Virus record (IMG/VR): IMGVR_UViG_3300047471_000949
Reading direction: 5' to 3' (one strand)
DNA length: 64,000 nt
Source of the DNA: a virus
Taxonomy: Duplodnaviria > Heunggongvirae > Uroviricota > Caudoviricetes
The notes under the pieces are model-generated. The model saw only the letters and a list, made by a program, of their open reading frames with translations. It had not been told where the DNA came from and searched no databases. The translations under genes were made by a program, and so were the position numbers. Of this stretch, positions 1 through 64,000 are shown in pieces (within the stretch, counting starts at the first letter, position 1; every line of letters begins with the position of its first letter).

Positions 1-90
1 AGCAGAAAATTATGCACAAAAGCTGACAAGCGATCGAATGAGTGTTCGCTACCGAAAGGCAGACTTCTATTATTCTGCTAAGGAGATAAA

Positions 91-279
91 ATGAGACCCG
101 ATATCAAAAATGCTTTAATCAACTTTGAAAATCGTCACCACGCCGCAGTGCAATGTGACACTGAACTTGGTTTGTCTGGTGACGATGTTTACTTTAGACT
201 GGAACGCACGGCAAAAAGGTTTTGGGCTGATTATTACGAAGCCAGAAAAGAACTTGAAGCGCTATTGGAGACATTATGA
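91..279 (+). CDS. hypothetical protein
   Basis: 62-aa ORF with AAGGAG SD upstream. Confidence 0.7.
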   Translation: MRPDIKNALINFENRHHAAVQCDTELGLSGDDVYFRLERTAKRFWADYYEARKELEALLETL

Positions 280-293
280 CCCCTAATCAGTCC

Positions 294-322
294 TTGACAG
301 AACTAGTTTCAATCGTTATGAT
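294..322 (+). promoter_or_regulatory. sigma70-type early promoter
   Basis: TTGACA (294-299), 17-bp spacer, TATGAT (317-322). Confidence 0.75.
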
Positions 323-366
323 TGTGATAATGTTCCATTATTTTTTTCCGTTTATAAAGCTGTAAT

Positions 367-999
367 ATGAAAAAACTGCTACTTGCGACAACAGTTCTGA
401 CATTGTTATCTGTAAATCCTGCTTTTACAGATATTCTCGTTACTGTTGATAAGCCTTCTCAAACTGTTTTCGTTGACGTGGATGGTGTTCAGAAATACAT
501 CTGGCCGACGTCGACTGGCGCGCCTGGTTACGACACCCCTAACGGAAAATACAACGCCACCTCAATGAACGAAATCTGGTATTCGAAAAAGTTCGATGAT
601 TCGCCAATGCCACATTCCGTTTTCTTTAGGACTGATGGTTATGCGATCCACGGAACCTATTCGGAGAAAAGTCTAGGGCGTGCAGTATCGCACGGCTGCG
701 TCAGGCTGTCCCGTGAAAACGCGACGACCCTTTATGCGCTGGTCGAAGAACAAGGACTAGATAAGACAACCGTTGTGGTTCAAGGAAACCTTCCTTCTGC
801 AAATCCTCCGCTTTATAATCCCCCTCAGCAATATCAAGCCCCGGCACAACAGTATCAAATGCCTCCACAACAATATCAACAACAACAACCGCCACGATAT
901 TACCCACAACAACCGCCGCAATACTACTATCCACAGAATCGACAACGCGACATTTATGTGAGGATCGGGCCGTTCGGCTTTGTTATTCGCATTCGATGA
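367..999 (+). CDS. L,D-transpeptidase (YkuD/ErfK family) with signal peptide
   Basis: AIHGT...SHGCVRL catalytic motif, N-terminal signal peptide, Q/P/Y-rich tail. Confidence 0.9.
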   Translation: MKKLLLATTVLTLLSVNPAFTDILVTVDKPSQTVFVDVDGVQKYIWPTSTGAPGYDTPNGKYNATSMNEIWYSKKFDDSPMPHSVFFRTDGYAIHGTYSEKSLGRAVSHGCVRLSRENATTLYALVEEQGLDKTTVVVQGNLPSANPPLYNPPQQYQAPAQQYQMPPQQYQQQQPPRYYPQQPPQYYYPQNRQRDIYVRIGPFGFVIRIR

Positions 1000-1007
1000 T
1001 ATAAATA
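1000..1007 (+). promoter_or_regulatory. T4-type late promoter
   Basis: exact TATAAATA 21 nt before ATG 1029. Confidence 0.75.
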
Positions 1008-1028
1008 TTAAAAACCTTGGAGAATAAA

Positions 1029-1733
1029 ATGCCGAAGTATTTGAGAGAAATAGTCGCCTTTCCCGACCAAGCAGCCTGGTGGAAAAGTCTAACTCCCAAA
1101 CAACAACAGCTTTATCTTCGCAAACACAAATCCAAGAAACACCAAAACGCGGCACTCAGGCTTAAAAAACCTAAAATTCCGACGCCTTCAAGAGCCCACG
1201 CAACCAGTGTCGAGGCTGGCAAAGTCTTTCAGAAGCTAAGCGAGAGTATGTGGGCGTTGTGTCGAAAAAATAACTGGGGCGATCCATTTACCTATGGCCG
1301 CCATCGAGAAATCGATATGGCCATCAAAATGGGTCATAGCATTGGGGAAGGTCAGAAGGGCGGCGCCGACGGTTATGACCAAAACAACCGCCCCGTAGAA
1401 TACAAGGCAACCATTGGAAGTAGCCTACAAGGAACCTATAACGGAATCAGTGTCCAAAACACACTAAAAAAACAGCGCCAATATATTTTAAAAGAGAAAA
1501 TCGGCAACTATCACAAACATTTTATCGCACGGTATGATGGTCCAAACATTGCTGAAATATGGTCAATACCTGGAGAAAAGGTTGTCGAAATTCTTTGGCC
1601 AAAAATAAAAAGTCAATATCTGAATGTTGTTGCGCGGAAAGACCCACGTATTGGAGTTAGTCTGACTGGGAAGGAAATTCGCACCTACGGCCATCAACTA
1701 AAGTTCAACCCAACCAAAGAGATTTATGAATGA
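1029..1733 (+). CDS. putative PD-(D/E)xK restriction endonuclease with N-terminal extension
   Basis: GADGYDQNNRPVEYK motif; ATGA overlap with a DNA methyltransferase; SD GGAGA (1019-1023) favours ATG 1029 over TTG 1017. Confidence 0.65.
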   Translation: MPKYLREIVAFPDQAAWWKSLTPKQQQLYLRKHKSKKHQNAALRLKKPKIPTPSRAHATSVEAGKVFQKLSESMWALCRKNNWGDPFTYGRHREIDMAIKMGHSIGEGQKGGADGYDQNNRPVEYKATIGSSLQGTYNGISVQNTLKKQRQYILKEKIGNYHKHFIARYDGPNIAEIWSIPGEKVVEILWPKIKSQYLNVVARKDPRIGVSLTGKEIRTYGHQLKFNPTKEIYE

Positions 1734-2308
1734 AAAGTCAAGACATTTTATATTCAGCTGGAAAAAACGATAATTGTTTAACGCCCGACTATGCTGTAAC
1801 ACCCATTCTGCAATTTATTCCAAAAGACGCAGTCGTATGGTGTCCGTTTGATAGTCACGAAAGCGAATTCGTAAAACAAATATCAAAAAACAATGTAGTA
1901 AGATATAGTCACATTGATTTAGGTCAGGACTTTTTTTCGTATGAACCCCGCGGCTGGGACATAATAATCTCCAATCCTCCTTTTACTGGTAAGAAGAAAA
2001 TATTCGAACGGGCTCTCTCGTTCAATAAACCGTTTGCCCTTATTATGGCCAATACTTGGCTGAATGATTCAGCCCCTATCCAGCTTTTTAAGGACAAAGG
2101 CCTACAATTGCTAATGTTCGATAAACGTATTCGTTTCATTATGCCGGATGGTCGCGATAATAGCAAGATCACATTCTCTAGCAGCTATTATTGCTGGAAT
2201 TTTTTGCCGCAACAAATCATAATGAAGACCTTAACATTACCAGAAAGGACACAAACCGATGCTCAACTTTCACGGCCTCGAAGCCCACTTCTCGCACAAT
2301 TCGTATGA
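1730..2308 (+). CDS. DNA N6-adenine methyltransferase (M.MunI-like)
   Basis: VWCPFD...QDFF...DIIISNPPF motifs. Confidence 0.85.
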   Translation: MKSQDILYSAGKNDNCLTPDYAVTPILQFIPKDAVVWCPFDSHESEFVKQISKNNVVRYSHIDLGQDFFSYEPRGWDIIISNPPFTGKKKIFERALSFNKPFALIMANTWLNDSAPIQLFKDKGLQLLMFDKRIRFIMPDGRDNSKITFSSSYYCWNFLPQQIIMKTLTLPERTQTDAQLSRPRSPLLAQFV

Positions 2309-2522
2309 TGTAGTGATAAGCCCAGCATTTCAGCAAATTTTTATTAATGCTGGCGAAGAAAACGGAATTGATGCTCAACTCCTTTTTGATCAGTATCTAA
2401 TGTGTGTGACGGGCCAACCGTTTGATGATTATACAACAGCAGATGTAGCAGCTTGTCAAAGAACAGCAATGAAGCAGGGTTTTTTGGCTAAAGCTGATGT
2501 AGAAATGATGCATACTTTTTAA
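2259..2522 (+). CDS. hypothetical protein
   Basis: 87-aa ORF, AAGGA SD upstream. Confidence 0.65.
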   Translation: MLNFHGLEAHFSHNSYDVVISPAFQQIFINAGEENGIDAQLLFDQYLMCVTGQPFDDYTTADVAACQRTAMKQGFLAKADVEMMHTF

Positions 2523-2542
2523 CAAGAAAAGATTGATATATT

Positions 2543-3229
2543 ATGGATTGGAAATTTATTGTTAAGGAACAAAGCAATAGAAATGAGGTCGAGAGACTTC
2601 AAAACTGGCTCCTACCAGAATACGATCACGGCTTTTGGAATGGATTAACACCCGCTGGTAATCTTTATCCAGGCCCTGTTGGCGATTGGTGTGACCACCA
2701 TTCAAAAAAATGGTTCTATCATATAAAAGGTGATAATATTGCTATTCAGGCCGGCGGCGCGATTGGTATGTATCCCCGACTGTTAGCTCAAAAGTTTAAA
2801 CTGGTATATACCTTCGAGCCTCATCCGGTATCGTTTCATTGTCTGAATATCAACTGCTCACGGGTCGATCATATCCTAAAATATCAAGCAGTCTTAGGAA
2901 ACAAAAATGACATTGTTCCAATAGCTTGTGATCCAGTCAATTATGGTCAGACCCAAGTTGATGAGTTCGGTCCACATCTTCCTTTTATCCCGATGTTTAC
3001 CATTGATTCGTTCAAGTTCAAGTATCCGGTTGATCTGATTGCCCTCGACGTTGAAGGTTATGAATATCAAGCTTTACTGGGGGCGAAAAAAACCATAAAA
3101 AAGTTTCATCCGACCATTATTGCGGAAAACTCAGACGACGATAGGTTCCGAGAACTACTGGTCGGATATAAGTTGGTCGATAAGTCCGTTCTGGATTCTA
3201 TCTGGGTATACGACCAAAACAGTTCTTGA
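2543..3229 (+). CDS. FkbM-family methyltransferase
   Basis: IQAGGAIGMYP, YTFEP and LIALDVEGYE motifs. Confidence 0.85.
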   Translation: MDWKFIVKEQSNRNEVERLQNWLLPEYDHGFWNGLTPAGNLYPGPVGDWCDHHSKKWFYHIKGDNIAIQAGGAIGMYPRLLAQKFKLVYTFEPHPVSFHCLNINCSRVDHILKYQAVLGNKNDIVPIACDPVNYGQTQVDEFGPHLPFIPMFTIDSFKFKYPVDLIALDVEGYEYQALLGAKKTIKKFHPTIIAENSDDDRFRELLVGYKLVDKSVLDSIWVYDQNSS

Positions 3230-3254
3230 CATTCCGTTTCTTTTATAATATCAT
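3217..3254 (+). promoter_or_regulatory. sigma70-type early promoter with AAACAGTTC upstream element
   Basis: AAACAGTTC-TTGACA (3226-3231), N17, TATCAT (3249-3254). Confidence 0.75.
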
Positions 3255-3260
3255 AATAAG

Positions 3261-4034
3261 ATGAAACCTAAACACTTTGCTGTTTTCGTGACAGTTCTCT
3301 GCCCGCAGCTTGCAGTGGCAGATGATCTTTATCTATCCAGTTATGTCTATTCTGAAACCCCAACCCCAAAGCCTGCTGAAATCCTTCACGAAACTCTGAA
3401 AGAAATTCCCATTGGGAACCCGCTTGACGAAATTCAACTGGCGTCAGCCGCGTTTGATCTAGATGACAATCTTATGAAAGCGGTTGCCAAAGTCGAATCC
3501 GATTTTGACCCCAATAACCGCACTGGCAAGTATATCGGGCTGTTCCAGCTAAGCAGAGAAGAGTTTGCTAAATATGGCTCCGGTGATATTCTGAATGTAC
3601 GGGATAACGCCGTTGCTGCAGCCGCTAAAATGTCGGCGGAAGGCAAACAATTTGAGATGGAGACCCATCAACCAGCTACTGCCCCTGATCTATATCTGAT
3701 CCATCAACAAGGTAAGCAAGGCGCTGAGGAACATCTGAGCCATCCTGAACGACCCGCGTGGCAATCAATGTGTGCCACCGATGAAGGTAAACAGAAAGGC
3801 GAGAGCTGGTGTAAAAAAGCTGTATGGGGCAACACACTTCCCAAAGTCAAGGAGAAGGTGAAAACTGTTGATAACTTCACGTCAGGAGATTTTGTTCAGA
3901 TGTGGCAGGAGCGACTAAACCAGTTCATCGGAGCAATTTTTAGTGTTTTTATTCCTCCTCATAAAAAAGTTGAGGTCGAGCCTCATAAGCATAAAAAGGC
4001 TGTCAAGCATCGTCATCGTAAAAACAGTTCTTGA
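3261..4034 (+). CDS. lytic transglycosylase (SLT domain) with signal peptide
   Basis: AVAKVESDFDP...YIGLFQL motif, N-terminal hydrophobic leader, basic tail. Confidence 0.8.
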   Translation: MKPKHFAVFVTVLCPQLAVADDLYLSSYVYSETPTPKPAEILHETLKEIPIGNPLDEIQLASAAFDLDDNLMKAVAKVESDFDPNNRTGKYIGLFQLSREEFAKYGSGDILNVRDNAVAAAAKMSAEGKQFEMETHQPATAPDLYLIHQQGKQGAEEHLSHPERPAWQSMCATDEGKQKGESWCKKAVWGNTLPKVKEKVKTVDNFTSGDFVQMWQERLNQFIGAIFSVFIPPHKKVEVEPHKHKKAVKHRHRKNSS

Positions 4035-4059
4035 CATTCTCCTCAATATTCATTATGAT
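4022..4059 (+). promoter_or_regulatory. sigma70-type early promoter with AAACAGTTC upstream element
   Basis: TTGACA (4031-4036), N17, TATGAT (4054-4059). Confidence 0.8.
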
Positions 4060-4083
4060 TAAATATAGCGTAAAGGAAAAGCT

Positions 4084-4257
4084 ATGACCTACAACGACCC
4101 AGAAGTAATCGACTTTCGTCCGAATATTGATGATGTGTCTCAGCCGTCTATTCGTGAACTGGTGTATAAGTGTTATGCTGGCTACTTCTCCGAGGAAATC
4201 GCTGTGGCTTATGCTCGTGAACACCTCCGACAAATAAAGGGAAAAATAGTCACATGA
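4084..4257 (+). CDS. hypothetical protein (57 aa, not in ORF track)
   Basis: MTYNDPEVIDFRP...; AAGGA SD; ATGA overlap with the next gene. Confidence 0.65.
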   Translation: MTYNDPEVIDFRPNIDDVSQPSIRELVYKCYAGYFSEEIAVAYAREHLRQIKGKIVT

Positions 4258-4526
4258 ACAATACCATTGACGAAATGCAGTTATTACGGCTTTATGATTG
4301 TGCAGTTTCCACGAGATGTGGTGCTGTTGACCAGGGATTCCCCAAAACAATGCAGGAACTCGCATCGCACGGTTTTGTCCAAAAAAAGGATAAAGGCTAT
4401 GTGGTTACGACTGAGGGATTGCTCTATATTAAAGTAAACAAAGATCGTCTTTTCGGAAAGCCACGACGCCGCAAGAAAGATAAAAAGTATGAAGAGCGCG
4501 ACAACGATTATTCGTCGGAGGAATGA
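4254..4526 (+). CDS. hypothetical protein
   Basis: 90-aa ORF in a coupled operon. Confidence 0.65.
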   Translation: MNNTIDEMQLLRLYDCAVSTRCGAVDQGFPKTMQELASHGFVQKKDKGYVVTTEGLLYIKVNKDRLFGKPRRRKKDKKYEERDNDYSSEE

Positions 4527-4529
4527 ACG

Positions 4530-4733
4530 ATGAGCTTTAGATATATCGAAGAAATGCGCCAAAGATTAGGGCTTGAACCTGATGACGAGATGTGCGATGG
4601 TCGTATTGAAAAAATGGAGCCAATTCAGCGGTTAGAAATGCTTTGTGGCTGGCATATAGGCGATCCAGATTGGGCATATCAGTTTCTAAACTGGGCACGT
4701 GACGCTGGATATAAAATAAAGGAACGACAATGA
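4530..4733 (+). CDS. hypothetical protein
   Basis: 67-aa ORF, GGAGG SD. Confidence 0.7.
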   Translation: MSFRYIEEMRQRLGLEPDDEMCDGRIEKMEPIQRLEMLCGWHIGDPDWAYQFLNWARDAGYKIKERQ

Positions 4734-4882
4734 AGAAAATCACTAAAACTACCTCTGCCTATGTTCTGGAACGCCGCGAGAACCCTGAGTTGCGTGATGC
4801 TGGAGACCTGGAACGGATGGCTCAAGCAGAAGCTAAACGCAGACGAAAAGCCCAGCGTCGAACCCCAAAGGATAAATTATGA
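4730..4882 (+). CDS. hypothetical protein (50 aa)
   Basis: MKKITKTTSAY...; ATGA overlaps on both sides. Confidence 0.6.
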   Translation: MKKITKTTSAYVLERRENPELRDAGDLERMAQAEAKRRRKAQRRTPKDKL

Positions 4883-5043
4883 CCAACCTAACACAGTATA
4901 CTGAATTCCAACTCATTATCGCGTATTCCTTAGTCTACGGATTACTGTCGGTAATACCAATCGTTTTTATGATCGGAATAATCACGGCAATCGGCGCTTA
5001 TTTCTTCCGCCGTAAAACAACCCGATCAACAGGACCAAGATAA
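4879..5043 (+). CDS. small membrane protein (54 aa)
   Basis: MTNLTQ...; long hydrophobic segment followed by RRK; ATGA overlap. Confidence 0.6.
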   Translation: MTNLTQYTEFQLIIAYSLVYGLLSVIPIVFMIGIITAIGAYFFRRKTTRSTGPR

Positions 5044-5058
5044 ACACAAGAGAATGAT

Positions 5059-5310
5059 ATGAGCCCGAAAAAGCTTCCTCCTAAGTTCGATGGTGACTAT
5101 CTCAATACCGTCTTTATGGTCGACCAGGACTCCAAGGCTTTTCAGATGAATGTGGAACCCAATGGCGGCGCATCATTCGATCTGACTGTTGCCGTTCTTG
5201 ATAAAAACAATAAGCGAACTGAATACGTGCTTACAGCAACCGGCGTTCAGCTCAAGGTTTTAGTGGGATTGATCCAAAATGCCTTAAAGGCAATGGCGAA
5301 TACGAAGTAA
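5059..5310 (+). CDS. hypothetical protein
   Basis: 83-aa ORF. Confidence 0.65.
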   Translation: MSPKKLPPKFDGDYLNTVFMVDQDSKAFQMNVEPNGGASFDLTVAVLDKNNKRTEYVLTATGVQLKVLVGLIQNALKAMANTK

Positions 5311-5345
5311 CAGTTCTTGACATAACTAAATCTTTGGTCTACGAT
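5309..5345 (+). promoter_or_regulatory. sigma70-type early promoter with AACAGTTC upstream element
   Basis: TTGACA (5317-5322), N17, TACGAT (5340-5345). Confidence 0.7.
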
Positions 5346-5966
5346 ATGTCGGCATCACAAAATCATGGGTTTTTATTCGAAATAGAAATCAGACAACTTC
5401 ATCCTGAGATGGCAGAAAGACCATATACTGATTCTCTTGATGGGTTTGATGGACATTCTGGTCTTTCTGTTAAAGTAGTAAAAGGACAGTCAAATATTGT
5501 GGCATGCTCCTCGCCTATTCATTTTTATGAAAATACTAAAAAATATCCCATGATAATGGTTATAGGAAGATGGCACCAAGTCGATGACTCCAAGGTGTAT
5601 GATAAGGTTCTAAAGATTAATATAAATCCAGACAGCCATAGTATGTTATGGAATGGTATTTCAGAACTATCGCTCCGTGAGTTTAATGAGTATATTACAT
5701 CTATTCCTTATGGACGAGAAGCACAACAAGATCATAAAAAACGTTGGAAGCATAGGCGTAATCTATTATTTCCTCAGAAGGAGATTATATATATAACTGC
5801 GAAAATTGGTCATGGTAATCAACGTCGTGTGCAATGTACTATTAATTTACGGAAACTAAAAGATTCAGGAATTGTTATTAATGAATATGATGATAATTAT
5901 TTAGGGATGCTATTACCGTATGTCCAAAAGAACAGTCCGCCCCGAATCCTTCGCAAAAAAACTTGA
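5346..5966 (+). CDS. putative type II restriction endonuclease
   Basis: QNHGFLFE...YTDSLD...LSVK pattern consistent with PD-(D/E)xK; overlaps the adjacent methyltransferase; start uncertain (TTG 5334 or ATG 5346). Confidence 0.5.
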   Translation: MSASQNHGFLFEIEIRQLHPEMAERPYTDSLDGFDGHSGLSVKVVKGQSNIVACSSPIHFYENTKKYPMIMVIGRWHQVDDSKVYDKVLKININPDSHSMLWNGISELSLREFNEYITSIPYGREAQQDHKKRWKHRRNLLFPQKEIIYITAKIGHGNQRRVQCTINLRKLKDSGIVINEYDDNYLGMLLPYVQKNSPPRILRKKT

Positions 5967-6786
5967 TCAATTCTATACCAACGAGGCTTATGCCAGACAT
6001 TTTATAGAAGTAACTCAACGAGTATGCGGGGACCTTCAGCAGTTCTCGTTAATAATAGAGCCATCTGCTGGAACCGGATCGTTTCTAAAACATCTTCCCA
6101 ATAATAGTATAGGTTATGATATTGATCCCCAAAGTTCTTCGATCGTCGCGCAGGATTTTCTGGAGGTTAAACACAAACCAGATAATATTCTTGTTATAGG
6201 CAATCCGCCTTTCGGGAAAGTTTCGTCATTAGCTATTAAGTTCTTTAATCATTCAGCAAGCTTTGCTAATGTTATAGCATTTATACTACCTAAAACATTT
6301 CGTAAATCAAGTGTCATTAATAGGTTAGACCTTTACTTTTCTTTAATATATGATGAGGAAGTGCCAGAACATTCCTTTATTCTTGAAGGTGTTCCTTATA
6401 ACGTTGCTTGTTGTGCTCAAATATGGCTAAAATCAGACCTAGAGCGGCCATTGATTCCAATAATGCGGCTTTCCCAATTAAAACAGTTCTTTCGAATTGT
6501 ATCAGCACAACAAGCCGATTTTGCAATTCAACGAGTTGGCGCCAATGCTGGTCGAATTAAATATGATAATTTTGTTGGTTTAAGTCCTCTGAGTAATTAT
6601 TTTATTAAGGTATTTGATAAAAAAGTTATAAGTATATTCCAGAATATTAACTTTGATATTGTTAAATATAATACTGCCGGAAATCCATCAATTAGTCCTA
6701 GTGAATTGGCTTCGCTGTGGGTTAAAAAAGCTTCTGAAATGAAATTATTTATTAATATAGTCCTTGACATCCCTGAATCTTTTTGA
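5920..6786 (+). CDS. DNA N6-adenine methyltransferase
   Basis: LDQFYT, IIEPSAGTGSF (SAM-binding) and VIGNPPFG motifs. Confidence 0.85.
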   Translation: MSKRTVRPESFAKKLDQFYTNEAYARHFIEVTQRVCGDLQQFSLIIEPSAGTGSFLKHLPNNSIGYDIDPQSSSIVAQDFLEVKHKPDNILVIGNPPFGKVSSLAIKFFNHSASFANVIAFILPKTFRKSSVINRLDLYFSLIYDEEVPEHSFILEGVPYNVACCAQIWLKSDLERPLIPIMRLSQLKQFFRIVSAQQADFAIQRVGANAGRIKYDNFVGLSPLSNYFIKVFDKKVISIFQNINFDIVKYNTAGNPSISPSELASLWVKKASEMKLFINIVLDIPESF

Positions 6787-6792
6787 TAATAT
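6764..6792 (+). promoter_or_regulatory. sigma70-type early promoter
   Basis: TTGACA (6764-6769), N17, TAATAT. Confidence 0.65.
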
Positions 6793-6821
6793 AATAAAAT
6801 ACCACCTGAAAGGAAAACATC

Positions 6822-7778
6822 ATGAGCGCAGAAGTAGAAACCTTTGCCTATAATAAGGCAGAATTACCATGGCACGGATTAGGAATCCCTGTCGAGGCCA
6901 ATCTAACACCTAAACAGATTCAGAAAGTAGCGAAGCTGAATTGGACTGTTGAAAAAGTTCCGTGTTATGCAATTATCAACGGCAAGAAAACTCTTGTCGC
7001 TCGACAAGCCTTGATCCGAAACTCCGACAACTCTATTCTCGATATTGTGTCGGATGACTGGAATCCGGTCCAAAACGACGAGGCATTCGAGTTCTTTACT
7101 GAATACTGTAAAGAAGGCGAAATGACGATGGAGACGGCCGGTTCGCTAAGAAACGGACAGATTGTCTTCGGTCTTGCCAAGATCAACGAGGCATTCGATC
7201 TATTCAAGGGCAACGATAAGATTCAGTCTTATATGTTGTTTACGAATCCCCACAAGTATGGCTGGTCGACCTCGGTGTCGTTCACGCCTATTCGTGTGGT
7301 GTGTATGAATACTCTTTGCCTCTCACTCTCGACTACAACAAACGATAAGATTGTGAGAGTGAACCATCGCAAGGAGTTCATTGCCGAGGAAGCTAAGAAA
7401 ACCCTTGGTATTGCTCGCAAGAAGCTTTCCGAATATAAGGAGCGAGCGCAACTGCTTTCGACACGCAAAGCTAACCAGACCGATATCGTGGAATACTTCA
7501 AGCATCTGTTCCCGGTGTTATCTAAAAAGGAAGAGCCGCGCGAGTTGTCGCTTCCTGCCAAGAAGCTATTGGAGACGGTTACCACCCAGCCTGGCGCAGA
7601 GTTCGGCGAAGGCACCTGGTGGCAGCCATACAATGCTGTGACCTTCTATCTCGATCACGAAGCAGGACGAACCCAGGACAGCCGGTTGACTTCGGCTTGG
7701 TTCGGAGCTGGACGAAAACTGAAAGTCAAGGCCCTGAACGAAGCTGTTACAAAAGCGCTTTGTTCGGCGACCGTCTAA
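6822..7778 (+). CDS. DUF932/DUF945 family phage/plasmid protein
   Basis: PWHGLG, YNPVQN-like, ETAGSL...G..VF and TPIRVVCMNTL motifs. Confidence 0.85.
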   Translation: MSAEVETFAYNKAELPWHGLGIPVEANLTPKQIQKVAKLNWTVEKVPCYAIINGKKTLVARQALIRNSDNSILDIVSDDWNPVQNDEAFEFFTEYCKEGEMTMETAGSLRNGQIVFGLAKINEAFDLFKGNDKIQSYMLFTNPHKYGWSTSVSFTPIRVVCMNTLCLSLSTTTNDKIVRVNHRKEFIAEEAKKTLGIARKKLSEYKERAQLLSTRKANQTDIVEYFKHLFPVLSKKEEPRELSLPAKKLLETVTTQPGAEFGEGTWWQPYNAVTFYLDHEAGRTQDSRLTSAWFGAGRKLKVKALNEAVTKALCSATV

Positions 7779-7969
7779 TGAAACTTCGGGCCTCTGAACC
7801 AACAAAAGCAGGCTATTACATTGAGCCTACTAAAAATGGCGATGTTTATGGATGGAACCTTTATTGGGGAAACATAAATATCGCCACGATGACAGCTTGT
7901 GATCTTGATCTAGAAGCTAAGCTTGATATCACTCGTCGGATTGTTGAAAGCTTCAACAAGGTAATCTAA
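7778..7969 (+). CDS. hypothetical protein (63 aa)
   Basis: TAATG-coupled start at 7778 preferred to 7619. Confidence 0.6.
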   Translation: MKLRASEPTKAGYYIEPTKNGDVYGWNLYWGNINIATMTACDLDLEAKLDITRRIVESFNKVI

Positions 7970-8090
7970 TTACAAACCACCAGCGGCCCTATACCAATGG
8001 TTTTGGGCTAAAGCCGATATAACAAAGCTGGTTTCGGCACTTTAAGTTTCCAACGGATTAACTCCTTGATTCCATTAAAGAACTTTCCCC

Positions 8091-8119
8091 TTGACATATC
8101 CTTAGGATTATGTAATAAT
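8091..8119 (+). promoter_or_regulatory. sigma70-type early promoter
   Basis: TTGACA (8091-8096), N17, TG-extended AATAAT. Confidence 0.6.
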
Positions 8120-8149
8120 AAGATAATGCCTAACTAACACGGAGAATGT

Positions 8150-8299
8150 ATGACTAGCATCAAGCTGATCAAAGCGATGATCCGCGACTTGGAAAGCGAC
8201 ATATCGAAGCTTCCGAAATCGGAAAAGGATCATATCCGGTCATTGCGGGACACCCGCAGAGCCCTGAAAGCTGACCTAAAAGCAGCTACTAAAAAGTAA
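8150..8299 (+). CDS. hypothetical coiled-coil protein (49 aa)
   Basis: MTSIKLIKAM...; GGAG SD. Confidence 0.65.
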   Translation: MTSIKLIKAMIRDLESDISKLPKSEKDHIRSLRDTRRALKADLKAATKK

Positions 8300-8308
8300 A
8301 TAAACTAA

Positions 8309-8528
8309 AACTACACGGCGTAAGAGCCTACCATTTAGTCCCGCTCATTTAGCGAATATCGAGGCAAGACTCGACGGGGGAAGGATGGCCAGAACGTAGT
8401 GTGCGAGCCCTGGCAGGCGTCACCAGCACTGTTGCGTGTAGTTGCTACTTTCTTTAGATGGTGCGTGGCATATCCGTATATGCCGTCCGACAACAATACC
8501 GTTGGAACCTGAGTACGGAGGGACGCAC
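8309..8528 (+). ncRNA. candidate structured RNA(s), family unassigned
   Basis: GC-rich intergenic stretch; 9-bp closing stem 8309-8317/8435-8443 with internal hairpins; second junction 8461-8528. Confidence 0.4.
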
Positions 8529-8546
8529 TCTCCAAGGAAAACGAAA

Positions 8547-8729
8547 ATGTCAAATAGAGAATATCTAGGCGATGGCGTTTATGCCGACTTTGACGGCTTC
8601 CAGATTTGGGTTGCCGCCAACGATGGCATTCGAGATTATGCCCGTGTAGCACTTGAACCAGCAGTAATGAAAGCGCTGGACAACTATCGCAAACGACTAA
8701 ACGAAGAGTATGGCGTAAAGCACTTATGA
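8547..8729 (+). CDS. hypothetical phage protein (YLGDGVYA motif)
   Basis: AAGGA SD favours ATG 8547 over TTG 8442. Confidence 0.7.
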   Translation: MSNREYLGDGVYADFDGFQIWVAANDGIRDYARVALEPAVMKALDNYRKRLNEEYGVKHL

Positions 8730-8908
8730 GAACGAAAATGAACAACCAAAAAATCGATCAACTGATTATAACACCCATTCCACATAATGGTCACGGTCAA
8801 GTGTATCAGACCAACTTGTGGGATATCTTGCGACAAGTCCACGATTGTCCTTCCGACATTGACTTGTTGATCGGTCCCAAAAAGGAGCAAAATGAGCAGA
8901 CGCTCTAA
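8726..8908 (+). CDS. hypothetical protein
   Basis: 60-aa ORF, ATGA overlap. Confidence 0.5.
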   Translation: MRTKMNNQKIDQLIITPIPHNGHGQVYQTNLWDILRQVHDCPSDIDLLIGPKKEQNEQTL

Positions 8909-8914
8909 TAAAAG

Positions 8915-9091
8915 ATGTTCGAAAATAGAACAGTAAAATGCTGCTCGTGTGGCCGGTTTATATCCTGGCAAGATCAGGACGCCGGCCACGCACACTTTTA
9001 CTATGAACCCCTAAGCGAATGCGGTCCTGAAATCTGTGAATGGACCTGTAAGAACTGCACAAACAAGGAGGCCGCTCGTGGCTCGATCTAA
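8915..9091 (+). CDS. small Cys-rich (zinc-binding) protein (58 aa)
   Basis: MFENRTVKCCSCGR...CKNC. Confidence 0.6.
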   Translation: MFENRTVKCCSCGRFISWQDQDAGHAHFYYEPLSECGPEICEWTCKNCTNKEAARGSI

Positions 9092-10166
9092 AGCTATCGC
9101 TAACGCAACATTCGAAACTATTCAATCCAGAATATTCGGTTCCACCGAACCGAATTCCAACGCCCATCTCGGTGATGCGCTGACCTGGTATTCTTCAATG
9201 AAGGACACCAGCGACGCTCGCCGCTATTTGAACACCTACCTTGAAGAGTTCAACCGATTAGAAGACATTGAAACGCTAGAACGTGTCCCTGATGAATGGG
9301 TAAAGAATACCGCCGGCTGGTTGGCTCGACTAGCAATGGAGGGATATCCACTTCAGGAGACTAATATCGAGTTTCTTGAGCGACAGCTCAAGGAAACCCT
9401 GAAGCACGCTGTAGTTCCCGAAGCGGAACCGATAATCATCAAGCTGTCCCCCAATATCCAGCAACGTATTCGCGAAAAAGCTTCTGATCTGATTGCTGAT
9501 ATTGAAGGACAGATAGACGATAAGACAATCACTCCAAAATGGTCGCTGTACGACTATCTACGAGGCCTTGGTACATCGGCAATGATTGCTAATAAGCTAA
9601 TCGATCACTTTCGTCCTCTTGCGGCGGAACTAATTGAGGCGTTCGATTCCAAGGATAAGGACCTGAAGGAAGCCTATAAAAAGTATTCTAATGCTGAGTT
9701 GGAACGGCTTGCCATTATCTATCAGAACCTTTTAGATGATGCTGTTCGTTATGCGTCCAACGCTAAGAAGGCAAGACGACCACGCGCCAAGAAAAAGCCA
9801 ACGGTTGAAAAGCTGTTACGCCATTTTCAATATCAGAAATCCAATGAAGAACTGAAGCTTGTATCGCTTGATCCGGCCAAGATCATCGCCGCGCAAGAGT
9901 TATGGACATACAATACCAAGTCCAAGCTGCTGTCTGTATTCCGCGCCAACGATTCTGACGGCTTGAATGTTCGTCGTTCTGCTATCATCAATATCAACGA
10001 GCAGACATCTATGGCCAAGAAAATCGGACGCAAGACTGAAGGACGATTGCAATCTGTTCTTACTGGCGGCAGGGTTGTCCTTCGCAATATGATGGAGGAG
10101 ATTACTGGTTCTTCGAAGCCGGTAACAAGGATTGGCAAGACGACTGTGCTATTGAGAGTGTTATAA
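9078..10166 (+). CDS. conserved T4-like phage hypothetical protein
   Basis: LKLVSLDPAKII...LWTYNTK motif typical of environmental T4-like phages; GTG 9078 has AAGGAG SD. Confidence 0.75.
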   Translation: MARSKAIANATFETIQSRIFGSTEPNSNAHLGDALTWYSSMKDTSDARRYLNTYLEEFNRLEDIETLERVPDEWVKNTAGWLARLAMEGYPLQETNIEFLERQLKETLKHAVVPEAEPIIIKLSPNIQQRIREKASDLIADIEGQIDDKTITPKWSLYDYLRGLGTSAMIANKLIDHFRPLAAELIEAFDSKDKDLKEAYKKYSNAELERLAIIYQNLLDDAVRYASNAKKARRPRAKKKPTVEKLLRHFQYQKSNEELKLVSLDPAKIIAAQELWTYNTKSKLLSVFRANDSDGLNVRRSAIININEQTSMAKKIGRKTEGRLQSVLTGGRVVLRNMMEEITGSSKPVTRIGKTTVLLRVL

Positions 10167-10396
10167 TGAGGCCGCACGCAATGGGTGGAAAAATCCCAAA
10201 GACGACGAGTGGAATGCCATATCCAGAAAACTTGAAGCCGATAGGTCATCCTGGTGCTGGCCCAAACTGGTTCTCGCCTATCCCTTGTGAGCCATGCGCC
10301 TGTGGTTGCCCTAATCATTCGGGATGTAGCGTAACGGCTTTTAATAGGGACGCTTTTATGCAAATCATCGATAGAAGAAGAAAAGCTAATAAATGA
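10166..10396 (+). CDS. hypothetical protein
   Basis: TAATG-coupled, Cys cluster. Confidence 0.5.
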   Translation: MRPHAMGGKIPKTTSGMPYPENLKPIGHPGAGPNWFSPIPCEPCACGCPNHSGCSVTAFNRDAFMQIIDRRRKANK

Positions 10397-10584
10397 CCAA
10401 AATAAAAAACCTGATATCTGGTCTGACGATCCTCGCTGAATATTCAAACGAAGTTACTTGTGATCACCGAACTATTTTTGCTGGTCCTATAGGAATGGAC
10501 AAGATATCCAAAGATCATTACAAAGAACTATTAGCAATGGACTGGGACTTTGAGCTGGGCGAGGGCTGGTCCTTCCTTTTATAA
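10393..10584 (+). CDS. hypothetical protein
   Basis: 63-aa ORF, ATGA overlap. Confidence 0.65.
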   Translation: MTKIKNLISGLTILAEYSNEVTCDHRTIFAGPIGMDKISKDHYKELLAMDWDFELGEGWSFLL

Positions 10585-10587
10585 ATA
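10580..10587 (+). promoter_or_regulatory. T4-type late promoter
   Basis: exact TATAAATA. Confidence 0.7.
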
Positions 10588-10605
10588 AACCAGAGGAAAA
10601 CGTAA

Positions 10606-11010
10606 ATGAAGTTACATCGATCTATTATCCTTGGTCTTGTTCTTGCAGTAATGGTTTGTAAAACAAGTTCTATGATGCCAGTTGCCTATGCGGCTGAACC
10701 ACAGATTACTGATAAGCTTCCAGTCCCAAAACCTCCGGGACCAAATCGCCCGCCCGTTTTAGCTGAAAATCTTTCTTGTATTCCTTCAGAATCAGCAGAA
10801 CAAAACCTAAAACAAGCCGGCCAGAAACCTATTTTTGGGGTTTTTGATGGAAAACAGGTCATAATGGTTTTTGTTAATTCTGAGCAACAAACTTATGTGA
10901 TTGTTATAATCCCTGCTAATAATCCAGAAGTTGTATGCATATTATCCAAGGGCGAAGGCTATAATCTAAAGCTTGAGAACTTATCTAACAGCAAGTCGGA
11001 AACGCTCTAA
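10606..11010 (+). CDS. secreted/periplasmic hypothetical protein
   Basis: signal peptide, two Cys; GAGG SD. Confidence 0.7.
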   Translation: MKLHRSIILGLVLAVMVCKTSSMMPVAYAAEPQITDKLPVPKPPGPNRPPVLAENLSCIPSESAEQNLKQAGQKPIFGVFDGKQVIMVFVNSEQQTYVIVIIPANNPEVVCILSKGEGYNLKLENLSNSKSETL

Positions 11011-11049
11011 AACAGTTCTTGACATCTAAGGCCGGATGCTATATAAATA
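11010..11049 (+). promoter_or_regulatory. composite early and late promoter for the RNA locus
   Basis: AAACAGTTC-TTGACA (11019-11024) and TATAAATA (11042-11049), which sits at the -10 position. Confidence 0.75.
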
Positions 11050-11139
11050 TCATAGGATACATTAGGAGTTCAGAGGACGTCCACTAAAAGCAGCCACATA
11101 CGGCTATAATGCTAATCTGGATAAACCTAGTGTGTCTTG

Positions 11140-11448
11140 TTTATCGTTGATGACGTTCAAAATAGGTGTTTGTCACCAGGGCTCATTCCCTGCACCTCCA
11201 CCAGGAGCGCAAGAATTGCAAGTTCTTCCGACTTTTATCAGTAACTTAACGTAAGAGTAGAACGAGGCAAATTTCTTGTGTTCCTGATGGGGGTGAAAGG
11301 ATCGAACATCACTGAAGCTAAAACCGAGACGATATCGCTGGCCGAGTGGCTCGTAAAATAGAGAACGACGAACAGTTCCCACTTGCCTTGGCTGCCTAAC
11401 AGCTAAGCGGAGTTTCGGGATTATCTTGGCAACAGAAAAATCCCACTT
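11140..11448 (+). ncRNA. ssrA: circularly permuted (two-piece) tmRNA
   Basis: acceptor piece ends CACCTCC-ACCA (11204); coding piece starts GGGGGTG (11289) giving G3-U70 and A73; tag (A)ENDEQFPLALAA* at 11361-11399; alpha-type 3' hairpin with GGCAACAGAA. Confidence 0.92.
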
Positions 11449-11454
11449 TTATAA

Positions 11455-11673
11455 ATGTATTATCTTTATATAAAACAACACAATATAACAAACAAAGCAA
11501 ATAGAGGCAATCATAATCTTGGTGGTTGGAATCGCGGATTAACTATTAATAATCCTATTATTGCCGCAAATATCAAGGCGATGGCAGACGCAACAAGAGG
11601 AAAAAAGAAGCCGCTGGAACAACGTAGGAAAATGAGTATTGCCCAGAAAAAACGTTGGGCAAAAACCTTATAA
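11455..11673 (+). pseudogene. internally deleted GIY-YIG/NUMOD3 homing endonuclease remnant
   Basis: MYYLYIKQHNIT start and RGKKKPLEQRRKMSIAQKKRW NUMOD3-like end, no catalytic core. Confidence 0.55.
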
Positions 11674-11948
11674 TGGTAGCAGACAATAATCAGATATCAC
11701 AAATACTAAATCCAGACTTCTCATTTGTTAGTGAGATTGAGCGACAAGTCAAAGAGACTAATGTCGGTTATCTTGACTGCATTTTTGATTACTGCTCTAA
11801 ACGCAATTTAGAATATGAGCAAGTTATCCACTTGATTAAAAGCAATCCAGAGTTCAAGAATAAAATACAGGCCGAAGCCGAGGCGCTTAATCTTTTGAAA
11901 AAGCTCCCTCCCAAAAAGAAGCCAAAGCGAAGGAAGAAAAAGAAATGA
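11673..11948 (+). CDS. gp33: late promoter transcription co-activator gp33
   Basis: FVSEIE...YLDCIFDYC...KIQAEAEALNLL; TAATG-coupled start. Confidence 0.85.
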   Translation: MVADNNQISQILNPDFSFVSEIERQVKETNVGYLDCIFDYCSKRNLEYEQVIHLIKSNPEFKNKIQAEAEALNLLKKLPPKKKPKRRKKKK

Positions 11949-12148
11949 AAGTTACAATTGAGACAGCCCCTCTAACATATTCTTATCCATTTGATTATGC
12001 TATTTGTTATGGTGATCTAAGTGGTGTTTTGGCTATTTGTCGTGATAAAAGCATTGCTGAGGAATTTGTCAAAAACTTGTCGGAAAACCAATGGGCGCTA
12101 GGAATAGGCCCATTAACTGTGCGTCCAGTGAAAGGATTTGAGAAATGA
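11945..12148 (+). CDS. hypothetical protein
   Basis: ATGA-coupled ORF. Confidence 0.6.
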   Translation: MKVTIETAPLTYSYPFDYAICYGDLSGVLAICRDKSIAEEFVKNLSENQWALGIGPLTVRPVKGFEK

Positions 12149-12381
12149 GTTTTATTGAATTAACCATCTTATCACACGATGAACTGAATGGCGAGAAAAT
12201 CCTAATCCGAGGCGAAGACATTCGAAGGATTATGGAGGTAAAACACTTCAAGGACAAAATTCCTGATGTAGTGTCCGGAGAAAAGCCTATAAAATGTTCG
12301 CTAATCTGGTTGGTTAGTGGACAGGCCCAGAAAGTAGCCGAAACTCCGATTGAAATTAGAGGAATGTTGGAGAAGAAATGA
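12145..12381 (+). CDS. hypothetical protein
   Basis: ATGA-coupled ORF. Confidence 0.65.
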   Translation: MSFIELTILSHDELNGEKILIRGEDIRRIMEVKHFKDKIPDVVSGEKPIKCSLIWLVSGQAQKVAETPIEIRGMLEKK

Positions 12382-12635
12382 CTGAAGAACCTCGCATCAT
12401 AGTTATAAAAAAAGACGAAGATGATATGCCTATCGGCCGACGATCTGGTCGCGCCCCTGGTGTTATAAACGGCCGCCGCGTTTTCGACAAAGTAAACACC
12501 GCGAAGAAACGTTCACGAGCCCGACTGGAACGAGCTGCCGAAGGCTGGAATCGACATATTGAAAACCATCCTCGCGACGAAATGGCTCGAAAATGTCTCT
12601 CTAACCTGAATGATAGATTAAGGAGCATTAATTGA
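12378..12635 (+). CDS. hypothetical basic protein
   Basis: ATGA-coupled ORF. Confidence 0.65.
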   Translation: MTEEPRIIVIKKDEDDMPIGRRSGRAPGVINGRRVFDKVNTAKKRSRARLERAAEGWNRHIENHPRDEMARKCLSNLNDRLRSIN

Positions 12636-12853
12636 TGGTAGTAGAATATCAAAAAACAGTTAAACGAACCCTTTGGGTCGCTCAATGTAATTGTGATCAA
12701 CAAGACCCTTGGCGAGTGATATTTGCTGAGAACGCCCCTCGTGAAAAGATGTGTCCAAAGTGTGGCACGTGGGTTGCAATCAGAGAAGAAACAGCGACCA
12801 GTCCTGAATATAAGATGTTGAATGAGCAAGAGGGGAAAATAAATGCCCGTTGA
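12632..12853 (+). CDS. zinc-ribbon-like hypothetical protein
   Basis: CNC...CPKC. Confidence 0.6.
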   Translation: MMVVEYQKTVKRTLWVAQCNCDQQDPWRVIFAENAPREKMCPKCGTWVAIREETATSPEYKMLNEQEGKINAR

Positions 12854-12923
12854 ATGGTGGATTGTCTGTGGAATAGCCGTTTTAATGTTACCAATTTATG
12901 CTTGGTTCTTTTTTGGTAAGTAA
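12843..12923 (+). CDS. small membrane peptide (26 aa)
   Basis: MPVEWWIVCGIAVLMLPIYAWFFFGK; GAGGGG SD. Confidence 0.5.
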   Translation: MPVEWWIVCGIAVLMLPIYAWFFFGK

Positions 12924-13112
12924 ATGATGATACGTAGTAATCGCTATCAGGAAGGTTATAATAACGGCTGGAAAAAAGCTATGGAAGATATTGATATTAG
13001 CCGTGATACCATAATCGAGGAATGCGCGCAAATAGCAGACGGTTGGGCTCGTGGCGACAATAGCCCCCATCGGCTCGGGGAAGTAATTCGCGCGATAAAA
13101 AATAAGCTATGA
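12924..13112 (+). CDS. hypothetical protein
   Basis: 62-aa ORF. Confidence 0.65.
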   Translation: MMIRSNRYQEGYNNGWKKAMEDIDISRDTIIEECAQIADGWARGDNSPHRLGEVIRAIKNKL

Positions 13113-13291
13113 TGTATTCTTTTTATGGAAAGAATTTTTTCTTTATCAAGGAATGTTCTGACCTCGATCACGTTAAATTGACCATAGATCGCTGCCGAAA
13201 AACTTATAAAACTTGCGGTTATTATGTAAACCGACATATCAGTAAAGTTACTGATAGTTTAGGAGTTGTGATATATCCAGCCGATAGATAA
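13109..13291 (+). CDS. hypothetical protein
   Basis: ATGA-coupled ORF. Confidence 0.55.
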   Translation: MMYSFYGKNFFFIKECSDLDHVKLTIDRCRKTYKTCGYYVNRHISKVTDSLGVVIYPADR

Positions 13292-13307
13292 ATAATGATA
13301 AATCTCC

Positions 13308-13796
13308 ATGAAAATATCAATCATTGGGAAACCAAAAAACACTAAGAAGTCCTCGATAAGATATGCGGCTAAGTTTTTTGCCAATGAATTGCTGTCCAAA
13401 AGGTTATCTGATAATATCCTTGTTAGAATCGTCTTCGATAAGAACATAATCGCCGAGGATTTATCCTATCACGATGATGGCTCTTGTATGTTTACTTTAT
13501 TTGAAGAAACTGGCTTCCCTCGCGAGTTTGAAATTCTTATTAGACCATCTTTATCCCGCGCCGATACCTATATGGTGCTGGCCCACGAAATGTCGCATGT
13601 TGAACAATACGCCAGAGGACGACTCCATTTTTATCAAAGAGACTCAGATCGAGCCAGATGGAAAAACAAAGTCTATAAATCTACCATAAAAAGTCTAAAG
13701 GAATATCTAAGGAAGCCTTGGGAAATCGAGGCAACAAAAATGGAGGAAAAATTGATCGAAGCACTCTATCTCCATCTCAAAGAGAACAATCAATAA
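13308..13796 (+). CDS. putative HExxH zinc metallopeptidase
   Basis: LAHEMSHVEQY...PWEIEA. Confidence 0.8.
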   Translation: MKISIIGKPKNTKKSSIRYAAKFFANELLSKRLSDNILVRIVFDKNIIAEDLSYHDDGSCMFTLFEETGFPREFEILIRPSLSRADTYMVLAHEMSHVEQYARGRLHFYQRDSDRARWKNKVYKSTIKSLKEYLRKPWEIEATKMEEKLIEALYLHLKENNQ

Positions 13797-14146
13797 TGAC
13801 CGAACTTTCCGATCATTTCGAACAATTTTCAGATGATGAATTGATCGATGCTCTGGAAGTTCGAGGAGGACATTTTGTGGTGGGGAAGGAGGATAAATTA
13901 TCTTATTTTGAGAGTGAAGAACTTGAGAGAGAGTTATATGAGCGCACCGGCAAGTTCACTGTTGACTGTAAGGATTATGATAAAATGAAAGAAATTCTAA
14001 AGGAACAAGGTTACCGAGTTTATGAGCGTGATCCTCAGAAAGAGTTGTTGGAGGAAATGTATTATGAGGCGCTTTGTGGTCCACAAGCCAGATTTTTACA
14101 GTATCTGAATAATCTGTTTATTAATAAAATTGATCGCTGGATATGA
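13796..14146 (+). CDS. hypothetical protein (116 aa)
   Basis: TAATG-coupled start preferred to TTG 13718. Confidence 0.7.
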   Translation: MTELSDHFEQFSDDELIDALEVRGGHFVVGKEDKLSYFESEELERELYERTGKFTVDCKDYDKMKEILKEQGYRVYERDPQKELLEEMYYEALCGPQARFLQYLNNLFINKIDRWI

Positions 14147-14149
14147 ACG

Positions 14150-14287
14150 ATGAGATTTAAAGATTTTGCCGATTGGATAGAGAGTATTGGTCAAACAAGA
14201 CGACTTCTTATTGCTATTACCATCGTATTTTTTGGATCGTGGCTTGGTGTTCTTATAGGTCTTATGTTGGCATTAGTCATGCGATGA
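14150..14287 (+). CDS. small membrane protein (45 aa)
   Basis: MRFKDFADW...one TM helix; ATGA overlap with gp59. Confidence 0.6.
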   Translation: MRFKDFADWIESIGQTRRLLIAITIVFFGSWLGVLIGLMLALVMR

Positions 14288-14862
14288 CTCCCAATGATTG
14301 TCTTCGATTGTTTCTGACGCTCAAGCTACACTTCTCCCAACCTTCTTACGACTGGTTCAAGTATAAGGGAGAGCTAAAGTATCGTCCTGATATATCGAAG
14401 CGCCGCGATAAGTATCAGCTAATGAAAATAACCAAACACCCCGATGCCCAGGGACTCTTGCTGGCTAATCTAAGCTTGAACCCGCATATTTGGCCTGGCG
14501 ATATTCTGTCCGACAAAGGACTAACAATCTATAAGAACTGGAAGAAACGACGGGAGAGTCTGTCCTATACCTTCCAGGAGGAGATTAAACAGCTACTTCC
14601 GGACTTTAATGAGAACTTTATAATGAAGCAAAACGAGCATCCTTATGCGCTTCGGCTCTTTCTTGGCGAACACATCTCGCTCGATACTCTTGTTATCTTG
14701 AATCAGTTAGTGAAATTTTATCAGACCTGGAATAAGACATTAGATAACGATATAGTTTGGAAAGAGATAAGCCTTATTATTCCGAAGTATCAACCTTTCC
14801 TAAATATTGATAGCGATAAGTTTAAGAAGATATTAATGGAAAGGTTTAATGACCAGGAATGA
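14284..14862 (+). CDS. gp59: loader of DNA helicase gp59
   Basis: LKLHFSQPSYDWFKY...RRDKY...ISLDTLVILN; true start ATG 14284. Confidence 0.9.
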   Translation: MTPNDCLRLFLTLKLHFSQPSYDWFKYKGELKYRPDISKRRDKYQLMKITKHPDAQGLLLANLSLNPHIWPGDILSDKGLTIYKNWKKRRESLSYTFQEEIKQLLPDFNENFIMKQNEHPYALRLFLGEHISLDTLVILNQLVKFYQTWNKTLDNDIVWKEISLIIPKYQPFLNIDSDKFKKILMERFNDQE

Positions 14863-14941
14863 GAGGTTTATGTTGTATATGATTTTTGCGCTTGTAACAG
14901 GCCAATTTTTAGGGAAGTTACTTTTTGATATGGGGTTTTAA

Positions 14942-15103
14942 ATGACTAAAAACGAGATATTAGCCAGAGAAATAGTGCGAATAATTTTATATGATATTCA
15001 AAGCCGTGCCGATTGGAATCATATGTGGGATGCAACTGATGAAGATAGGCAATGGGAAATAGAACATCATTGGAGAAAGTTAGTAATCGAATGCTTATCC
15101 TGA
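14942..15103 (+). CDS. hypothetical protein (53 aa)
   Basis: MTKNEILAREIV... Confidence 0.55.
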   Translation: MTKNEILAREIVRIILYDIQSRADWNHMWDATDEDRQWEIEHHWRKLVIECLS

Positions 15104-15111
15104 GATAAATA
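15104..15111 (+). promoter_or_regulatory. late promoter variant
   Basis: GATAAATA upstream of ORF 15130. Confidence 0.55.
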
Positions 15112-15129
15112 AATACAAGGAGAAATATC

Positions 15130-15396
15130 ATGGCAGACATAGTTCCAGCTGCAACAGTTATTGTGCAATCGTCGTGGTGGTCCAAGATTAACTGGACTGC
15201 AGCAGTCACCGGCAGTGCAATGCTTTTGGTGTGGTTATCGGGGGGACAACTCAATTTAACTCCCGACCAAATATCCTCAGTAGTAACCACAATAGGCGTT
15301 GTTGGTAGCATCGTAACCTGGTTGCTTCGAACCTTCTTCACGAACACTGTTACTCCAGCTTCAGTAACCCCCACAACGACAATGTTAGCGAAGTAA
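15130..15396 (+). CDS. putative holin-like membrane protein
   Basis: two TM helices, WWSKINW motif, late promoter, strong SD. Confidence 0.55.
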   Translation: MADIVPAATVIVQSSWWSKINWTAAVTGSAMLLVWLSGGQLNLTPDQISSVVTTIGVVGSIVTWLLRTFFTNTVTPASVTPTTTMLAK

Positions 15397-15558
15397 ATGG
15401 ACCATCCTGGAATGTTTAAGACCGCACAAGTCGAAGCCTTACTCGAAGCTGCGCGCGATTGTGAAAAGGATGGCGATATGGTAGCTGCTAAAAAGTTACG
15501 CGCTCGCGCCAAGAAGCTCGACCCCGATCATTGGTGTGCAGCCTGGAAGGGAAAGTAA
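15397..15558 (+). CDS. hypothetical protein (53 aa)
   Basis: MDHPGMFK...; abuts both neighbours. Confidence 0.55.
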   Translation: MDHPGMFKTAQVEALLEAARDCEKDGDMVAAKKLRARAKKLDPDHWCAAWKGK

Positions 15559-15559
15559 A

Positions 15560-15910
15560 ATGCCGCTGATTCTTGGATTGCTACAAATACTGGTTACTTT
15601 AGGGGTTGGCCCTTCCTGGCTTGCAATACTATTACCCCTCCTTATCGATTTTGGTCCAGCTGCAGAACTTCTGATTGTTGATTTTATTAAGCTGATCCAG
15701 GAACTGGAAAAACAGCATAATGTGGTGTTTGTTGGTTCAGTCCCGAATATGATCCCGGCCTATGATGGGACGGGAGCCTTGATCATGATCCCTAATCCGG
15801 ACTATCCAACTGCGCTGGCTGTTGCTCAGGCGGCTGGAAAACAGCCAACAAAAGAACGACCTTCGGCAATGGCTGTCGCAAATATCCAAAAACTGGCACT
15901 ATCGCGATGA
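15560..15910 (+). CDS. membrane protein (116 aa)
   Basis: hydrophobic N-terminus MPLILGLLQILVTLG. Confidence 0.6.
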   Translation: MPLILGLLQILVTLGVGPSWLAILLPLLIDFGPAAELLIVDFIKLIQELEKQHNVVFVGSVPNMIPAYDGTGALIMIPNPDYPTALAVAQAAGKQPTKERPSAMAVANIQKLALSR

Positions 15911-16119
15911 TCGCCTGGGACAAGCTTTCCGAAACATCCAACCTTCTGAAAAAACGCGAGACGTTGCGAACGGAGTCCAAGAAGATCGACACCTCTGCTA
16001 AACGAAAAGCAGTTATCGAAAAGTATCTGGAAGCTATTGAACGCGACATTGATCGGCTTTCCTATCTACGAGCCGAAATAAAGGACGAAAAGGAGGACAA
16101 AGCCAAAGAAACCCCTTGA
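15907..16119 (+). CDS. hypothetical coiled-coil protein
   Basis: ATGA-coupled ORF. Confidence 0.6.
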   Translation: MIAWDKLSETSNLLKKRETLRTESKKIDTSAKRKAVIEKYLEAIERDIDRLSYLRAEIKDEKEDKAKETP

Positions 16120-16144
16120 CAACCATAGCACTATCAGATAAAAT
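16116..16144 (+). promoter_or_regulatory. sigma70-type promoter for gp32
   Basis: TTGACA (16116-16121), N17, TAAAAT (16139-16144). Confidence 0.8.
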
Positions 16145-16186
16145 ACAACAAGATTAAGATAACTTAAGATAAACCCAGGAGAAACT

Positions 16187-17227
16187 ATGATAAGCAACTT
16201 TCAAGAACTAAAAAATAACCGACAAGATCGTTTCGATCAACTCACCAAAAAACTCAATCAAATGTCCAAGGGCAACTTCTATAATGAAAATGAAGATAAC
16301 CGCTTTTGGAAACTAACCGTCGATAAGACCGGAAATGGCTATGCAGTCATCAGGTTCCTGCCAGAACCACAGGGCGAAGGCGAGCCGTTTGTTCAACTGT
16401 ATTCACACGCCTTCAAGGGACCCGGCGGCTGGTATATCGAAAACTCTCTGACCACCCGAACTAAGGATCGCCCCGAAGGTTCGGCGGACCCGCTCTCTGA
16501 GTATAACTCAAAGCGATGGGCGGAAGGAGAAAAGTCGGAGGGACGTCGATTTGTCTCAGGAGATTTTACTACCAAGCCGCCTACCCCCGGCTCCAAGCGA
16601 AAGAACGGCTATTATTCCAATATCTATGTGGTGGAAGATCAAACCAATCCGGCCAATAACGGCAAGGTGTTCCTGTTCAAGTATGGTCCTCGCATTATGG
16701 ATAAGATTGAAGAAGCGCAGAACCCGAAGTTCCCCGATGTGGAAAAGTTCAACCCGTTTGATCTATATACCGGAGCCAACTTTAAGCTGAAGGCTCGACT
16801 GGTCGAAGGACAACGTAACTATAACTCGTCAGAATGGGACCTGGTCGAGGGAGAATCTGGCGTCAAGAAGCCACGTGGAGCCCTATCATCCAACGAAGAT
16901 ATGCTGGAGACGATATGGAAGTCGGAATATTCGCTGCAAGAGATTGTAGCTCCTTCCAAGTTCAAGACCTATAATCAACTGAAAGAACGGTTGAACAAGG
17001 TGCTGGCGCTTGATAGAACCGGCAACTATGAGGTTGCTGAGGGACAGAGTGATCCGTGGAAATCCCCCGAAAAGGAGTATGATCACTCAGGGGAAAATGC
17101 CCAAGTATCCGCTCCATGGGAAGACGAAGGAAGAACTGCTCCGTTGGAAGCCGAGAAGCTTCCTGAGCTGGCTGCATCCGAAACCGAAGACGACCTCGAT
17201 TATTTTCGGAAGTTACGAGATTCGTGA
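16187..17227 (+). CDS. gp32: single-stranded DNA-binding protein gp32
   Basis: DNRFWKLTVDKTGNGYAVIRFLP...HAFKGPGGWYIENSLTT; acidic tail DDLDYFRKL. Confidence 0.97.
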   Translation: MISNFQELKNNRQDRFDQLTKKLNQMSKGNFYNENEDNRFWKLTVDKTGNGYAVIRFLPEPQGEGEPFVQLYSHAFKGPGGWYIENSLTTRTKDRPEGSADPLSEYNSKRWAEGEKSEGRRFVSGDFTTKPPTPGSKRKNGYYSNIYVVEDQTNPANNGKVFLFKYGPRIMDKIEEAQNPKFPDVEKFNPFDLYTGANFKLKARLVEGQRNYNSSEWDLVEGESGVKKPRGALSSNEDMLETIWKSEYSLQEIVAPSKFKTYNQLKERLNKVLALDRTGNYEVAEGQSDPWKSPEKEYDHSGENAQVSAPWEDEGRTAPLEAEKLPELAASETEDDLDYFRKLRDS

Positions 17228-17261
17228 GAGGATAAGAGACTAAAATCACTCTTGCGATGCG

Positions 17262-17316
17262 GAGAACAGGCGACCCGACCCGATGGGCCTAGAGGCAGCC
17301 TGTTCTCTTATTTTTT
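17262..17316 (+). terminator. intrinsic terminator with branched loop
   Basis: 10-bp stem GAGAACAGGC/GCCTGTTCTC followed by TTATTTTTT. Confidence 0.6.
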
Positions 17317-17327
17317 AGGAGAAGATT

Positions 17328-17732
17328 ATGATTAGCTGGCCCTGGACATCTAAAAGCCAACACAATAAAGAACTTGATCGAGCCTATCGGAACTCCCAGC
17401 TTGTCCTGGAAGCCGAAGTTAAAAAGCTTCAGGAGGAATATCACGAGCGCTGGGAACCGTTATTACAAAAGGCCATTCAACTAAAGCCCCGGCTAAATGC
17501 CCAACGTGATTCTTTCGTCCTGCATATCGGAATAGATCGATATATGGTCGAGATGGTTGCCTCGCATAATGATGAACACGTCTGGGAATATTTCGTGGAG
17601 GAAGTTGCCGTTCATCTAAAGCGACAGCTGCTTTCGCTAAACTTTTCCGGGCTATATCGGCTGGCGAGAGAAACCGAACATCGATATCCCACACAGCTCT
17701 GGCGCGGACCAGATAATATACCTCCCATCTAG
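17328..17732 (+). CDS. hypothetical protein
   Basis: 134-aa ORF, AGGAG SD. Confidence 0.7.
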   Translation: MISWPWTSKSQHNKELDRAYRNSQLVLEAEVKKLQEEYHERWEPLLQKAIQLKPRLNAQRDSFVLHIGIDRYMVEMVASHNDEHVWEYFVEEVAVHLKRQLLSLNFSGLYRLARETEHRYPTQLWRGPDNIPPI

Positions 17733-20700
17733 ACCGAACAGATTCCGATATTGTCGGGATCGTGCTTCTGTCCGCCCCCGTGGCTTCCCTGCGTTGCTGG
17801 CAACTGATCGGGATGATGTTGCGGATTGGGCGGAGAATGAGAGCGATCGCCTGATCTAACGTCGGTTGCCTGTCTCCGGGCCGGGTCGCGATGTGAACCT
17901 CCGTGGCTGGGAACCGCCGGAGCTACTGGCTGGTGGCCGGTAGTCATCCCCGGTTTTTTATGATCGGCCGCCGGTCCCCAACCTCCGGGAGGAGTGCTTG
18001 GTTTAGAATAATCTCCAAAACCTCCCGCCTTCGCTGCGGCTGCTCCGCGTTCCTTATCTCCCGTAGAAGCTGGATAAAGAGATTTTTCGGGGGGCTTGGT
18101 TTCTTTCAGTTGGGCCTGGTGTGGCCGATCCATTGCCGCCGGAGCCGGAACTGGTGATTCCCCAGCAAGACCGGTTCCCCCCGACATAAAGTTCTTGAAT
18201 TTTTGCCAGTGCGACGGCGGAGGCAGACTGTCGGGAAGTCCCCCGAATCTATCCCTTACCGTCGAAGCAGTATCGGGAAGTCCGCCAAAGCGATCCTGGA
18301 CAGTTGGCTGTTTGGTGGCAAACCGGGAAGTTATGTCTTCCCCTCCTGCTTTCATTCCGCCCTGCCAGTCGGTTGACGGGAATTTCTGGCGTTCTTCCGG
18401 GCTTAGCTTAGTAAGCAGCGAGCCATAGGGTTCGTCTGCTCCGTAGCCTTCTCTCGCGAGTCGTTGTTGCCGTTCGCGATACTCGCGGGCCCCCTTCATC
18501 TGCATATCTCCATATAGTTCCCCGTGGCTTTCGACAAATTGCCCGGAAGCTTTTTCCGCGGCATAGTTAGGATCACCTTGCGAACCCTGATCAGTAAAAC
18601 CTCTTACCAAATTACCTCCGGCTATGGCTGAATCAATGTCCCCGCTAATTACTCCAAAATCCGCTCCCCTCGCCATTCTAGGATTATCCAGCGAGGTTAT
18701 TTGGTGTTTAAGCGGTCCATAAAACTGATTATTTCCGGTTCGCGACAGATAGTCCCGTAGTGTTAAATTAGGGTCTTTTTGTTTCATCATATTCATCCGA
18801 TTAAATAACGATTCGGTAACTCGTTGGGCGTCGCCCTTCCCAGCTTGTTCGTGGGAAACTAGAGCAACTACTGCCTGACGAAGTTTTGGGTCTCTCTCCA
18901 GTTCGGCCTTGATCCAGCCACGTTCTCCGGCCAGATAATTTCCTTTTGTCCCGGCTGCTGGCTGGGAATCTCCGAGAAGTTGAGAGGCCGGAGAATAACG
19001 TTTATCCCCAGTATAGGGATTAAACTTCCCGGACTGCCCAGGATGTGGCATTTGCAGGGTTTCTCCGAGCGAAGCTCGGCCTGAGCTACCCCTAACATCT
19101 TCGATATTAGTAGACGGCCGAAAGCTAGAATACGCTCCCAGGTCAGAATGCATAGCATCTTGTTTTTTGGTCGTCTCCTTACGAGCCGCTAGGTCTTGAT
19201 CGCGTTTCCAACCAGCAAACTCGTGAGGATTAAATTTTCCAGGATGATCTGCCCGGAACGCGGCCATGTCGGCTTCAGAAATTGAATGATGGAGTGCAGG
19301 AAGATCAACAAGTTTTTGCCCGGACGAGGGCTGACCGGAAGTAGCCGTGAGCGCTCCCTGGGTTATCCCCGAGACATGATCATCGGTCAGCATTCCCAGC
19401 TTTCGAGCCATTGATAGCCGGCTGTTTCCGGCAATAACCTGATCCACTGCCGCCTGGGTTGCTGCGGAATCTCCGCCCTTCGCCGCATCCGAGATGGCTC
19501 GTATTTCTTTATCGGAAAGTTCCTTCGCAAGTTGGGGCGGAAGTGCAGCCTTTGCCGAGGAGAAAGCTTTATCTGAGGACATAGCTTTGCTTGCGGGGCT
19601 AGCATCCTTTGTGGCGTCGACTTTGGCAGCGGCTGGCGGACCAGCGGCAGCCGCTGCTCCTTTATAGTCAGCCTCGGCCTGTCCATGAATGGACTTTTTA
19701 TATTCGCCGAGTTCTTCAGAAGACATGCCGGATTGCCGGAACTGGCCCCTGGCGCCGCTTTCTGGATCATATCCGGCCATTGTCTGCGATGAACCTTGCA
19801 CCCACGGAGCCAGCCGCTGATAGTGCATCCGGTCACCATAACCAGCTGCCGATGATATCCAGGTTCCTCCCCAGATATACTTGTTGTCGGGATAAAGAAC
19901 TTTTCCGCGTTCGTTAACCGATTGATAAAGTTTTTCATATTCCTTGAAGCCGGGGCCGAAGCCGGTGTGCGGAATGGCTTTACCCTTGTCATCATAAATT
20001 CGAACATCCATCGCAACTCCGCCGGGATGATTGGTAGTTCCGGTTGATCGCGCATCGTGTCCGGAAATCATCTCAACTCGATAGCCGGGAGGTAAGTCTT
20101 TGGAAGATTCCTTGATTAGATGAACAAGAGAAGCATCGACTCCTTTGATCTGGCCTTGTTGGATGAAGAACCGCTCGGTGCCGGCTTTTAACGAGGCGGG
20201 ATCACCCTTGAATGCTCCAGGACCGCCTCCTTCGTAACCGCCAGTTCCAGTTCGGCGTGGAGCATCTGGCCCTCCTGGAGATACTCGTGAGAACGCGCCG
20301 GGGCCAACTCCGCGACGGAATGTCGGTCCTCCTGGAACTGCTCCAGTTCCACGCCCTCCCTCACCTTCTCCCCTCCCGCTAAAGTCGGGTTGTCTTCCGG
20401 CAGTAATCGACTTCATCCATTCGATCAGATCAGTTCCTGTAGCTCCTTCAGGAGGTCCGTAGGTTGAACCAAACAGCGAAGGTCCGCCAGTTTGTTGTTG
20501 GCTTCCTTGTTGTGTTGCTAAAGGCGCAAGTATATCGGGAGTGGTCTTTCTAGTAGCCGGGGTGACCTCTCCCTTCCCAAACATCTTCGATAACAGCTGG
20601 GGAAGAACAGGACCGATTGAGCCTTGGGGTTTTCCTCCTCCGCCTGGAGCGGCTGGAGCTGGAGCGGCTGGCCCGGCTGGCTTATTGCCAAAAATTGGTC

Positions 20701-21808
20701 CGAGAATCGGATGGTTTTTGTAAAAATCTTCAGCTCCTTGTCTTGAGAATAACGAACCCAGTGTAGAATCGATCTTATCCTTTTTTGGCTCGGTTCGCTG
20801 AGCTGGTCCTGAAGGAGGAACTGTAGGTCGGCTGGAAGGTTCGCTACCCGGCGGTCCAGTATCCTCCGGCCCATAGTCAAAACCTAAACGTCTTCCTAGC
20901 TCCTGGGTTTTTCGTTTTAACGAACCTGGAGAAACAACAGCTCCGGAATTGAAATAAACCGACCATTCTGGATGTTTTGACAACATGTCACGGACTGCAT
21001 GCTGGGCGGCTCCCTCCGCCCCCTCAGTCTTCGCCCATTCGCGAATCTGAGGCATCATATCATCCATTTCTTTTTCAATTTCTTTATGATATTTTACATA
21101 TTCTATTCCATGAACGGCTAGAGCCCCTAGAAAAGCTCCAGGAAAGGCGTTCAGCAGGCCAGAAGTGGCGGTGACGGCGAGGCCGGCCAGCTTGGAAGCC
21201 AGCGCGCCGCCCAGCGCTCCCTCGGCTACATCTTTTATACGAGAATGGCTATCTTTATCGTTGTCGCGATCAGCATCTTTTCGGTCATCATCCTGTTCAG
21301 TGGCTGCCTTTTTTTTAGAGGAGGTGATATCTTCCTTTAGCGAAGCGATGGTTTTATCAAAACGCGATAACCGGCTATCCAGCGATTTGTATTCCCGTTC
21401 CATCCGGTCAGAACGTTGAACAATTTTAGTAAGCGAGGCATCCTGGGATTTTAATTTAGCCTGGACATACTCAAACGAGGCAAGGGTGTTCTTATTGACT
21501 ACCCCAATATAATCGATTATTGAACCGTGTAAGCGTTCGAGGTTTTTTACCAAGTCATCGCCGGATAGTCGAAACGCAGGTTTTCCAGCCTTTTCAAGAT
21601 AAGGCGCCTTTATATCAACTTTCGACGGGTCTTCTGAGGGAGCCCGATCTGGCTGATGTTCGGGGTCGTCCGGTTCGGTGGGGTCTGTTGGATGAAAGCT
21701 ATCAGCCGAAAAAGTTGTCGAGGAGGGTTCTGGACTCCCCAGGTTTTTTGCGATAAGTCCTATCGCCTCGGCACCTTTTCGAATCAGCGCGGCCCCTGTA
21801 TCGGACAT
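17729..21808 (-). CDS. tape-measure/baseplate-hub-like (gp29-like) protein with peptidase M15 and cell-wall hydrolase domains
   Basis: position after gp26/gp51; N-terminal coiled coil and TM-like segment; SGHDAR...HPGGVAMD...WGGTW...DRMHYQ; LVSHE...VTESLFNR. Confidence 0.7.
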   Translation of the reverse strand: MSDTGAALIRKGAEAIGLIAKNLGSPEPSSTTFSADSFHPTDPTEPDDPEHQPDRAPSEDPSKVDIKAPYLEKAGKPAFRLSGDDLVKNLERLHGSIIDYIGVVNKNTLASFEYVQAKLKSQDASLTKIVQRSDRMEREYKSLDSRLSRFDKTIASLKEDITSSKKKAATEQDDDRKDADRDNDKDSHSRIKDVAEGALGGALASKLAGLAVTATSGLLNAFPGAFLGALAVHGIEYVKYHKEIEKEMDDMMPQIREWAKTEGAEGAAQHAVRDMLSKHPEWSVYFNSGAVVSPGSLKRKTQELGRRLGFDYGPEDTGPPGSEPSSRPTVPPSGPAQRTEPKKDKIDSTLGSLFSRQGAEDFYKNHPILGPIFGNKPAGPAAPAPAAPGGGGKPQGSIGPVLPQLLSKMFGKGEVTPATRKTTPDILAPLATQQGSQQQTGGPSLFGSTYGPPEGATGTDLIEWMKSITAGRQPDFSGRGEGEGGRGTGAVPGGPTFRRGVGPGAFSRVSPGGPDAPRRTGTGGYEGGGPGAFKGDPASLKAGTERFFIQQGQIKGVDASLVHLIKESSKDLPPGYRVEMISGHDARSTGTTNHPGGVAMDVRIYDDKGKAIPHTGFGPGFKEYEKLYQSVNERGKVLYPDNKYIWGGTWISSAAGYGDRMHYQRLAPWVQGSSQTMAGYDPESGARGQFRQSGMSSEELGEYKKSIHGQAEADYKGAAAAAGPPAAAKVDATKDASPASKAMSSDKAFSSAKAALPPQLAKELSDKEIRAISDAAKGGDSAATQAAVDQVIAGNSRLSMARKLGMLTDDHVSGITQGALTATSGQPSSGQKLVDLPALHHSISEADMAAFRADHPGKFNPHEFAGWKRDQDLAARKETTKKQDAMHSDLGAYSSFRPSTNIEDVRGSSGRASLGETLQMPHPGQSGKFNPYTGDKRYSPASQLLGDSQPAAGTKGNYLAGERGWIKAELERDPKLRQAVVALVSHEQAGKGDAQRVTESLFNRMNMMKQKDPNLTLRDYLSRTGNNQFYGPLKHQITSLDNPRMARGADFGVISGDIDSAIAGGNLVRGFTDQGSQGDPNYAAEKASGQFVESHGELYGDMQMKGAREYRERQQRLAREGYGADEPYGSLLTKLSPEERQKFPSTDWQGGMKAGGEDITSRFATKQPTVQDRFGGLPDTASTVRDRFGGLPDSLPPPSHWQKFKNFMSGGTGLAGESPVPAPAAMDRPHQAQLKETKPPEKSLYPASTGDKERGAAAAKAGGFGDYSKPSTPPGGWGPAADHKKPGMTTGHQPVAPAVPSHGGSHRDPARRQATDVRSGDRSHSPPNPQHHPDQLPATQGSHGGGQKHDPDNIGICSV

Positions 21809-21813
21809 AAGGT

Positions 21814-21830
21814 TATTTAGATCATAAATA
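21814..21830. promoter_or_regulatory. back-to-back divergent late promoters
   Basis: TCTAAATA (-) and CATAAATA (+) separated by 1 nt. Confidence 0.65.
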
Positions 21831-21834
21831 GCCG

Positions 21835-22080
21835 ATGATCAAAAGCTATCGAGAAGTTATCAAAGAATTCTCTAACGAACAAAACAAGAAACAAGTTAGA
21901 CGTGGGTTCCGGTTGGGTGCGTTAGGTGCGCTGGCTGGAGGCGCGCTTGGAGCCATGGGAGGAGGAATTCCTGGAGCGCTTGGCGGAGCCGCGCTTGGAG
22001 GAGGTATTGTCACCGGCATTGCTCATGATGTTTCGGCCTGGCGAAATCGTCGTCGCGACAAAGTTCGGCTATCTAAGTAG
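21835..22080 (+). CDS. glycine-zipper protein with capsid-targeting-like leader
   Basis: MIKSYREVIKE resembles T4 CTS MKTYQEFIAE; tandem GxxxG run. Confidence 0.7.
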   Translation: MIKSYREVIKEFSNEQNKKQVRRGFRLGALGALAGGALGAMGGGIPGALGGAALGGGIVTGIAHDVSAWRNRRRDKVRLSK

Positions 22081-22084
22081 AATA

Positions 22085-22270
22085 TTAGTCGCCCAGCGCC
22101 AGTCCTGAATTTTTAGCAGCTTCTTCCTCGATAGCGTTTGCGATCTGTTCCTTGAGCAGGTCCAGTTCGAACACTACCATATTTTCCAATTCAGCTATCG
22201 AATACTTATGATAGTAACTAAGTTCAAAAATTGTCTTATAGTACGCCTGTAGAGTCCGTCCGGCCGTCAG
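22085..22270 (-). CDS. gp51: gp51-like baseplate/tail assembly protein, no canonical start (probable -1 frameshift extension of gp26)
   Basis: LQAYYKTIFELSYYHKYSIAELENMVVFE matches the gp51-like motif; missing from the ORF track. Confidence 0.8.
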   Translation of the reverse strand: MTAGRTLQAYYKTIFELSYYHKYSIAELENMVVFELDLLKEQIANAIEEEAAKNSGLALGD

Positions 22271-23085
22271 AACGAAAAAAAATCTGATAGCTTATCTAAG
22301 ACTATCTTCCTTTCGCTGCCCTTCTTATTCTTATATTCGATAACATAATGCAGATGTGGCAACTTTTCCAGGAATTCCCTTATCTTATCATAAACAGCGA
22401 TTGGTAGCTCATCCAGAAACTCCTTGACTTCGGCTACTGGTAAGTCCTTGGGTCTCGAAACGACTCCATTGGCCTCGATAGATTCCAGTGAGTTCTGGAT
22501 CAGCAGTTCCACCAGTTTTTCTCCGGAAGCCGCGAGAAACTCGGCATTGGTATAAAGCGACGCATCTGGATACTTCATCCGAACCGTAATATTGTTGTTG
22601 GGGATTGTTATAAGCGGAGAAATCCCTTCCGGCCAGACAACCTCGACCTTGTTCAGGTCTATGTCGAAGCTATACGAAGCTGGTTCTTTCGGAAGATCAT
22701 TTCTGGAAGCTGCTTTCTGAACCAGTTCGGGTTGGTTTTTCCAATTCTCGACCGCCTCATAATACTCAGCCATTTCCTCGTTATCCTGATAGGTGGCCTG
22801 GATTATATTAGAAACCGAAAGCGCGCGAAGCTTGATAAAAGCCGCCTCGATATCGAACAGTGCCAACTCTTCCACCTTGATTCCAGGAGTTACGATGGCA
22901 TTGTTGATAACTTGCTTGATTCCATTCAGAATCTCGATATTCCGTTCTTCTGGGGACCCGGTCGACTCCTTTGCCGTAAGCAATATCTTCTCGTCCTTCG
23001 CCCGAAGCTGGCGTAACTTTATTACTGTTTTAGTCGACGGAATGGTAAAATCATAGAGAATAGAATCGATCTTAGGCAGGATCAT
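22267..23085 (-). CDS. gp26: baseplate hub assembly protein gp26
   Basis: MILPKI...FTIPST...EKILLTAKES...LFDIE..FIKLRALSV; ends LSDFFSF. Confidence 0.9.
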   Translation of the reverse strand: MILPKIDSILYDFTIPSTKTVIKLRQLRAKDEKILLTAKESTGSPEERNIEILNGIKQVINNAIVTPGIKVEELALFDIEAAFIKLRALSVSNIIQATYQDNEEMAEYYEAVENWKNQPELVQKAASRNDLPKEPASYSFDIDLNKVEVVWPEGISPLITIPNNNITVRMKYPDASLYTNAEFLAASGEKLVELLIQNSLESIEANGVVSRPKDLPVAEVKEFLDELPIAVYDKIREFLEKLPHLHYVIEYKNKKGSERKIVLDKLSDFFSF

Positions 23086-23102
23086 AACAAAAACTCCACT
23101 TC

Positions 23103-23546
23103 TTATTTATACATATCCATGAGTTTTTTATAGGCATCTTCAGTCATTCCAGAAGTTTGAGAGTCGACATTTTGCCAAAGAGCGTCGAAAAGCTTGTCCT
23201 TATATTCGATGCGTTTTTTGTCTATTTCTTTTAAAGTGCAGTCGGACTCTGGTGCGCCCCATTTGATTGAATTGTCAGGTTCAATATTCTTAGTAACTAA
23301 GGAAAAATCCGCTTCAAGCGGAGATTCGTAAATTATTTGAGTAGTTTCAATACGTTCCAGGATATCGTCGACAAAATCCTGAGGAAAATTAAAGAGTTTT
23401 GCCACCGTCTTGAACATTTCCACCACAGGGTCATAATCTGCCTTATTATCTGTGGGGTCATGATGGAGAATAGTTCGGAAATCTGCATAAAGTTCTGACA
23501 GTTCTGGCATTTTCTCAGACTTCTTAGCTTTTTTGATGATTTTCAT
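23103..23546 (-). CDS. hypothetical acidic protein
   Basis: 147-aa ORF, GGGAG SD. Confidence 0.7.
   Translation of the reverse strand: MKIIKKAKKSEKMPELSELYADFRTILHHDPTDNKADYDPVVEMFKTVAKLFNFPQDFVDDILERIETTQIIYESPLEADFSLVTKNIEPDNSIKWGAPESDCTLKEIDKKRIEYKDKLFDALWQNVDSQTSGMTEDAYKKLMDMYK
23104..23111 (-). promoter_or_regulatory. T4-type late promoter
   Basis: exact TATAAATA on the minus strand before gp26. Confidence 0.75.
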
Positions 23547-23640
23547 AGTTTTTTCTCCCTATTATAGGTCAATACTACTGACCTATATTGGTTTCCGGCA
23601 GTTTCACGAAAGCTAGTTGTAAAACTCAATAATTTCAACT

Positions 23641-23862
23641 TTAGATTGCTTCATCTTTTGCTTCATACATATTTAGCCCGAATCCAGCCAACTCTAGATC
23701 ATCCTCATAAAGAGTAAGCATTTCTTCCACCTCGTTCAGTTCTTCCATAGTCATTTCAAGTGAGAGTTCGAAGAGGGTTGCTATAGCTTCCAGATAGCGT
23801 TCAACTCTGGTTAATGACGGTTGTATCGCGCGGCTGCTTTTAGCTTTTACTATTTTTTTCAT
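23641..23862 (-). CDS. hypothetical acidic protein
   Basis: 73-aa ORF, ATGA-coupled to gp54. Confidence 0.65.
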   Translation of the reverse strand: MKKIVKAKSSRAIQPSLTRVERYLEAIATLFELSLEMTMEELNEVEEMLTLYEDDLELAGFGLNMYEAKDEAI

Positions 23863-24584
23863 GTCTTATTCTCCGTTTGGTTTATTATTGTGGGGGTTCC
23901 GCTGGTTTGAGGTGCATTGCTTCCTGCAGATATTCCTGCGGGGACTCCTGCTCCAGCCCCTCCAAAGGCTGTGGCGGGAAGCGGTTGTCCCTCCTCGACC
24001 TTTTCTCGATACCAATCCATATAGGTGAATATTACAGTTAGCTTAAGAATATCACGAGTTGATGACCAAGTCAAGGCAATAGATGGAATCTGGAGCGGAT
24101 ACATTCTGCGAGGATGCCAGGTCTGAACCTCATCTCCAAATCCATTCAGCAGCGTGATCATTCCATCCACCACATAATCATCCTTATAGGCAAACTCATA
24201 GGGGTAAACTCCATCAGCAGAGGGAGAGACAATTCCTCCCTTCATATTAAAGTTGTTGACGAGGTTTGCCCAATCATGAAAGAAGCGGAGATTGTCTCCA
24301 GCTGCATCCGCATAAAAAACTACCTGTATCTCCTGAAAATTGGGGAAGATCGGCTTTTGCTCGGAGGCTCCATAACCATAGCGAAGGATATTGACTGTCG
24401 TAAAACCTACTCCAACAAACTGAATGGATTCCGCATAGAACTCGAGAAACCGTGAGATATTGTAATAGGTTCCGAACGGATTGAGTCCCAGCGGAATGGG
24501 AAACCGGATGCGATAGCGATCAGGCTTGGCGAAGCCTCCCGCGACTACCGAACGAAATTGATTGATATCAAACTGTGCAGGCAT
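23859..24584 (-). CDS. gp54: baseplate tail-tube initiator (gp54/gp19-like fold)
   Basis: FDINQFRSVVAGGFAKPDRYRIRF...YGYG...IQVVFYAD. Confidence 0.75.
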   Translation of the reverse strand: MPAQFDINQFRSVVAGGFAKPDRYRIRFPIPLGLNPFGTYYNISRFLEFYAESIQFVGVGFTTVNILRYGYGASEQKPIFPNFQEIQVVFYADAAGDNLRFFHDWANLVNNFNMKGGIVSPSADGVYPYEFAYKDDYVVDGMITLLNGFGDEVQTWHPRRMYPLQIPSIALTWSSTRDILKLTVIFTYMDWYREKVEEGQPLPATAFGGAGAGVPAGISAGSNAPQTSGTPTIINQTENKT

Positions 24585-24603
24585 TTATGTGACTATTTAG
24601 GTC

Positions 24604-25314
24604 TCAGCGATCATGAAACGCTGCCTTCCTTATTGTATTAACTGAATCTTGCCAAACATGGTATTCAGAAGACTTCATAAAATTGGCCAACGGCATAAAG
24701 AGAACTGAATTCCACTTGGGCGGGGAAATAACCATAAGTCGTGATCGAATATTAGAAAGTAGATACTTTTTGATACACGGACGAAAGTAGGCATACTTGG
24801 ATGATCCCGAAAGGATTTTATAGGAAATGATCAGGCGAGTGTGTTCGTCGGCTCGGTGTGTCGAGACAACTGACGATAGTGCCATCATCAGCCTTGCGCG
24901 TTCGACCGGAGGCAGATAATGCATGTTCATTCCAGTCATGGAGTTACCCGCGATTGTAAACGGAAACACCAGGGGAAAAGTATCGTAGTAGGGCAGCGTT
25001 CCCTTCCCCTTCGGATCATAATTGAAGAAGATCATCTGTCCAATCATTCGTCGGTTGACCTGGGATGTTGTCTCCTGCGCATTCTCCATGACCTGTTTGC
25101 GAGCCTCGGACGGGGTAATGCTATCTTTTTTAGCGGCAGCAGTAGCTAATGCATCGGCCGAGGAGGGGGCCGTAGTCTTCTTGGTCTGTTCGGCGGCTTG
25201 TCCTTGCCGGGCAAGTTCTCGTATCTGGGAGAGGTAGAACTCGAGTGAACCTTTTCCTGAGGCGGAATGTTCGCGTCGAAGTCGAGCGATATAGTCCTCG
25301 AGTGACTCAGCCAC
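24604..25314 (-). CDS. gp2: DNA end protector protein gp2
   Basis: FFNYDPK...LPYYDTFPLVFP...GMNMHYLPP. Confidence 0.9.
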   Translation of the reverse strand: MAESLEDYIARLRREHSASGKGSLEFYLSQIRELARQGQAAEQTKKTTAPSSADALATAAAKKDSITPSEARKQVMENAQETTSQVNRRMIGQMIFFNYDPKGKGTLPYYDTFPLVFPFTIAGNSMTGMNMHYLPPVERARLMMALSSVVSTHRADEHTRLIISYKILSGSSKYAYFRPCIKKYLLSNIRSRLMVISPPKWNSVLFMPLANFMKSSEYHVWQDSVNTIRKAAFHDR

Positions 25315-25732
25315 GCTGTGGTATCCCTAATTCAATCTCAGTCAGTATCTTGAAACTCCAACCTCGTTGTTCACAATAACGGCGGGCAGCTTCCCACTTT
25401 TTAAGGTTGATGGCAAAGGTTGCGCTTTCCTTCAGGAAGCGTCGCATTGTTGATTTATGCACAGGTTGAACAGTTTCTTTAGCTGGTTTTATCTCAACCA
25501 GGTAAGTATGTCCTGTGTTATCTTTCACACGAAAATCAGGAAAGTATCGATGAATATTATTATCCAGCGGAGATTGATAGGGCACAGCGATTTCCTCAGA
25601 CGACCACTCAATAATATTCGGATCATTATCAAGTTTCATCATATACTTTAACTCCCAGCTTGACCTCCACACAATATTTGTTGGGTTGCCTCGGTACTTG
25701 GAGGAGTTTTTAAGTTTAAATAAACCTTTCAT
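25307..25732 (-). CDS. gp4: head completion nuclease gp4 (TnsA-like)
   Basis: KYRGNPTNIVWRSSWE...WSSEEIAVPY...HRYFPDF. Confidence 0.95.
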   Translation of the reverse strand: MKGLFKLKNSSKYRGNPTNIVWRSSWELKYMMKLDNDPNIIEWSSEEIAVPYQSPLDNNIHRYFPDFRVKDNTGHTYLVEIKPAKETVQPVHKSTMRRFLKESATFAINLKKWEAARRYCEQRGWSFKILTEIELGIPQRG

Positions 25733-25733
25733 C

Positions 25734-25847
25734 TTATTGTTTGTTTGTGGTCAACAGCTTCCACAAAGCCCACATCGCAAGAAATGGATAGGCCGGCCAA
25801 TACCACCACGGTTGTTGTTGTTCTTGTTCTTCTTTTTTATTTACCAT
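25734..25847 (-). CDS. small membrane peptide (37 aa)
   Basis: MVNKKEEQEQQQPWWYWPAYPFLAMWALWKLLTTNKQ directly behind a late promoter. Confidence 0.45.
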   Translation of the reverse strand: MVNKKEEQEQQQPWWYWPAYPFLAMWALWKLLTTNKQ

Positions 25848-25851
25848 CTTA

Positions 25852-25868
25852 TATTTATCAGATAAATA
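25852..25868. promoter_or_regulatory. back-to-back divergent late promoters
   Basis: perfect 8-1-8 inverted repeat TATTTATC-A-GATAAATA. Confidence 0.7.
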
Positions 25869-25875
25869 GCTACAA

Positions 25876-26976
25876 ATGATAGGACTATCTAATGTGCCGT
25901 TAAGCACATTTCAATCAACTTCTCAGACTACTCTTTCGGGAGGACTAATCAATAATAATCCGACTCCCGGACTTTTTGATTCCTCGTTGAATAATTTCTT
26001 TGCGGGGCGAGCCCTTACGAGAAATGGTAATGTTCAAACTTTGGCCTATCCGCTCGATACTCCCAAGTATATTATTACTTTTACCACCTCTGAATATACC
26101 CGAAATGGCCTTTCTTCAGTTGGAACCTTTCAGGACTCGGGTTATCCTGGAATTGTTCTCCCACTACCTCGTGAACTGATTAATAATGATTCGGTTGACT
26201 GGCACGAGGTCGAGGTCGGAACAATGCCCGGAGTTGCGCTTAATGCAGCCTTCGGGTCCGGATCAAATGCAAATCTTGGCCCAGGCCTCACAGCCGAAGG
26301 AGTAGACTCGGCCCTTATTGCCGTCCAAAATCTTTCGTTTGGTGTTTTAGGTAATGTGGCGGGGGGCGTCAGAGCCCTGGCAGGTTTCTCTCCCAATCAG
26401 TTTGTGACGATGTTAATGAGAGGACCTCAGTATAAACGCCATGCCTTTACCTGGGAATTGTCTCCGACCAATTTCAAGGAGGCCGATGTTCTTCGGCAAA
26501 TAATAAGAGTATTCAGAAATGCTATGGCTCCTAATACCTTTGGAGCCGTGGGAGGTGCTCCTATACTCTGGACCTTCCCCAAGATATTCTATATTCGTCT
26601 CTATCCAAACTCTAAGTTTTTATATAAGTTCAAGCCGTGTGTTTGCGACCATTTCGTCGTCAATTATGCTCCAGGCGGGCGTCCAGCTTTTGATAAAAAT
26701 GGAAAAAACGGAACTCCCGGAGAGAATCCCCCCGCTCAAGTTCAAATTACCGCTCATTTTATCGAACTAGAATACTGGATTGAGGGAAATGTGACTGATT
26801 CGAATGATCCTGATGATGTTCATACCCAGGCTGTAAATAATACCAATCCTCTGGACAATCTAGGACTTACTAATGCTTTAAATAACTTAAGAACATTATT
26901 AGCTAATCCAAACTTGAATGCGACACAGCGGGCAGGGGTACAAGCTTTAATTACCGGCTTTGAGACTTTACAATAA
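25876..26976 (+). CDS. gp48: baseplate tail-tube cap gp48
   Basis: IVLPLP...PQYKRHAFTWELSP..FKEAD..RQII..FR...FPKIF. Confidence 0.85.
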   Translation: MIGLSNVPLSTFQSTSQTTLSGGLINNNPTPGLFDSSLNNFFAGRALTRNGNVQTLAYPLDTPKYIITFTTSEYTRNGLSSVGTFQDSGYPGIVLPLPRELINNDSVDWHEVEVGTMPGVALNAAFGSGSNANLGPGLTAEGVDSALIAVQNLSFGVLGNVAGGVRALAGFSPNQFVTMLMRGPQYKRHAFTWELSPTNFKEADVLRQIIRVFRNAMAPNTFGAVGGAPILWTFPKIFYIRLYPNSKFLYKFKPCVCDHFVVNYAPGGRPAFDKNGKNGTPGENPPAQVQITAHFIELEYWIEGNVTDSNDPDDVHTQAVNNTNPLDNLGLTNALNNLRTLLANPNLNATQRAGVQALITGFETLQ

Positions 26977-27857
26977 TGGGCGACACATATTTTAGCAAGT
27001 TCCCTATTATCTCCTATGCTAACAATCAGGTCCGAAACATATCTGAGAGAGTAAAGATACTTCATACTCGATTAATAAATCCTGATTCATATTATCCGAT
27101 TGAGCTTGGAGAAGACATAAGAGCAGATGTGCTAGCTGAAACACTTTATCAGGATTCGTATCTGGACTGGTTGCTTTGGGTCAATAACACCACTGTTGAT
27201 CCATACTATGGTTGGCATATGTCAGCTCCAGAATTTCATTCATATATTCGCGACAAGTATGGATCGATTGAATATGCTGAACAACAAATACTCTATTATA
27301 GAACAGCCTGGCCTACTGAGACTTCTCCAAAGCTTTCTAAGACCACTTATGATAATGTGATTCCCAAGACCTGGCAAAAGTTTTTTCAGGCAATCTATGA
27401 AGAGATGAGCGGAAAACTGCTCTACTATATGCAGCCGTATATGGACTGGCGAATGAATACCAATCAACTGTTGCAATGGCAGGTCTCAATGACTAATGCT
27501 AATACGGTATTCGCAAACGATCATATACTCCAGGTCACCTCGGGCGGTAATGTGATTGGACAGGCCCAGGTGGTCGAGGCTAATTCCAGTGTGGTAATAG
27601 CCCAACACGCCTCTGGATTTACAACCACTCCCAATGGTCTTCAGGATATGTTCAATACTACTCTGACTGCTACTGCCTCAAATACTATTATCCTTTCACA
27701 AAATATATCGTTGAATGAAGCAGTGTTCTGGGAGCCGCTCACTGCGTATGATTATGAGGATGAAATAAATGCAGGCAAACGTTTTGTCTCAGTGATTGAT
27801 CAATCTCTTGCGCAACAACTGACTGCGACTATTGCTACATTATTAGGACAACGGTAA
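26976..27857 (+). CDS. gp53: baseplate wedge subunit gp53
   Basis: YFSKFPIISY...RADVLAETLY.DS.LDWLLWVNN..DPYYGW. Confidence 0.9.
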   Translation: MGDTYFSKFPIISYANNQVRNISERVKILHTRLINPDSYYPIELGEDIRADVLAETLYQDSYLDWLLWVNNTTVDPYYGWHMSAPEFHSYIRDKYGSIEYAEQQILYYRTAWPTETSPKLSKTTYDNVIPKTWQKFFQAIYEEMSGKLLYYMQPYMDWRMNTNQLLQWQVSMTNANTVFANDHILQVTSGGNVIGQAQVVEANSSVVIAQHASGFTTTPNGLQDMFNTTLTATASNTIILSQNISLNEAVFWEPLTAYDYEDEINAGKRFVSVIDQSLAQQLTATIATLLGQR

Positions 27858-29200
27858 TGATTTATGTTGAACCCTCAAAAGGCCAAATGATTTCGTTTGG
27901 TATCAAGGGAACAAACCTTGTTGCTTATCTTCACTGTCTACGGGTCTATGAAAGTATATGCAAAGAGTATATTACTGCTCAGGCCATTGTTTATGATGAT
28001 AATAATGTGGTCGAAAATATGGGAATAGTTCCTGGTGACCCTGCCTCATTTGAGTTCAAGGCTCCCCCAAACGATTATGTCTATTCAGCCGGCAAAGGGG
28101 GAGGTTATGGTGATATTCAGGTGCTAAAGATGAAGGGAGAACAAGCCCCCGGCACTCTCAAGTTTCAGATATATACTATTGATTTTATCGGACCTGTTTA
28201 TTATCAGGACCGAAACACTACTGTCTTTGATGATGCCTATGCAATGGCTACTGGAACAGACCATGTTCAAAGAATATGGAACCAATATCTTAATAAAGAT
28301 ACTTTACATATTTTAACACCTTCGTCTGGAATGATTGGTGACACCGATGATCCACACACCGGAGGAGGTGATCATCCGCTAACTGCTATTAAAAACATTC
28401 TTAAAGAAACAGTTTCAGCCCAATCTAAAGATACTGGTTCATGGGTCATATTCAAAAATCGTTTTGGAGTGAATGTTGAACAAGTAGCTCAGCTATTTGC
28501 TGGAATTGCTGGAGCTGCTGGTTCTGGAACATTTGGAGGGGCGCCGTTATCGTCTGATCTAACAGCACACGGTCAACAAGAATACTTCCTTCAGAAAGAG
28601 ACCTGGGGGGTACGTTTTCAGGATGCTCATCTCTATCACGCTATTATATTTGCTCAGGTGGAGGCTCGAGAAGGAACTGGTTCGGGGGGTCGTGGCTCGG
28701 GAGTGAATATATCTGGGGCAGGGCAGATGACACAGGGAGTTTATGATATGGCAATGGGTAATATTGTTCCACAAGGCCTTATATCCTCTGCTCCTTCAGG
28801 AATGAGTAACTTCTTTTCATCGGTATCAAGCGCCGCCGGCGGGGGAGGATTTGGTCCTGCTCTAGCCGGACTACAAATAACCAACTCTAAAATATTCCCT
28901 AATGCTACAGCCCCATTTACCAAGACCTCGGGAGAACAATCGTATTCCGCTGCCTGCAAGGACTCTCCTGGACTGGTGCTTCAGGTTCCAATGCAGACAG
29001 GTCTGAATGTAACTGTGGGACGTGGTCTGTGGGCCCAGCTTGTGCCACCTATTGGTATTGGCGCAGGAGCAGGAAACATTAATACCTATTTGTTAAATGG
29101 ACCTTGGTTGGTAACAGACCTGGTTCAGGAAATATACACTGATGAACGAGAACGCCAAGCCACCAGCACCTTTCAATGTCTAAAAGGCGCAAAGTTATAA
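27857..29200 (+). CDS. baseplate hub protein (gp27-like)
   Basis: position between gp53 and gp5; VYESI...IVYDDNN..; terminal WLVTDLVQEI strand. Confidence 0.6.
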   Translation: MIYVEPSKGQMISFGIKGTNLVAYLHCLRVYESICKEYITAQAIVYDDNNVVENMGIVPGDPASFEFKAPPNDYVYSAGKGGGYGDIQVLKMKGEQAPGTLKFQIYTIDFIGPVYYQDRNTTVFDDAYAMATGTDHVQRIWNQYLNKDTLHILTPSSGMIGDTDDPHTGGGDHPLTAIKNILKETVSAQSKDTGSWVIFKNRFGVNVEQVAQLFAGIAGAAGSGTFGGAPLSSDLTAHGQQEYFLQKETWGVRFQDAHLYHAIIFAQVEAREGTGSGGRGSGVNISGAGQMTQGVYDMAMGNIVPQGLISSAPSGMSNFFSSVSSAAGGGGFGPALAGLQITNSKIFPNATAPFTKTSGEQSYSAACKDSPGLVLQVPMQTGLNVTVGRGLWAQLVPPIGIGAGAGNINTYLLNGPWLVTDLVQEIYTDERERQATSTFQCLKGAKL

Positions 29201-29229
29201 AAGACTGCTAAATAATCTAAAGGACACCT

Positions 29230-30357
29230 ATGATACATCCTCCAGGCAGATCATTTAATTATGAAGAAGATTTAGAACACGCGGTTGTTCGTTCTCTTGA
29301 AGACCCGTTGGTGCAGCATCGCGTTCAAATATCACCATTCTCTCTTAAAAATGCCGATCCATCAAAATATCCGTGGATGAAGATGAATGTTTCGACCAAC
29401 TCACAAACGGATTCCAAACAAGGCGGTAATTTCCAAACCCCCCATTCTTATAAATGCGGAGATGTTATTCTCTGTCAACCTTCTGGTCCGGTAAACGATC
29501 GTCAATGGACTCCACAAGGTCATCCTGGTTCACGAGTAGACGATCAAGGTTCACAATCACAGATTACCTCGTCATCTAATTATTATTTTAATTCGCATTA
29601 TAATACTGGAGACCCACAATCAGCTATACCTCCGGTGAAGACTACTACCTATGCAGCAGATGGTCAACCCAATATCAATAATCCTATGCCGGCCAAACAC
29701 GAGGTATGGGACACTCCCGATAAACGAAAACATACCGAAAAACATATTCAGTCCTACCCCAAGATGGGACAGCCGGCTCATAAGTTATGGTCAAATGGAC
29801 AATCTATTACTGAGTCGGATGCGGTTGGTTCGCCAATCACCGATATTATTAGAAAAGAAGATAAGACCTTTGAGGCAGAAGCTCCTCGAAATGATCATCC
29901 GCTTCAGGTACTTTCACGGCTTCGTCAAGAGGCTAATGCTTCTGACTTCCGTGGTCATTACGACCAATCGATGAAGGGCCAAATTGAAACTATTAAAAGC
30001 TTACTACAATCTGGTATATCTGGTGGCGGAGGCGGAGGAGGAGGTGGTGGAAGTAGCCAACAACAACAATCCAATAATCAATCTAACAATCAATCCAATA
30101 ACCAATCTAATAATCTTAATCTCGGCTTATCTCCTAGTTCTACGGCTGATGTAGGATTTCCAGGATGTACCCATGATATTTGGGCAATGTGGGTTGCATT
30201 AGGAGCCTTCGCATTACAGAACGGAGACCGACAAAATGTAGAAACGATGGCTGGTATAACTAATAATCAGGTAATGACCGTGGGAGCTATTGGTCCTACT
30301 GAATTTCTATCAAATACTGCAAATACCCAAACACTAGGACTAGTGAGTGTAATATAA
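29230..30357 (+). CDS. gp5 N-terminal (OB-fold) part of the central spike
   Basis: VVRSLEDPL..HRVQI...YPWM...GDVIL pattern; GCTAAATA late promoter at 29207-29214. Confidence 0.6.
   Translation: MIHPPGRSFNYEEDLEHAVVRSLEDPLVQHRVQISPFSLKNADPSKYPWMKMNVSTNSQTDSKQGGNFQTPHSYKCGDVILCQPSGPVNDRQWTPQGHPGSRVDDQGSQSQITSSSNYYFNSHYNTGDPQSAIPPVKTTTYAADGQPNINNPMPAKHEVWDTPDKRKHTEKHIQSYPKMGQPAHKLWSNGQSITESDAVGSPITDIIRKEDKTFEAEAPRNDHPLQVLSRLRQEANASDFRGHYDQSMKGQIETIKSLLQSGISGGGGGGGGGGSSQQQQSNNQSNNQSNNQSNNLNLGLSPSSTADVGFPGCTHDIWAMWVALGAFALQNGDRQNVETMAGITNNQVMTVGAIGPTEFLSNTANTQTLGLVSVI
30022..30114 (+). repeat. poly-Gly/poly-Gln and (SNNQ)4 coding repeats
   Basis: 12-bp unit CAATCYAAYAAY repeated four times after GGN and CAA runs. 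Confidence 0.8.
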
Positions 30358-31289
30358 TGCCTGAATATATCAAGAATACAAAGTTTCCTCCATACGATAC
30401 TCTGACCCCCCAACAAGGAAAAGAACCTAAGTATCACGGCCATCCAAATCAAGGACAAAAACCGTGGGCCCAGGATGATAAGTTTTATCATGGAGAAGGT
30501 AAGATTAATCCGTGGATGCAAACTTACTGTGAACCTGATGGCCGTCGTATATCAGTCGATCCTTATTGTGGAGTAGAATCAAGAGAATATCCATCAGGCG
30601 AGCATGTAGTTCATCATCGAGGTGGAAATGTTCATACCGTTGCTGGTAAGAGATGGGATTTTACTGGAGGAGGCGGAATGGCTGAGGCACACGGCGGAAT
30701 GCACGATTATTCAGCACGTGGCCATCATCGTGAAAACCGTACAGGAGATACTTATCATCATACTGCTGGCTCCCATCATATGTATGTAGCCGGTCATTCA
30801 GTTTCGGTTGTCAAAGGCAATCAAGTGCATGAAGTTAATGGTAAGATGAAGACCCGCCTGGTTGGGGAAAAATCATCACACAGTATTTCAGTCGGTCCTG
30901 GAGCTTCCTCAATACACGATAATGCTTTGACTATGACCCCCAAACGTATCTATCATCGAGCCTCTGGAAAGGGCGATCTATGGCTTGATACTGCTTCTAA
31001 TACTATTAATCAACAGGCAGGCACTGATCATAACACTCAGGCTGAGAATAATGTTTCAATCCACGCAAAGGGCGATCATGTTGTAATCAAGTGTGATAAA
31101 ATTCATCTGGACGGAGACGTGATAATAACTGGAGTTCTTAAGGTTGGTAAAGAGATTCATGCTAAAAAGAATATTGGAACTCCTAAATATTTGTTGGCGT
31201 TGAATGTTGGCGACATTCCATCTCCAGACCAAGCGCCTGATACTACGGCCCCAGCCGCTGCAACATTATCTCATGGATCAGTATCATGA
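30357..31289 (+). CDS. gp5 C-terminal beta-helix spike protein
   Basis: short beta repeats (HTVAG, HMYVAG, VVKGNQVHEVNG), IHLDGDVIITG apex. Confidence 0.65.
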   Translation: MPEYIKNTKFPPYDTLTPQQGKEPKYHGHPNQGQKPWAQDDKFYHGEGKINPWMQTYCEPDGRRISVDPYCGVESREYPSGEHVVHHRGGNVHTVAGKRWDFTGGGGMAEAHGGMHDYSARGHHRENRTGDTYHHTAGSHHMYVAGHSVSVVKGNQVHEVNGKMKTRLVGEKSSHSISVGPGASSIHDNALTMTPKRIYHRASGKGDLWLDTASNTINQQAGTDHNTQAENNVSIHAKGDHVVIKCDKIHLDGDVIITGVLKVGKEIHAKKNIGTPKYLLALNVGDIPSPDQAPDTTAPAAATLSHGSVS

Positions 31290-31864
31290 CCCTTTATTTA
31301 ACTACAACCTGTATGTTTAACGCAGTATCGAATGGTGTTGTTGATTTTGTTGTAGGTAGTGCAGTTGATCCATATTTGATACCCAGCGACGCTGGCGCTG
31401 TTGATAATACAATATATAACTATACCGCACAATCCGTCATCGATGATAGCCAATGGGAATCTGGTCAAACGGTTTATGCTGCGGGAGTGGTGGTAAGAAC
31501 ACTGGTAATAAGAAATTCAGCGGGAACTACAGCTCATATCGACTTCATTGATCCTCCCCAAGTTATGCTTACTGATAATATTGCTGCAACCGCAAACAAC
31601 TCAACCAATCTAGGAGGGGTAGCTGCAGTTGGTTATCAAACAACAGCCGGCCTTTCGGCTAATGTCGCGACTTTAACTGCTAATAATGCAAGCCATGCTT
31701 ATAGTTTAAATCAGAATCAATTAAACGTCAATAGTGCTGCCCAAGTTGTTGGGAAGGTTACGCTGGATAATGCTGCGGTGGCAAATAGTGGCCTAGTCCC
31801 CACCAACACTATCGTTATCTATGATTCATTGGGACAGGCCTATCGCATTCCTTGTCTTATATAA
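31286..31864 (+). CDS. virion structural protein with fibre repeat
   Basis: contains the NLGG..A.GYQT.AGL.ANV repeat shared with fibre genes. Confidence 0.65.
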   Translation: MTLYLTTTCMFNAVSNGVVDFVVGSAVDPYLIPSDAGAVDNTIYNYTAQSVIDDSQWESGQTVYAAGVVVRTLVIRNSAGTTAHIDFIDPPQVMLTDNIAATANNSTNLGGVAAVGYQTTAGLSANVATLTANNASHAYSLNQNQLNVNSAAQVVGKVTLDNAAVANSGLVPTNTIVIYDSLGQAYRIPCLI

Positions 31865-31867
31865 ATA
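31860..31867 (+). promoter_or_regulatory. T4-type late promoter
   Basis: exact TATAAATA. Confidence 0.65.
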
Positions 31868-31871
31868 TCCT

Positions 31872-32300
31872 ATGCCTTCTCGCGTTGGACAAATAACCAG
31901 AACCGCAAAAACTAGGATAGTCTATCGAACAATAGCTCCTAATTTTATGCTATTACCAGTGACTGGAGAGCTAAAGACCCTCATTAATGAACAGGCTGTA
32001 GCTCGATCCATTTATAACCTGGTCTTTACTTATCCCACCGAGCGATATTATCGTCCTGATATTGGTTCACCTATTCCACGGGGGCTGTTTGAGTTTGCTG
32101 ATGATTTTACTGCGGATCGAATCAAAAATAATATTCTGAATACTATTCAGAACTATGAACCTCGCGCTCAGAACCCAACAGTAGCAGTCCAAGCATTTCC
32201 AAATGATAATTTTTTTAATGTAGACGTCACATTCAATATCGCTGCACTGCCGCAACAGTTATTTTCTGTTCCGACAATTGTAGTCAAGGTTCGAGGATAA
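31872..32300 (+). CDS. gp25: baseplate wedge subunit gp25
   Basis: NEQAVARSIYNLVFT..TER.YRPDIGS...IQNYEPR; start ATG 31872. Confidence 0.92.
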   Translation: MPSRVGQITRTAKTRIVYRTIAPNFMLLPVTGELKTLINEQAVARSIYNLVFTYPTERYYRPDIGSPIPRGLFEFADDFTADRIKNNILNTIQNYEPRAQNPTVAVQAFPNDNFFNVDVTFNIAALPQQLFSVPTIVVKVRG

Positions 32301-32306
32301 TAGCAC

Positions 32307-34109
32307 ATGGCAAACAACGCGGTCATTGATCTTGTAAACTTGGACCCCGACACTAATAAAAACTCGTTTTTAAACTATCTGCAGGGACAGGCTAGATTCA
32401 AAGGTTATAATTTCGCAGGCGATGATATCAATGTCCTGATGGATATCCTTGGAATCAATTCGTTCAGAAATGCATTTCTTTTGAATATGGCTATTTCTGA
32501 GGGATTTATAGATAGCGCTCAGCTATTTTCTGACGTTAAATCGCACGCCAAGGAACTCGGCTATACGCCCAGGTCATCTGTATCAGCGGTGGCTAATGTT
32601 ACAGTAAGCTTCAGCGCAACTGGAGCATCACAACCCTATATCATTCCAAAAGGATCAACATTTTCGGCGCACGTTAAGAACCAGAACTTTACATTCTCAT
32701 TAGCTGAACCTATTATAGTTGCCTCACCTAACACTCAGTTCTCGTTCACAACTAATATCTATGAGGGAGTATATGTAAAGGATTCTTATGTCTTCAATCA
32801 GGCCACCAACAGGCTCCCATCCTTCGCAATAACCAATGCTAATGTTGATACCTCGTCAATAGTGGTCAATGTCTTTGGAAATAATTCACTCATTGGTCAA
32901 AACTATAATCTCGCTACCTCGTTGCTTGACCTTGATGGGACGTCACAAGTATACTTTCTTCAGTGTGCTACCGCTAATGGTAACTATGAAATTATATTTG
33001 GAGATGGAATCATTGGAAATCAACCCCTGAATGGTTCGTTGGTCATTCTCGATTATCGAGTAACATCGGGAGCACAAGCCGATGGATCATCGGCCTTCAA
33101 TATCAACTTTGACCCAACTGGGGTGAATGAAATAACATCGTCAGTAACAATAGTAACCAACTCAATAGCTGCGGGAGGGGTAGATGCTGAGGATATTGAA
33201 ACTACTCGTTTCTATGCGCCTCGTTGGTTTCAGGTGCAAGAACGAGCGATTGTTCCTTCTGATTATGAGGTGTTATTAAAAAATAAGTTTCCAGAACTGA
33301 ATGCAGTTAATGCCTATGGAGGAGAAACATTAAATCCTCCCCAATTTGGTAAGGTAGTTATTGCCGTAGATATTGCTGGAGTTGCTGGTTTACCTCAATC
33401 AAAGGGCCAGCAATATAGTGCATTTATTAAAGGACGTAATCCGCTCTCAATTCAACCAATATTTACAGCAGCTCAACATCTCTATTTAAAGGTCACCTCG
33501 TTAATCAAATATAATGTTAATGTGTCGTTGGAATCAGAAGCTACCATCCGAGCTATTGTTACTGATGCTATTACTAAATTCAATAGCCAGTTCTTAGATG
33601 ATTTTGCGATAACATTTTATTTCTCACAATTTTCTCAAGCCTTGAATAATTCGGACCCTTCTATAGTATCTAACGAAACATCAATCCAACTTTACCAAAA
33701 AATTCAACCCAGCGCTAATCCTCAAACTTATATGTTCTTCTTTTCGGTTCCATTAGTCAATAATGTTCCTCCGTTACCGTCATTCCATTCTTTTGGTTTA
33801 ATGAAGACGCTTACATCCACCTCGTTTGTCTATAAAGGACTGCTTTCTTATCTGGAAGATGACGGAAACGGCCTGGTAAGAATTGTAAGCCTTAAAGGTA
33901 ATACCTTAACAACCACCACAGATATTGGAATTATTGATTATAACCGCGGCTTTGTGGTATTATTTAGTTTTAGTGTAGATTCTTTTGATGGCAATGATCT
34001 ATTGGTTTTAGTAACTCCGCAAGAAACTGATATATCGGCTACACAAGACCTTATATTGTCCATTGAACCTGATAAAACTCAACTGTCTGTTGAGATGCTA
34101 AGTCTATGA
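32307..34109 (+). CDS. gp6: baseplate wedge subunit gp6
   Basis: LDPD..KNS..NYL...FKGYNFAG...FIDSAQL...SHAKELGYTPRS; QERAIVPSDY. Confidence 0.95.
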   Translation: MANNAVIDLVNLDPDTNKNSFLNYLQGQARFKGYNFAGDDINVLMDILGINSFRNAFLLNMAISEGFIDSAQLFSDVKSHAKELGYTPRSSVSAVANVTVSFSATGASQPYIIPKGSTFSAHVKNQNFTFSLAEPIIVASPNTQFSFTTNIYEGVYVKDSYVFNQATNRLPSFAITNANVDTSSIVVNVFGNNSLIGQNYNLATSLLDLDGTSQVYFLQCATANGNYEIIFGDGIIGNQPLNGSLVILDYRVTSGAQADGSSAFNINFDPTGVNEITSSVTIVTNSIAAGGVDAEDIETTRFYAPRWFQVQERAIVPSDYEVLLKNKFPELNAVNAYGGETLNPPQFGKVVIAVDIAGVAGLPQSKGQQYSAFIKGRNPLSIQPIFTAAQHLYLKVTSLIKYNVNVSLESEATIRAIVTDAITKFNSQFLDDFAITFYFSQFSQALNNSDPSIVSNETSIQLYQKIQPSANPQTYMFFFSVPLVNNVPPLPSFHSFGLMKTLTSTSFVYKGLLSYLEDDGNGLVRIVSLKGNTLTTTTDIGIIDYNRGFVVLFSFSVDSFDGNDLLVLVTPQETDISATQDLILSIEPDKTQLSVEMLSL

Positions 34110-36631
34110 CGCAGTTAGTAGCAAACGTCAGCCCGCTTTTACCGCATCAGTTCCCCGGGGTTTACCGCGAACAAGAGCCTCAGTTTGTTGAGTTTGTAAA
34201 AGCCTATTTCACTTGGTTAGAACAATCAAACAATATCAATTATTTTACACGTCGTATCTATGATATTAAAGATATAGACAATACCTTCGATTCGTTTATT
34301 GTATATTTCAAGGAGAAATACCTAAAGAATATTCATTTTGATACTAAAAGCGACATTAGAATGTTTATTAAACATGCGCTTAATCTGTATCGATCCAAAG
34401 GCACCGAGCGATCTACTCAACTGCTATTTCGAGCAGTTCTTAACGAACCAGCAAGTTTTTACTATCCTTCTACTGACCTGTTCAAGCTCTCGGATGGTAT
34501 ATGGTCGCCTCCTGTCTATCTTGAGCTAACAATGAATTGGACTAATAATCTACAGTTGGAACAGAAAGAGATTATTGGTCTGCAATCAGAAGCCGTAGCG
34601 TTTGTTGATGCTATTGTTCGACGAAAAACTAATGGACGATTTCAGGATGTAGCCTATATCTCAGCTATTACTGGCAATTTTCAGGTTGGAGAAAAAATTC
34701 AACCAACAGACGGTTCATTAGCAATAGACCTGTGTCCGACGGTAACTGGTAGCCTAACAGAAATTAAATTTCCTACCTTTGGTACTGGCCAAGACTATAA
34801 TCCTGGCGAAATTATTCCTATTTCTTCGTTATATGGCCAAGGTGGTCTAATGCGGGTCACTCAGGTAGCCAATTCAGCTGGTCTTGTATCCATTACATTT
34901 ATTGATGGAGGCTACGGATTTCAGACAAATGCTGATCTTTATATATCCAATGCTGTTATTCAATATGCTAATCTCCAGTCATTTTCAGCTAATCTAGAGC
35001 AAATATCTTATTTTAAATGGAAAGAAACTATTACCCAACCGCTAGCAACAATCAACTATAAAAGCGGAACTGGGAGCTTCCCGCCAGGAACTAATGTCTT
35101 CACCTGGGCTGGTGGAATTGTTGTAGGTTCTGCTGTTGTTCTAGCGGCCAACGCGATCAATTCATCGGCAGGCCAGATCATTATCAATATCTATAGTGGA
35201 AACATGAATAATACATTTTTCACAACCGCAAATGCTACTACTGCTGTCCTGAATTCGGTTGCTGGATATACCAATTCTACCGCAACCGGCACGTTTATCG
35301 CAAACACCAACTTTGTTACAATTAGAATCAATAACGAGGTGGGTCCTTTTTATGTCGGAGAAGGAGTTTCCCAACCAGTTCTCCCTGGCCTTGATATGAA
35401 TTTTGGGGGAGGTTCAGGCGTTGTTAGTGGAATTAATCCTAACTTTCTTCAAGTATCAAATGTTAAAGGAGTATTTTTTCAAGCAGAACCAGTAACTGGA
35501 ACTATTCTTGGACAGGTATTCGGCCAAACCTCGGGGGCCATTGCTAATATTACTGGGGTTGATATTGGAGTGGGCCTAATCAATATTAGTGCAAATCCTT
35601 TTGTTCCTTCGCCTTATTCGTATGCTTTTTCAGCCATGACAAACGGACAGATATCTTCGTTCACTAGTGCTGGTCAAGGATTTTCAGTATCCATTGCTAA
35701 TTCTCTGTTGTATCCAGAAACTATATCGATTAATACTGATAAACTGAATGACTATGCTGGTCTTCCGCTTATTAATCCCACTTATGGATTTCCTGCTAAT
35801 GCTGGGGCCAATGCAAATAATGGTACAATCGCCAGTACTATGTCGTTTACAAGCTTGACGGTTGGTAAGCTAAAAAATATCTTTCTGTCGGGGGTTGGTA
35901 ATAACTTTAGCACAACACCGTTTGTTGTTGTCGATCAATCCAACGTATCATCTGAAAAAATTAACGATGATATTCTTCAGCTTGTTGGAAGCACGGCCCA
36001 TTTTACTATTGGCGAACTAATAAACCAGGCCGCGACAGGCGCCAGAGGAATGATCAAGTCCTCAAGTAATAGCAGTATTTTATTCGTCCAACGAATGAAA
36101 TATGCTAGTGATTTTATACCAACAACAAATAGCACGACAATCATAGTTGGCGCCAACTCAGGTTCAACCGCCAATATTGTAGGGGTCGATGTTGATATTA
36201 TGTCGCCGTGGATGGGTAGAAATGTAAATATCTCCACGGCCTTTGCTACTGGGGCTAATACCTTAAAACAAGGACAGATTGTAGATTCGGGTTTTGGTTT
36301 TGTAAATGGTGATTCTATTAGTGTTGGGGCGGGAGATGGTATTGGAACTGGCGGTCTTGGAACAGCCGTTCTCAAGACCCAAGGAAAAGGCTCAGGTTTT
36401 TATTCACAAAAAGGTGGATTTTTATCAGATCAAAAGAAGCTGTTTGATGGGGTTTTCTGGCAAAACTTCTCTTATCAGATAATATCCTCTGTAATGCTTC
36501 CTAAATACCAACAGATGTTAAATCAGATAATTCATCCCTGCGGCACCATTATGTTTGGAAGATTTGTTCATAATTCAGTGGCAAATGGTTCGCTCAATGT
36601 CCAGAATGCGGTAAAGACCACAACGCCATGA
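34106..36631 (+). CDS. gp7: baseplate wedge initiator (gp7-like)
   Basis: QFPGVYREQEPQFVEFVKAYFTWLE...LYRSKGT; C-terminal FWQNFSYQI...IHPCG. Confidence 0.8.
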   Translation: MTQLVANVSPLLPHQFPGVYREQEPQFVEFVKAYFTWLEQSNNINYFTRRIYDIKDIDNTFDSFIVYFKEKYLKNIHFDTKSDIRMFIKHALNLYRSKGTERSTQLLFRAVLNEPASFYYPSTDLFKLSDGIWSPPVYLELTMNWTNNLQLEQKEIIGLQSEAVAFVDAIVRRKTNGRFQDVAYISAITGNFQVGEKIQPTDGSLAIDLCPTVTGSLTEIKFPTFGTGQDYNPGEIIPISSLYGQGGLMRVTQVANSAGLVSITFIDGGYGFQTNADLYISNAVIQYANLQSFSANLEQISYFKWKETITQPLATINYKSGTGSFPPGTNVFTWAGGIVVGSAVVLAANAINSSAGQIIINIYSGNMNNTFFTTANATTAVLNSVAGYTNSTATGTFIANTNFVTIRINNEVGPFYVGEGVSQPVLPGLDMNFGGGSGVVSGINPNFLQVSNVKGVFFQAEPVTGTILGQVFGQTSGAIANITGVDIGVGLINISANPFVPSPYSYAFSAMTNGQISSFTSAGQGFSVSIANSLLYPETISINTDKLNDYAGLPLINPTYGFPANAGANANNGTIASTMSFTSLTVGKLKNIFLSGVGNNFSTTPFVVVDQSNVSSEKINDDILQLVGSTAHFTIGELINQAATGARGMIKSSSNSSILFVQRMKYASDFIPTTNSTTIIVGANSGSTANIVGVDVDIMSPWMGRNVNISTAFATGANTLKQGQIVDSGFGFVNGDSISVGAGDGIGTGGLGTAVLKTQGKGSGFYSQKGGFLSDQKKLFDGVFWQNFSYQIISSVMLPKYQQMLNQIIHPCGTIMFGRFVHNSVANGSLNVQNAVKTTTP

Positions 36632-38637
36632 CCAATAATCTCTCAACCAATAACTATCGACTACAAAATGCCATTCGTTTACAGAATAATATAGCTAATT
36701 CGAATAGCTATTACTTTTTTGTTGGTAATTACCTAAACAACCCAAACAATTCACCCCAGCCAATATATCAGAACACTTCGAACACCCTCGTCGATCCTTA
36801 TACTAATATGATTATGGGAAAAAAGGTCAACGGCACAAATGTTCAGCTGGTAATCAATAATAATACATGGATAAACGGGACAGTTTATGCCATGTATGAT
36901 GATCTGGACACAGCTCTAAGCAATGAACAGTTTTATGTTATCACTTCAGAAGGTTCATTTTATCACATCTGGAAATGTCTGGATAATAACCAGGGGGTGG
37001 CTTCTGTTGTTCAACCGACATTTGCCTTTGCTGCGTCTTCTCCTTATTATCAGACCTCAGATGGCTATCGTTGGAAATATATGGCCACTGTAAGCAATTC
37101 GCTAGCCGCCCAGTTCCAGCTATCCAATTATTTTCCGGTGATAGCAAATACTACAGTTGCGGCTGCTGCTGTTCCTGGAGCCCTTGATATATTTTTAGTG
37201 AGAAATTTTGATGGAGGCACCTTTTATAATAACTATGTTTATGGGACATTGACCTCTGATAATATTTTTATCAATGGAGACCTCACACTTTTTAACATTT
37301 CTAATAATACAGTAGTAACGACCAATGGCTATTATACTGGTTGTCTTCTCTATCTGACTGGAGGTTCAGGCCAGGGTCAGTATTCAACCATTGTCAGCTA
37401 TCAATCGAATACTACTGGAAATATTATGAAAATTGCCTCTCCGTTCATTACCCCTCCCCAGAATGGAACAACCTTTCAGGTTCATCCACAATTGACTATA
37501 GTTGGTGATGGTAACCAAACGGTTAATTGTGTTGCCCGTTGTCTTGTTAATTCTTTAGCCACCAATTCAATCTATCGAATCGAAGCGCTTGAGCCTGGAA
37601 AAAACTATTTTAAGGTCCAATCAATATCAGTTTCAGCTAATGCTGTTGTGGGCGTCACCAATACCGCTTCCATTCGAGCTATTATGAGCCCTCAGGGCGG
37701 CCATGGTGCTAATGTCTATGCTGAATTGTTCTGTAATAGTATTGGGCTGGCTATCACCTTGGCGAATTCCGAGGCTAATACAATCCTAACGACAAACGAT
37801 TATAAACAGATTGGTTTGTTAAATAATCCTCTTTTTGCTAATGTTAACTTTAAGATCACTCCCACCCAAGGCGCTTTTACTGTTGGGGAAACCGTTTATT
37901 CATATACTCAACGCCAAATTGCGGCTGGCGTTACAATAACAAATGCCTCGTCGAATGTCATTTGCGCAACAGCCAACTTTATCACGCAGTTTACTGCAAA
38001 CCAGTCTATTTTGCTGTCACTTGCAAATGGCGCAATATCTCAGTTTGCTCAGGTTAATAATACTGTCAATACCAGTCAGATGTCAATTAAAGGAGGGGCC
38101 TTATTCACAACAAATACGGGAGTGATTTATGAGCTAAACTTGGTGGATTCGGCTATTGTTACGGTTGGCGGGACCTCTAATGTCTTTGTTTCTAATTGTA
38201 CCTCCAATTTCAATACTGGTGCGCTTTTGGTGGGAAGCCAGAGTAGTGCTACAGGAATTCTATCTGCTGTCTTCCGCAACGATATTGCCCAGTATTTTAA
38301 TACCTTTATTTCTCTATATAAATATAAAGCAACAGCGGTTAATGGAACTTTTACCCAAAATGAACAGCTTGTTCAGGGAAACAACCAGGCATCGTTGTTT
38401 AATGCAGTCGTAACGGGAGCAAATGCCGTTACATTCTATGTCAGTAACTTTATAGGAGGTCCTATCGTCAACGGAACAGTAAGTGGGGCAACTTCACATG
38501 CCAGCGGAAACGTCTCACAAGGGTATTTGTCAGATATTATTTTTGGTTCAGGGGATATTCTTTATCTTGAAAACACAAACGCCGTTATTAGAACAAATAC
38601 CCAATCAGAAACCTTCCAGTTGGTATTGTCGTTTTAA
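36628..38637 (+). CDS. gp8: baseplate wedge subunit gp8
   Basis: YFFVG...WINGTVYAMYDD...FYVIT...WKCLDNN...DGYRWKYM. Confidence 0.88.
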   Translation: MTNNLSTNNYRLQNAIRLQNNIANSNSYYFFVGNYLNNPNNSPQPIYQNTSNTLVDPYTNMIMGKKVNGTNVQLVINNNTWINGTVYAMYDDLDTALSNEQFYVITSEGSFYHIWKCLDNNQGVASVVQPTFAFAASSPYYQTSDGYRWKYMATVSNSLAAQFQLSNYFPVIANTTVAAAAVPGALDIFLVRNFDGGTFYNNYVYGTLTSDNIFINGDLTLFNISNNTVVTTNGYYTGCLLYLTGGSGQGQYSTIVSYQSNTTGNIMKIASPFITPPQNGTTFQVHPQLTIVGDGNQTVNCVARCLVNSLATNSIYRIEALEPGKNYFKVQSISVSANAVVGVTNTASIRAIMSPQGGHGANVYAELFCNSIGLAITLANSEANTILTTNDYKQIGLLNNPLFANVNFKITPTQGAFTVGETVYSYTQRQIAAGVTITNASSNVICATANFITQFTANQSILLSLANGAISQFAQVNNTVNTSQMSIKGGALFTTNTGVIYELNLVDSAIVTVGGTSNVFVSNCTSNFNTGALLVGSQSSATGILSAVFRNDIAQYFNTFISLYKYKATAVNGTFTQNEQLVQGNNQASLFNAVVTGANAVTFYVSNFIGGPIVNGTVSGATSHASGNVSQGYLSDIIFGSGDILYLENTNAVIRTNTQSETFQLVLSF

Positions 38638-38653
38638 GAGAAAAAAATAAAAA

Positions 38654-41600
38654 ATGCCCATCTCAACCTCATTAGCTGCCCCTCCATATGGCGATGATTA
38701 TAGCCGAGTTAAACAATATTATGAAGTATTGTTTAAGCCTGGTGTTTCGGTCCAAGCTCGCGAGCTAAATGTTGTTCAAGCGATGTTCCAGAACCAAATC
38801 GAACAGTTTGGTTTGAATATATTCTCGCCGGGTACAGTTGTCTCTGGCTGTAACTTCCAGTATTATAATCCTTATCCTTATATCAAGATCAATGATTTAG
38901 ACGCATTTAACGATCCAGTTATTACCTCAAATCTGGTTGGTTATAATGTTCGAAATGATACAACTGGTCTTTTTGCTACTGTATTCAATTTTGCTGATGG
39001 ATTTCAAACAACTGACCCTGACCTAAAAACGATTTATCTTCGTTATAATAGTGTTGGAACAACTGGAGCCAACACTTTAACTTTTACGGCCGGCGACACT
39101 CTGACAGTATACGATCCTGTCATGAATGGAATAGAACAGATCAATATCAATAATGGCGGCATCTCGTTTTCTAATAATAATCTGGTTGTTGTTGTTCCAG
39201 TTATTCTTTGTACCCTGAATAGCGGTAGCGCTCCAGGGGCCGGCTCCTATTTAAACAATGGCAATGGTATTGCTAATGCTCAAGTTATTTCAGCAACTTC
39301 ATTAGGCAGCAATCAATATGCAATTACCCTTGCTCCGCGTGCTGTGGACCTGGCCAATACACAGGCCAACTCGCAGTGGTGGACATTTAATGTAGGAGAT
39401 TCTCTGACAAATCCCGCGGCAAGCTTAACTATGACACTTAATAGTATTATAGGAACGGGGCTCCAAGCAAATGTTGTTACCAATGGTGTTGGAACAGTTA
39501 TTAATGTTCCTATTTTTCAAAAAGGTGTTGGATATACTTACGATCCGTATATCACTATTCAATCGCCAAGCAATGTTACTGGCTATACAACCTTAAATCT
39601 TGCTGCACAGAATTTTCTGACACAAATAGTGGTCGCATCAACTGCTAATGCTGTGGGCAACGGCTATGCCTTTGGTGTCTCCCAAGGAGTGATCTTCCAA
39701 AAAGGTATATTTTTGGATGTATTTCCACAACAGGTTCTAATAGCAAAATACAATCAACTTCCGGACAACGTTGCGGTTGGTTTTATTTCTACTGAATCGA
39801 TTGTCGATTATAATGATGATCAATCTTTATTGGATAATGCCCAGGGCTACTCAAACTTCCAGGCTCCTGGTGCTGATCGCCTTCAGTTAATTCCTCAGCT
39901 ACAAGTTCAAACATCTCTCCAATATGTTGGTAATAATCAGTTTCTACCGATTGTCCAATGGAAAGAAGGTCAACCATATATCCAAAACCAACAGACCATC
40001 TATTCCATTATTGGTAATGAGATGGCGCAACGAACCGAGGATGCTTCCGGAGATTTCGTTATTGATCCGTTCGTTGTCACCTCACGTTCTCCTTTATTCA
40101 CTAATCAAGAAGGTCAGTTTTTTAACCTGGTTATTGACCCAGGCACTGCATACATTAATGGATTCAAAGTTCAAACCGTTGCCGATTTTAATCTTAATGA
40201 CCTTAAGGGTGTTGATACAACGATTGTCAATAATCATAGCATTTCGCTTAATTACGGCAATTATCTGTTTATCAATCAAGTAGCGGGCATATTTCCATTT
40301 AATACTGGAGATACGGTTAAACTTTATGATACAGCAAAGACATTCTATAACAGTCTTGGCGCAACATTAGTTCCATCGGGTAATCAGATTGGAACTGCTA
40401 ATATGCGTTCTATGAAGTTATGGCAAGGTGTTCCAGGACACGGCGTAACACAGTATCAGCTATATCTGTTTAATGTGAAGATGAATGCTGGCTTTAATTT
40501 TGGTGACACCAAAGCTGTTGCTTATGGAACTAATCAAGGTATTGCTGATGTTATATTGCAGCCTACCGCAGCTAATACTAATATTGCAGCTCTACAAAGA
40601 ATTGATCAAGATCAGCTTGTATTCTATTCAGGCGTACCTGACCTAAAGAACGCAAATCAGGTAAGCTATACCTATCGAACGGCAAATGCGGCTCTTGCGG
40701 TTGCTAATGGTAATGCCAGCAATGCCACTCTGACAATTGACATTTCAGCCACCTCCGAAACGTTTCCTTATGGTCCTGGAATTCTTTCATCAGCTCAAAT
40801 GCAGGATTTCTATGTAGTGCCAACAGGGGGCGATCTGTTATATACTGCTGCGCTGGGGGGTACTGTTAATATTAGCTCTGGAGCCAACTCTACAGTCGGG
40901 ACCGGAACAGGTTTCTTTACTAACCTGGTAGCTGGCGATTATGTTTATATTAGTGGTAATACTGTGGAAGGACATTCTCTTAAACAAGTTACCTCAATTT
41001 CCAATAATACCTATTTGACATTTGATTCGAATCCAAGCTTTACCAATGCTTCTGCTGTCCTGATACGAGCATTTCCACAGTATATGCCAATTAATTTTGG
41101 TTTTCGCGCAGGCCTGACGGCAAACGTCAATACCAACCAAAATATTCTGACTCTTTCTTTTGGAGGAGCATTTACCTTCTCCGGTTCTTGCACAGCGTTT
41201 GGACAGTTCAATGTTCAGCGATCGAATAATCCTATCCAAACCAACAAAACGGCAAACCGAAATGTATATGTCTCATTATGCACTTCTAACAATGCCGGAC
41301 ACGGCGGGGGGCCTTGGTGCCTCGGTGTTCCTGATGTGTTCCGATTGCGCGCAGTCTATGTCGGAAATAGCTCGGTAACCAATACCTCAACCAATTACGT
41401 ATCTAACTTTTATGTTGATCCCAATCAGAATGCTGATTTTTATGGATTATCATTTCTTCATCTACAACAAGGTTCAAGCCTGGTCTTAAGTGCTAATAAT
41501 TATCTTCTGGTAAAGTTTGATTACTTTAGCTCGGCTGGGGGGGGTTATTATGATACAGTTAGCTATCTGCAAACTTCCTCGGCCAACCAAATCTTCCTAC

Positions 41601-43765
41601 AAGATTCGCTACCACTCGATCCGCCGCTAACTGGAAATACCTGGTCATTAACTTCAAATGGCTATGTCAATACATTTGAGGTTCCTGAAGTGTTTGCTGA
41701 TGATGGCACCGAAATAGATTTATTGTCTTGTATTGATTTTAGGCCTTATGCCACCGCCACGTCAACTCCCTCGAATATCTCTACTGGCTTACCGCAGTTA
41801 AATCCATCCAATACTATTACTTTAAGTACGAGTGGAGAAAAGAAATTCCCACTACCTGACAGCAACTTTGTATCAAACATTGAAGGATGGGTCGGTCGTG
41901 TGGATAGTCTTTTTCTCGATCAGAATGGAAAATTTGTCATCACTCTTGGGACCGCCAACACTAATATTGCTCTCGCAAGACCTCCCGAACAACCAATAGG
42001 GGTGATGAAAGTTGCCGATATTGTTGTTCCACACTATCCTAATCTACCAATAAACCTTGGGCCAAACATGACCCAAATTCTTCAGACCAACATTGTTAAT
42101 AACCAACGATTTAAGACAACACGTATTGCAAATCAAACAATTTCTAATCTTGCAGCCAACTCGGCTGTTCCATTTAATCAACCCTCAGTTTATACAATGG
42201 CTGAGATTGGCAATATGGATCGACGTCTAAAGCAGGTTGAATATTATGTTCAGTTGAATACGCTTGAATCGAATGCAACGGCCCTGCAAATACCAAGTAG
42301 CCTTAATCCAGCACAAACTCGTGTAGCGTATGGTGTGTTTACTGATGATTTTGTCACCTCTGGTTTTAGTGCGATAAACGATCCTGAATATGAAGCTATT
42401 AAATGGGTCGACGGAAATATTACTCCAACACGAATGGTGTGGGACTTACAGCTACTTGGTTCAGGTTCACTTGCTTATGTAGAAACTACCACGACCCAGA
42501 TAGTCAATACAACCACCACCTCAAGTCTTGGAGCAATCATTTCTCAGGATGTTGCAACGGTTGGCGGACCTACCGATGTGTTAGGCTTAGGTCCAATATG
42601 TGCAATCAATCTTGCTAATACTGTTGCCTATACTCAATTATTCCGAAATGCATCTGATATTCCGTTTGGCTCAAACACGGATGTTGTTACGGTAAATATG
42701 GCAAATTCTGCTTCTGTTCTAACTTCATTGACGTCAACCCCCCAAACAATCGATCAATGGCTAATCAATAATCGTTATACAACATGGGATTCATTGGCAC
42801 TTGCTAGCTTTGGAACAATATTAACCTCAAATGGCTCAAACCGCCTGGACATCTTTTCCAGATTTACCGATTTCGGATTAGTTTCAAATACTCAAACATC
42901 GGCCAATTCAACTATTCAACAAGTAGAATCAGACGTTTTTGCGCGTCAGCCAAACGACCCAATCACAGCTACGGCTACTCTAACAACCTATAATGCAAAT
43001 ACTCAAGTTTTTACTGCGAAGGTTCCTGGAACAGATCATTTTGGCACTATAACAGGAGTTTCTCCAGTAATAGGTAATCTTCTTGTTAAGTTATTTCTAG
43101 GACAAATAACCCTGCAACAATATGTCGAAGGACTACCAGTAACCACTCCAACAGCGCCGGCCGGGGGCACTACAGTTGGTGGCGTGTATTTTCCGCCGGT
43201 TGCTTTTTACTTCTATGATTACGATCAAGGGGTACGTTACGATATCTATCAAGGCACTACATTAATTGCCTCTTCCGATCCAACGGCCGGTGTACCTACT
43301 GCACAGAACTTAACAGCGGGAGAGATTACCTTGCTTGAAGGATCGGCCGCACAGAATTGGTTTAATGATAATCCTGCGCTTTATATGAAGAACTTTAATA
43401 ACCTAGCAGGAGGGCTTGTAAATTACGCAGGTAAGATACTTTTTAATTATAATCCTAACAATGGTTCGGTGTTTACGATTAAATCTCGTTCGTCGCCTTC
43501 TTCTTTCCAGTGGCGCTGGGTAATGGCTTATCCGATAAATGGAGCTTCAATAGGTTGTATTCCAGCAACAATTCCAATAACGCAAACTGCTACATTAACA
43601 CCTATTCAAGCAACCTACAATTGGACGGCCTGGTGTGGTAATGGTGTTACGGGTTCTGGCTCAACTTCCATGATAATTGGCTTTACTTCAATATGGAACA
43701 CATCGAACGTACTTCCAACAACTTCTATTATTCCATTCGATAGCACGGCCGATTGGCTACATTAA
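38654..43765 (+). CDS. VrlC/DUF4815-like large virion protein, N-terminal part
   Basis: PPYGDDY...YYEVLFKPGVSVQARELN..Q...QNQIEQFG; APGADRLQ; IDFRP. Confidence 0.85.
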   Translation: MPISTSLAAPPYGDDYSRVKQYYEVLFKPGVSVQARELNVVQAMFQNQIEQFGLNIFSPGTVVSGCNFQYYNPYPYIKINDLDAFNDPVITSNLVGYNVRNDTTGLFATVFNFADGFQTTDPDLKTIYLRYNSVGTTGANTLTFTAGDTLTVYDPVMNGIEQININNGGISFSNNNLVVVVPVILCTLNSGSAPGAGSYLNNGNGIANAQVISATSLGSNQYAITLAPRAVDLANTQANSQWWTFNVGDSLTNPAASLTMTLNSIIGTGLQANVVTNGVGTVINVPIFQKGVGYTYDPYITIQSPSNVTGYTTLNLAAQNFLTQIVVASTANAVGNGYAFGVSQGVIFQKGIFLDVFPQQVLIAKYNQLPDNVAVGFISTESIVDYNDDQSLLDNAQGYSNFQAPGADRLQLIPQLQVQTSLQYVGNNQFLPIVQWKEGQPYIQNQQTIYSIIGNEMAQRTEDASGDFVIDPFVVTSRSPLFTNQEGQFFNLVIDPGTAYINGFKVQTVADFNLNDLKGVDTTIVNNHSISLNYGNYLFINQVAGIFPFNTGDTVKLYDTAKTFYNSLGATLVPSGNQIGTANMRSMKLWQGVPGHGVTQYQLYLFNVKMNAGFNFGDTKAVAYGTNQGIADVILQPTAANTNIAALQRIDQDQLVFYSGVPDLKNANQVSYTYRTANAALAVANGNASNATLTIDISATSETFPYGPGILSSAQMQDFYVVPTGGDLLYTAALGGTVNISSGANSTVGTGTGFFTNLVAGDYVYISGNTVEGHSLKQVTSISNNTYLTFDSNPSFTNASAVLIRAFPQYMPINFGFRAGLTANVNTNQNILTLSFGGAFTFSGSCTAFGQFNVQRSNNPIQTNKTANRNVYVSLCTSNNAGHGGGPWCLGVPDVFRLRAVYVGNSSVTNTSTNYVSNFYVDPNQNADFYGLSFLHLQQGSSLVLSANNYLLVKFDYFSSAGGGYYDTVSYLQTSSANQIFLQDSLPLDPPLTGNTWSLTSNGYVNTFEVPEVFADDGTEIDLLSCIDFRPYATATSTPSNISTGLPQLNPSNTITLSTSGEKKFPLPDSNFVSNIEGWVGRVDSLFLDQNGKFVITLGTANTNIALARPPEQPIGVMKVADIVVPHYPNLPINLGPNMTQILQTNIVNNQRFKTTRIANQTISNLAANSAVPFNQPSVYTMAEIGNMDRRLKQVEYYVQLNTLESNATALQIPSSLNPAQTRVAYGVFTDDFVTSGFSAINDPEYEAIKWVDGNITPTRMVWDLQLLGSGSLAYVETTTTQIVNTTTTSSLGAIISQDVATVGGPTDVLGLGPICAINLANTVAYTQLFRNASDIPFGSNTDVVTVNMANSASVLTSLTSTPQTIDQWLINNRYTTWDSLALASFGTILTSNGSNRLDIFSRFTDFGLVSNTQTSANSTIQQVESDVFARQPNDPITATATLTTYNANTQVFTAKVPGTDHFGTITGVSPVIGNLLVKLFLGQITLQQYVEGLPVTTPTAPAGGTTVGGVYFPPVAFYFYDYDQGVRYDIYQGTTLIASSDPTAGVPTAQNLTAGEITLLEGSAAQNWFNDNPALYMKNFNNLAGGLVNYAGKILFNYNPNNGSVFTIKSRSSPSSFQWRWVMAYPINGASIGCIPATIPITQTATLTPIQATYNWTAWCGNGVTGSGSTSMIIGFTSIWNTSNVLPTTSIIPFDSTADWLH

Positions 43766-43778
43766 GGATAAATATTTC

Positions 43779-44135
43779 ATGCCCTTTCCCTCAGAATTGA
43801 CAACTCAAGTCTCGGCCATCCAAAAGACAAAATATTTTCCGATTGAGATATTTGTTGCAAATATGTTACCAAACACTGCATATGATGCTTATGTTGGAGG
43901 ACAACTGGTTAATGCGTTTATTAAACCATGGGGAGGAACTTTAGGAGGCCCTATAAAATCAGATCAAACCGGGAAGGTGAGACTTCAATATATGATGTCA
44001 GTTCCTTATAATAAGCAATTTCATGTTAATCCACTAGCTAATAATCTCATTGAGACCTCGGTCACTCTTACCTTGGTTGATCCATTTAATAGAAGTTCAT
44101 CAGCCAATATTCCAATTATGTTTAAGGCGTCATGA
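43779..44135 (+). CDS. VrlC-like protein, middle part (118 aa)
   Basis: MLPNTAYDAYV...IKSDQTGKV; GATAAATA at 43767-43774 supports ATG 43779. Confidence 0.65.
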   Translation: MPFPSELTTQVSAIQKTKYFPIEIFVANMLPNTAYDAYVGGQLVNAFIKPWGGTLGGPIKSDQTGKVRLQYMMSVPYNKQFHVNPLANNLIETSVTLTLVDPFNRSSSANIPIMFKAS

Positions 44136-46852
44136 CAACAAACATTGCAAATTCCACTCCATTACCATATTTTAATCTTGCTCAAACATTTTTTGTTGAT
44201 ACATCAATCGCGCCACAAAATAGCACCATTGCATTAACAAGCGTGAATGTTTATTTTAAATATAAACCCCAATCAAACAATACATTGTCAGGATTAGCCC
44301 TTCCAGGTATTACACTTTATTTGGTTCCAACAATTTTCAACGTTCCTCAAATAACCCTTGAATCTCTGCAAAATTCTGCAAGATGTGAATGGTCGGCAAT
44401 TGCAACAAGTTCTGCAGCGGACGTTGCTACCAATTTTCGTTTTAATCAGCCTGTTTTTGTTACCCCAGGCAAATCCTATGCTATCGTTCTTTCGTTTGAC
44501 GGAAACGAAACGTTTGAACCTTGGACAGCAATTATCGGACAAAGAATCGTCGGTAAAACAACACAATTTACAGGACCAAATATTGTTGGGAATTATTACG
44601 AGTTTGTTTCTTCCCAACAAGATACAACCAACACTCCTACAAACGCAGTAACAGAAGCACAATATCTCTCGTTTTGGAACTCCGTACTTAATACCCAGAT
44701 GACCTTTGATATTTTTGCCGCAAGATATTCAGTTAATTCGGTTCCTGTTACGGTTGCTGGTCTTCCTTGCACAATTCCAATTTTTACCGGAACAGTTATA
44801 GAATCTTGGGACGCTGGCACTAATACAGTACTTCTAACCTATCCATCAAAACCATATGAAGCGATATCGTTTGATCTATCCCAGTCTACTGTTCAATCAT
44901 TTATTGGGGCTCAACGAGCTTTTCAGAACACAATCACTTATCCTGGAGGAAATTCGGCAGTAGTCAATGCAACGGCCTATGGCGGAACCTTTGTTCCAAT
45001 ATCAGTAACAACGGGCAATACTATTATCACCGCAAATAACAACCTTCCTAATGGCGTGGCTTTTGATTGGAATGCAATCTATCCCAGCTTAACCGGCACT
45101 CCATTTGTTACGATTACCTCGGCAGGTCAATATAATGTTCGAATGGTTGTTGGTATTCCGAATACTACAGTTATTCAGGTCGACGAACCAGTTTCCTTCA
45201 CTAATGCAGCTGCAAGGTTTATGGTAACCCCAGCCGGAACTGTTGATTCTATTCTCCAACATAGCCCCTACGGCGTTCTACAGAATGTTCTATTCCTTGG
45301 CGGAAGTTCTGCTAATTCAAAAGTGCGTTTCGTTAACAACACGATCCAGACTATTACAGCAAGTGGAGGAACTGGTTACAACAACAGCGATGTCCTATAT
45401 ATTCAGGGCTTCCAGAATGTTGCGGGCAAGGCAGTAGGCGGCTATCCGGCTATTGCGAACATTGTCACCAACGGCTCTGGTACAATCACAAATATCTATC
45501 CATCTAATCTTGGTTGCGGTTTTGTCAATTCGCAAAATATGTTTGCGGCTGTATCAAACTCGACGCCAGGAAATCAACTTACTAATACCTCGGCAGGCAG
45601 CGGCGCTTCGTTTACTTACACAGTTGGCGCAACCGTGATTACCGAGCAGACAAACAATATCTTCCAGAACTGTATCGTTTCTAACTTTAATATTGATGAT
45701 ATTACAGCTTTCTTTAAGCTTGATAGTCCGGCTGGAATAACCTATGCAATTACTGCAACAACACAATATTACATGAATGTTGATTCAGCGGTATATGGGG
45801 GTCTGTCTTGGTATGTCCAAAATGCTCCAACATCCTTTCCTATCACACTGAATAAAATTTCGTCGTTAGTTTCAAACAATCCTGTGGCATTTGTTTCGTG
45901 GAGCAACGAATTTGTTACTTGTTTTGCTAATGGAGCATTGAATACATTTATAAATGCATCATCTCAAATTAGTAATGGCATTATTATTCAGGTGGCCACC
46001 CACCTCAATATTCCTAATGATTTTATTGCGATCAATATTCCGGCGCCTCCAACAATAGAGTTTGGTCATTTTGTTGTTAATAATAGTTGGTATAATGAGT
46101 ATACCAATTCGGGTAATGCCTGGGCAAAACATATAACATCGCTTATTAACTTCAATAACTCTGCGGAAGACCTTCGAGTCTATCTGACAGTCTATAAACC
46201 CATTAATACAGATTTTAGGGTTTATGCAAAAATTCAGAATGCAAACGATCCTGGATTTTTCTCAAAAGAAGACTGGACCGAGCTACAATTGATCGCCGGT
46301 CAAGGCCTGGTTTCTTCTTCGGTTGATCGAAGCAATTATGTCGAGCTTGGATATGGTTTTTATCCTTATCCTCAGATGAATACTCAGTCAGGGGCATTCC
46401 AAACTACAACACTTGCTGGAACAATCTCAACAACCAATAACTCATCAAATGTCGTTGGAGTCAATACTTCGTTTATTTCAACAGCAAATATTGCGAATGG
46501 CGCAATGGTTAGAATTTATGCTCCATTATTTCCAGCTGCTGATTATATTGTAGCCACCGTTAATAATGCCGTATCCGACACACAACTGAATTTGGATACA
46601 GTTTTTACCTCCAACGTTAATATTGGCGGTAATCCGGCGCTGATTGCTAATGGCTTAGCCATTGATGTAATCGGCTATCCGCACCAGACATTCAACAACA
46701 TCAATAATGATAATGTGTCGCGGTATTGGTCGCAATCCACGGTTAAATACGATGGATTTAGTCTAATGCAGCTGAAGGTGGTTATGTTGTCGAATGCCTA
46801 CTCTTATATCCCTGAGATACACGATATACGGTTGTTGGGAGTATCGGCCTAA
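44132..46852 (+). CDS. VrlC-like protein, C-terminal part
   Basis: LAQTFFV...LTSVNVYF and AEDLRVYL..YKP..TDFRVYAK motifs. Confidence 0.75.
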   Translation: MTTNIANSTPLPYFNLAQTFFVDTSIAPQNSTIALTSVNVYFKYKPQSNNTLSGLALPGITLYLVPTIFNVPQITLESLQNSARCEWSAIATSSAADVATNFRFNQPVFVTPGKSYAIVLSFDGNETFEPWTAIIGQRIVGKTTQFTGPNIVGNYYEFVSSQQDTTNTPTNAVTEAQYLSFWNSVLNTQMTFDIFAARYSVNSVPVTVAGLPCTIPIFTGTVIESWDAGTNTVLLTYPSKPYEAISFDLSQSTVQSFIGAQRAFQNTITYPGGNSAVVNATAYGGTFVPISVTTGNTIITANNNLPNGVAFDWNAIYPSLTGTPFVTITSAGQYNVRMVVGIPNTTVIQVDEPVSFTNAAARFMVTPAGTVDSILQHSPYGVLQNVLFLGGSSANSKVRFVNNTIQTITASGGTGYNNSDVLYIQGFQNVAGKAVGGYPAIANIVTNGSGTITNIYPSNLGCGFVNSQNMFAAVSNSTPGNQLTNTSAGSGASFTYTVGATVITEQTNNIFQNCIVSNFNIDDITAFFKLDSPAGITYAITATTQYYMNVDSAVYGGLSWYVQNAPTSFPITLNKISSLVSNNPVAFVSWSNEFVTCFANGALNTFINASSQISNGIIIQVATHLNIPNDFIAINIPAPPTIEFGHFVVNNSWYNEYTNSGNAWAKHITSLINFNNSAEDLRVYLTVYKPINTDFRVYAKIQNANDPGFFSKEDWTELQLIAGQGLVSSSVDRSNYVELGYGFYPYPQMNTQSGAFQTTTLAGTISTTNNSSNVVGVNTSFISTANIANGAMVRIYAPLFPAADYIVATVNNAVSDTQLNLDTVFTSNVNIGGNPALIANGLAIDVIGYPHQTFNNINNDNVSRYWSQSTVKYDGFSLMQLKVVMLSNAYSYIPEIHDIRLLGVSA

Positions 46853-47046
46853 TGATCGATCTGGTAAAAACCAATGTTGCTGGTTTCTCAAAAAACAAGA
46901 AATCAAACGTGCTGATTAATACTGATCTGAGCCGAATGACTTCGATTAGGGAAGAACGCCAAAAAGCAAAAGTACTAAAGATGATGCAAGATCGAATAAA
47001 TATGCTGGAATATCGTCTAGCTCTTCTTGAAAGCAAAGTTACATGA
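46852..47046 (+). CDS. conserved small coiled-coil protein following VrlC
   Basis: GFSKNKKSNVLINTD...coiled coil; TAATG-coupled. Confidence 0.7.
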   Translation: MIDLVKTNVAGFSKNKKSNVLINTDLSRMTSIREERQKAKVLKMMQDRINMLEYRLALLESKVT

Positions 47047-48620
47047 GCCGGGTTCTTAACTTCCTAAACATTAGCACCGACCACTTTAGCAATTTGTATG
47101 CGCTAGCAAACAACCTTGTTTCGGTGTTAGCTAACGAGACAGTTACGGCCAATTCTATCGCGGGCGGAGCTATGACCGTCGGAAACGGATTCGTTTCGGG
47201 TATTTTCGGGGCTAATACCATTACTACAACGACGCTTCGCGGCGGTAATGTTGGGACTACTACAGCGGTTGCACTTGGCGCAAATCTGACTGGGACTGGT
47301 TTCAGGCTGCAAGTTGGAAACGTTGCGGTAAATGACACAGTTCTTGCAGTTGGCGCCAATATTATTGCCAATACTATATCCTACTGGGCTGGTAATACTA
47401 TAGCAAATCTTACTATAACTGCAACATCTATCGTGGTCGCCAACGCTTCTGGACAGACTTCAATAACTCCTACCACCTTCTTTTCTGGCAACTCAACTGT
47501 TAATGCTTTTAGCAATTCAACGGTTGATGTTATTGCTAATGCCACATCGCAGGCAGTCTTCACGCAAGGCTCACTGTTAATCGGCAACTCGTTGGCCAAT
47601 TCGCTGGTCAATTCGACGGCTGTTGTCTCTCCTTCTGGAATTTTTGGTGGGGCTTCAGCTTCGGTGGCGAATGCCTCAGGGTTCTTTTTTAATAATGTTC
47701 AGGTAACAGGAGGTGGCGGAGGCGGCACCCCTGGTGGAGCAAACGCCACCATTCAGTACTCGAACAATGCTGCTTTTGCTGGAAGCTCCAACCTGACCTA
47801 TAACTGGACAACCACAGTTCTGGCCATTGGAGCTGGGACAGGTGTAACTATTAACTCTTCAGCCTTTTCTGGGACAGCCAACAATGCACTTAATCTGGGG
47901 GGCACCGTAGCCTCCGGTTATCAGACGGCTGCTGGACTTTCAGCCAACGTTATATTATTAACAGCCAATAATGCAAACTTCCTTGGGGGTGTAGCAGCCG
48001 CAGGTTATCAAACAGGTGCTGGACTGGCTGCAAATGTCCTGACTCTGACTGCTAATAATGCCACCAACTTTGGAGGTCTCCCGCCTTCCAGCTATCTATC
48101 AACTGCTGGACTGGCGGCAAATGTTCTAACCATGACCTCGAACAATACATTGTTTCATGTTTCAGGTCAGACAAATATCAATTCTACCTCGTGGGGTATT
48201 GGTAATACGATAGCTAATACCACAGTCAATTCAACAATTATTGCAGTTAGTTCTCCGGGTGTCAATACCCAAGTTAATACCACGGCGATGTCGTTTGGAA
48301 TTTCGGCTATTTCTCCTGTAACAATTTCATCGACTGGAGCAGTTCCTCAAGTGATCGATGCCTTTCCGTTAGCTACCTATCGGGCGGCTGAATATCTGAT
48401 ATCAATCAAAGATAATAATGCGAATAATTATCAGCTGTCTAAAATACTTCTGTTACATACAGGAGGCGATGCAATTCTGACTTCTTATGGAACTCTTATA
48501 AGTAATACTGATCTGGGAGGTTTTACGGCTTCTGCGAATGCGACCGCTGCGGCGCTTACTTTCAATCCAACTTCAGCAAGCACCGTTCTGAAAATAAACA
48601 GAATTCTTATAGCGGTTTAA
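47043..48620 (+). CDS. fibre/structural protein
   Basis: N/S/T/A/G-rich repeats; C-terminal IDAF..ATYRAAEYLISIKD...YQ domain. Confidence 0.75.
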   Translation: MSRVLNFLNISTDHFSNLYALANNLVSVLANETVTANSIAGGAMTVGNGFVSGIFGANTITTTTLRGGNVGTTTAVALGANLTGTGFRLQVGNVAVNDTVLAVGANIIANTISYWAGNTIANLTITATSIVVANASGQTSITPTTFFSGNSTVNAFSNSTVDVIANATSQAVFTQGSLLIGNSLANSLVNSTAVVSPSGIFGGASASVANASGFFFNNVQVTGGGGGGTPGGANATIQYSNNAAFAGSSNLTYNWTTTVLAIGAGTGVTINSSAFSGTANNALNLGGTVASGYQTAAGLSANVILLTANNANFLGGVAAAGYQTGAGLAANVLTLTANNATNFGGLPPSSYLSTAGLAANVLTMTSNNTLFHVSGQTNINSTSWGIGNTIANTTVNSTIIAVSSPGVNTQVNTTAMSFGISAISPVTISSTGAVPQVIDAFPLATYRAAEYLISIKDNNANNYQLSKILLLHTGGDAILTSYGTLISNTDLGGFTASANATAAALTFNPTSASTVLKINRILIAV

Positions 48621-48628
48621 TCACTTTA

Positions 48629-49654
48629 TTAGAATACTACGACAATTACTTGACCGTTAGCCCCCGCACCAGAGCCTGCAAACGTCCCATTCGCAGCAGC
48701 GCCGCCGCCGCCTCCTGGAAAAACGCCGCCAGTTGCGGCTACTGTAGAATTGCCACCAGCACCACCATTACCCCCACCAAAAGTATTACCAGATAAAGAT
48801 GAGGCACCCCCCAGCGCAATTGCAAGGTTCCTAACGCTATTGCCGCCACCACCACCTCCCATAAATGAGGCGCCGCCTAGCAAGCCAGTGCCGCCGCCAG
48901 CTCCAGCTCCACCGCCTCCACCATAGACTGACGGCCCTCCCGGGGTGCTGGCAGTGGAAAGACCACCAGAACTAAATGGATCGGTCATCGCGAAGCCCGT
49001 TCCTGGAGTGCCGGGACTTCCTGCGCTAGTCCAGCCGCCTCCGCCTCCGCCGGCTGTTTGGCTGGTGTTGCCGTTACCACCGCCTCCTCCTCCAAACGCT
49101 TTCCAAATTGTAGAAACGCCTCCTTGATTGAAAGATGAATCGCCTCCAACTAGACCAGTATTAGAAAGTGATGCGGCTGCTGCAGTACGGGATACTCCCC
49201 CGATGCCGACAGTTACAGTTTCAGTTGAATTAAACGCTGAAAGTGGTGCATAACCAAATACATATGCACCACCACCACCACCGCCGGCCGCACCGAGTGC
49301 GGCATTAGCACACCCCCCTGAACCGCCTGCTCCCCAAACGTAAATAGCAACAGTAGTTCCTGAAGCAGGTTTTGTCCAAGTACCGTTTGCTGAAAAGGTT
49401 TGAACGTTGCTTCCGCCACTAGTAAGAGCAACACCTTTGATTGCGAATGCTGTAGAATTTATCGAAGTATTCGATGAAGCGTCAGCAACTGACATAACTA
49501 GCGAATTTGCAACAGTATTGACTGTGGCATTACCAATCCAAACTGGCGCTCCAGTAACAGCAATTGTTGTGGAATTAGCGACAAAGGTGGTGTTTACCGT
49601 GAGCGCAGTATTAACTGCTAGTCCTTGTCGTACTCTGAAATCTTGTGTAGCCAT
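48629..49654 (-). CDS. glycine-rich fibre/adhesin protein
   Basis: VQTFSANGTWTKP...VWGAGGSGG; long Gly-rich domain. Confidence 0.8.
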   Translation of the reverse strand: MATQDFRVRQGLAVNTALTVNTTFVANSTTIAVTGAPVWIGNATVNTVANSLVMSVADASSNTSINSTAFAIKGVALTSGGSNVQTFSANGTWTKPASGTTVAIYVWGAGGSGGCANAALGAAGGGGGGAYVFGYAPLSAFNSTETVTVGIGGVSRTAAAASLSNTGLVGGDSSFNQGGVSTIWKAFGGGGGGNGNTSQTAGGGGGGWTSAGSPGTPGTGFAMTDPFSSGGLSTASTPGGPSVYGGGGGAGAGGGTGLLGGASFMGGGGGGNSVRNLAIALGGASSLSGNTFGGGNGGAGGNSTVAATGGVFPGGGGGAAANGTFAGSGAGANGQVIVVVF

Positions 49655-49699
49655 TGTTGAGTTCCCTTTCCCCCAAGTTTAGTTATTTAGTATTTTTAT

Positions 49700-49707
49700 T
49701 ATTTATA
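49700..49707 (-). promoter_or_regulatory. T4-type late promoter
   Basis: exact TATAAATA on the minus strand. Confidence 0.65.
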
Positions 49708-51988
49708 CTGTATAGGCAAGCCTGGAGCCTTTTACTATAGTTCCAGTTGAAACCGGCGTAAAGTTTAGTGCAGCTGCAGTGGAATTAGCTGTTGCGGTGA
49801 ATGTTCCCATCGCTGTGTTGCTAATCAGGGGGGCATATTCTGTTAGAATTGCATTCGTTCCATCCTGAAGCATTTCGATCCGGGAAGTCTGATAGTTGTT
49901 GGCGGCAGTATCCTTGATCGAGAGAACATATTCGGCTGAGCGGAATGTGGCGATTAGAAACGAATCGATAACCTGGGCACCAGTTCCAGAGGTGGTGAAG
50001 TTAACTGTTGAGAATAATGAAACGCCGTTAAATGCTAATGATATTGAGTTTATCGTAGTATTGACGGTGGTATTGCCGATTTGCCACGAAGTTGAATTGA
50101 TTAGTGTCTGACCTGAAGCAACAAAATTTGTGTTGTTCGCGGTCATAGTCAAGACATTAGCCGCCAGGGTGCTGTTTAGCTGATATGAGGCTGCTGCTGT
50201 TCCTCCAAGGAAGTTCGCATTATTTGCGGTCAGAACTAAAACGTTGGCTGCTAGTCCGGCTGTTGTTTGATAACCGGCTGCAGCCGTTCCGCCAAGATTG
50301 AGCGCATTATTAGCAGTTCCAGAAAAGGCGGTTGAGTTTACGGTGACACTGAAGGTCGCATTGCCCACAAACACTATTGTCGCATTCGCCGACACGTTTG
50401 CAATTGTATTGCCGAGTGTGACAGTATTAGGAGTAATAATGGTTTGAGCGGTCGAGTTGGAAACTAACATAATTGTTGAGTTTACAAACACATTAGCTAC
50501 GGTATTACCAATACCCCACGTTGTAGAGTTAATAGTTGTCTGGCCTGAAACATGGAAGGTTGTATTGTTTGATGTTAGAACTAAAACGTTAGCAGCTAGT
50601 CCAGCCGTGGTCTGATAGCCTGCTGCTGCTGTTCCTCCAAGGAAGTTCGCATTATTGGCAGTGAGGACTAGAACATTCGCAGCCAGTCCAGCCGTAGTCT
50701 GATAACCAGCAGCCGCAGTGCCTCCAAGATTGGTTGCGTTGTTGGCCGTTCCAGAGAAGGTAGTTGAATTTGCTAGAACGTTGACTGTTGCGTTACCAAT
50801 CAATATCTGACTTGAATTAACCGAAATATTAGAAATGGTGTTTCCGAGAGAAATAACTCCCGGAATAATTGTTGTGTTTGAGCCGGTAGTAGAATTGACT
50901 AGATATATTTGGATTGAATTCACGAAGGCGTTGGCCGTAGAATTGCCCAGTGACATAGAGATAGGCGTTGAAACTGTCTGACCTAATGAATTTGCTAAAA
51001 TCTCTATAATAGAATTACCAAAATTATTAGCAGTTGAGTTGCCTATCGAAAATCCGCCTGGGTCTTTATGAAACTTTGAAGTAGCGTTTGTAACTTCTAT
51101 GGCAGTTGAATTTATGAATAGATTGGCTATAGTATTACCAATTGTTATGGATTGAGAATTGACGATTGTTTGACCCTGGTTAATAACAACCGCGTTCGCC
51201 GCAGACATAGTTAAGACGTTTGCAGCCAGTGTGCTGTTTAGCTGATATGAGGCTGCAGCAACAGTTCCGAGGAAGTTGGCGTTATTAGCCGTGAGGACGA
51301 GAACATTTGCGGCTAGTCCAGCCGTAGTCTGATAACCAGCGGCTGCGGTGCCTCCTAGATTGGTTGCGTTGTTAGCTGTTCCAGAGAAGACGGTTGAGTT
51401 TGCAGCAACGTTGATAGTCGCATTACCAATGAAGATCGATGTTGAATTGATTGTGACATTGGCAATCGTGTTTCCTATCTGCCATGATGTAGAGTTAATA
51501 AGGGTCTGACCTGAAGCAACAAAATTTGTGTTGTTTGAGGTCATAGTCAGGACGTTTGCAGCCAGAGTGCTGTTTAGCTGATAGGAAGCAGCCGCTACAG
51601 TTCCGAGGAAGTTGGCATTATTTGCGGTCAGAACTAAGACATTAGCCGCCAGTCCAGCCGTAGTCTGATAACCAGCAGCCGCAGTTCCACCAAGATTGAG
51701 CGCATTGTTGGCAGTTCCAGAAAAAACAGTTGAGTTTGCCGCAACGTTGACCGAGGCGTTGCCGATAAATACCGCGGTTGAGTTTATATAGACATTAGTT
51801 GTGGTATTACCAACAGAAATGTTTGCTTGGTTAATATCAACATTCGCTCCAACCGATATATTTGTTGAATTGACCGAGACATTGACCGTCGAATTGCCAA
51901 CCGAGACCGCATTGGCAACAGGGAGATTTCCCTTCCCGCTTATATTAGGATATCTTTGTTTAGGACGAGAACCTGGAGTCTGAAACAT
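49703..51988 (-). CDS. fibre/structural protein, paralogue of ORF 47043
   Basis: four long repeats; same C-terminal IDSF..ATFRSAEYVLSIKD domain. Confidence 0.8.
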   Translation of the reverse strand: MFQTPGSRPKQRYPNISGKGNLPVANAVSVGNSTVNVSVNSTNISVGANVDINQANISVGNTTTNVYINSTAVFIGNASVNVAANSTVFSGTANNALNLGGTAAAGYQTTAGLAANVLVLTANNANFLGTVAAASYQLNSTLAANVLTMTSNNTNFVASGQTLINSTSWQIGNTIANVTINSTSIFIGNATINVAANSTVFSGTANNATNLGGTAAAGYQTTAGLAANVLVLTANNANFLGTVAAASYQLNSTLAANVLTMSAANAVVINQGQTIVNSQSITIGNTIANLFINSTAIEVTNATSKFHKDPGGFSIGNSTANNFGNSIIEILANSLGQTVSTPISMSLGNSTANAFVNSIQIYLVNSTTGSNTTIIPGVISLGNTISNISVNSSQILIGNATVNVLANSTTFSGTANNATNLGGTAAAGYQTTAGLAANVLVLTANNANFLGGTAAAGYQTTAGLAANVLVLTSNNTTFHVSGQTTINSTTWGIGNTVANVFVNSTIMLVSNSTAQTIITPNTVTLGNTIANVSANATIVFVGNATFSVTVNSTAFSGTANNALNLGGTAAAGYQTTAGLAANVLVLTANNANFLGGTAAASYQLNSTLAANVLTMTANNTNFVASGQTLINSTSWQIGNTTVNTTINSISLAFNGVSLFSTVNFTTSGTGAQVIDSFLIATFRSAEYVLSIKDTAANNYQTSRIEMLQDGTNAILTEYAPLISNTAMGTFTATANSTAAALNFTPVSTGTIVKGSRLAYTV
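50100..51730 (-). repeat. dispersed coding repeats (FSGTANNALNLGGTAAAGYQTTAGLAANVLVLTANNANFLG)
   Basis: four copies near 50200-50330, 50640-50760, 51270-51390 and 51600-51725, with identical 27-28 bp stretches. Confidence 0.85.
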
Positions 51989-51993
51989 TATCT

Positions 51994-52428
51994 TTAGAAG
52001 TCCGCATAGGTAACAAGGCTATAAACGTTTAGGGCGTTGGTTAGCTGAACAACTGCGGCCATTTGTAGGGTGTTAGCTCCAGGCAAGAATATATATTGTT
52101 GTCCATCGTTATCGACCGGCAATAGCCCATTCAAGCCGCCTGGAGCATTTTGGTTAAAAACTGACACGCTATTCACGGTGCCGTTTCCTGCTCCGGCAGG
52201 AACTGAAATTGTTGTAAGAGGAAACGAGGTGGCTCCGTTATTAGCAGCAATGGTGATACTTCTTGCAGCCGTATCAGTGCTATTCAGTAATATTCCAACC
52301 ACTTTTGAGCCGGATGCGCCGGCCGTAATCATTGTCAGATAATTGGTGGTATTGGTATTGGCAAGTATGGCCAGACCCAACTGAGGAGTTTTGACACGAG
52401 TTACTATCGGATTTTGGGTGAAAACCAT
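51994..52428 (-). CDS. virion structural protein (beta-sandwich-like)
   Basis: 144-aa ORF behind a late promoter. Confidence 0.7.
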   Translation of the reverse strand: MVFTQNPIVTRVKTPQLGLAILANTNTTNYLTMITAGASGSKVVGILLNSTDTAARSITIAANNGATSFPLTTISVPAGAGNGTVNSVSVFNQNAPGGLNGLLPVDNDGQQYIFLPGANTLQMAAVVQLTNALNVYSLVTYADF

Positions 52429-52462
52429 CTAGATTCTTTCCTTTTGTTATTTATTCCTTGGC

Positions 52463-52482
52463 TATTTATCTCGATATAAATA
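52463..52482. promoter_or_regulatory. back-to-back divergent late promoters
   Basis: GATAAATA (-, 52463-52470) and TATAAATA (+, 52475-52482). Confidence 0.7.
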
Positions 52483-52490
52483 TTAGAACA

Positions 52491-52817
52491 ATGACGACCA
52501 CCAATATCATAATCGCTCAGGGCGCAACCTTCCAACGAGATATCACGCTGACCGATCAAAACGGCCAACCTCTGGATGTTTCAGGATTTCAGGCCAATGC
52601 TGCAATAAAACGTGACCATTATACAAATACAGTAATGACGGTTTTTGAGACTAATCTTAGTCCCGGTAATCTCTCGCTACGCCTGGAAGACTTTACGACA
52701 ACGATTATGGTGCCGGGCGAATATGTCTATGATGTAGTCTTAACCGATGGAACCACAACCTACCGAATAGCGGAAGGACTGGCCACGGTCGACGCCGGAA
52801 CAACAGGGATAGATTAA
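52491..52817 (+). CDS. BppU-N-like structural adaptor protein (108 aa)
   Basis: IAQGATF...GEYVYDVVL...RIAEG; ATG 52491 lies downstream of the promoter. Confidence 0.7.
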   Translation: MTTTNIIIAQGATFQRDITLTDQNGQPLDVSGFQANAAIKRDHYTNTVMTVFETNLSPGNLSLRLEDFTTTIMVPGEYVYDVVLTDGTTTYRIAEGLATVDAGTTGID

Positions 52818-52818
52818 T

Positions 52819-53055
52819 ATGATACTAGAATATTTAAGCGTGGGGCCTCGTCCAACCTTCACAGTTGAAGCCACCGTAACAAGAGCTTGTCCCCAATGTG
52901 GCCACTCAGGATGGATAAATAATAAATATCACGAAGATCATTGTCCGAAATGTGGTGCCGAAAGGCCTCCAACAGAACCCCGGGGTATGATTTATAGCAC
53001 CAATCCATGGTGGTTGTTAAAGAGAAAGCTCAAAAGGCTAATAGGAAGGGATTAA
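52819..53055 (+). CDS. zinc-ribbon protein
   Basis: CPQC...CPKC. Confidence 0.6.
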   Translation: MILEYLSVGPRPTFTVEATVTRACPQCGHSGWINNKYHEDHCPKCGAERPPTEPRGMIYSTNPWWLLKRKLKRLIGRD

Positions 53056-53058
53056 AAA

Positions 53059-53280
53059 ATGGTACAATTAGAATTTCAAGTTCATCGAGCCAATGAGACC
53101 ACAGTTTCTCATTTGGTTGAAGTGAACGGCGAACAAGTTTCAGCAATTGTTCCAGCTTTTGAGGTAGAATTAGTCTCCACAAATGGTGGCGGCTCATATA
53201 CTCATCGCTGGGTTGGTGCTGGTGTTGCCGAAGCAAAGGCAGCATTTGTTCCAGGAGATACCGTTTCTCTGGAAGTCTAA
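53059..53280 (+). CDS. hypothetical protein
   Basis: 73-aa ORF, GAAGGGA SD. Confidence 0.7.
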   Translation: MVQLEFQVHRANETTVSHLVEVNGEQVSAIVPAFEVELVSTNGGGSYTHRWVGAGVAEAKAAFVPGDTVSLEV

Positions 53281-53289
53281 CAAGTTCTT

Positions 53290-54654
53290 ATGTTTGATAA
53301 TGATATTGCTGAAAAATTAAATGATTTTGCCTATGCCTGTATGAACGACCGCAAGTTCCTTGCGGCTGAATGTTGTTTTAAGCAGGCACTCGTGCTCTGT
53401 CCTGGGCACGATCGCATCCTTGGTAATCTTGGAGCAGTTTACTGGAATGTCAAGGACATTGACCAGTCGTTAGAATATTCGCTCGCCGCAGTTGCCGCCA
53501 ATAACAATAATATGGCGGCTCATTGTAACCTTGGTTTGCTGTATAATTCGATGAACAAGTTCGATGAAGCAGAGCAGGAATACCGTCTTGCCCAAAAACT
53601 TAATCCCGACAAAGCCGACTATGCCTGGAATCTTATGATGAATCATCTTGATCGAGGTGATTGGAAAAGAGGTTTAGAGGAGTTTGATGTCCGCTTTCGT
53701 TACGCCTCACACGACTATGAAGGTTTTAACTTCCCTAGATGGCATGGCGAAGACCTTACTGATAAAACACTATTAATTCGAGCAGAACAAGGGGTAGGCG
53801 ACTGTATAATGGTCTCTCGTTTCTTACCTCTGATTAAGGAGAAATGGCCATCCTCTAAGATTCTTTTTCTAACCCAACACTGGAACCTTCCGTTATTTTG
53901 GGAATATAAACGTCGTGGTGTTATTGATGAGTTTGTCCCGTTCGGAGTGTTGTATCCTGAGGCCGACTATGGCATTTATATGATGTCATTGTTAGGGATA
54001 TTTAACACAACTCCCGACAATATTCCTCCTGATCCTGGTTTCCTGAAGGATTATGCCAAGCACGTAAGAAGCTTTAAGTTAAAGACAACCCGTTCGACTC
54101 CTAAGGTTGGGATTTGTTGGGCCGGCAATCCTGATTTTCTTATGAACCATTGGCGATCGTTTCCGCTCGAAACTATGGCTCCCATCTTGACCGATCCTGA
54201 TATTACATTCTTTTCGCTACAAATGGACGAGGCCCAGAAGGATATTGAACGGCTGGGAATGACGCCAATCCTTTTTGATCTGGCTCCGAGGATAAAAAAA
54301 GAGGGTTGGAACGCTACAATCTCGGCAGTTCAACAACTTGACCTTGTTATCACAGTAGATACTGCTCCGCTTCATCTGGCTGGAGCCCTAGACATTCCAG
54401 TATGGGGCTTGTTAAATCATGCCAACTACTGGCCCTATGGCCGTGATGGGAAATTAACAACTCCGTGGTATCCCTCGCTGAAATTGGTTCGTCAGGATTA
54501 TCCTGGTCAATGGGAAACTGCTATAAATAGAGTTGTAAGTGATTTGAAGGAGTTTAAGACGAAGTTTAAACCAGAGGTCTATGTTCCTCATGGATCGTCT
54601 AAAAGCCACTCCCATTTGAATTTGGGTTCCAAAGATTTTGTCTATAGTCCTTGA
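53290..54654 (+). CDS. TPR-containing glycosyltransferase (GT-B, GT9-like C-terminus)
   Basis: three TPR-like repeats; EQGVGDCI, VGICWAGNP and LDLVITVDTAPLHLAGALDIP motifs. Confidence 0.88.
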   Translation: MFDNDIAEKLNDFAYACMNDRKFLAAECCFKQALVLCPGHDRILGNLGAVYWNVKDIDQSLEYSLAAVAANNNNMAAHCNLGLLYNSMNKFDEAEQEYRLAQKLNPDKADYAWNLMMNHLDRGDWKRGLEEFDVRFRYASHDYEGFNFPRWHGEDLTDKTLLIRAEQGVGDCIMVSRFLPLIKEKWPSSKILFLTQHWNLPLFWEYKRRGVIDEFVPFGVLYPEADYGIYMMSLLGIFNTTPDNIPPDPGFLKDYAKHVRSFKLKTTRSTPKVGICWAGNPDFLMNHWRSFPLETMAPILTDPDITFFSLQMDEAQKDIERLGMTPILFDLAPRIKKEGWNATISAVQQLDLVITVDTAPLHLAGALDIPVWGLLNHANYWPYGRDGKLTTPWYPSLKLVRQDYPGQWETAINRVVSDLKEFKTKFKPEVYVPHGSSKSHSHLNLGSKDFVYSP

Positions 54655-54672
54655 CGATAAAAGAACTATTAT

Positions 54673-54680
54673 TATAAATA
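54673..54680 (+). promoter_or_regulatory. T4-type late promoter
   Basis: exact TATAAATA. Confidence 0.75.
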
Positions 54681-54715
54681 GTCTGAGACATTTTTAATAT
54701 CTAGGAGAAATCTTA

Positions 54716-55438
54716 ATGGCTGCTGCAAACGTTGTAACCTGGGCGGGACGCTCAATCCTTCTTAATAAACTTCACGGAGTCGGAACCGAACCTGTGAATA
54801 TTGGCTGGGGTATTGCAAACGGCCTCAATGCGACCTATATCACTACTTCAGCTTTCTCCGATGTTAATCTATTCCAACCAGCAAACCCTAACCCGGAAGC
54901 CCGTGTTGCTGGAGCTGTCACTCAGCTTACCGCCAACCAGCTTGCCGACGTCTATCAGGTTGTTGGAACAATGACCTGTTCAACCGCAGCAAAAACTATT
55001 GCTGAGGTTGGTCTATTCGATACTGGAACATCTCTTTCAGGAACAGCTCAGATTACAACTTCCTCGATGGCTATTGGTGCTACGACTGTCACAATTGGAG
55101 CTGGCATAACCGGCTTTGCAGTTCTCCCAACATCTCTTAACTATCTGGCTCAAATCGAAAACGAAGTTGTGTTTGTTACGGGCGGACAAGGCACTTCTAC
55201 CCTGACCGTTACCCGAGCCCAGCTTGGCTCGACAGCCGTGGCTCACCCAATTGGTGCCTTTGTTACAGCCGGCGGAGACGGGGGAGCCCACACTGCTAAC
55301 GCATCTATCGCTCCAGTTGTAACAGTAAACTCAGCTGGCGCTAACGGCGGATCGATGTTCGTTCACGGCGACTTCGCAAACATTGCCCTAAACGCTTCGG
55401 ACTCGATTGCGTTTACTCTAAAAGTTCAGCTTGCGTAA
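54716..55438 (+). CDS. virion structural protein, probable high-copy fibre subunit
   Basis: VVTWAGRSI...EPVNIGWG...IAEVGLFD...DSIAFTLK; own promoter and terminator. Confidence 0.7.
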   Translation: MAAANVVTWAGRSILLNKLHGVGTEPVNIGWGIANGLNATYITTSAFSDVNLFQPANPNPEARVAGAVTQLTANQLADVYQVVGTMTCSTAAKTIAEVGLFDTGTSLSGTAQITTSSMAIGATTVTIGAGITGFAVLPTSLNYLAQIENEVVFVTGGQGTSTLTVTRAQLGSTAVAHPIGAFVTAGGDGGAHTANASIAPVVTVNSAGANGGSMFVHGDFANIALNASDSIAFTLKVQLA

Positions 55439-55476
55439 GGCGCGCCTAACAAGCTACTAATACTTCCGCGGAAGTA

Positions 55477-55484
55477 TATAAATA
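55477..55484 (+). promoter_or_regulatory. T4-type late promoter
   Basis: exact TATAAATA abutting a terminator. Confidence 0.7.
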
Positions 55485-55515
55485 CTCCCAGATAACCTCT
55501 GGGAGTTTTTTTATT
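55484..55515 (+). terminator. intrinsic terminator
   Basis: 9-bp stem ACTCCCAGA/TCTGGGAGT followed by a T-run. Confidence 0.8.
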
Positions 55516-56163
55516 ATGAATGAATATAACTATGATCCTACTGTTTTTGATGTTGCAACCCGTGAAGAAGCCAAATCAATAATCCTCACTCCCGAAGCTG
55601 ATAATTCCACCGACAAACGATGGGAACTCGAAACTCCGGCTCTTATCAATCTCCTGAAACCTTATGGTCCGTTCAAGAAAATCCTTGACTATGGCTGTGG
55701 AATTGGCCGCCTCTCCAAAGAACTTGTAACCCGCGATAATCTGATTGTGGGAGCCGATATCTCCATGAATATGAGAACACTTTCTATTCCCTATATGGCT
55801 TCGCCTAACTGGATTCCGGTTCATCCAAATTATCTCCAGGACCTCAACATTAAGTTTGATTTGGTCCTGGCGGTATGGGTGCTTCAGCATGTGATGCATC
55901 CAGCACAGACCATAAAGCAGATAGCCTCGCTGATAAGACCTGGAGGCTATATGCTTGTCGTTAATAATTATAACCGAGTTGTTCCTTGTCAACATGACGG
56001 TAAACTAGTTTGGGCTACCGATGGGATTGATATTCGAGCCCTCCTCGATGGTTGTTCGGAACTAACCGCAGCCACTCATAAGGTCTATACGGAATTCAAG
56101 CTTCCTGAGACGTTTGGAAAGCTTTCCGAGTTCACCTGGATTAGACTTTACCAAAAAATCTAA
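55516..56163 (+). CDS. class I SAM-dependent methyltransferase
   Basis: ILDYGCGIGRL, VGADIS and FDLVLAVWVLQHV motifs. Confidence 0.88.
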   Translation: MNEYNYDPTVFDVATREEAKSIILTPEADNSTDKRWELETPALINLLKPYGPFKKILDYGCGIGRLSKELVTRDNLIVGADISMNMRTLSIPYMASPNWIPVHPNYLQDLNIKFDLVLAVWVLQHVMHPAQTIKQIASLIRPGGYMLVVNNYNRVVPCQHDGKLVWATDGIDIRALLDGCSELTAATHKVYTEFKLPETFGKLSEFTWIRLYQKI

Positions 56164-56176
56164 ATAACCCATAGCA

Positions 56177-56443
56177 ATGTGGAAGTTATTCAATAGATTT
56201 TTCTTCAAACCAGAACCGCCGATGAATGCTGTTGCCGGAGTTGTTAATTCCTGCGGAGGTTTTCGTGTTGTCTGTGGTCCCCTTACTCAGATGTGGTGCC
56301 ATGTTGAACCGGGAGAAAAATTGTATTTGGTGCCAGAGCTGTGGGTTCCTGACAGCAGGCCGATACAACACATTGCCGAGCTGATTGAAATTGTCAATGC
56401 CTACATCAATGAAGACCATCCTCCTGATATTATGAGGTTCTGA
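56177..56443 (+). CDS. hypothetical protein
   Basis: 88-aa ORF after TCTAAATA (56159-56166). Confidence 0.55.
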   Translation: MWKLFNRFFFKPEPPMNAVAGVVNSCGGFRVVCGPLTQMWCHVEPGEKLYLVPELWVPDSRPIQHIAELIEIVNAYINEDHPPDIMRF

Positions 56444-59400
56444 TGGCAACAACTACAGTCTTCCTTACTGCCGCATTAGGAAACTCAGCGCCATGGGCAA
56501 AACCAGGGGATTGGACCGACGCAGGTCATATCGTTCATCTGATTGGTTGTGGAGGGGGTGGCGGTGTCGGAGCCTCTGGCGTCAGCGCGACGCCTGGTGG
56601 TTCTGGTGGGGCTGGAGGAGGTTTTGTTCGTCTTGCCTATTCATCCGGAGCGCTTGCATCTTCGACTACTTTTCAAATCTCCAATAACAACACTTCCACA
56701 ACTGACTCCAACACTGCTGGAACTTTCTGGCAGGGTAATACTGCTGGAAGCACCCAAGCCTATTGGGCGATGGCGGGTCGAGCCGGTGTCACAACAACCG
56801 GCGGCATTGCGAACGGAACCGGCTATGCCAATGGAGCATCAGTTGCATCGGCCGCGGCCGTTTATACAGCAATAGGTGCTGCGGGAGGAAACGGCGCAGC
56901 CTCAACCGTAACGATTACTTTCGGGGGCGGCGGAGGCGGGGGTGGCGCAGCCGGAGCCAATGCGACCAGCACTGGCGCAGCCGCTGGTATGATCGGAGGA
57001 GCCGGCAGCACATCCGCATCCGGAGGCGGAGGAGGAGGCGGCGGAGGCGGAGGAACATCTTCGACAGTCGGAACGGCAGTTGGTGCCTCGGCAACGGGAG
57101 GAAAGGGAGGATCGGGTCCGGGCGGTGTTGCTGGAGGCCTCGGGGGAGCGACTGGTATTGGTATTGCCGCTGCAGCGAATTCAGGAGCCGGTGGCGGAGG
57201 TGGTGGCTTCACTGCTAGCGCGGCTAATAGTTCGGGAGGAGCTGGGGCAACTGGTAATACCTACTACGCGAACGCAACTAACGGTTCTGGCGGAGGAGGC
57301 GGTGGCTCTGGAGGGAACGCGACTAATACTGCCAACACTGCAACAGGAGGTGCTGGAGCCAACTTTGGGGGAGGCGGCGGCGGATCGGGTGCAGTTCGTT
57401 CCGCTTCTACCGTCAAGACTGCTGGTGTCGGCGGCGGTGGTTTGATCGTCATTATCTATACAGTAGGCGCGGCAAATACTCCCCTGACACTTACTTTCAA
57501 GGGGGGTTCACAATTCCTCGATATAAAAAACATCACGCCAGCTCCAGACATATATATCATAAATCCTCAGCTGCAGCCGCTAAAAAACGTCTCTTCAAGC
57601 AGACTTTTTAATAGTCTTGCGTCCTTTAGTTCAATCATAGGAAAATTATATAACAAATTAGCAACGTTTAGTCCAACGGCTATTAGCAGCTTAACCCATC
57701 CCATCATAAACTCAACTAAACTATTTTTTCCGGCCATCCGTTCGTTGATTCAGAAGCAAGTTCAGCCAGCTGCTGATTTATATAATATTAGTATGGGCTT
57801 ACTGCTCCAAAAAACAATAACTCCGCTTCCTGATATCTATAGTCTGTTGATAACAAATCAAATAAGTCGATTACAAATTCTTTCAAAGACTTTAACTTAT
57901 AACGTTGGCGCAATTTATCTTACTATCCAGGGCAAACTCAGTCTCAAAAATCTGTTGGCCTATATCTCAACATTCCCTCTTGGTCTTGGCAACATTATAG
58001 GCTTTGGCGGAGCTATTGGTGAAGCGGCAATAGCCGATATGCAGGAGCTATTTCAGGGAGGCGCAGCTCTGGTAACTGCTATTAAAAGTTCCAGCCAACA
58101 ATTCTCCCAGATTAATATTTTCGCCGCTAATGTTAGAGCAACACTTCAAAAGACTATTTCAAACGTAAAATCTATGAAGGTTAGTTTAATAATACCGCTA
58201 CAAAAGGCAATAAACAAGAGCGTCCTTTTTCTTGCCGGAATTGTAGGCCTGATCCAAAAAGTTACTACCCCTATAGCCCGCCAGTATCAAATCGTAACAT
58301 CGGCATTAACTAAAAAAACTGCAGCTAAAGCTGTTGTCTTTTTTGCCGCCGCCTCAAACCAAATCCAGAAAGCCGCTACGATCCTAAGAACATTCAGCTC
58401 GGCTACAACAACTCTTCTACAAAAAGCGCTTAGCAGAACAACAATATTCAGCTCAGCGACGACAACGCTTCTACAAAAAGCGATGAGCAGAACAACAATA
58501 TTCCGTCTGGCTGCTTCAGCTCTTCTACAAAAATCTCTTGTAGCGCTCCGAACATTTGTTGCAACGCCTACAAGTCTTGTTCAGAAGGCCCTCGGCAAAA
58601 TAATATTATTCTTGGCAAGCGTCAGGTTATTGCTTACCACTCAGTTTATCAGTGGAACCAATCAATTTCCTTACTCTGCAGTAATGGCCATTACCGCCAA
58701 TGTGCGCCTACTCAAAGCTCTGGGCAAGATTACGAACTTCCCGGCAACATCCAGCGCAACCATGGTTAAAGCCCTGGGTAAAACGACAAGTTTCACAGCC
58801 AGCACCATTTCGGCTATAATCAAAATCGTGACCAGGATTGCTACTAACTTCGCAACTTCAGCGAAGCTTGCTCTGGTTAAAACTCCCGGTAAAATCTCAA
58901 GCTTTGTAGCTTCTACCACCTGGACACTTCTAAGAGCTGTTTCTTCCACAAGATTCTTTAATACCCTTGCAAGCTTCCAAGCACAAAAATCATCAGCTCG
59001 GCTAGTTAATTTTGCGGCAACTGTAACTTCACAAATCAAGAAGGCTGGAGCCCGGGTGGTCCAATTCTCTATAGCGGGCATTGTGGCCATTGTCAAGAAC
59101 CTTTCATCGTCCGCTAAAATCTTCAACATTCTTGCATCTGGTTCAACTGCTCAACAACGAGTTGGCACATCACGCATTCTTGTCCATCTAGCCGCCGCGT
59201 CGTTTTACAGCCAACGGCTGCCAAACCAAGCCTATCGGTTTGCTATAGCTACAACTTTCCGGGTTCAAAGAACCCTAAGCAAAACCAGCCAATTTTCAGC
59301 CTCAGCAATTATGATTGTTTTAAAGGGCGTTGTGACAGGAGCAAAGTTCTTCAGGATACTGACAACTACAACTCTTCAATTGCTGAGGGCACAATCACAG

Positions 59401-62400
59401 CTGGCTATTTTTAAGGCTGTAGCATCGTTTCAGATCAGCTTTCAGAAAATCTATGGTCGAGCTTACAGCTTTGTCGCAATCTCCGTCTTAAAATCTCAAA
59501 AAGCATTGGCTAAGACCATACAATCATCGGCTGCTAGCGTTCTTGCTCTAACAAAGAATATCTTGCCCGCCGCAATTTTCTTTAATATGTTGTCGGCTCT
59601 ACAAGCAGCCGCCTCGCTACAAAGAGCAACACAGCTTATTATTTTTAGTGTAACTGCCAGCTTCCAGCTAATCACAAAGCAACCTTATGTTATAGTTTAT
59701 AACTTTGTTGTAAGCACAATCTCAAACGTCCAAAAGGCTCTAACTAAGCTGCCGATTTCAGTCTCATTCAACAGCACAATGAACCTCCTAAAGAATATTC
59801 CGGCTCCTGAAAAAATCTTCAACGTTCTGGCAACCGCTCCCCTACTATTAAAGATACAAGCGAAAACTGTTGTTTATATAATAAACGTGTTTTTCCAGGC
59901 ACAAAAATTGAAGGCACAGCTTACCGTTTATAAAGCTGTCGTATTATTTCAGCCGCAAAAATTGTTGGCTCGTATTTCCAGCTTCGTTATAGCCGCCACA
60001 ATAACCACGCAAAAAGCGACGGGCAAAGTCATTCAATCTTCGATTGCTGGTGTTTTAACTATCATAAAGGCAGTCTTCCCTGGAGCAAAACTCTTCAACC
60101 TTCGGGCAGCCGCAATCCAGACAAAAACAAAATTACAATCTATCCTTCAACTTGTTGTCGCATCGTTTGTTCAACCGCCAAGATTTTTAAGTAAAATGTC
60201 GAGTTTCATTGTCGCAGTAGCAGCAAAAACTCAGGCTATGAAGGGTCACGTGCTGACATTCTTCGTTGTCTTTGGTAAAAACGCGACAACAACCTTTTCT
60301 GGGCTAATAGCACATTACTCGTTTGATGATGGCTCAGCAAACGATACATCCGGCAACGCTCTTAATGGAACAGAAAATGGGGGAGTTACAACAGCTCCTG
60401 GAAGAAGAGTCAACGCCCTACAGTTCAATGGATCGACAGGTTATGTTTCTATACCGGCTGCAGCCTTTAACTATAGCGCCAGCTATCAAGGATCATTTAC
60501 TTGTTGGTTCAAAACAACCGCTTCGGGAATTATTTTGGGACAAGCTCAACCAGCCACTCCTGGAGGAGCCCTTCCTGCAGGACACGTTCCGGCACTCTAT
60601 ATCGACAATTCTGGATTCCTACGCGCCAGCTTCTTCTGGCACAATTCTACCACCTCCCAGATTGTTTCGGCCGCTGCACTCAATGATGGACAATGGCATC
60701 AGGCAGTAGATACTTATGATGGAACTACCGAAACTCTTTATATCGATAAAAACATCGTCGGTAGCCAAGTTGTTGCTCAAAACGATTATAGTCCTGGCTC
60801 CTACAATTATTGGCTGGGCGTTGGAAATTCAAGCTGGGTAAATGATCCAGGAGGTTGGTTCTGGTATAACGGAGCGCTTGATGATATCCAAACCTACAAT
60901 CGGGCCCTAACAGCCAATGAAGTTGCACAATTATATGTAGCAGGACAAGGAGGATTCTTCCTAGCAAAGCAGGTTTCTTCGGTTCTACAACTTTTCAATA
61001 TGTTGATTACCGTTTCAGCCGCACAAATAATCAGAACAATATCGACCATCAAACTCTTCAAGGCAGCGGCAACAGCTTCTACTTTCCCCGGCAGAGCAGT
61101 CCTTGTGAAACTACTGGGCTATGTTTCGACATTCCCTCTTGGTTTTGGCAACATTATGGGCTTTGGCGGAGCTATTGGTGAAGCAGCCATTGCTGATATG
61201 CAAGAGCTATTCCAGGGTGGTGCTGTTCTCGTAGGAACCGTCAAGAGCACAATACATCATCTTGCCCAATCTGGTCTCTTTACAACTACAACAACGGCTT
61301 TACTGACAAAAACAGCATCAATGCTTCGATCGTTCTTTGCAGCTTTAACATTTTCTCGACTACAAAAGGCTATTAACCAAATCAAAACCTATCAAGCGGC
61401 AGCTTCTGTTCGCTGGGGAAGAACAGCTCTTACAACATCACTTCTCTTTGGTATAACAGCTACAGTTACTTCGGTAAAAGCTATTGGAAAATCGGCTCTT
61501 GTTTTTACTGCGGCTGCATTATTCAATGCTATACAAAGGAGAGCTACTAAGCTCACAACTTTCCAGGCAGCGGCCAGTGCTTTTATTGCGCAACGAACAC
61601 TTTCGATATTCAAAACATTTAATGCTACTGCCCGTTCTTTGATACAGAAATCGCTGGCCCGCACCACCATATTCTTAATCAATCTTGCTAGTTTCCTCCA
61701 AAAAACGATTACAAGACCTATTGGTTTTGGTCTAGCAGCCCTAAGCTTTGCTTCACAGAATTCGCTTAACAAAATAATAGCATTCAGCACGGCTAGTACA
61801 GCTCTCCTACAACAAAAGGCTGTTGCCATGGCCAGAACATTCTCTGGTATTATAGCTTTCTCGTCGATACAAAAATCTTTGATTCGCCCAGCCACATCAT
61901 TCGTAGTAAGCGCTCGTGGTTTAGTTAGAAGAACCATCAACAAGTCCGAGCAGATATTCCTCGGCATATCCATTCCATTCATTCAGGTTGCGTCCAATGT
62001 TTTTGTCAGAACTTTCAAAATGGCAGCCACACCAATGGCATTACTCCAAAAAGATTTGGTTGTAACCAAGCTGTTTAAAGCGGTGACAAATGTTTCGTGG
62101 CTTCCGAATGCTATTGTCAAAATAACTGTATTCTTGGTAAGCCCTGTCTTCTTAGTCAGAAAAGCCATTACCAAAGGAGTATTGCTGTTTGGTTCGACCG
62201 TGACCTTCTTGTTTCAATACACAAGGGGATACTATCCCAGCTATACATTTATGACAACTACAACAGCTTCGCTGCTTAAGGACCTTAGTAAGAACTTGAA
62301 TTTTGTCCCTGTTGTTGCAATAGCTTTCAAGTCACTTATCCAAAGTGGAGAAAAAATCTTCACTCTTGGAGCTTCGTCATTATTACAAAACGCCATAAGA

Positions 62401-63762
62401 ACAACCACTAGATTTGTTATTGCTATCTCCGCCTCAAATGCTATTACTTCAGCAAAGGCCCTTCTAGCATCAGCAAAGGTAAGTTGGCAGTTCGTTAAAT
62501 CGTTTCTTCGACCAAGAACTTTCCAGACAACAACAACCTTTTTGTTTGGCAAGCTAGCCCTTGCTATAACCTCGCTATATCAGGTTGTTCTAACCACACG
62601 AATCAGCCGAGCAATAACAAAAGTTCCAACCCTAATGCTAATGAGTTTGGCACCATTGTTTAGTAAAACCCTAGGGAGAGACAAGACGTTTTCTGCAAAA
62701 TCAATTGACTCATTTCTTCATATTGGAAAGGCCTTTGTTGAAGGAGCATCATATATAAGCTCTATTCAAGCATTCAGTCATCTCCAACAGAACAGAAGCT
62801 ATGTTTTCCAAGTTCTTCCGCGTGTCATGCTGACAAAAACTCTAATGCTTACGGCTGATCTGTATCAAGTTTTTACAAAAGTCTTTATCCAAAGAACCAT
62901 CACTCTTACCAAAATATATAAATCGCTGGTAACAACCCTGCGGGTTGGACAAGTCCTGGTGAAACGGCTGTTTAGCCTTATAGCCGCTGTTCCGTTATTG
63001 CAAAAGACTGTGGCGACAACAGTAATATTCCCAATCACAGTTCTGACCACACTAGCCAAAGCAATAACACGCATTGCGACAAGGTTCAATGTGGCTGTAT
63101 CTTCACAGGTTGGAAAGTTAGTCTCCATAACCAAAACATATCAAGCTGTTCCTCGTGCCTTGTTACAAAAGACTATAGCGATGATTCGAGTCTTTACAGT
63201 TACCTTTACCGTTCTATACCGTAGAACCATCTCAGCCATTCGTCTTGCACTGGTGTCGTCTCCATTGTTACTGAGCCGTGTAACTAGCAGGGTTTGGCTT
63301 GTTATGGTTGCCCCCGCGGCTCGGCTGGCCAAGACTCCTATAAAAATCTTGTTTTCTCCAGTCACAATCGTAGCCAGCCAAACGCTTCGTGCTGGAAAAA
63401 TCTTGTTAGCAACAATAAGAGCCGTCTTTAGACCAGGCGTCCTTCAGCATTATCCGCCAATCAAGTTTATAGTGAGGGCAACAGTCTGGTCACTTGCCTC
63501 GTTTATTAGGGTAAGAATCGTTTTGACTGCATCTGTTACGGCCCTGGCCACTCTGCAAACCTGGTTCATCGAACGGTTACGCGTCATCGCTAAATTTACG
63601 AAAGATATCTCTGATAATATTATGGCAAATGTCCAGAAACGAACAGAATCGATTAGAGAGCATTCTGGAGTTGTCCCCGAAACCGTAGTTGGGAACTTTA
63701 AGAAAATAACAAAACAGATCACAGCGCTTTTTAAGCCTCCGTCTGGTGGTCCTTCCGATTAA
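56443..63762 (+). CDS. giant fibre-like protein: Gly-rich N-terminus, ~18-aa basic/hydrophobic repeats, LamG domain
   Basis: 2439-aa ORF; LamG motifs HYSFDD...ALQFNG...DGQWH...YDG...GALDDI at about 60300-60950. Confidence 0.8.
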   Translation: MATTTVFLTAALGNSAPWAKPGDWTDAGHIVHLIGCGGGGGVGASGVSATPGGSGGAGGGFVRLAYSSGALASSTTFQISNNNTSTTDSNTAGTFWQGNTAGSTQAYWAMAGRAGVTTTGGIANGTGYANGASVASAAAVYTAIGAAGGNGAASTVTITFGGGGGGGGAAGANATSTGAAAGMIGGAGSTSASGGGGGGGGGGGTSSTVGTAVGASATGGKGGSGPGGVAGGLGGATGIGIAAAANSGAGGGGGGFTASAANSSGGAGATGNTYYANATNGSGGGGGGSGGNATNTANTATGGAGANFGGGGGGSGAVRSASTVKTAGVGGGGLIVIIYTVGAANTPLTLTFKGGSQFLDIKNITPAPDIYIINPQLQPLKNVSSSRLFNSLASFSSIIGKLYNKLATFSPTAISSLTHPIINSTKLFFPAIRSLIQKQVQPAADLYNISMGLLLQKTITPLPDIYSLLITNQISRLQILSKTLTYNVGAIYLTIQGKLSLKNLLAYISTFPLGLGNIIGFGGAIGEAAIADMQELFQGGAALVTAIKSSSQQFSQINIFAANVRATLQKTISNVKSMKVSLIIPLQKAINKSVLFLAGIVGLIQKVTTPIARQYQIVTSALTKKTAAKAVVFFAAASNQIQKAATILRTFSSATTTLLQKALSRTTIFSSATTTLLQKAMSRTTIFRLAASALLQKSLVALRTFVATPTSLVQKALGKIILFLASVRLLLTTQFISGTNQFPYSAVMAITANVRLLKALGKITNFPATSSATMVKALGKTTSFTASTISAIIKIVTRIATNFATSAKLALVKTPGKISSFVASTTWTLLRAVSSTRFFNTLASFQAQKSSARLVNFAATVTSQIKKAGARVVQFSIAGIVAIVKNLSSSAKIFNILASGSTAQQRVGTSRILVHLAAASFYSQRLPNQAYRFAIATTFRVQRTLSKTSQFSASAIMIVLKGVVTGAKFFRILTTTTLQLLRAQSQLAIFKAVASFQISFQKIYGRAYSFVAISVLKSQKALAKTIQSSAASVLALTKNILPAAIFFNMLSALQAAASLQRATQLIIFSVTASFQLITKQPYVIVYNFVVSTISNVQKALTKLPISVSFNSTMNLLKNIPAPEKIFNVLATAPLLLKIQAKTVVYIINVFFQAQKLKAQLTVYKAVVLFQPQKLLARISSFVIAATITTQKATGKVIQSSIAGVLTIIKAVFPGAKLFNLRAAAIQTKTKLQSILQLVVASFVQPPRFLSKMSSFIVAVAAKTQAMKGHVLTFFVVFGKNATTTFSGLIAHYSFDDGSANDTSGNALNGTENGGVTTAPGRRVNALQFNGSTGYVSIPAAAFNYSASYQGSFTCWFKTTASGIILGQAQPATPGGALPAGHVPALYIDNSGFLRASFFWHNSTTSQIVSAAALNDGQWHQAVDTYDGTTETLYIDKNIVGSQVVAQNDYSPGSYNYWLGVGNSSWVNDPGGWFWYNGALDDIQTYNRALTANEVAQLYVAGQGGFFLAKQVSSVLQLFNMLITVSAAQIIRTISTIKLFKAAATASTFPGRAVLVKLLGYVSTFPLGFGNIMGFGGAIGEAAIADMQELFQGGAVLVGTVKSTIHHLAQSGLFTTTTTALLTKTASMLRSFFAALTFSRLQKAINQIKTYQAAASVRWGRTALTTSLLFGITATVTSVKAIGKSALVFTAAALFNAIQRRATKLTTFQAAASAFIAQRTLSIFKTFNATARSLIQKSLARTTIFLINLASFLQKTITRPIGFGLAALSFASQNSLNKIIAFSTASTALLQQKAVAMARTFSGIIAFSSIQKSLIRPATSFVVSARGLVRRTINKSEQIFLGISIPFIQVASNVFVRTFKMAATPMALLQKDLVVTKLFKAVTNVSWLPNAIVKITVFLVSPVFLVRKAITKGVLLFGSTVTFLFQYTRGYYPSYTFMTTTTASLLKDLSKNLNFVPVVAIAFKSLIQSGEKIFTLGASSLLQNAIRTTTRFVIAISASNAITSAKALLASAKVSWQFVKSFLRPRTFQTTTTFLFGKLALAITSLYQVVLTTRISRAITKVPTLMLMSLAPLFSKTLGRDKTFSAKSIDSFLHIGKAFVEGASYISSIQAFSHLQQNRSYVFQVLPRVMLTKTLMLTADLYQVFTKVFIQRTITLTKIYKSLVTTLRVGQVLVKRLFSLIAAVPLLQKTVATTVIFPITVLTTLAKAITRIATRFNVAVSSQVGKLVSITKTYQAVPRALLQKTIAMIRVFTVTFTVLYRRTISAIRLALVSSPLLLSRVTSRVWLVMVAPAARLAKTPIKILFSPVTIVASQTLRAGKILLATIRAVFRPGVLQHYPPIKFIVRATVWSLASFIRVRIVLTASVTALATLQTWFIERLRVIAKFTKDISDNIMANVQKRTESIREHSGVVPETVVGNFKKITKQITALFKPPSGGPSD
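58393..58500 (+). repeat. 54-bp tandem repeat (18 aa, two copies)
   Basis: FSSATTTLLQKALSRTTI / FSSATTTLLQKAMSRTTI. Confidence 0.85.
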
Positions 63763-63776
63763 TAAATAGGAATAAT

Positions 63777-64000
63777 ATGATAGTATCAGAAGACGCAGTA
63801 TCCTTTGTAGCCACCTCCTCCGGAACAGTAGATTTTGTCTATGGTGGATCACGAACCTCATTTGCAAATCTGACCTCGGCTGTGACTGCCGGTGATTTGG
63901 TCGATGGGCAATGGGTATCCTATACGGCTGTTGATTCCCTCTTTAACCCCACCCAACGAGAGTTCGGTCAGGGTATCTTTTCTGCGGCTGGTTCCGGCAC
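63777..64000 (+). CDS. structural protein, truncated by the window end; N-terminus related to ORF 31286
   Basis: MIVSEDAVSFVATSSGTVDFVYG...; AATAAATA at 63761-63768 and AGGA SD. Confidence 0.7.
   Translation, partial: MIVSEDAVSFVATSSGTVDFVYGGSRTSFANLTSAVTAGDLVDGQWVSYTAVDSLFNPTQREFGQGIFSAAGSG

Follow-up and report, generated by a model that had tools for sequence, protein, structure and literature searches.

Two-piece tmRNAs, the products of circularly permuted genes, are known from Caulobacter (Keiler, Shapiro and Williams 2000, as cited in PMC9004378) and are found in many aquatic T4-like phages, among which the copies of Melnitz and HTVC008M lie just upstream of gp33 (PMC9004378). In a 2021 phage genome set, 53 of the 133 unique phage tmRNAs were two-piece (Buchholz et al. 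2022, PMC9004378), a two-piece tmRNA was present in 17 of 47 Melnitz-like contigs (PMC9004378), and the tmRNA database holds 79 unique phage sequences (PMC11915505). One-piece tmRNAs occur in mycobacteriophages, and the DS6A form, as cited in PMC11915505, consists of the tRNA-like domain only. In our own searches, permuted tmRNAs were found in Melnitz, Mosig, and HTVC008M, with the HTVC008M copy located approximately 630 bases upstream of gp33, as well as in at least 18 of the 80 IMG/VR loci fetched via gp32, and none was found in Cr30 or phiM12. From the published and the confirmed phage copies, the kind of gene and even its gp33 locus are thus already known. To our knowledge, no functional study of a phage-borne tmRNA has been reported.

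The locus analyzed herein lies in a 64,000-nucleotide stretch of viral DNA (hereafter the window), for which an earlier note had proposed a phage-encoded, circularly permuted tmRNA. When the whole window was searched by Rfam cmscan, including the alpha tmRNA model that the note had recommended, 11095-11447 (+) matched RF01849 alpha_tmRNA with 53.4 bits (gathering 50) and 11142-11399 (+) matched RF04321 tmRNA_permuted with 52.7 bits (gathering 47), margins over gathering that are narrow relative to the scores of the relatives described below. A sensitive Rfam rescan of 10900-11600 at E <=1 returned the same two tmRNA models and one chance sRNA match. Two models above gathering and the full anatomy thus bore the proposal out, and window 11142-11447 (+) was confirmed as a circularly permuted (two-piece) tmRNA gene. 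The note had further called permuted ssrA the alphaproteobacterial form, which is too narrow, since betaproteobacteria, cyanobacteria, and numerous phages are also known to have permuted genes (PMC9004378, PMC11915505). The parts of the gene are as follows.

11142-11203 (+), acceptor piece, 62 nt, exact 5' end provisional (Rfam alignments, scripts)
11329-11334 with 11142-11147, outer helix-2 pairing, 6 bp (script, cofold of the two pieces)
11303-11310 with 11165-11172, helix 2a, 8 bp including two G-U pairs (script, cofold of the two pieces)
Within the acceptor piece 11142-11203 (+), linker UCAC before the T arm
11177-11192, T arm, with a 5-bp stem 11177-11181/11188-11192, CAGGG/CCCUG (script)
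11182-11187, T-loop CUCAUU, 6 nt
11289-11295 with 11193-11199, acceptor stem, GGGGGUG with CACCUCC, 7 bp, with G3-U70 (script)
11200 and 11201-11203 (+), A73 and encoded CCA (sequence, script)
11204-11288 (+), intervening segment, presumably excised, 85 nt, closed hairpin of -30.7 kcal/mol
11289-11447 (+), coding piece, about 159 nt (Rfam alignments, cofold, covariation)
Within the coding piece, together with the acceptor 5' strand 11289-11295 and the helix-2a strand 11303-11310, short D-loop analogue AAAGGAUCGAAC
11361-11399 (+), tag frame, with putative resume codon GAG, ENDEQFPLALAA, and stop UAA
11417-11451 (+), 3' terminal hairpin GGGAUU/AAUCCC with loop UGGCAACAGAA, followed by a U run, likely terminator

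The order found is that of a permuted gene, in which the 3' tRNA-like half with its CCA is followed by the intervening segment, the 5' tRNA-like half, and the tag frame. The intervening segment is closed by a 12-bp stem and one additional A-U pair, to which CCA contributes its final A, UGAU stands directly before G1 (11289) of the coding piece, and the 3' hairpin loop UGGCAACAGAA agrees with the alpha_tmRNA consensus. Checked by scripts, the anatomy that the note had described, namely G3-U70, A73, CCA, the 6-nt T-loop, both helix-2 pairings, and the closing stem, proved to be right to the base. A Logan contig and a JGI contig, each from another assembly, matched region 11011-11460 with 100% identity, and low-coverage contigs from four further rhizosphere/soil runs (8500-13500 compared) contained zero differences inside the tmRNA. 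The identity among these assemblies and runs indicated that the short T-loop is real sequence and not an assembly error.

The genes identified in the window are of the T4-like kind, including those for gp6 and gp25 (baseplate), the tail tube protein, gp32, gp59, and gp33, the last three of which are placed as follows.

11673-11948 (+), gene for a gp33-type late-transcription coactivator (PF16805, E 1.7e-13)
14284-14862, gp59 (Pfam on window ORFs)
16187-17227, gp32 (Pfam on window ORFs)

The tmRNA is located approximately 225 bases upstream of the gp33 gene, and the gp6 is approximately 32% identical to its counterparts in Caulobacter phage Cr30 and the Sinorhizobium phiM12 group. The gp33 protein of the window was recorded on a 185-kb contig, and all runs holding the sequence were rhizosphere, soil, or root metagenomes. 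Searches for closer relatives were negative: the tmRNA region gave no match among INPHARED phages by megablast or blastn, an exact 18-mer from the coding piece was absent from IMG/VR, a related-locus search with the 376-aa upstream protein found no relative, and a gp33 homologue search recovered the window's own protein only. A gp59 relative at 72% identity lies on a contig that would end short of the tmRNA position, and locus L093, whose gp59 is 43% identical, contains gp33 and lacks the tmRNA. Several further proteins were observed along the window. A protein with a TnsA-like endonuclease N-terminal domain (PF08722, E 2e-23; 25307-25732 (-)) adjoins the tail tube gene, as does one in the distant relative L093 (12962-13402 (-)). 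The window also encodes a YkuD-type L,D-transpeptidase domain protein (367-999 (+), PF03734, E 1e-18), a DUF932 protein (6822-7778 (+), E 3e-39), and a weakly matched DUF6782 metallopeptidase-like protein (13308-13796 (+)), the last with a counterpart at the matching position in the related locus L289.

This setting also bears on the idea that the gene is a fragment of a host ssrA acquired by a prophage at its attachment site, in line with the fact that tmRNA genes are common integration sites and that fragments of them occur in prophages (PMC9004378, PMC11915505). The gene, however, is complete and is situated 11 kb inside a T4-like replication/late-transcription block behind a phage-type promoter, no integrase was detected among the window proteins scanned, and the position is syntenic in lytic T4-like phages, so that we regard such an origin as scarcely credible. 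We instead consider it quite probable that an uncultured T4-like myovirus from rhizosphere/soil, with a genome of approximately 185 kb, encodes a functional two-piece tmRNA (ssrA) at this locus. This reading is founded on the tmRNA homology, the permuted order, all of the tRNA-like identity elements, the covariation of the helices, and a tag frame and 6-nt T-loop that four diverged phages have retained.

Upstream of the gene, two elements were recognized.

11019-11049 (+), composite promoter, with TTGACA at 11019-11024, a 17-nt spacer, and TATAAATA at 11042-11049
11052-11141 (+), structured leader of approximately 90 nt (MFE -31.1 kcal/mol, z -4.1)

The TATAAATA element reads in two ways, as a sigma-70 -10 element (TATAAA) and as a T4-type late promoter. 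TATAAATA, the T4 late-promoter motif, is enriched in the window, where 11 copies, mostly ahead of ORF starts, compare with 3.9 expected, and 0 of 100 shuffles reached 11. The arrangement TTGACA-N17-TATAAATA was also found upstream of the tmRNA in two related loci, L384 and L379, and the contig of L289 is cut exactly at TATAAATA. The earlier claim that both early and late promoters drive the gene accordingly stands as far as the composite motif and its conservation in L384 and L379 are concerned, and the dual use itself is suggested by that conservation. As for the leader, one of similar size in L289 (3717-3806 (-), z -2.1) has the GGACGUCC palindrome in common with that of the window, and no such leader was present between promoter and tmRNA in L384 or L379. 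It could serve in processing or represent a small RNA of its own.

The tag frame is a short one that ends in the hydrophobic A-L/V-A-A manner of tmRNA tags directly before a stop, and its GAG start is atypical. The divergent tag with an unusual start that the earlier note had described was thus recovered, the frame translating to ENDEQFPLALAA and a stop behind the putative resume codon GAG (Glu). In the Rfam alignment GAG aligns to the consensus GCA, and this register, together with the codon that stands directly before AAC GAY in the relatives, points to GAG as the exact resume codon. A GCU at 11349, which is in frame here, was considered in its place and rejected, because the GCUCG that corresponds to it in L289 falls outside the reading frame of that tag. 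In most tmRNAs the resume codon encodes alanine, and in some it encodes glycine (Giudice et al., PMC3968760). Across the four phages that share the six-base T-loop CUCAUU, hereafter the clade, the codon is GCA in L289 and L379, GUC (Val) in L384, and GAG (Glu) in the window. In each of the four, the tag terminates in LAA before a stop, and against these constant C-termini the N-terminal halves show wide variation.

The choice of resume codon appeared to affect automated detection. ARAGORN with default settings did not report the gene in the window, and with a lowered threshold it made 26 calls there, mostly spurious. The program detected the genes of L289 and L379 (GCA) and missed those of the window (GAG) and L384 (GUC). 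Since all four possess the 6-nt loop and only the pair with an alanine start was detected, the resume codon is a likelier cause of the miss than the T-loop. Non-alanine resume codons are hence a likely blind spot of ARAGORN, and tmRNA genes of this kind would be under-annotated.

The same variation could be taken to mean that the tag has been retuned, in that a Glu or Val start and a changed N-terminal half would alter the choice of adaptor or protease relative to host-tagged proteins, as in the SspB idea of the earlier note. The non-alanine codons in two of the four clade members (window GAG, L384 GUC) and the widely varying N-terminal halves above fixed C-termini agree with such retuning. 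However, N-terminal halves vary in all phage and bacterial tmRNAs, so that the variation need not mean retuning. We hold retuning to be very unlikely, and return to the functional tmRNA as the preferred reading.

In its overall sequence, the window copy is the most divergent of those scored on RF04321: it reached 52.7 bits, the other clade members 68-77, 16 gp32-linked phage copies 85-130, and 151 sampled alphaproteobacteria mostly 117-170. The best nucleotide match among all collected loci, and the upper limit for any phage copy, was approximately 60% identity over 275 nt. As a side observation on the bacterial sample, the alphaproteobacterial genomes G103, G107, and G108 (L237-L239; 1.1-1.8 Mb) had permuted tmRNAs of only 34-58 bits, with no standard T arm recognizable by script. 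The changes of the window copy cluster in the elbow, where the T-loop is reduced to 6 nt with no U54, CAC takes the place of GAC in the linker ahead of the T stem, and UCGAAC stands for UCGAC. The elbow is the binding site of SmpB (PMC3968760), whose binding needs contacts between the T-loop and the D-loop (Giudice et al., PMC3968760). Given this need, and given that resume codons are mostly alanine codons, the elbow and resume-codon changes of the window are non-trivial.

In place of the typical 7-nt T-loop, then, the window has one of 6 nt. The loop was 7 nt long in 22 other gp32-linked phage loci (21 distinct tmRNAs), in 89 true tmRNAs whose T stem and acceptor match those of the window, and in the inspected alphaproteobacteria. 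The CAC linker was seen in the window only, GAC being present in every other copy examined, clade mates included. As to UCGAAC in the 5' strand, its CGAA can pair with UUUG and thereby lengthen helix 2a. A script search of IMG/VR for the GGGGNNGAANGGNTCGAAC pattern returned 115 matches, among which there were zero permuted tmRNAs with UCGAAC. The 'loops' of other than 7 nt that a genome pattern scan returned were rejected as chance matches outside any tmRNA context, and a Kineosporia match with CTCATT (L554) was likewise discarded, since it is not a tmRNA by Rfam.

The six-base loop was, however, not confined to the window. One metagenome scan and two IMG/VR pattern scans brought the clade to at least four members including the window, the others being L289 (Ga0265338_10049360), L384 (IMGVR_UViG_3300050821_012736), and L379 (IMGVR_UViG_3300032223_001523), and further CUCAUU members are likely to exist. 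The tmRNAs of L379 and L384, like that of the window, were without a match in INPHARED. All four are permuted tmRNAs in which the CUCAUU T-loop is invariant. The gene for gp33 follows immediately downstream of the tmRNA in L289 and L384, and then gp59, plus gp32 in L384. In L379, the curli genes csgG and csgF were observed directly downstream of the tmRNA (8516-9879 (-)), in keeping with the curli module described from Melnitz and the pelagimyophages. With gp59 and gp33 only 35-46% identical to those of the window, the clade mates are distant relatives. Compared with the window, all three keep the GAC linker, and L289 has UCGAAC too; the D-loop analogue of the clade is short, with AAAGG or AACGG before UCGA.

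Comparison of the four sequences revealed compensatory changes at two acceptor-stem positions, three T-stem positions, three outer-helix-2 positions, and at least three positions of the 3' hairpin, with zero broken pairs. The acceptor stem covaries in L384 and L379 and the 3' hairpin stem in L289, L384, and L379, and the compensatory positions of outer helix 2 lie equally far from the T stem and from G1 in all four. The intervening segments are unalignable (window 85, L289 71, L384 99, and L379 16 nt), yet in three of the four the segment closes with a perfect or nearly perfect stem (12 bp in the window, 10 bp in L289, and 8 bp in L384) beside the conserved UGAU before G1. As at least 11 compensatory changes are accompanied by no broken pair despite the flanking identity of 35-46%, the tmRNA of the clade is selected and not decaying. 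Only near-clonal copies of the exact sequence of the window are known, and the selection seen here concerns the features of the clade rather than the window-specific CAC and GAG.

These data weigh on the view that the gene is a relic, the decaying remnant of a once functional phage tmRNA. The window does have the lowest covariance-model scores of the copies compared, and the CAC linker and the GAG resume codon were each seen in it alone. Its acceptor stem, G3-U70, A73, CCA, T stem, helix 2, tag frame, stop, 3' hairpin loop, and promoter are nonetheless intact, and its oddest feature, the 6-nt loop, is invariant across phages at 35-46% protein identity. Decay is in our judgment highly improbable, and a functional tmRNA remains our reading.

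The identical CUCAUU loop was, moreover, found among the matches listed in a one-piece tmRNA of Candidatus Saccharibacteria (L537 5805-6223 (-), CAYUOR010000002.1), which scored 96.1 bits on RF00023. This copy shares with the window the 5-bp T stem, the acceptor CACCUCC-ACCA, and an 11-nt D-loop analogue, but it is cellular, is encoded by a standard non-permuted gene, and is otherwise unrelated in sequence. Its occurrence in a bona fide one-piece bacterial tmRNA makes the short loop compatible with a working tmRNA, and, being present in at least three other phage tmRNAs and at least one RF00023 bacterial tmRNA, the 6-nt loop is a variant within the tmRNA family. Judged by these sequence comparisons, the six-base loop is a recurrent, selected variant of the elbow and not a lesion. 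The D-loop analogues were 11-12 nt long in all five CUCAUU copies, and some copies with a 7-nt T-loop were equally short there; a correlation in which the short T-loop goes with a short D-loop analogue is possible.

The concentration of the divergence in the SmpB-binding elbow might also be read as the mark of a decoy, namely an RNA that is made and perhaps charged, and whose altered elbow titrates SmpB or blocks stalled ribosomes, thereby inhibiting trans-translation of the host. A precedent is the DS6A tmRNA, whose tRNA-like domain alone inhibited the endogenous tmRNA in E. coli in the report cited in PMC11915505. A decoy, on the other hand, would have no need of the tag frame, LAA with the stop, the sequence upstream of the resume codon, or the 3' hairpin, all of which are kept in four diverged phages, and on the bacterial contig that was inspected, the one tmRNA candidate observed has the CUCAUU loop. 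We consider a decoy quite unlikely.

More speculatively, the four phage CUCAUU copies could form a distinct phage-borne subclass with a contracted elbow (6-nt T-loop, no U54, and shortened D-loop analogue) and, in the case of the window and L289, with a helix 2a lengthened by CGAA/UUYG pairs where others have unpaired GAC motifs. The interaction with SmpB or with the enzymes that modify the T-loop would be altered in such RNAs, and, in combination with non-alanine resume codons, they would provide a channel of rescue and tagging functionally separate from that of the host. This extension strikes us as unlikely.

The preferred reading, a functional two-piece tmRNA, predicts a ribosome-rescue RNA working with host factors; that this RNA is processed and charged, employs host SmpB, adds tags, and is of some benefit to the phage is what we infer. 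One precursor would be transcribed from the promoter read as both host sigma-70 and T4-type late, and the 85-nt intervening hairpin would be removed by an RNase P cut before G11289 and by 3' trimming to the CCA ending at 11203. The resulting 62-nt acceptor and approximately 159-nt coding pieces would be held together by the acceptor stem and helix 2, and the host AlaRS, recognizing G3-U70 and A73, would charge the RNA with alanine. With host SmpB and EF-Tu, the charged RNA would enter stalled ribosomes of the infected cell, and translation would resume on the tag frame to give (A)ENDEQFPLALAA, the C-terminal LAA of which would mark the product for degradation of the ClpXP type.

Such a pathway presupposes a source of SmpB. 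The look-up of smpB that the earlier note had suggested found no match in the 64-kb window, which represents part of a genome of approximately 185 kb: Pfam assigned PF01668 (SmpB) to not one of the 30 window ORFs scanned (63-376 aa), and tblastn and a small profile HMM run against the six frames of the window gave nothing credible. SmpB was also absent from the complete genomes of HTVC008M, Melnitz, and Mosig. Its absence from the window and from the related complete genomes fits with reliance on host SmpB.

Among the known systems, Melnitz, HTVC008M, and Mosig are the nearest to the window copy, with which they have in common an alpha-type permuted tmRNA in a T4-like myovirus without SmpB, a tag ending in ALAA, and a position directly upstream of gp33 with an early-type promoter ahead. 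They differ in having a 7-nt T-loop, a GAC linker, and 90-113 bits on RF04321 in contrast to 6 nt, CAC, and 52.7 bits for the window, in their resume codons, which are GCA or GGC in contrast to GAG, and in their habitat, which is marine in contrast to soil/rhizosphere. In Melnitz, a glutamine riboswitch (RF01739, 52.8 bits; L006 1886-1934 (+)) was detected right after the tmRNA, and such a riboswitch has been reported beside the tmRNA for Melnitz and Mosig, not for all members; none was detected at window 10900-11600 (Rfam, E <=1). With the alphaproteobacterial tmRNA (RF01849), the window shares the order of acceptor piece, intervening segment, and coding piece, a tag of the form NDx...ALAA, and the 3' hairpin loop GGCAACAGAA. 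The sampled alphaproteobacterial copies, in contrast, have a T-loop GGCRGUA of 7 nt and a GGAC linker, and the window copy is phage-borne with phage promoter motifs. The tmRNAs of mycobacteriophages are likewise phage-borne in the absence of a phage SmpB, but they are encoded by standard or truncated genes, belong to other phage and host groups, and in DS6A lack a tag frame.

Set against these systems, the window copy extends the Melnitz/pelagimyophage type from marine to soil/rhizosphere phages, and it adds to the evidence that the gp33-linked position and the dual early/late promoter motif are conserved across very distant relatives. Its T-loop, shorter by one base, offers a natural test case for what SmpB, AlaRS, TrmA, and TruB need at the contact between T-loop and D-loop. 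What makes it noteworthy is its membership in a conserved short-T-loop subclade, its putative glutamate resume codon, and its soil origin.

Follow-up and report, generated by a model that had tools for sequence, protein, structure and literature searches.

Candidate −1 frameshifting between gp26 and a gp51 module at the probable tail assembly chaperone locus of a soil T4-like phage

The analyzed window is a 64-kb stretch of phage DNA, part of a larger genome. The locus described here comprises a gp26-like gene, a gp51-like reading frame that continues beyond it in the −1 frame, and the genes surrounding this pair. Its features are as follows.

22267..23085, minus strand: gp26-like short chaperone form (TAC-N), 272 aa, in the 0 frame, ending at the stop codon TGA 22269-22267.
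22276..22282, minus strand: slippery heptamer U_UUU_UUU in X_XXY_YYZ phase, within the T8 run 22275-22282 and two codons ahead of the 0-frame stop.
22085..22282, minus strand: −1 frame extension of 65 codons, consisting of the gp51 C-terminal module and the stop codon TAA 22087-22085, without a start codon of its own.
22085..23085, minus strand: predicted long form (TAC-NC, a gp26-gp51 fusion), 333 aa, which would be produced with the junction LSDFF/FVLTAGR.
17729..21808, minus strand: tape-measure-like protein, the presumed chaperone client, 1359 aa, assigned by its position, size, N-terminal coiled coil and the annotation of its relatives.
23859..24584, minus strand: tube-fold protein (gp54/gp19-like tail tube initiator), matching phrog_45 (E 3e-21) and PF23849 (E 1.6e-5, just below the cut-off).
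24604..25314, minus strand: gp2-like DNA end protector (phrog_429, E 7e-47), a marker of the conserved gene order.
23104..23111, minus strand: TATAAATA, which resembles a T4-type late promoter, lies about 19 nt ahead of the gp26 ATG and may act as a promoter.
21835-22080, plus strand: ORF of 81 aa on the opposite strand, flanked by the gp51 module and by the tape-measure-like gene.

The order gp2, tube initiator, gp26, gp51, tape measure is the same in the window as in phages Cr30, phiM12, Mosig, Vibrio R11Z and Milchi. Compared with this conserved arrangement, the window carries three extra elements: two small ORFs (147 and 73 aa in its ORF list), which separate the tube-fold gene from gp26, and the 81-aa ORF on the opposite strand, which gave no tblastn match among the loci of the window's clade. 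The initial annotation had placed the gp26/gp51 pair between a tube-fold gene and the tape-measure-like gene; this order holds, with the correction that the two small ORFs and the opposite-strand ORF lie in between. The tube-initiator position is occupied in Vibrio R11Z, Mosig, phiM12 and Milchi by genes annotated as “baseplate-tail tube initiator” or “tail tube”, and Cr30 and phiM12 have an annotated tape measure gene in the position of the tape-measure-like one. The tape-measure-like protein of the window itself gave only a sub-threshold match to Peptidase_M15_4 (E 0.029) and none to a TMP family.

Motifs of the TATAAATA type occur 11 times in the window, against 3.9 expected, and none of 100 shuffled sequences reached this number. 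No such late-promoter-like motif is present between the gp26 start and the gp51 module. The 64-kb window contains a single gp26-like ORF and a single ORF with the gp51 module, and a separate long gp51 gene was not found within it. DNA of this phage occurs in soil and rhizosphere metagenomes; it has no nucleotide match to cultured phages, and its proteins share at most 34% identity with those of isolates. The source is very probably a soil T4-like myovirus, and the gp26-like gene very probably its tail (tape-measure) assembly chaperone gene.

Both parts of the predicted fusion could be assigned to known families. The 0-frame ORF matches PF12322 (T4_baseplate) over residues 11-270 with 130.8 bits (cut-off 24.5; E 8e-38) and phrog_150 with an E-value of 2e-38. 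Its identity is about 22% to T4 gp26 and 30-37% to cyanophage and IMG/VR relatives, and it carries an insertion of about 30 residues. The −1 ORF matches the C-terminal half of the profile phrog_634, “baseplate hub assembly catalyst” (gp51), with an E-value of 6e-13, and the module of the window is 23-40% identical to the modules of more distant IMG/VR relatives.

On the minus strand, the 3′ end of the 0-frame ORF reads CTA TCA GAT TTT TTT TCG TTC TGA. The heptamer T_TTT_TTT (22282-22276) lies in phase at the beginning of the T8 run (22282-22275), exactly as the initial annotation had described the end of gp26 with its U8 run. In the −1 frame, a closing TAA at 22294-22292 is followed by 68 open codons (22291-22088), 65 of which fall past the slip, and then by TAA 22087-22085. 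The earlier description of a −1 frame that is closed, then opens and encodes a gp51-like sequence was thus borne out, and so was that of a start-less gp51 ORF: no ATG, GTG or TTG occurs in the −1 frame of the window ahead of the conserved part of the module (residue 12). A Shine-Dalgarno (SD) sequence ahead of the window's gp51 module was likewise not found. The tryptic junction peptide expected of the fusion, built from the sequence, is LSDFFFVLTAGR.

The initial annotation had proposed a survey of T4-like genomes for slippery heptamers at the end of gp26. An in-phase T_TTT_TTY, with the −1 frame module behind it, was seen at 93 of the 94 related loci, a recurrence far beyond chance. Profile searching of IMG/VR contributed 80 loci with 27-37% identity to the window, giving a set of 87 (gp26 identity to the window of up to 37%), every one of which has the in-phase T_TTT_TTY and the gp51 module in the −1 frame. 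Cultured representatives are included: in P-HM2, Cr30, phiM12 and pelagiphage Mosig the last residues of gp26 are (D/N)FF, with the codons NAT TTT TTY, and gp51 is in the −1 frame. Outside this set, the heptamer and −1 module are arranged likewise in Vibrio phage R11Z (Schizotequatrovirus) and Pseudomonas phage Milchi. Within the window's own clade the heptamer arrangement is present in four of five relatives. The closest relative for which DNA is available (L088, 67% identity) has T_TTT_TTC, a run of six T's. Another member of the clade, L090, has GAT TTC TTC and has lost the heptamer while keeping the start-less −1 module, so that either the heptamer is not strictly indispensable or this contig is defective. 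The 0-frame stop follows the heptamer by 0-3 codons in 86 of the 87 surveyed loci.

Since homopolymers are prone to error and one added T would create a continuous ORF of 333 aa, the arrangement could in principle be an artefact, with T8 miscalled for a true T9, or it could reflect the decay of the gene into a frameshifted pseudogene. Contigs from four independent samples span the run without a gap and differ from the window by SNPs elsewhere; these soil and rhizosphere assemblies all keep T8 without indels, which answers the concern, raised at the outset, that the run of A's on the plus strand (A8) might be an assembly error. Moreover, the two-frame arrangement recurs in the related loci at the frequency given above, and a homologue of fused length was found in none of 105 database entries. 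Error or decay is therefore extremely improbable as an explanation of the locus.

The codons used at the slip site were compared across the 87 loci. The residue ahead of the two phenylalanines varies (D in 46 loci, S in 31, A in 6, N in 3 and T in 1), but its codon is always NNT. The first Phe codon is TTT in 87/87, whereas elsewhere in the same genes TTT makes up 69%. The second Phe codon is TTT in 43 loci and TTC in 44. Given the encoded amino acids, the probability of the two fixed wobble positions is about 10^-5.4, estimated with 18 clusters at <50% identity. By this measure the heptamer is conserved in its nucleotides beyond what the protein requires. With the X and Y positions fixed and Z free, the pattern is the one that tandem tRNA slippage requires.

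The same run could also be a site of transcriptional slippage, in which RNA polymerase would add one U on the T8 run and the 333-aa fusion would be translated from the edited mRNA. The window does have eight T's, and slippage of the polymerase is known to occur on runs of U7 or longer (PMC4066793). The run length among the 87 loci points elsewhere: 44 loci have T6, 40 have T7 and just three have T8, T6 is short for polymerase slippage, and the closest relative with DNA belongs to the T6 group. This distribution argues against polymerase slippage as the mechanism of the whole family. Selection, moreover, is seen on exactly those bases, X and Y, that a tandem slip on the heptamer needs, and run length is not under such selection. 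The seventh base of the heptamer is C in half of the loci. The “other mechanism” of a paper from 2022 on the same genes (considered below) is rendered by PRFect (PMC10885494) as two separate genes, and not as slippage of the polymerase. We regard a transcriptional origin of the frame change as unlikely, while polymerase slippage may contribute at the window's T8. On balance, the codon-level survey favours ribosomal over transcriptional slippage.

The sequence of the −1 peptide gives an independent view of where its translation begins. In an alignment of 35 diverse loci (the window and 34 relatives) the module is gapless from the first post-slip residue through column 26. Four residues (F1, F2, F19 and E39) do not vary at all, and Y15, H25 and E33 hardly vary. 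It has to be considered, nevertheless, that the module might be made as a free protein of about 60 aa from a non-canonical start, e.g. CTG 22270-22268, with no fusion formed at all. In public records gp51 is given as a small CDS of its own, and an ATG, GTG or TTG is present among the first 12 codons past the T-run in 65 of the 87 loci. Set against this, such codons are missing from the −1 frame ahead of residue 12 in the window and in 22 of the 87 loci; the starts that do exist are scattered over positions 4 to 12, and hardly any is preceded by an SD sequence; and the annotated lengths range from 30 to 63 aa, because the choice of start was arbitrary.

Several further observations are hard to reconcile with independent initiation. 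The module is conserved without gaps from the very first codon after the run, the invariant wobble T's would be left without explanation, and in T4 gp51 the module is joined to a gp26-like domain. Neither a late-promoter motif nor an SD sequence precedes the module in the window. Separate initiation thus appears highly unlikely, and a fusion reached through the heptamer remains the reading that we prefer.

T4 itself offers a comparison in which both products are encoded separately. Its genes 26 and 51 are divergently transcribed, and gp51 (249 aa) is composed of a PF12322 region (residues 1-201, E 4e-52) and a phrog_634 region (residues 147-246). A hidden Markov model built from the predicted fusions aligns with T4 gp51 residues 113-246 as one domain that runs across the junction, where dFFyvalshesle is matched to DVFKLLVNPDEIF of T4 gp51, and the −1 module of the window is colinear with T4 gp51 residues ~197-246. 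Judged by these alignments, T4 gp51 is the same fusion encoded as one ORF. Because it is colinear with the fusion across the junction, the long form exists as an ordinary protein in Straboviridae, for which 1380 records with the long form were found.

Members of six Straboviridae genera with a separate full-length gp51 (T4, Octan, KFS-EC, 44RR, RB16 and Pm5461) have gp26 genes that end without the heptamer. Other in-frame heptamers are present in gp26 of T4 and RB16; these were dismissed, as the −1 extensions behind them comprise only 9-19 codons. In the GenBank record of Acinetobacter phage Octan, gp26 and gp51 are both named “tape measure protein assembly chaperone”.

We therefore propose that a ribosomal −1 frameshift on U_UUU_UUU makes a gp26-gp51 long form beside the short form, and assign this reading a probability of roughly 0.7 on the basis of sequence comparison. 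Most ribosomes would terminate at TGA 22269-22267 and release the 272-aa short form. A minority would slip back by one base, with two tRNA-Phe on UUU UUU of U_UUU_UUU (22282-22276), and read 63 more codons in the −1 frame, yielding the 333-aa long form with the gp51 C-terminal module. By analogy with λ G/GT, coating of the tape-measure-like protein would fall to the common gp26 part, attachment of the gp26/tape-measure complex to a tube or hub component would fall to the extra module, and both forms would depart before the tail is completed. The λ precedent also predicts that tail assembly requires the two forms at a set ratio. In T4 the two forms come from separate genes, 26 (short) and 51 (long). 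The occurrence of the slip, its frequency and its ribosomal nature, together with the binding partners of both parts, are what we infer from these comparisons.

Values for such heptamers are given in PMC4066793: U_UU.U_UU.C and U_UU.U_UU.U direct more than 0.1% shifting in Escherichia coli without stimulators, and the H_HH.U_UU.Y class is among the most efficient when combined with a pseudoknot. The window was examined for stimulatory elements of two kinds. The 70 nt downstream of the heptamer fold worse than shuffled sequences (z +1.7), and RNAalifold detected no conserved RNA structure in the window's clade; downstream hairpins are present in some other clades only. An SD-like GAR-GGN element 10-14 nt upstream of the heptamer is found in many relatives (within −20 to −5 in 57 of 87), and is absent at −10 to −14 in the window. 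A broader scenario would combine true tandem-tRNA −1 frameshifting on U_UUU_UUY without a conserved RNA stimulator, a one-gene arrangement that was ancestral in the T4 superfamily and later became two genes in Tevenvirinae-type phages, and polymerase slippage as a second layer in the T8 variants. Taken as a whole, this combination seems rather doubtful.

The initial annotation regarded gp26/gp26-51 as the T4-like equivalent of λ G/GT, and this view is supported by the heptamer, the gapless module, the missing starts, the colinearity with T4 gp51, the two-gene phages as a control, and the gene order. Structural comparisons of gp26 were added to these. An AlphaFold2 model of the window's gp26 (pLDDT 93.5) gave no match in the PDB when searched as a whole with Foldseek, and a sequence search with gp26 against solved structures also returned none. 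An exhaustive structural search with residues 1-100 ranked 3fgx (Z 8.0), the HK97 tail assembly chaperone (TAC) 2ob9 (Z 7.0; 85 residues, rmsd 4.1) and YqbN 3klu (Z 6.5) first; after this TAC set the scores dropped to Z ≤4.4. When the N-terminal domain was modelled alone, 3fgx and 2ob9 were among the top three Foldseek matches in the PDB, with modest scores (E 0.3-0.5, TM 0.46-0.54), and 3klu was found at rank 22. In AFDB, matches with E-values of 7e-3 to 8e-2 included seven clusters that carry the name “tail assembly protein” or “chaperone”, one of them of the P2 E / Mu gp41 type.

These modest scores lean towards a resemblance between the modelled N-terminal domain of gp26 and tail assembly chaperones. 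At the level of sequence families, only PF12322 was found: the whole protein and the N-terminal domains of 37 members, compared at E-values up to 10, had no match to the Pfam TAC families (λ gpG/gpT, P2 gpE and similar). Prediction of a complex of the gp51 module with its tube-fold neighbour yielded no answer (score 0.00), both chains being poorly folded without alignments.

The −1 shift of tail chaperone genes is among the most conserved recoding events of phages, and T4 was long an apparent exception. Its conservation was reportedly described by Xu, Hendrix and Duda in 2004, and further frameshifted TAC pairs are E/E+E' of P2 and gp41/42 of Mu. The gp26/gp51 pair closes the T4 gap in this pattern, a result that, according to two citing papers, was already published in 2022. 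The TAC genes of T4-like phages were identified there by Vladimirov, Gautam and Davidson (Virology 2022;566:9-15; PMID 34826709), and the novelty that had been implied for the locus does not hold in that respect. Since the concept is published, the window represents a new divergent member and not a discovery; it contributes a divergent soil lineage of the T4-like TAC.

Later articles cite the 2022 work in two ways. PRFect (PMC10885494) does so for T4-like phages that have a short and a longer, fused TAC gene and no frameshifting, while the paper on phage Adele (PMC12846349) does so for poly-T −1 slip signals in T4-like TAC-N genes. Vladimirov and co-workers may favour another route, and if their paper left the mechanism unsettled, the codon-level evidence presented here would be new. 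Most of our literature searches returned no report of gp26/gp51 frameshifting, and the 2022 paper was located through the reference list of PRFect. The accessible text of the Atkins 2016 review does not mention gp51, T4-like phages or cyanophages.

The annotation of these genes in public databases is affected as well. GenBank lists gp51 as a CDS of 30 to 63 aa or omits it, and none of the T4-like records examined contains a ribosomal-slippage join; gp26 and gp51 appear as independent genes, in agreement with the initial suggestion that the pair is usually mis-annotated as two genes. This practice has consequences for gene counts, core-genome analyses and proteomics searches. It was noted by Sullivan et al. 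(2010; PMC3037559) that cyanophage gp51 is without the first ~200 residues of T4 gp51. These N-terminal residues would be missing because the gp26 part of the fusion lies in the gene of the other frame.

The λ system, in which the slip heptamer is G_GGA_AAG, is one of the closest known systems. Both loci consist of two overlapping frames upstream of the tape measure gene and downstream of the tube gene, with an X_XXY_YYZ heptamer a few codons ahead of the first-frame stop and a start-less second frame, and the N-terminal part is common to the short and the long product (in the window, by prediction). They differ in the heptamer, which is U_UUU_UUU in the window (U_UUU_UUY in the family), and in the protein: gp26 has roughly double the size of λ gpG, with additional alpha/beta domains.

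Among T4-like phages, the window shares with the TAC-N/TAC-NC genes of Vladimirov et al. (2022) the PF12322 family, the phrog_634 module, the position upstream of the tape measure gene and an N-terminal part common to the short form and the (in the window, predicted) long form. A poly-T slip signal where the short gene ends is likewise shared, as the 2022 work is cited in PMC12846349. It also shares with the “short gp51” of cyanophages, pelagiphages, rhizobiophages and vibriophages a start-poor ORF of 30-63 aa directly after gp26; the window comes from soil and rhizosphere metagenomes and not from marine isolates. In T4 and the other Straboviridae examined, in contrast, the long form is a separate gene and the heptamer is absent, while the window has one gene with a −1 extension.

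In many of the IMG/VR loci related to the window (L008-L087), a conserved E-G-L is written GAR GGN at positions -14 to -10 before the slippery heptamer of gp26, the predicted short tail assembly chaperone. This coding creates an SD-like GAGG or AAGG approximately 10-14 nt ahead of the heptamer, and an SD-like 4-mer was found within -20 to -5 of the heptamer in 57 of the 87 loci of the main survey. In dnaX, an SD-like element at a spacing of ~10-14 nt ahead of the slip site stimulates -1 shifting. The window has D-K-L at the E-G-L position, and the SD-like element is absent there. The GAR GGN conservation in relatives may reflect either a protein or an RNA constraint.

In some clades a stable hairpin begins 5-7 nt past the heptamer, with z about -3.3 to -3.5 (L003, P-HM2; L004, Cr30; L035). 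No stable hairpin was found after the heptamer in the other clades, including that of the window. The tightest heptamer-to-stop arrangement among the loci seen is that of Pseudomonas phage Milchi, in which the 0-frame stop follows at once (L094:2490-2510, GAT TTT TTC TAA).

L003:3205-3225, P-HM2 hairpin, GCCCTC...GAGGGC

Among the 94 loci compared, only L090 lacks the heptamer. Its gp26 shares 48% identity with that of the window, and its -1 frame nevertheless encodes the gp51 module, with no start ahead of the conserved part. A single-tRNA slip on T_TTC, the sole slip left in this sequence, is possible, as are contig errors or decay.

L090:1387-1404 (Logan contig), gp26 end, GAT TTC TTC CTC TTC TGA

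Three other features of the window lie near this locus.

17729-21808, minus strand, tape-measure-like protein (1359 aa)
21835-22080, plus strand, 81-aa ORF flanked by the tape-measure-like gene and the gp51 module
25307-25732, minus strand, 141-aa ORF upstream of a gp2-like gene

The tape-measure-like protein has a coiled coil in its N-terminal part and a sub-threshold match to nearly the full Peptidase_M15_4 profile (residues ~588-664; E 0.029). This protein could be a tape measure that carries a cell-wall peptidase within it, like relatives annotated as "peptidase" or "tail lysozyme domain". The 81-aa product contains a glycine-zipper-like segment (GALGALAGGALGAMGGG...); its only matches, TraT and EACC1, are weak (E ~0.003), and no homologue was found in five clade loci. 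At the position of the 141-aa ORF, the contig encoding P0007 (a protein of a closer relative) specifies a protein of 146 aa that contains PF08722, the N-terminal domain of Tn7 TnsA-like endonucleases, and this site within the tail module may hold a mobile nuclease gene.

The T4 late-promoter motif TATAAATA occurs at 11 sites in the window versus 3.9 expected, a number reached in none of 100 shuffles. This excess points to the use of T4-type late promoters by the soil phage.

23104-23111, minus strand, TATAAATA late-promoter motif, one of the 11 sites

In Escherichia phage RB16 (L100), a single strand carries gp48, gp54, gp51, gp26 and gp25 in this order, with the long form (gp51) directly ahead of the short form (gp26), whereas in T4 the pair is divergent.

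Follow-up and report, generated by a model that had tools for sequence, protein, structure and literature searches.

The window, a 64-kb stretch of phage DNA, contains a block of fibre genes within which a predicted glycosyltransferase and a methyltransferase are embedded, as an earlier note on this DNA had observed. The long tail fibre P0001 (fib761; 49703..51988, minus strand, 761 aa) is built of 8-residue N-S-T repeats and GTANNAxxLGG units and has 254 homologs, many of which carry tail-fibre Pfam domains. Its paralog P0002 (fib525; 47043..48620, plus strand, 525 aa) is 49% identical to it (alignment A3) and has the same C-terminal domain, and the C-terminal 88 residues of P0002 are also matched by a tail fibre of Synechococcus phage S-SM2. 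Between the two lies a glycine-rich tail-fibre-associated protein of 341 aa (48629..49654, minus strand; Gly_rich_2, E 2e-8; phrog_863, tail fiber assembly). The cassette considered here follows on the plus strand and comprises a late promoter with three small ORFs (o119, o78 and o73; 52475..53280) ahead of the enzyme in one operon, the predicted FlmG-like protein glycosyltransferase itself (53290..54654, 454 aa), a 240-aa Gp80-like small fibre protein, P0124 (54716..55438), and a class I SAM-dependent methyltransferase (55516..56163, 215 aa). Directly after the cassette there is a giant structural protein of 2439 aa with a Laminin_G_3 domain (56443..63762, plus strand).

The operon, the 240-aa gene and the methyltransferase gene each have a T4-type late-promoter motif in front of them. 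The motif TATAAATA occurs 11 times where 3.9 occurrences are expected, with copies at 54673 and 55477 that precede ORF 54716 by 36 nt and ORF 55516 by 32 nt, respectively, and a minus-strand copy at 49700-49707 serving the 341-aa ORF. The earlier statement that both enzyme and methyltransferase are under late promoters is therefore true of the methyltransferase, which has its own motif, while the motif search found no TATAAATA belonging to the glycosyltransferase, which is instead the fourth gene of the operon that starts at the copy at 52475. Among the small ORFs that separate this promoter from the enzyme, o119 resembles tail-fibre assembly proteins (phrog_1084 and phrog_3304 matches), o78 is a zinc ribbon (Zn_Ribbon match) and o73 has homologs just upstream of the enzyme in other loci (L002, L009, L010, L011 and L013).

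The identification of ORF 53290-54654 as a TPR glycosyltransferase is upheld by Pfam matches, an AlphaFold model and fold comparisons, which together describe an enzyme with FlmG architecture. An N-terminal TPR domain (residues ~1-140; TPR_1, E 1.8e-10) is followed by a GT9-type GT-B domain (residues ~150-428), for which the Glyco_transf_9 (PF01075) match is marginal (22.7 bits, cut-off 22). The model, which is confident (pLDDT 92), shows TPR helices and then two Rossmann lobes in a soluble protein with no membrane segment. A Swiss-Prot fold search returned Caulobacter FlbA, that is FlmG, as the top whole-length match (TM 0.77, E 6.7e-21; rmsd 4.0 A and 23% identity over 446 columns). The catalytic domain matches the GT9 structures 3tov, 1psw and 2h1f as well as TibC (4rap) with Z 15.5-16.9 and rmsd 3.1-3.7 A, and the GT9 signature motifs GD and DxxPxH align with those of 3tov. 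Relatives of the enzyme are encoded by at least 580 viral contigs, and residues E166, Q167, G168, G170, D171, D351, T358 and H362 are invariant in an alignment of 38 homologs with 31-50% identity to the window enzyme. The proposal that this is an HMW1C/NGT-type enzyme does not fare as well, as ORF 53290-54654 has no Pfam match to GT41. OGT and SPY (SPINDLY) are the top Foldseek matches in the PDB (E about 1e-10), but the TPR part drives those matches; across both domains together, OGT-type structures superpose only with an rmsd of 11-17 A and a whole-length TM of about 0.3.

The genes that are consistently found with the enzyme are those for the 240-aa Gp80-like protein and the methyltransferase, not those for sequon-rich long fibres. 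Of 14 close viral loci that could be evaluated, 12 encode the 240-aa protein right after the enzyme, as do L081 and L082, while two close loci with downstream room (L008 and L016) are without it. The order small ORF, enzyme, 240-aa protein, methyltransferase and large Ser/Thr-rich protein is kept in L001, L002, L005, L006, L007, L009-L014 and L017, and also in L081 and L082, which come from other collections. In addition, a 199-kb contig encodes the enzyme, an FkbM methyltransferase and a homolog of the 240-aa protein within 4 kb. Judging by sequence and modelled structure, P0124 is a virion fibre-type protein. Its family of 127 proteins has no Pfam match, although a fragmentary homolog scores 26.9 bits against PF23140 (cut-off 27). 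A structure search of the Atlas places P0124 with a Gp80-domain cluster (TM 0.92 by hit), its PDB matches are the VP1 and GP4 fibre chains, and its BFVD matches are tail-fibre N-terminal domains; the Gp80 type comprises small fibre monomers (PMC13730344). Ser and Thr make up 19.6% of P0124 and, on average, 26.6% of the members of its family, in which 29 Ser/Thr columns are conserved and sequons number about 1.3 per 100 aa. Distant P0124 homologs occur in Streptomyces prophages with no such enzyme nearby, and the fibre protein therefore does not need the enzyme.

ORF 55516-56163 is, as had been noted, a SAM methyltransferase of class I (Methyltransf_23, E 7e-13; also Methyltransf_11, 12 and 25), whose PDB and NCBIfam relatives are only generic small-molecule methyltransferases. 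In 9 loci a homolog is found 0-2 genes beyond the 240-aa protein, and at one locus (L005:5479-7401) a methyltransferase homolog and the enzyme form a single fusion protein, with the methyltransferase on the N-terminal side. Large Ser/Thr- and Gly-rich ORFs follow the cassette in most related loci, with 18-24% Ser/Thr in L001, L002, L005, L006, L009, L010 and L011. L081 ORF 5115-7115, just after the methyltransferase of that locus, matches residues 502-919 of the 2439-aa protein, and L010 ORF 9209-13423 matches its N-terminus. The 2439-aa protein is a possible further substrate.

The earlier note had proposed that an HMW1C/NGT-like enzyme N-glycosylates Asn within the sequons of the long fibres and that the methyltransferase caps the sugars, a reading that we now regard as very improbable. 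What speaks for it is the location of the enzyme, 1.3-6 kb from fibres with 47 and 22 sequons, and the abundance of those sequons. The hand counts reported previously held up on computation, with 47 N-x-S/T sequons in 761 aa for ORF 49703, 22 in 525 aa for ORF 47043, and 1 and 3 in the comparison proteins gp32 and DUF932 (6822-7778). Relative to composition shuffles, fib761 has 47 sequons against 27.3 +/- 4.2 (z 4.6-4.8) and fib525 has 22 against 14.6 (z 2.3). When repeats were masked by removing 20-mers at least 60% identical to an earlier 20-mer, the counts were 15 versus 7.8 (z 3.1) for fib761 and 20 versus 12.7 (z 2.5) for fib525, and masking at 50% gave 10 versus 4.8 (z 2.8) and 16 versus 10.7 (z 2.0), respectively. 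Enrichment over composition, which is real for fib761 and weak for fib525, thus survives control for long repeats. However, the excess is confined to N-x-T (39 versus 16.4 expected, z 6.5), and in the same shuffle comparison N-x-S is not enriched (8 versus 10.9 expected). The abundance of N-S-T (21 occurrences, mostly at 8-residue spacing) and sequon spacings that are mostly 4, 8 or 16 residues point to a short periodic structural repeat. Furthermore, a density of 4 or more sequons per 100 aa is reached by 89 of the 120 fibre homologs. Richness in N-x-S/T is consequently best read as a feature shared throughout the fibre family that reflects a structural repeat and not a target signal.

The distribution of the enzyme also argues against sequon-directed N-glycosylation. 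Where records with sequon-rich fibres were searched whole, the enzyme was present in 1 of 10, and it was not found in a complete 167.7-kb phage genome that encodes such a fibre. Conversely, none of 80 enzyme-bearing loci, the closest relatives among them, has an ORF that reaches 4 sequons per 100 aa, and three complete or near-complete enzyme-bearing genomes encode no protein above 2.9 per 100 aa. The expectation that TPR glycosyltransferases and sequon-rich fibres co-occur across phages is therefore not borne out. The one record with both is L150, in which the gene for a distant relative of the enzyme immediately precedes that for a 923-aa member of this fibre family (5.2 sequons per 100 aa) at a locus that also holds a sulfotransferase and a methyltransferase; because of this adjacency the long fibres remain candidate substrates. 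Finally, N-linkage is at odds with the O-links made by TibC and by FlmG, which is the characterised relative with the most similar whole-length fold.

Virion glycosylation by the cassette is nonetheless plausible. The earlier observations are confirmed in part, and their interpretation is partly supported. The reading that we favour, at a little better than even, is that of a late-expressed cassette in the fibre module of an uncultured T4-like phage, the enzyme of which O-glycosylates a virion fibre protein using a donor supplied by the host. By analogy with FlmG, the TPR arm would grip the protein substrate and the GT9-type GT-B domain would transfer sugar from an activated donor to Ser/Thr of the 240-aa fibre protein, with the large Ser/Thr-rich protein after the cassette as another possible target. 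The methyltransferase may modify the glycan or the same protein, with whatever effect on the virion such decoration would have. We infer each of these substrates from synteny. For recruitment of a protein by the TPR arm there is a direct precedent, namely FlmG, a TPR and GT-B O-glycosyltransferase whose TPR domain binds its flagellin substrate (PMC7591256). A host origin of the donor agrees with the earlier remark that nucleotide-sugar genes are missing, as none was seen among the scanned ORFs of the window, which included part of the small ORFs.

An enzyme that acts in a TibC/AAH-like manner on Ser/Thr of the long-fibre repeats, instead of or besides the 240-aa protein, seems to us quite unlikely. 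The long fibres are highly repetitive with about 24-25% Ser/Thr, TibC matches the catalytic domain (246 residues, Z 15.7, rmsd 3.1 A), and enzyme and fibres are neighbours both in the window and in L150. However, the 80 loci with the enzyme contain no homolog of these long fibres, five whole records that encode the enzyme are free of the fibre motif, and the conserved neighbour is the 240-aa protein. A role outside the virion, either late modification of a host target (an envelope glycolipid, flagellin or another host protein) or service mainly as a TPR fibre-assembly chaperone, is also unlikely, if slightly less so. Such a role would fit with GT9 enzymes being classically LPS heptosyltransferases, with the resemblance of o119 to fibre-assembly proteins, and with the nearest bacterial relatives having no informative neighbours (neither flagellin nor sugar genes adjoin them in the neighbourhoods inspected). 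Against this, the invariance of the catalytic motifs throughout the family disfavours a purely structural function. The modelled protein is soluble, and a virion substrate agrees better with the late-promoter context and with the tight synteny with a virion fibre protein that is seen in many phages.

Comparison with known systems places the phage enzyme near, but not within, several of them. FlmG (FlbA, P21296, Caulobacter crescentus) has the same N-terminal TPR and C-terminal GT-B domains and is likewise soluble and cytoplasmic, but it is 596 aa long compared to 454 aa, with about four TPR repeats, for the phage enzyme. FlmG acts on flagellin, whereas the phage enzyme resides in a fibre module with no flagellin gene and, unlike FlmG, has a methyltransferase as a conserved partner. 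The donors used by FlmG are pseudaminic or legionaminic acid. GT9 enzymes (WaaC, RfaF and 3tov) and TibC, of the BAHT family, share the catalytic domain and the GD and DxxPxH motifs, although GT9 enzymes are without the TPR arm. TibC is an iron-containing dodecamer and a protein O-heptosyltransferase that modifies Ser in repetitive beta-helical adhesins, and both TibC and AAH heptosylate repeats of autotransporter adhesins. The GT41 enzymes OGT and SPY resemble the phage enzyme in TPR and GT-B layout and in having cytoplasmic protein targets, but GT41 (OGT, SPINDLY and HMW1C/NGT) is set apart by the Pfam result and by the lack of co-occurrence with sequon-rich fibres. Glycosylation in mycobacteriophages involves other enzyme families and targets the capsid and tail tube. 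Their glycosyltransferases are said to have been proposed or shown to decorate virion proteins (Freeman et al. 2023), and their host phylum differs from that of the window phage. Lastly, the 240-aa protein has the Gp80 fold in common with the chain-like fibre monomers of podophages (GP4, VP1 and A1002), but it is ~100 residues longer, carries a Ser/Thr-rich insert and, unlike these monomers, occurs in a myovirus and is paired with a glycosyltransferase.

The two genes on which an earlier note had built a proposal of virion N-glycosylation are both present in the window: an ORF at 53290-54654 (+) encodes a 454-aa enzyme with tetratricopeptide repeats (TPR) and a marginal GT9 match, and an ORF at 55516-56163 (+) encodes a class I SAM methyltransferase. 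The best-supported reading is that these genes, with that of a 240-aa protein directly after the enzyme (54716-55438, +), form an FlmG-like, GT9-type protein glycosylation cassette.

The N-terminal portion of the enzyme is matched by TPR_1 (E 1.8e-10) and further TPR models over residues 42-115, and helical repeats occupy residues 3-138 of an AlphaFold model (pLDDT 92) predicted from an alignment of 38 homologs. GT9 (PF01075) is the sole glycosyltransferase model matched, and only marginally, at 22.7 bits against a cut-off of 22 and over residues 341-375 only; there is no match to Glyco_transf_41 at E <= 0.01. A profile search of the PDB with the full enzyme is dominated by TPR proteins, and one with the catalytic domain alone gives a weak GT9 match only. 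By far the best fold match in reviewed UniProt is Caulobacter FlbA (P21296; TM 0.77 by query, rmsd 4.0 A, E 6.7e-21), with a superposition that takes in both domains (enzyme residues 10-424). OGT and SPINDLY lie far behind in this ranking, with TM values of about 0.3 and matches that span both domains at rmsd 11-17 A, and HMW1C is absent among the best 50 structural matches listed, which by itself does not prove that its fold differs. We take FlbA, which has 596 residues in Swiss-Prot, to be FlmG on the basis of its length. FlmG, for which the eLife paper also gives 596 residues, is a flagellin O-glycosyltransferase that binds flagellin through its TPR domain and transfers pseudaminic acid through its GT-B domain (PMC7591256). 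With an aligner independent of Foldseek, the catalytic domain (residues ~153-428) superposes on the GT9 structures 3tov (Z 16.9), 1psw (Z 16.4) and WaaC 2h1f (Z 15.5) as well as on the protein O-heptosyltransferase TibC (4rap_A; Z 15.7, rmsd 3.1 A, 246 residues aligned), all at rmsd 3.1-3.7 A. The GT9 signatures, an N-terminal GD and a C-terminal DxxPxH, align with those of 3tov and are invariant across the enzyme family (38 homologs); thus, the enzyme is probably catalytically active. Given the fit of the catalytic domain to GT9 structures and the lack of a GT41 match, nothing connects the enzyme with the GT41 N-glycosyltransferases, and its earlier assignment to the HMW1C/NGT type is not supported. 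A protein search of cultured phages with the enzyme returned only five matches, all distant, and a limited literature search found no paper describing phage enzymes of this FlmG-like kind.

The T4-type late promoter motif TATAAATA is found 11 times where 3.9 would be expected, and it is present upstream of the 240-aa ORF, of the methyltransferase and, at 52475, of an operon composed of three small ORFs (o119, o78 and o73) and the enzyme. Late promoters had been proposed for glycosyltransferase and methyltransferase alike; the methyltransferase does carry one, but the enzyme lacks one of its own and is preceded by that of the operon. Two of the small ORFs lie just ahead of the enzyme at 52819-53280 (+). 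Of these, o78 contains two CxxC pairs (zinc ribbon), and five related loci have an o73 homolog at the corresponding place.

At least 580 viral contigs encode relatives of the enzyme, and 80 of these loci were fetched and all of their ORFs compared with the window proteins by BLAST. The 240-aa protein was matched in 12 of the 80 and the methyltransferase in 8, with no match to the window fibres or to the glycine-rich protein. In a profile search, the 240-aa protein immediately follows the enzyme in 12 of the 17 closest loci. Three of the remaining five stop right after the enzyme and allow no scoring, which leaves 12 of 14 evaluable loci. The same order recurs in two loci from other collections in which enzyme identity is 48% and 37%. 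The full order consists of an o73-like small ORF, the enzyme, the 240-aa protein, zero to two ORFs, the methyltransferase and a large Ser/Thr- and Gly-rich protein. Additionally, a 199-kb contig encodes a TPR glycosyltransferase, a second GT9 protein, an FkbM methyltransferase and a 240-aa homolog, all within 4 kb. Two gene contexts inspected for bacterial relatives of the enzyme contained no informative neighbours.

Two further features of these neighbourhoods can be described. In one fetched locus, L005, a single 640-aa fusion ORF (5479-7401) joins a SAM methyltransferase (residues 1-175) to a TPR glycosyltransferase (residues 218-637). The cassette in the window is adjoined by a giant 2439-aa ORF at 56443-63762 (+) that has a Gly-rich N-terminus, long runs of a hydrophobic/K/R/Q repeat of about 18 aa and a Laminin_G_3 domain at residues 1329-1495. 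Its N-terminus matches a 1404-aa ORF in locus L010, and a related ORF comes after the methyltransferase in locus L081.

The 240-aa protein belongs to a family of 127 members without a Pfam model. Its predicted structure (pLDDT 81) matches a chain of a phage VP1 capsid entry and the phage GP4 portal-tail and fiber I entries in the PDB, tail-fibre N-terminal domains in BFVD, and a Gp80-domain cluster in the Atlas (TM 0.92 by hit); a fragmentary homolog scores 26.9 bits against PF23140 (Gp80), for which the cut-off is 27. Gp80 of GP4, gp11 of VP1 and gp40/gp41 of A1002 serve as the small monomers from which chain-like fibres are built (PMC13730344), and the 240-aa family is about 100 residues longer than such Gp80-type proteins. 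Across the family, Ser/Thr content averages 26.6%, 29 Ser/Thr columns are well conserved and sequons number only about 1.3 per 100 aa; the protein is a plausible substrate for O-glycosylation. No enzyme of this type lies near the distant homologs in Streptomyces prophages, so the pairing of enzyme and 240-aa protein is specific to this subclade. No match to the 240-aa protein was found in a protein search of cultured phages. A complex prediction of the two proteins, each with an alignment, scored 0.00, which is below the mark and bears neither way on the pairing.

The substrates favoured in the earlier note were instead two long tail fibres, fib761 (49703-51988, -) and fib525 (47043-48620, +), on account of their many N-x-S/T sequons. 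The hand counts behind that proposal were accurate (47 in fib761 and 22 in fib525, as compared with one in gp32 and three in the DUF932 protein), and the excess over composition-preserving shuffles is real. It is strong in fib761 (47 versus 27, z ~4.7) and weak in fib525 (22 versus 14.6, z 2.3). However, the excess involves N-x-T (39 versus 16, z 6.5) and not N-x-S (8 versus 11), N-S-T alone accounts for 21 sites, and the gaps between sequons are mostly 4, 8 or 16 residues. Thus, the sequon appears to be one face of an 8-residue structural repeat, GN(S/A/T)T(V/I)NV. When 20-mers that repeat an earlier stretch by identity are masked, a smaller excess is still present in fib761 (15 versus 7.8, z 3.1) and an excess also persists in fib525 (20 versus 12.7, z 2.5), because the short-period repeat escapes a 20-mer mask. 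Self-BLAST of the fibres gave no off-diagonal matches. We found 254 homologs of fib761, many with tail-fibre Pfam domains; the best 120 of these have a median of 4.7 sequons per 100 aa, with 89 at 4 or more and 60 above shuffles at z >= 3. These counts, together with a family consensus that includes GNSTVNVSxNST, indicate that sequon richness is a trait of the fibre family. In protein searches of cultured phages fib761 had no match, and fib525 was matched only through its C-terminal domain, in S-SM2.

If the sequons served the enzyme, then TPR glycosyltransferases and sequon-rich fibres might be expected to occur together, as the earlier note had suggested, but this association fails in both directions. 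A single fibre protein used as query against viral contigs yielded one locus, and a degenerate DNA pattern for GTANNAxxLGG was used to fetch fibre loci, of which 81 were analysed with locus L083. A relative of the enzyme is present in just one locus of this set, L150, where it lies directly upstream of the fibre and is without a recognisable TPR. A search of ten whole records with sequon-rich fibres found the enzyme in one, that of L150, which served as the positive control. The enzyme is missing from a complete 167.7-kb genome that has terminal repeats and encodes a sequon-rich fibre. In the reverse direction, every ORF in the 80 enzyme-bearing loci stays below 4 sequons per 100 aa, the fibre motif is absent from five whole enzyme-bearing records, and three of these five, all complete or near-complete genomes (two rated 100%), have no ORF above 2.9 sequons per 100 aa or z 2.3. 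The L150 region itself (506-6950) consists of a sulfotransferase (506-1282), a methyltransferase (1988-2662), the GT-domain relative (2909-4117) and then a fibre that is at least 923 aa long and has 5.2 sequons per 100 aa.

The window belongs to an uncultured T4-like myovirus of ~185 kb on record and encodes gp32, gp59 and baseplate wedge proteins. Its gp6-like protein shares ~32% identity with its counterparts in Caulobacter phage Cr30 and Sinorhizobium phages phiM12 and phiN3, and a megablast search with the region gave no hit among cultured phages. The reported absence of nucleotide-sugar genes is borne out among the window ORFs scanned. Likewise, no flagellin or sugar-pathway gene was found among these ORFs or in the related loci examined, where the neighbours are phage fibre genes. 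An FkbM-type methyltransferase ORF (2543-3229, +; Methyltransf_21, E 4.8e-13) is situated about 50 kb away from the cassette, with a YkuD L,D-transpeptidase domain protein (367-999) and an SLT transglycosylase (3261-4034) in its vicinity. A 1359-aa ORF at 17729-21808 (-) has no family match and only 2.1% Asn, and sits in a stretch of raised G+C (0.49-0.53 versus ~0.42 elsewhere). Between tail and baseplate genes, an ORF with a TnsA-like endonuclease N-terminal domain (25307-25732, -; E 2.4e-23) may be a mobile nuclease, and a 1703-aa structural protein with a DUF4815 domain (38654-43765, +; E 1.6e-41) follows the baseplate wedge genes.

N-glycosylation at the sequons of the long fibres draws on a genuine sequon excess, yet it is unlikely in light of the GT9/FlmG-like enzyme, the repeat-based nature of the sequons and the failed co-occurrence. 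The long fibres are possible extra substrates, given the arrangement in L150 and their proximity to the enzyme. As a separate candidate role, DNA glucosylation was rejected, since the enzyme has a TPR arm, lies in a late-promoter context and is syntenic with fibre genes. In the preferred reading, that of an FlmG-like protein glycosylation cassette, the enzyme would most likely act on the Gp80-like 240-aa fibre protein, with the 2439-aa protein possibly a further substrate, the methyltransferase coupled to glycosylation and the sugar donor supplied by the host. Since FlmG and TibC are O-glycosyltransferases, we infer that the sugar linkage would be O-linked. More broadly, and with slightly less than even confidence, we suggest that these cassettes represent an extensive, as yet undescribed class of systems that modify phage virions, in which an FlmG-like enzyme and a methyltransferase would build methylated O-glycans on small Gp80-type fibre proteins, and perhaps on long repeat fibres, that tune adsorption or shield the fibres in this T4-like phage.

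If the cassette truly decorates a fibre protein, it would suggest a widespread phage means of altering the receptor-binding apparatus, with a bearing on host range, on defence or immune recognition and on phage engineering. A diffuse hypothesis is replaced by a concrete, testable enzyme-substrate pair, namely the 454-aa enzyme and the 240-aa protein. Additionally, an abundance of N-x-S/T in this tail-fibre family is a property of the repeats and should not be counted as evidence of N-glycosylation.

To our knowledge, very few phages have been shown to possess glycosylated virions. When compared with known systems, the pairing with a sequon-rich substrate that would be expected of a GT41 enzyme of the HMW1C/NGT type is absent from the 80 enzyme-bearing loci and from the three whole genomes, and is seen in one of the ten records with sequon-rich fibres. 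The phage enzyme has the fold and the GD and DxxPxH motifs of GT9 (CAZy family 9, the heptosyltransferase fold), a family typified by an ADP-heptose donor and a lipid-linked acceptor. Its GT9-like fold is also that of the BAHT protein heptosyltransferase TibC. BAHT enzymes (TibC, AAH) are marked by an iron-finger motif, dodecameric assembly and autotransporter substrates, and no autotransporter gene is present alongside the phage enzyme. While FlmG acts on flagellin, with transfer of pseudaminic or legionaminic acid to Ser/Thr, and the phage enzyme is encoded among phage fibre genes without flagellin or nonulosonic-acid genes, FlmG-type TPR glycosyltransferases and the phage enzyme have in common the layout of an N-terminal TPR domain followed by a C-terminal GT-B domain.
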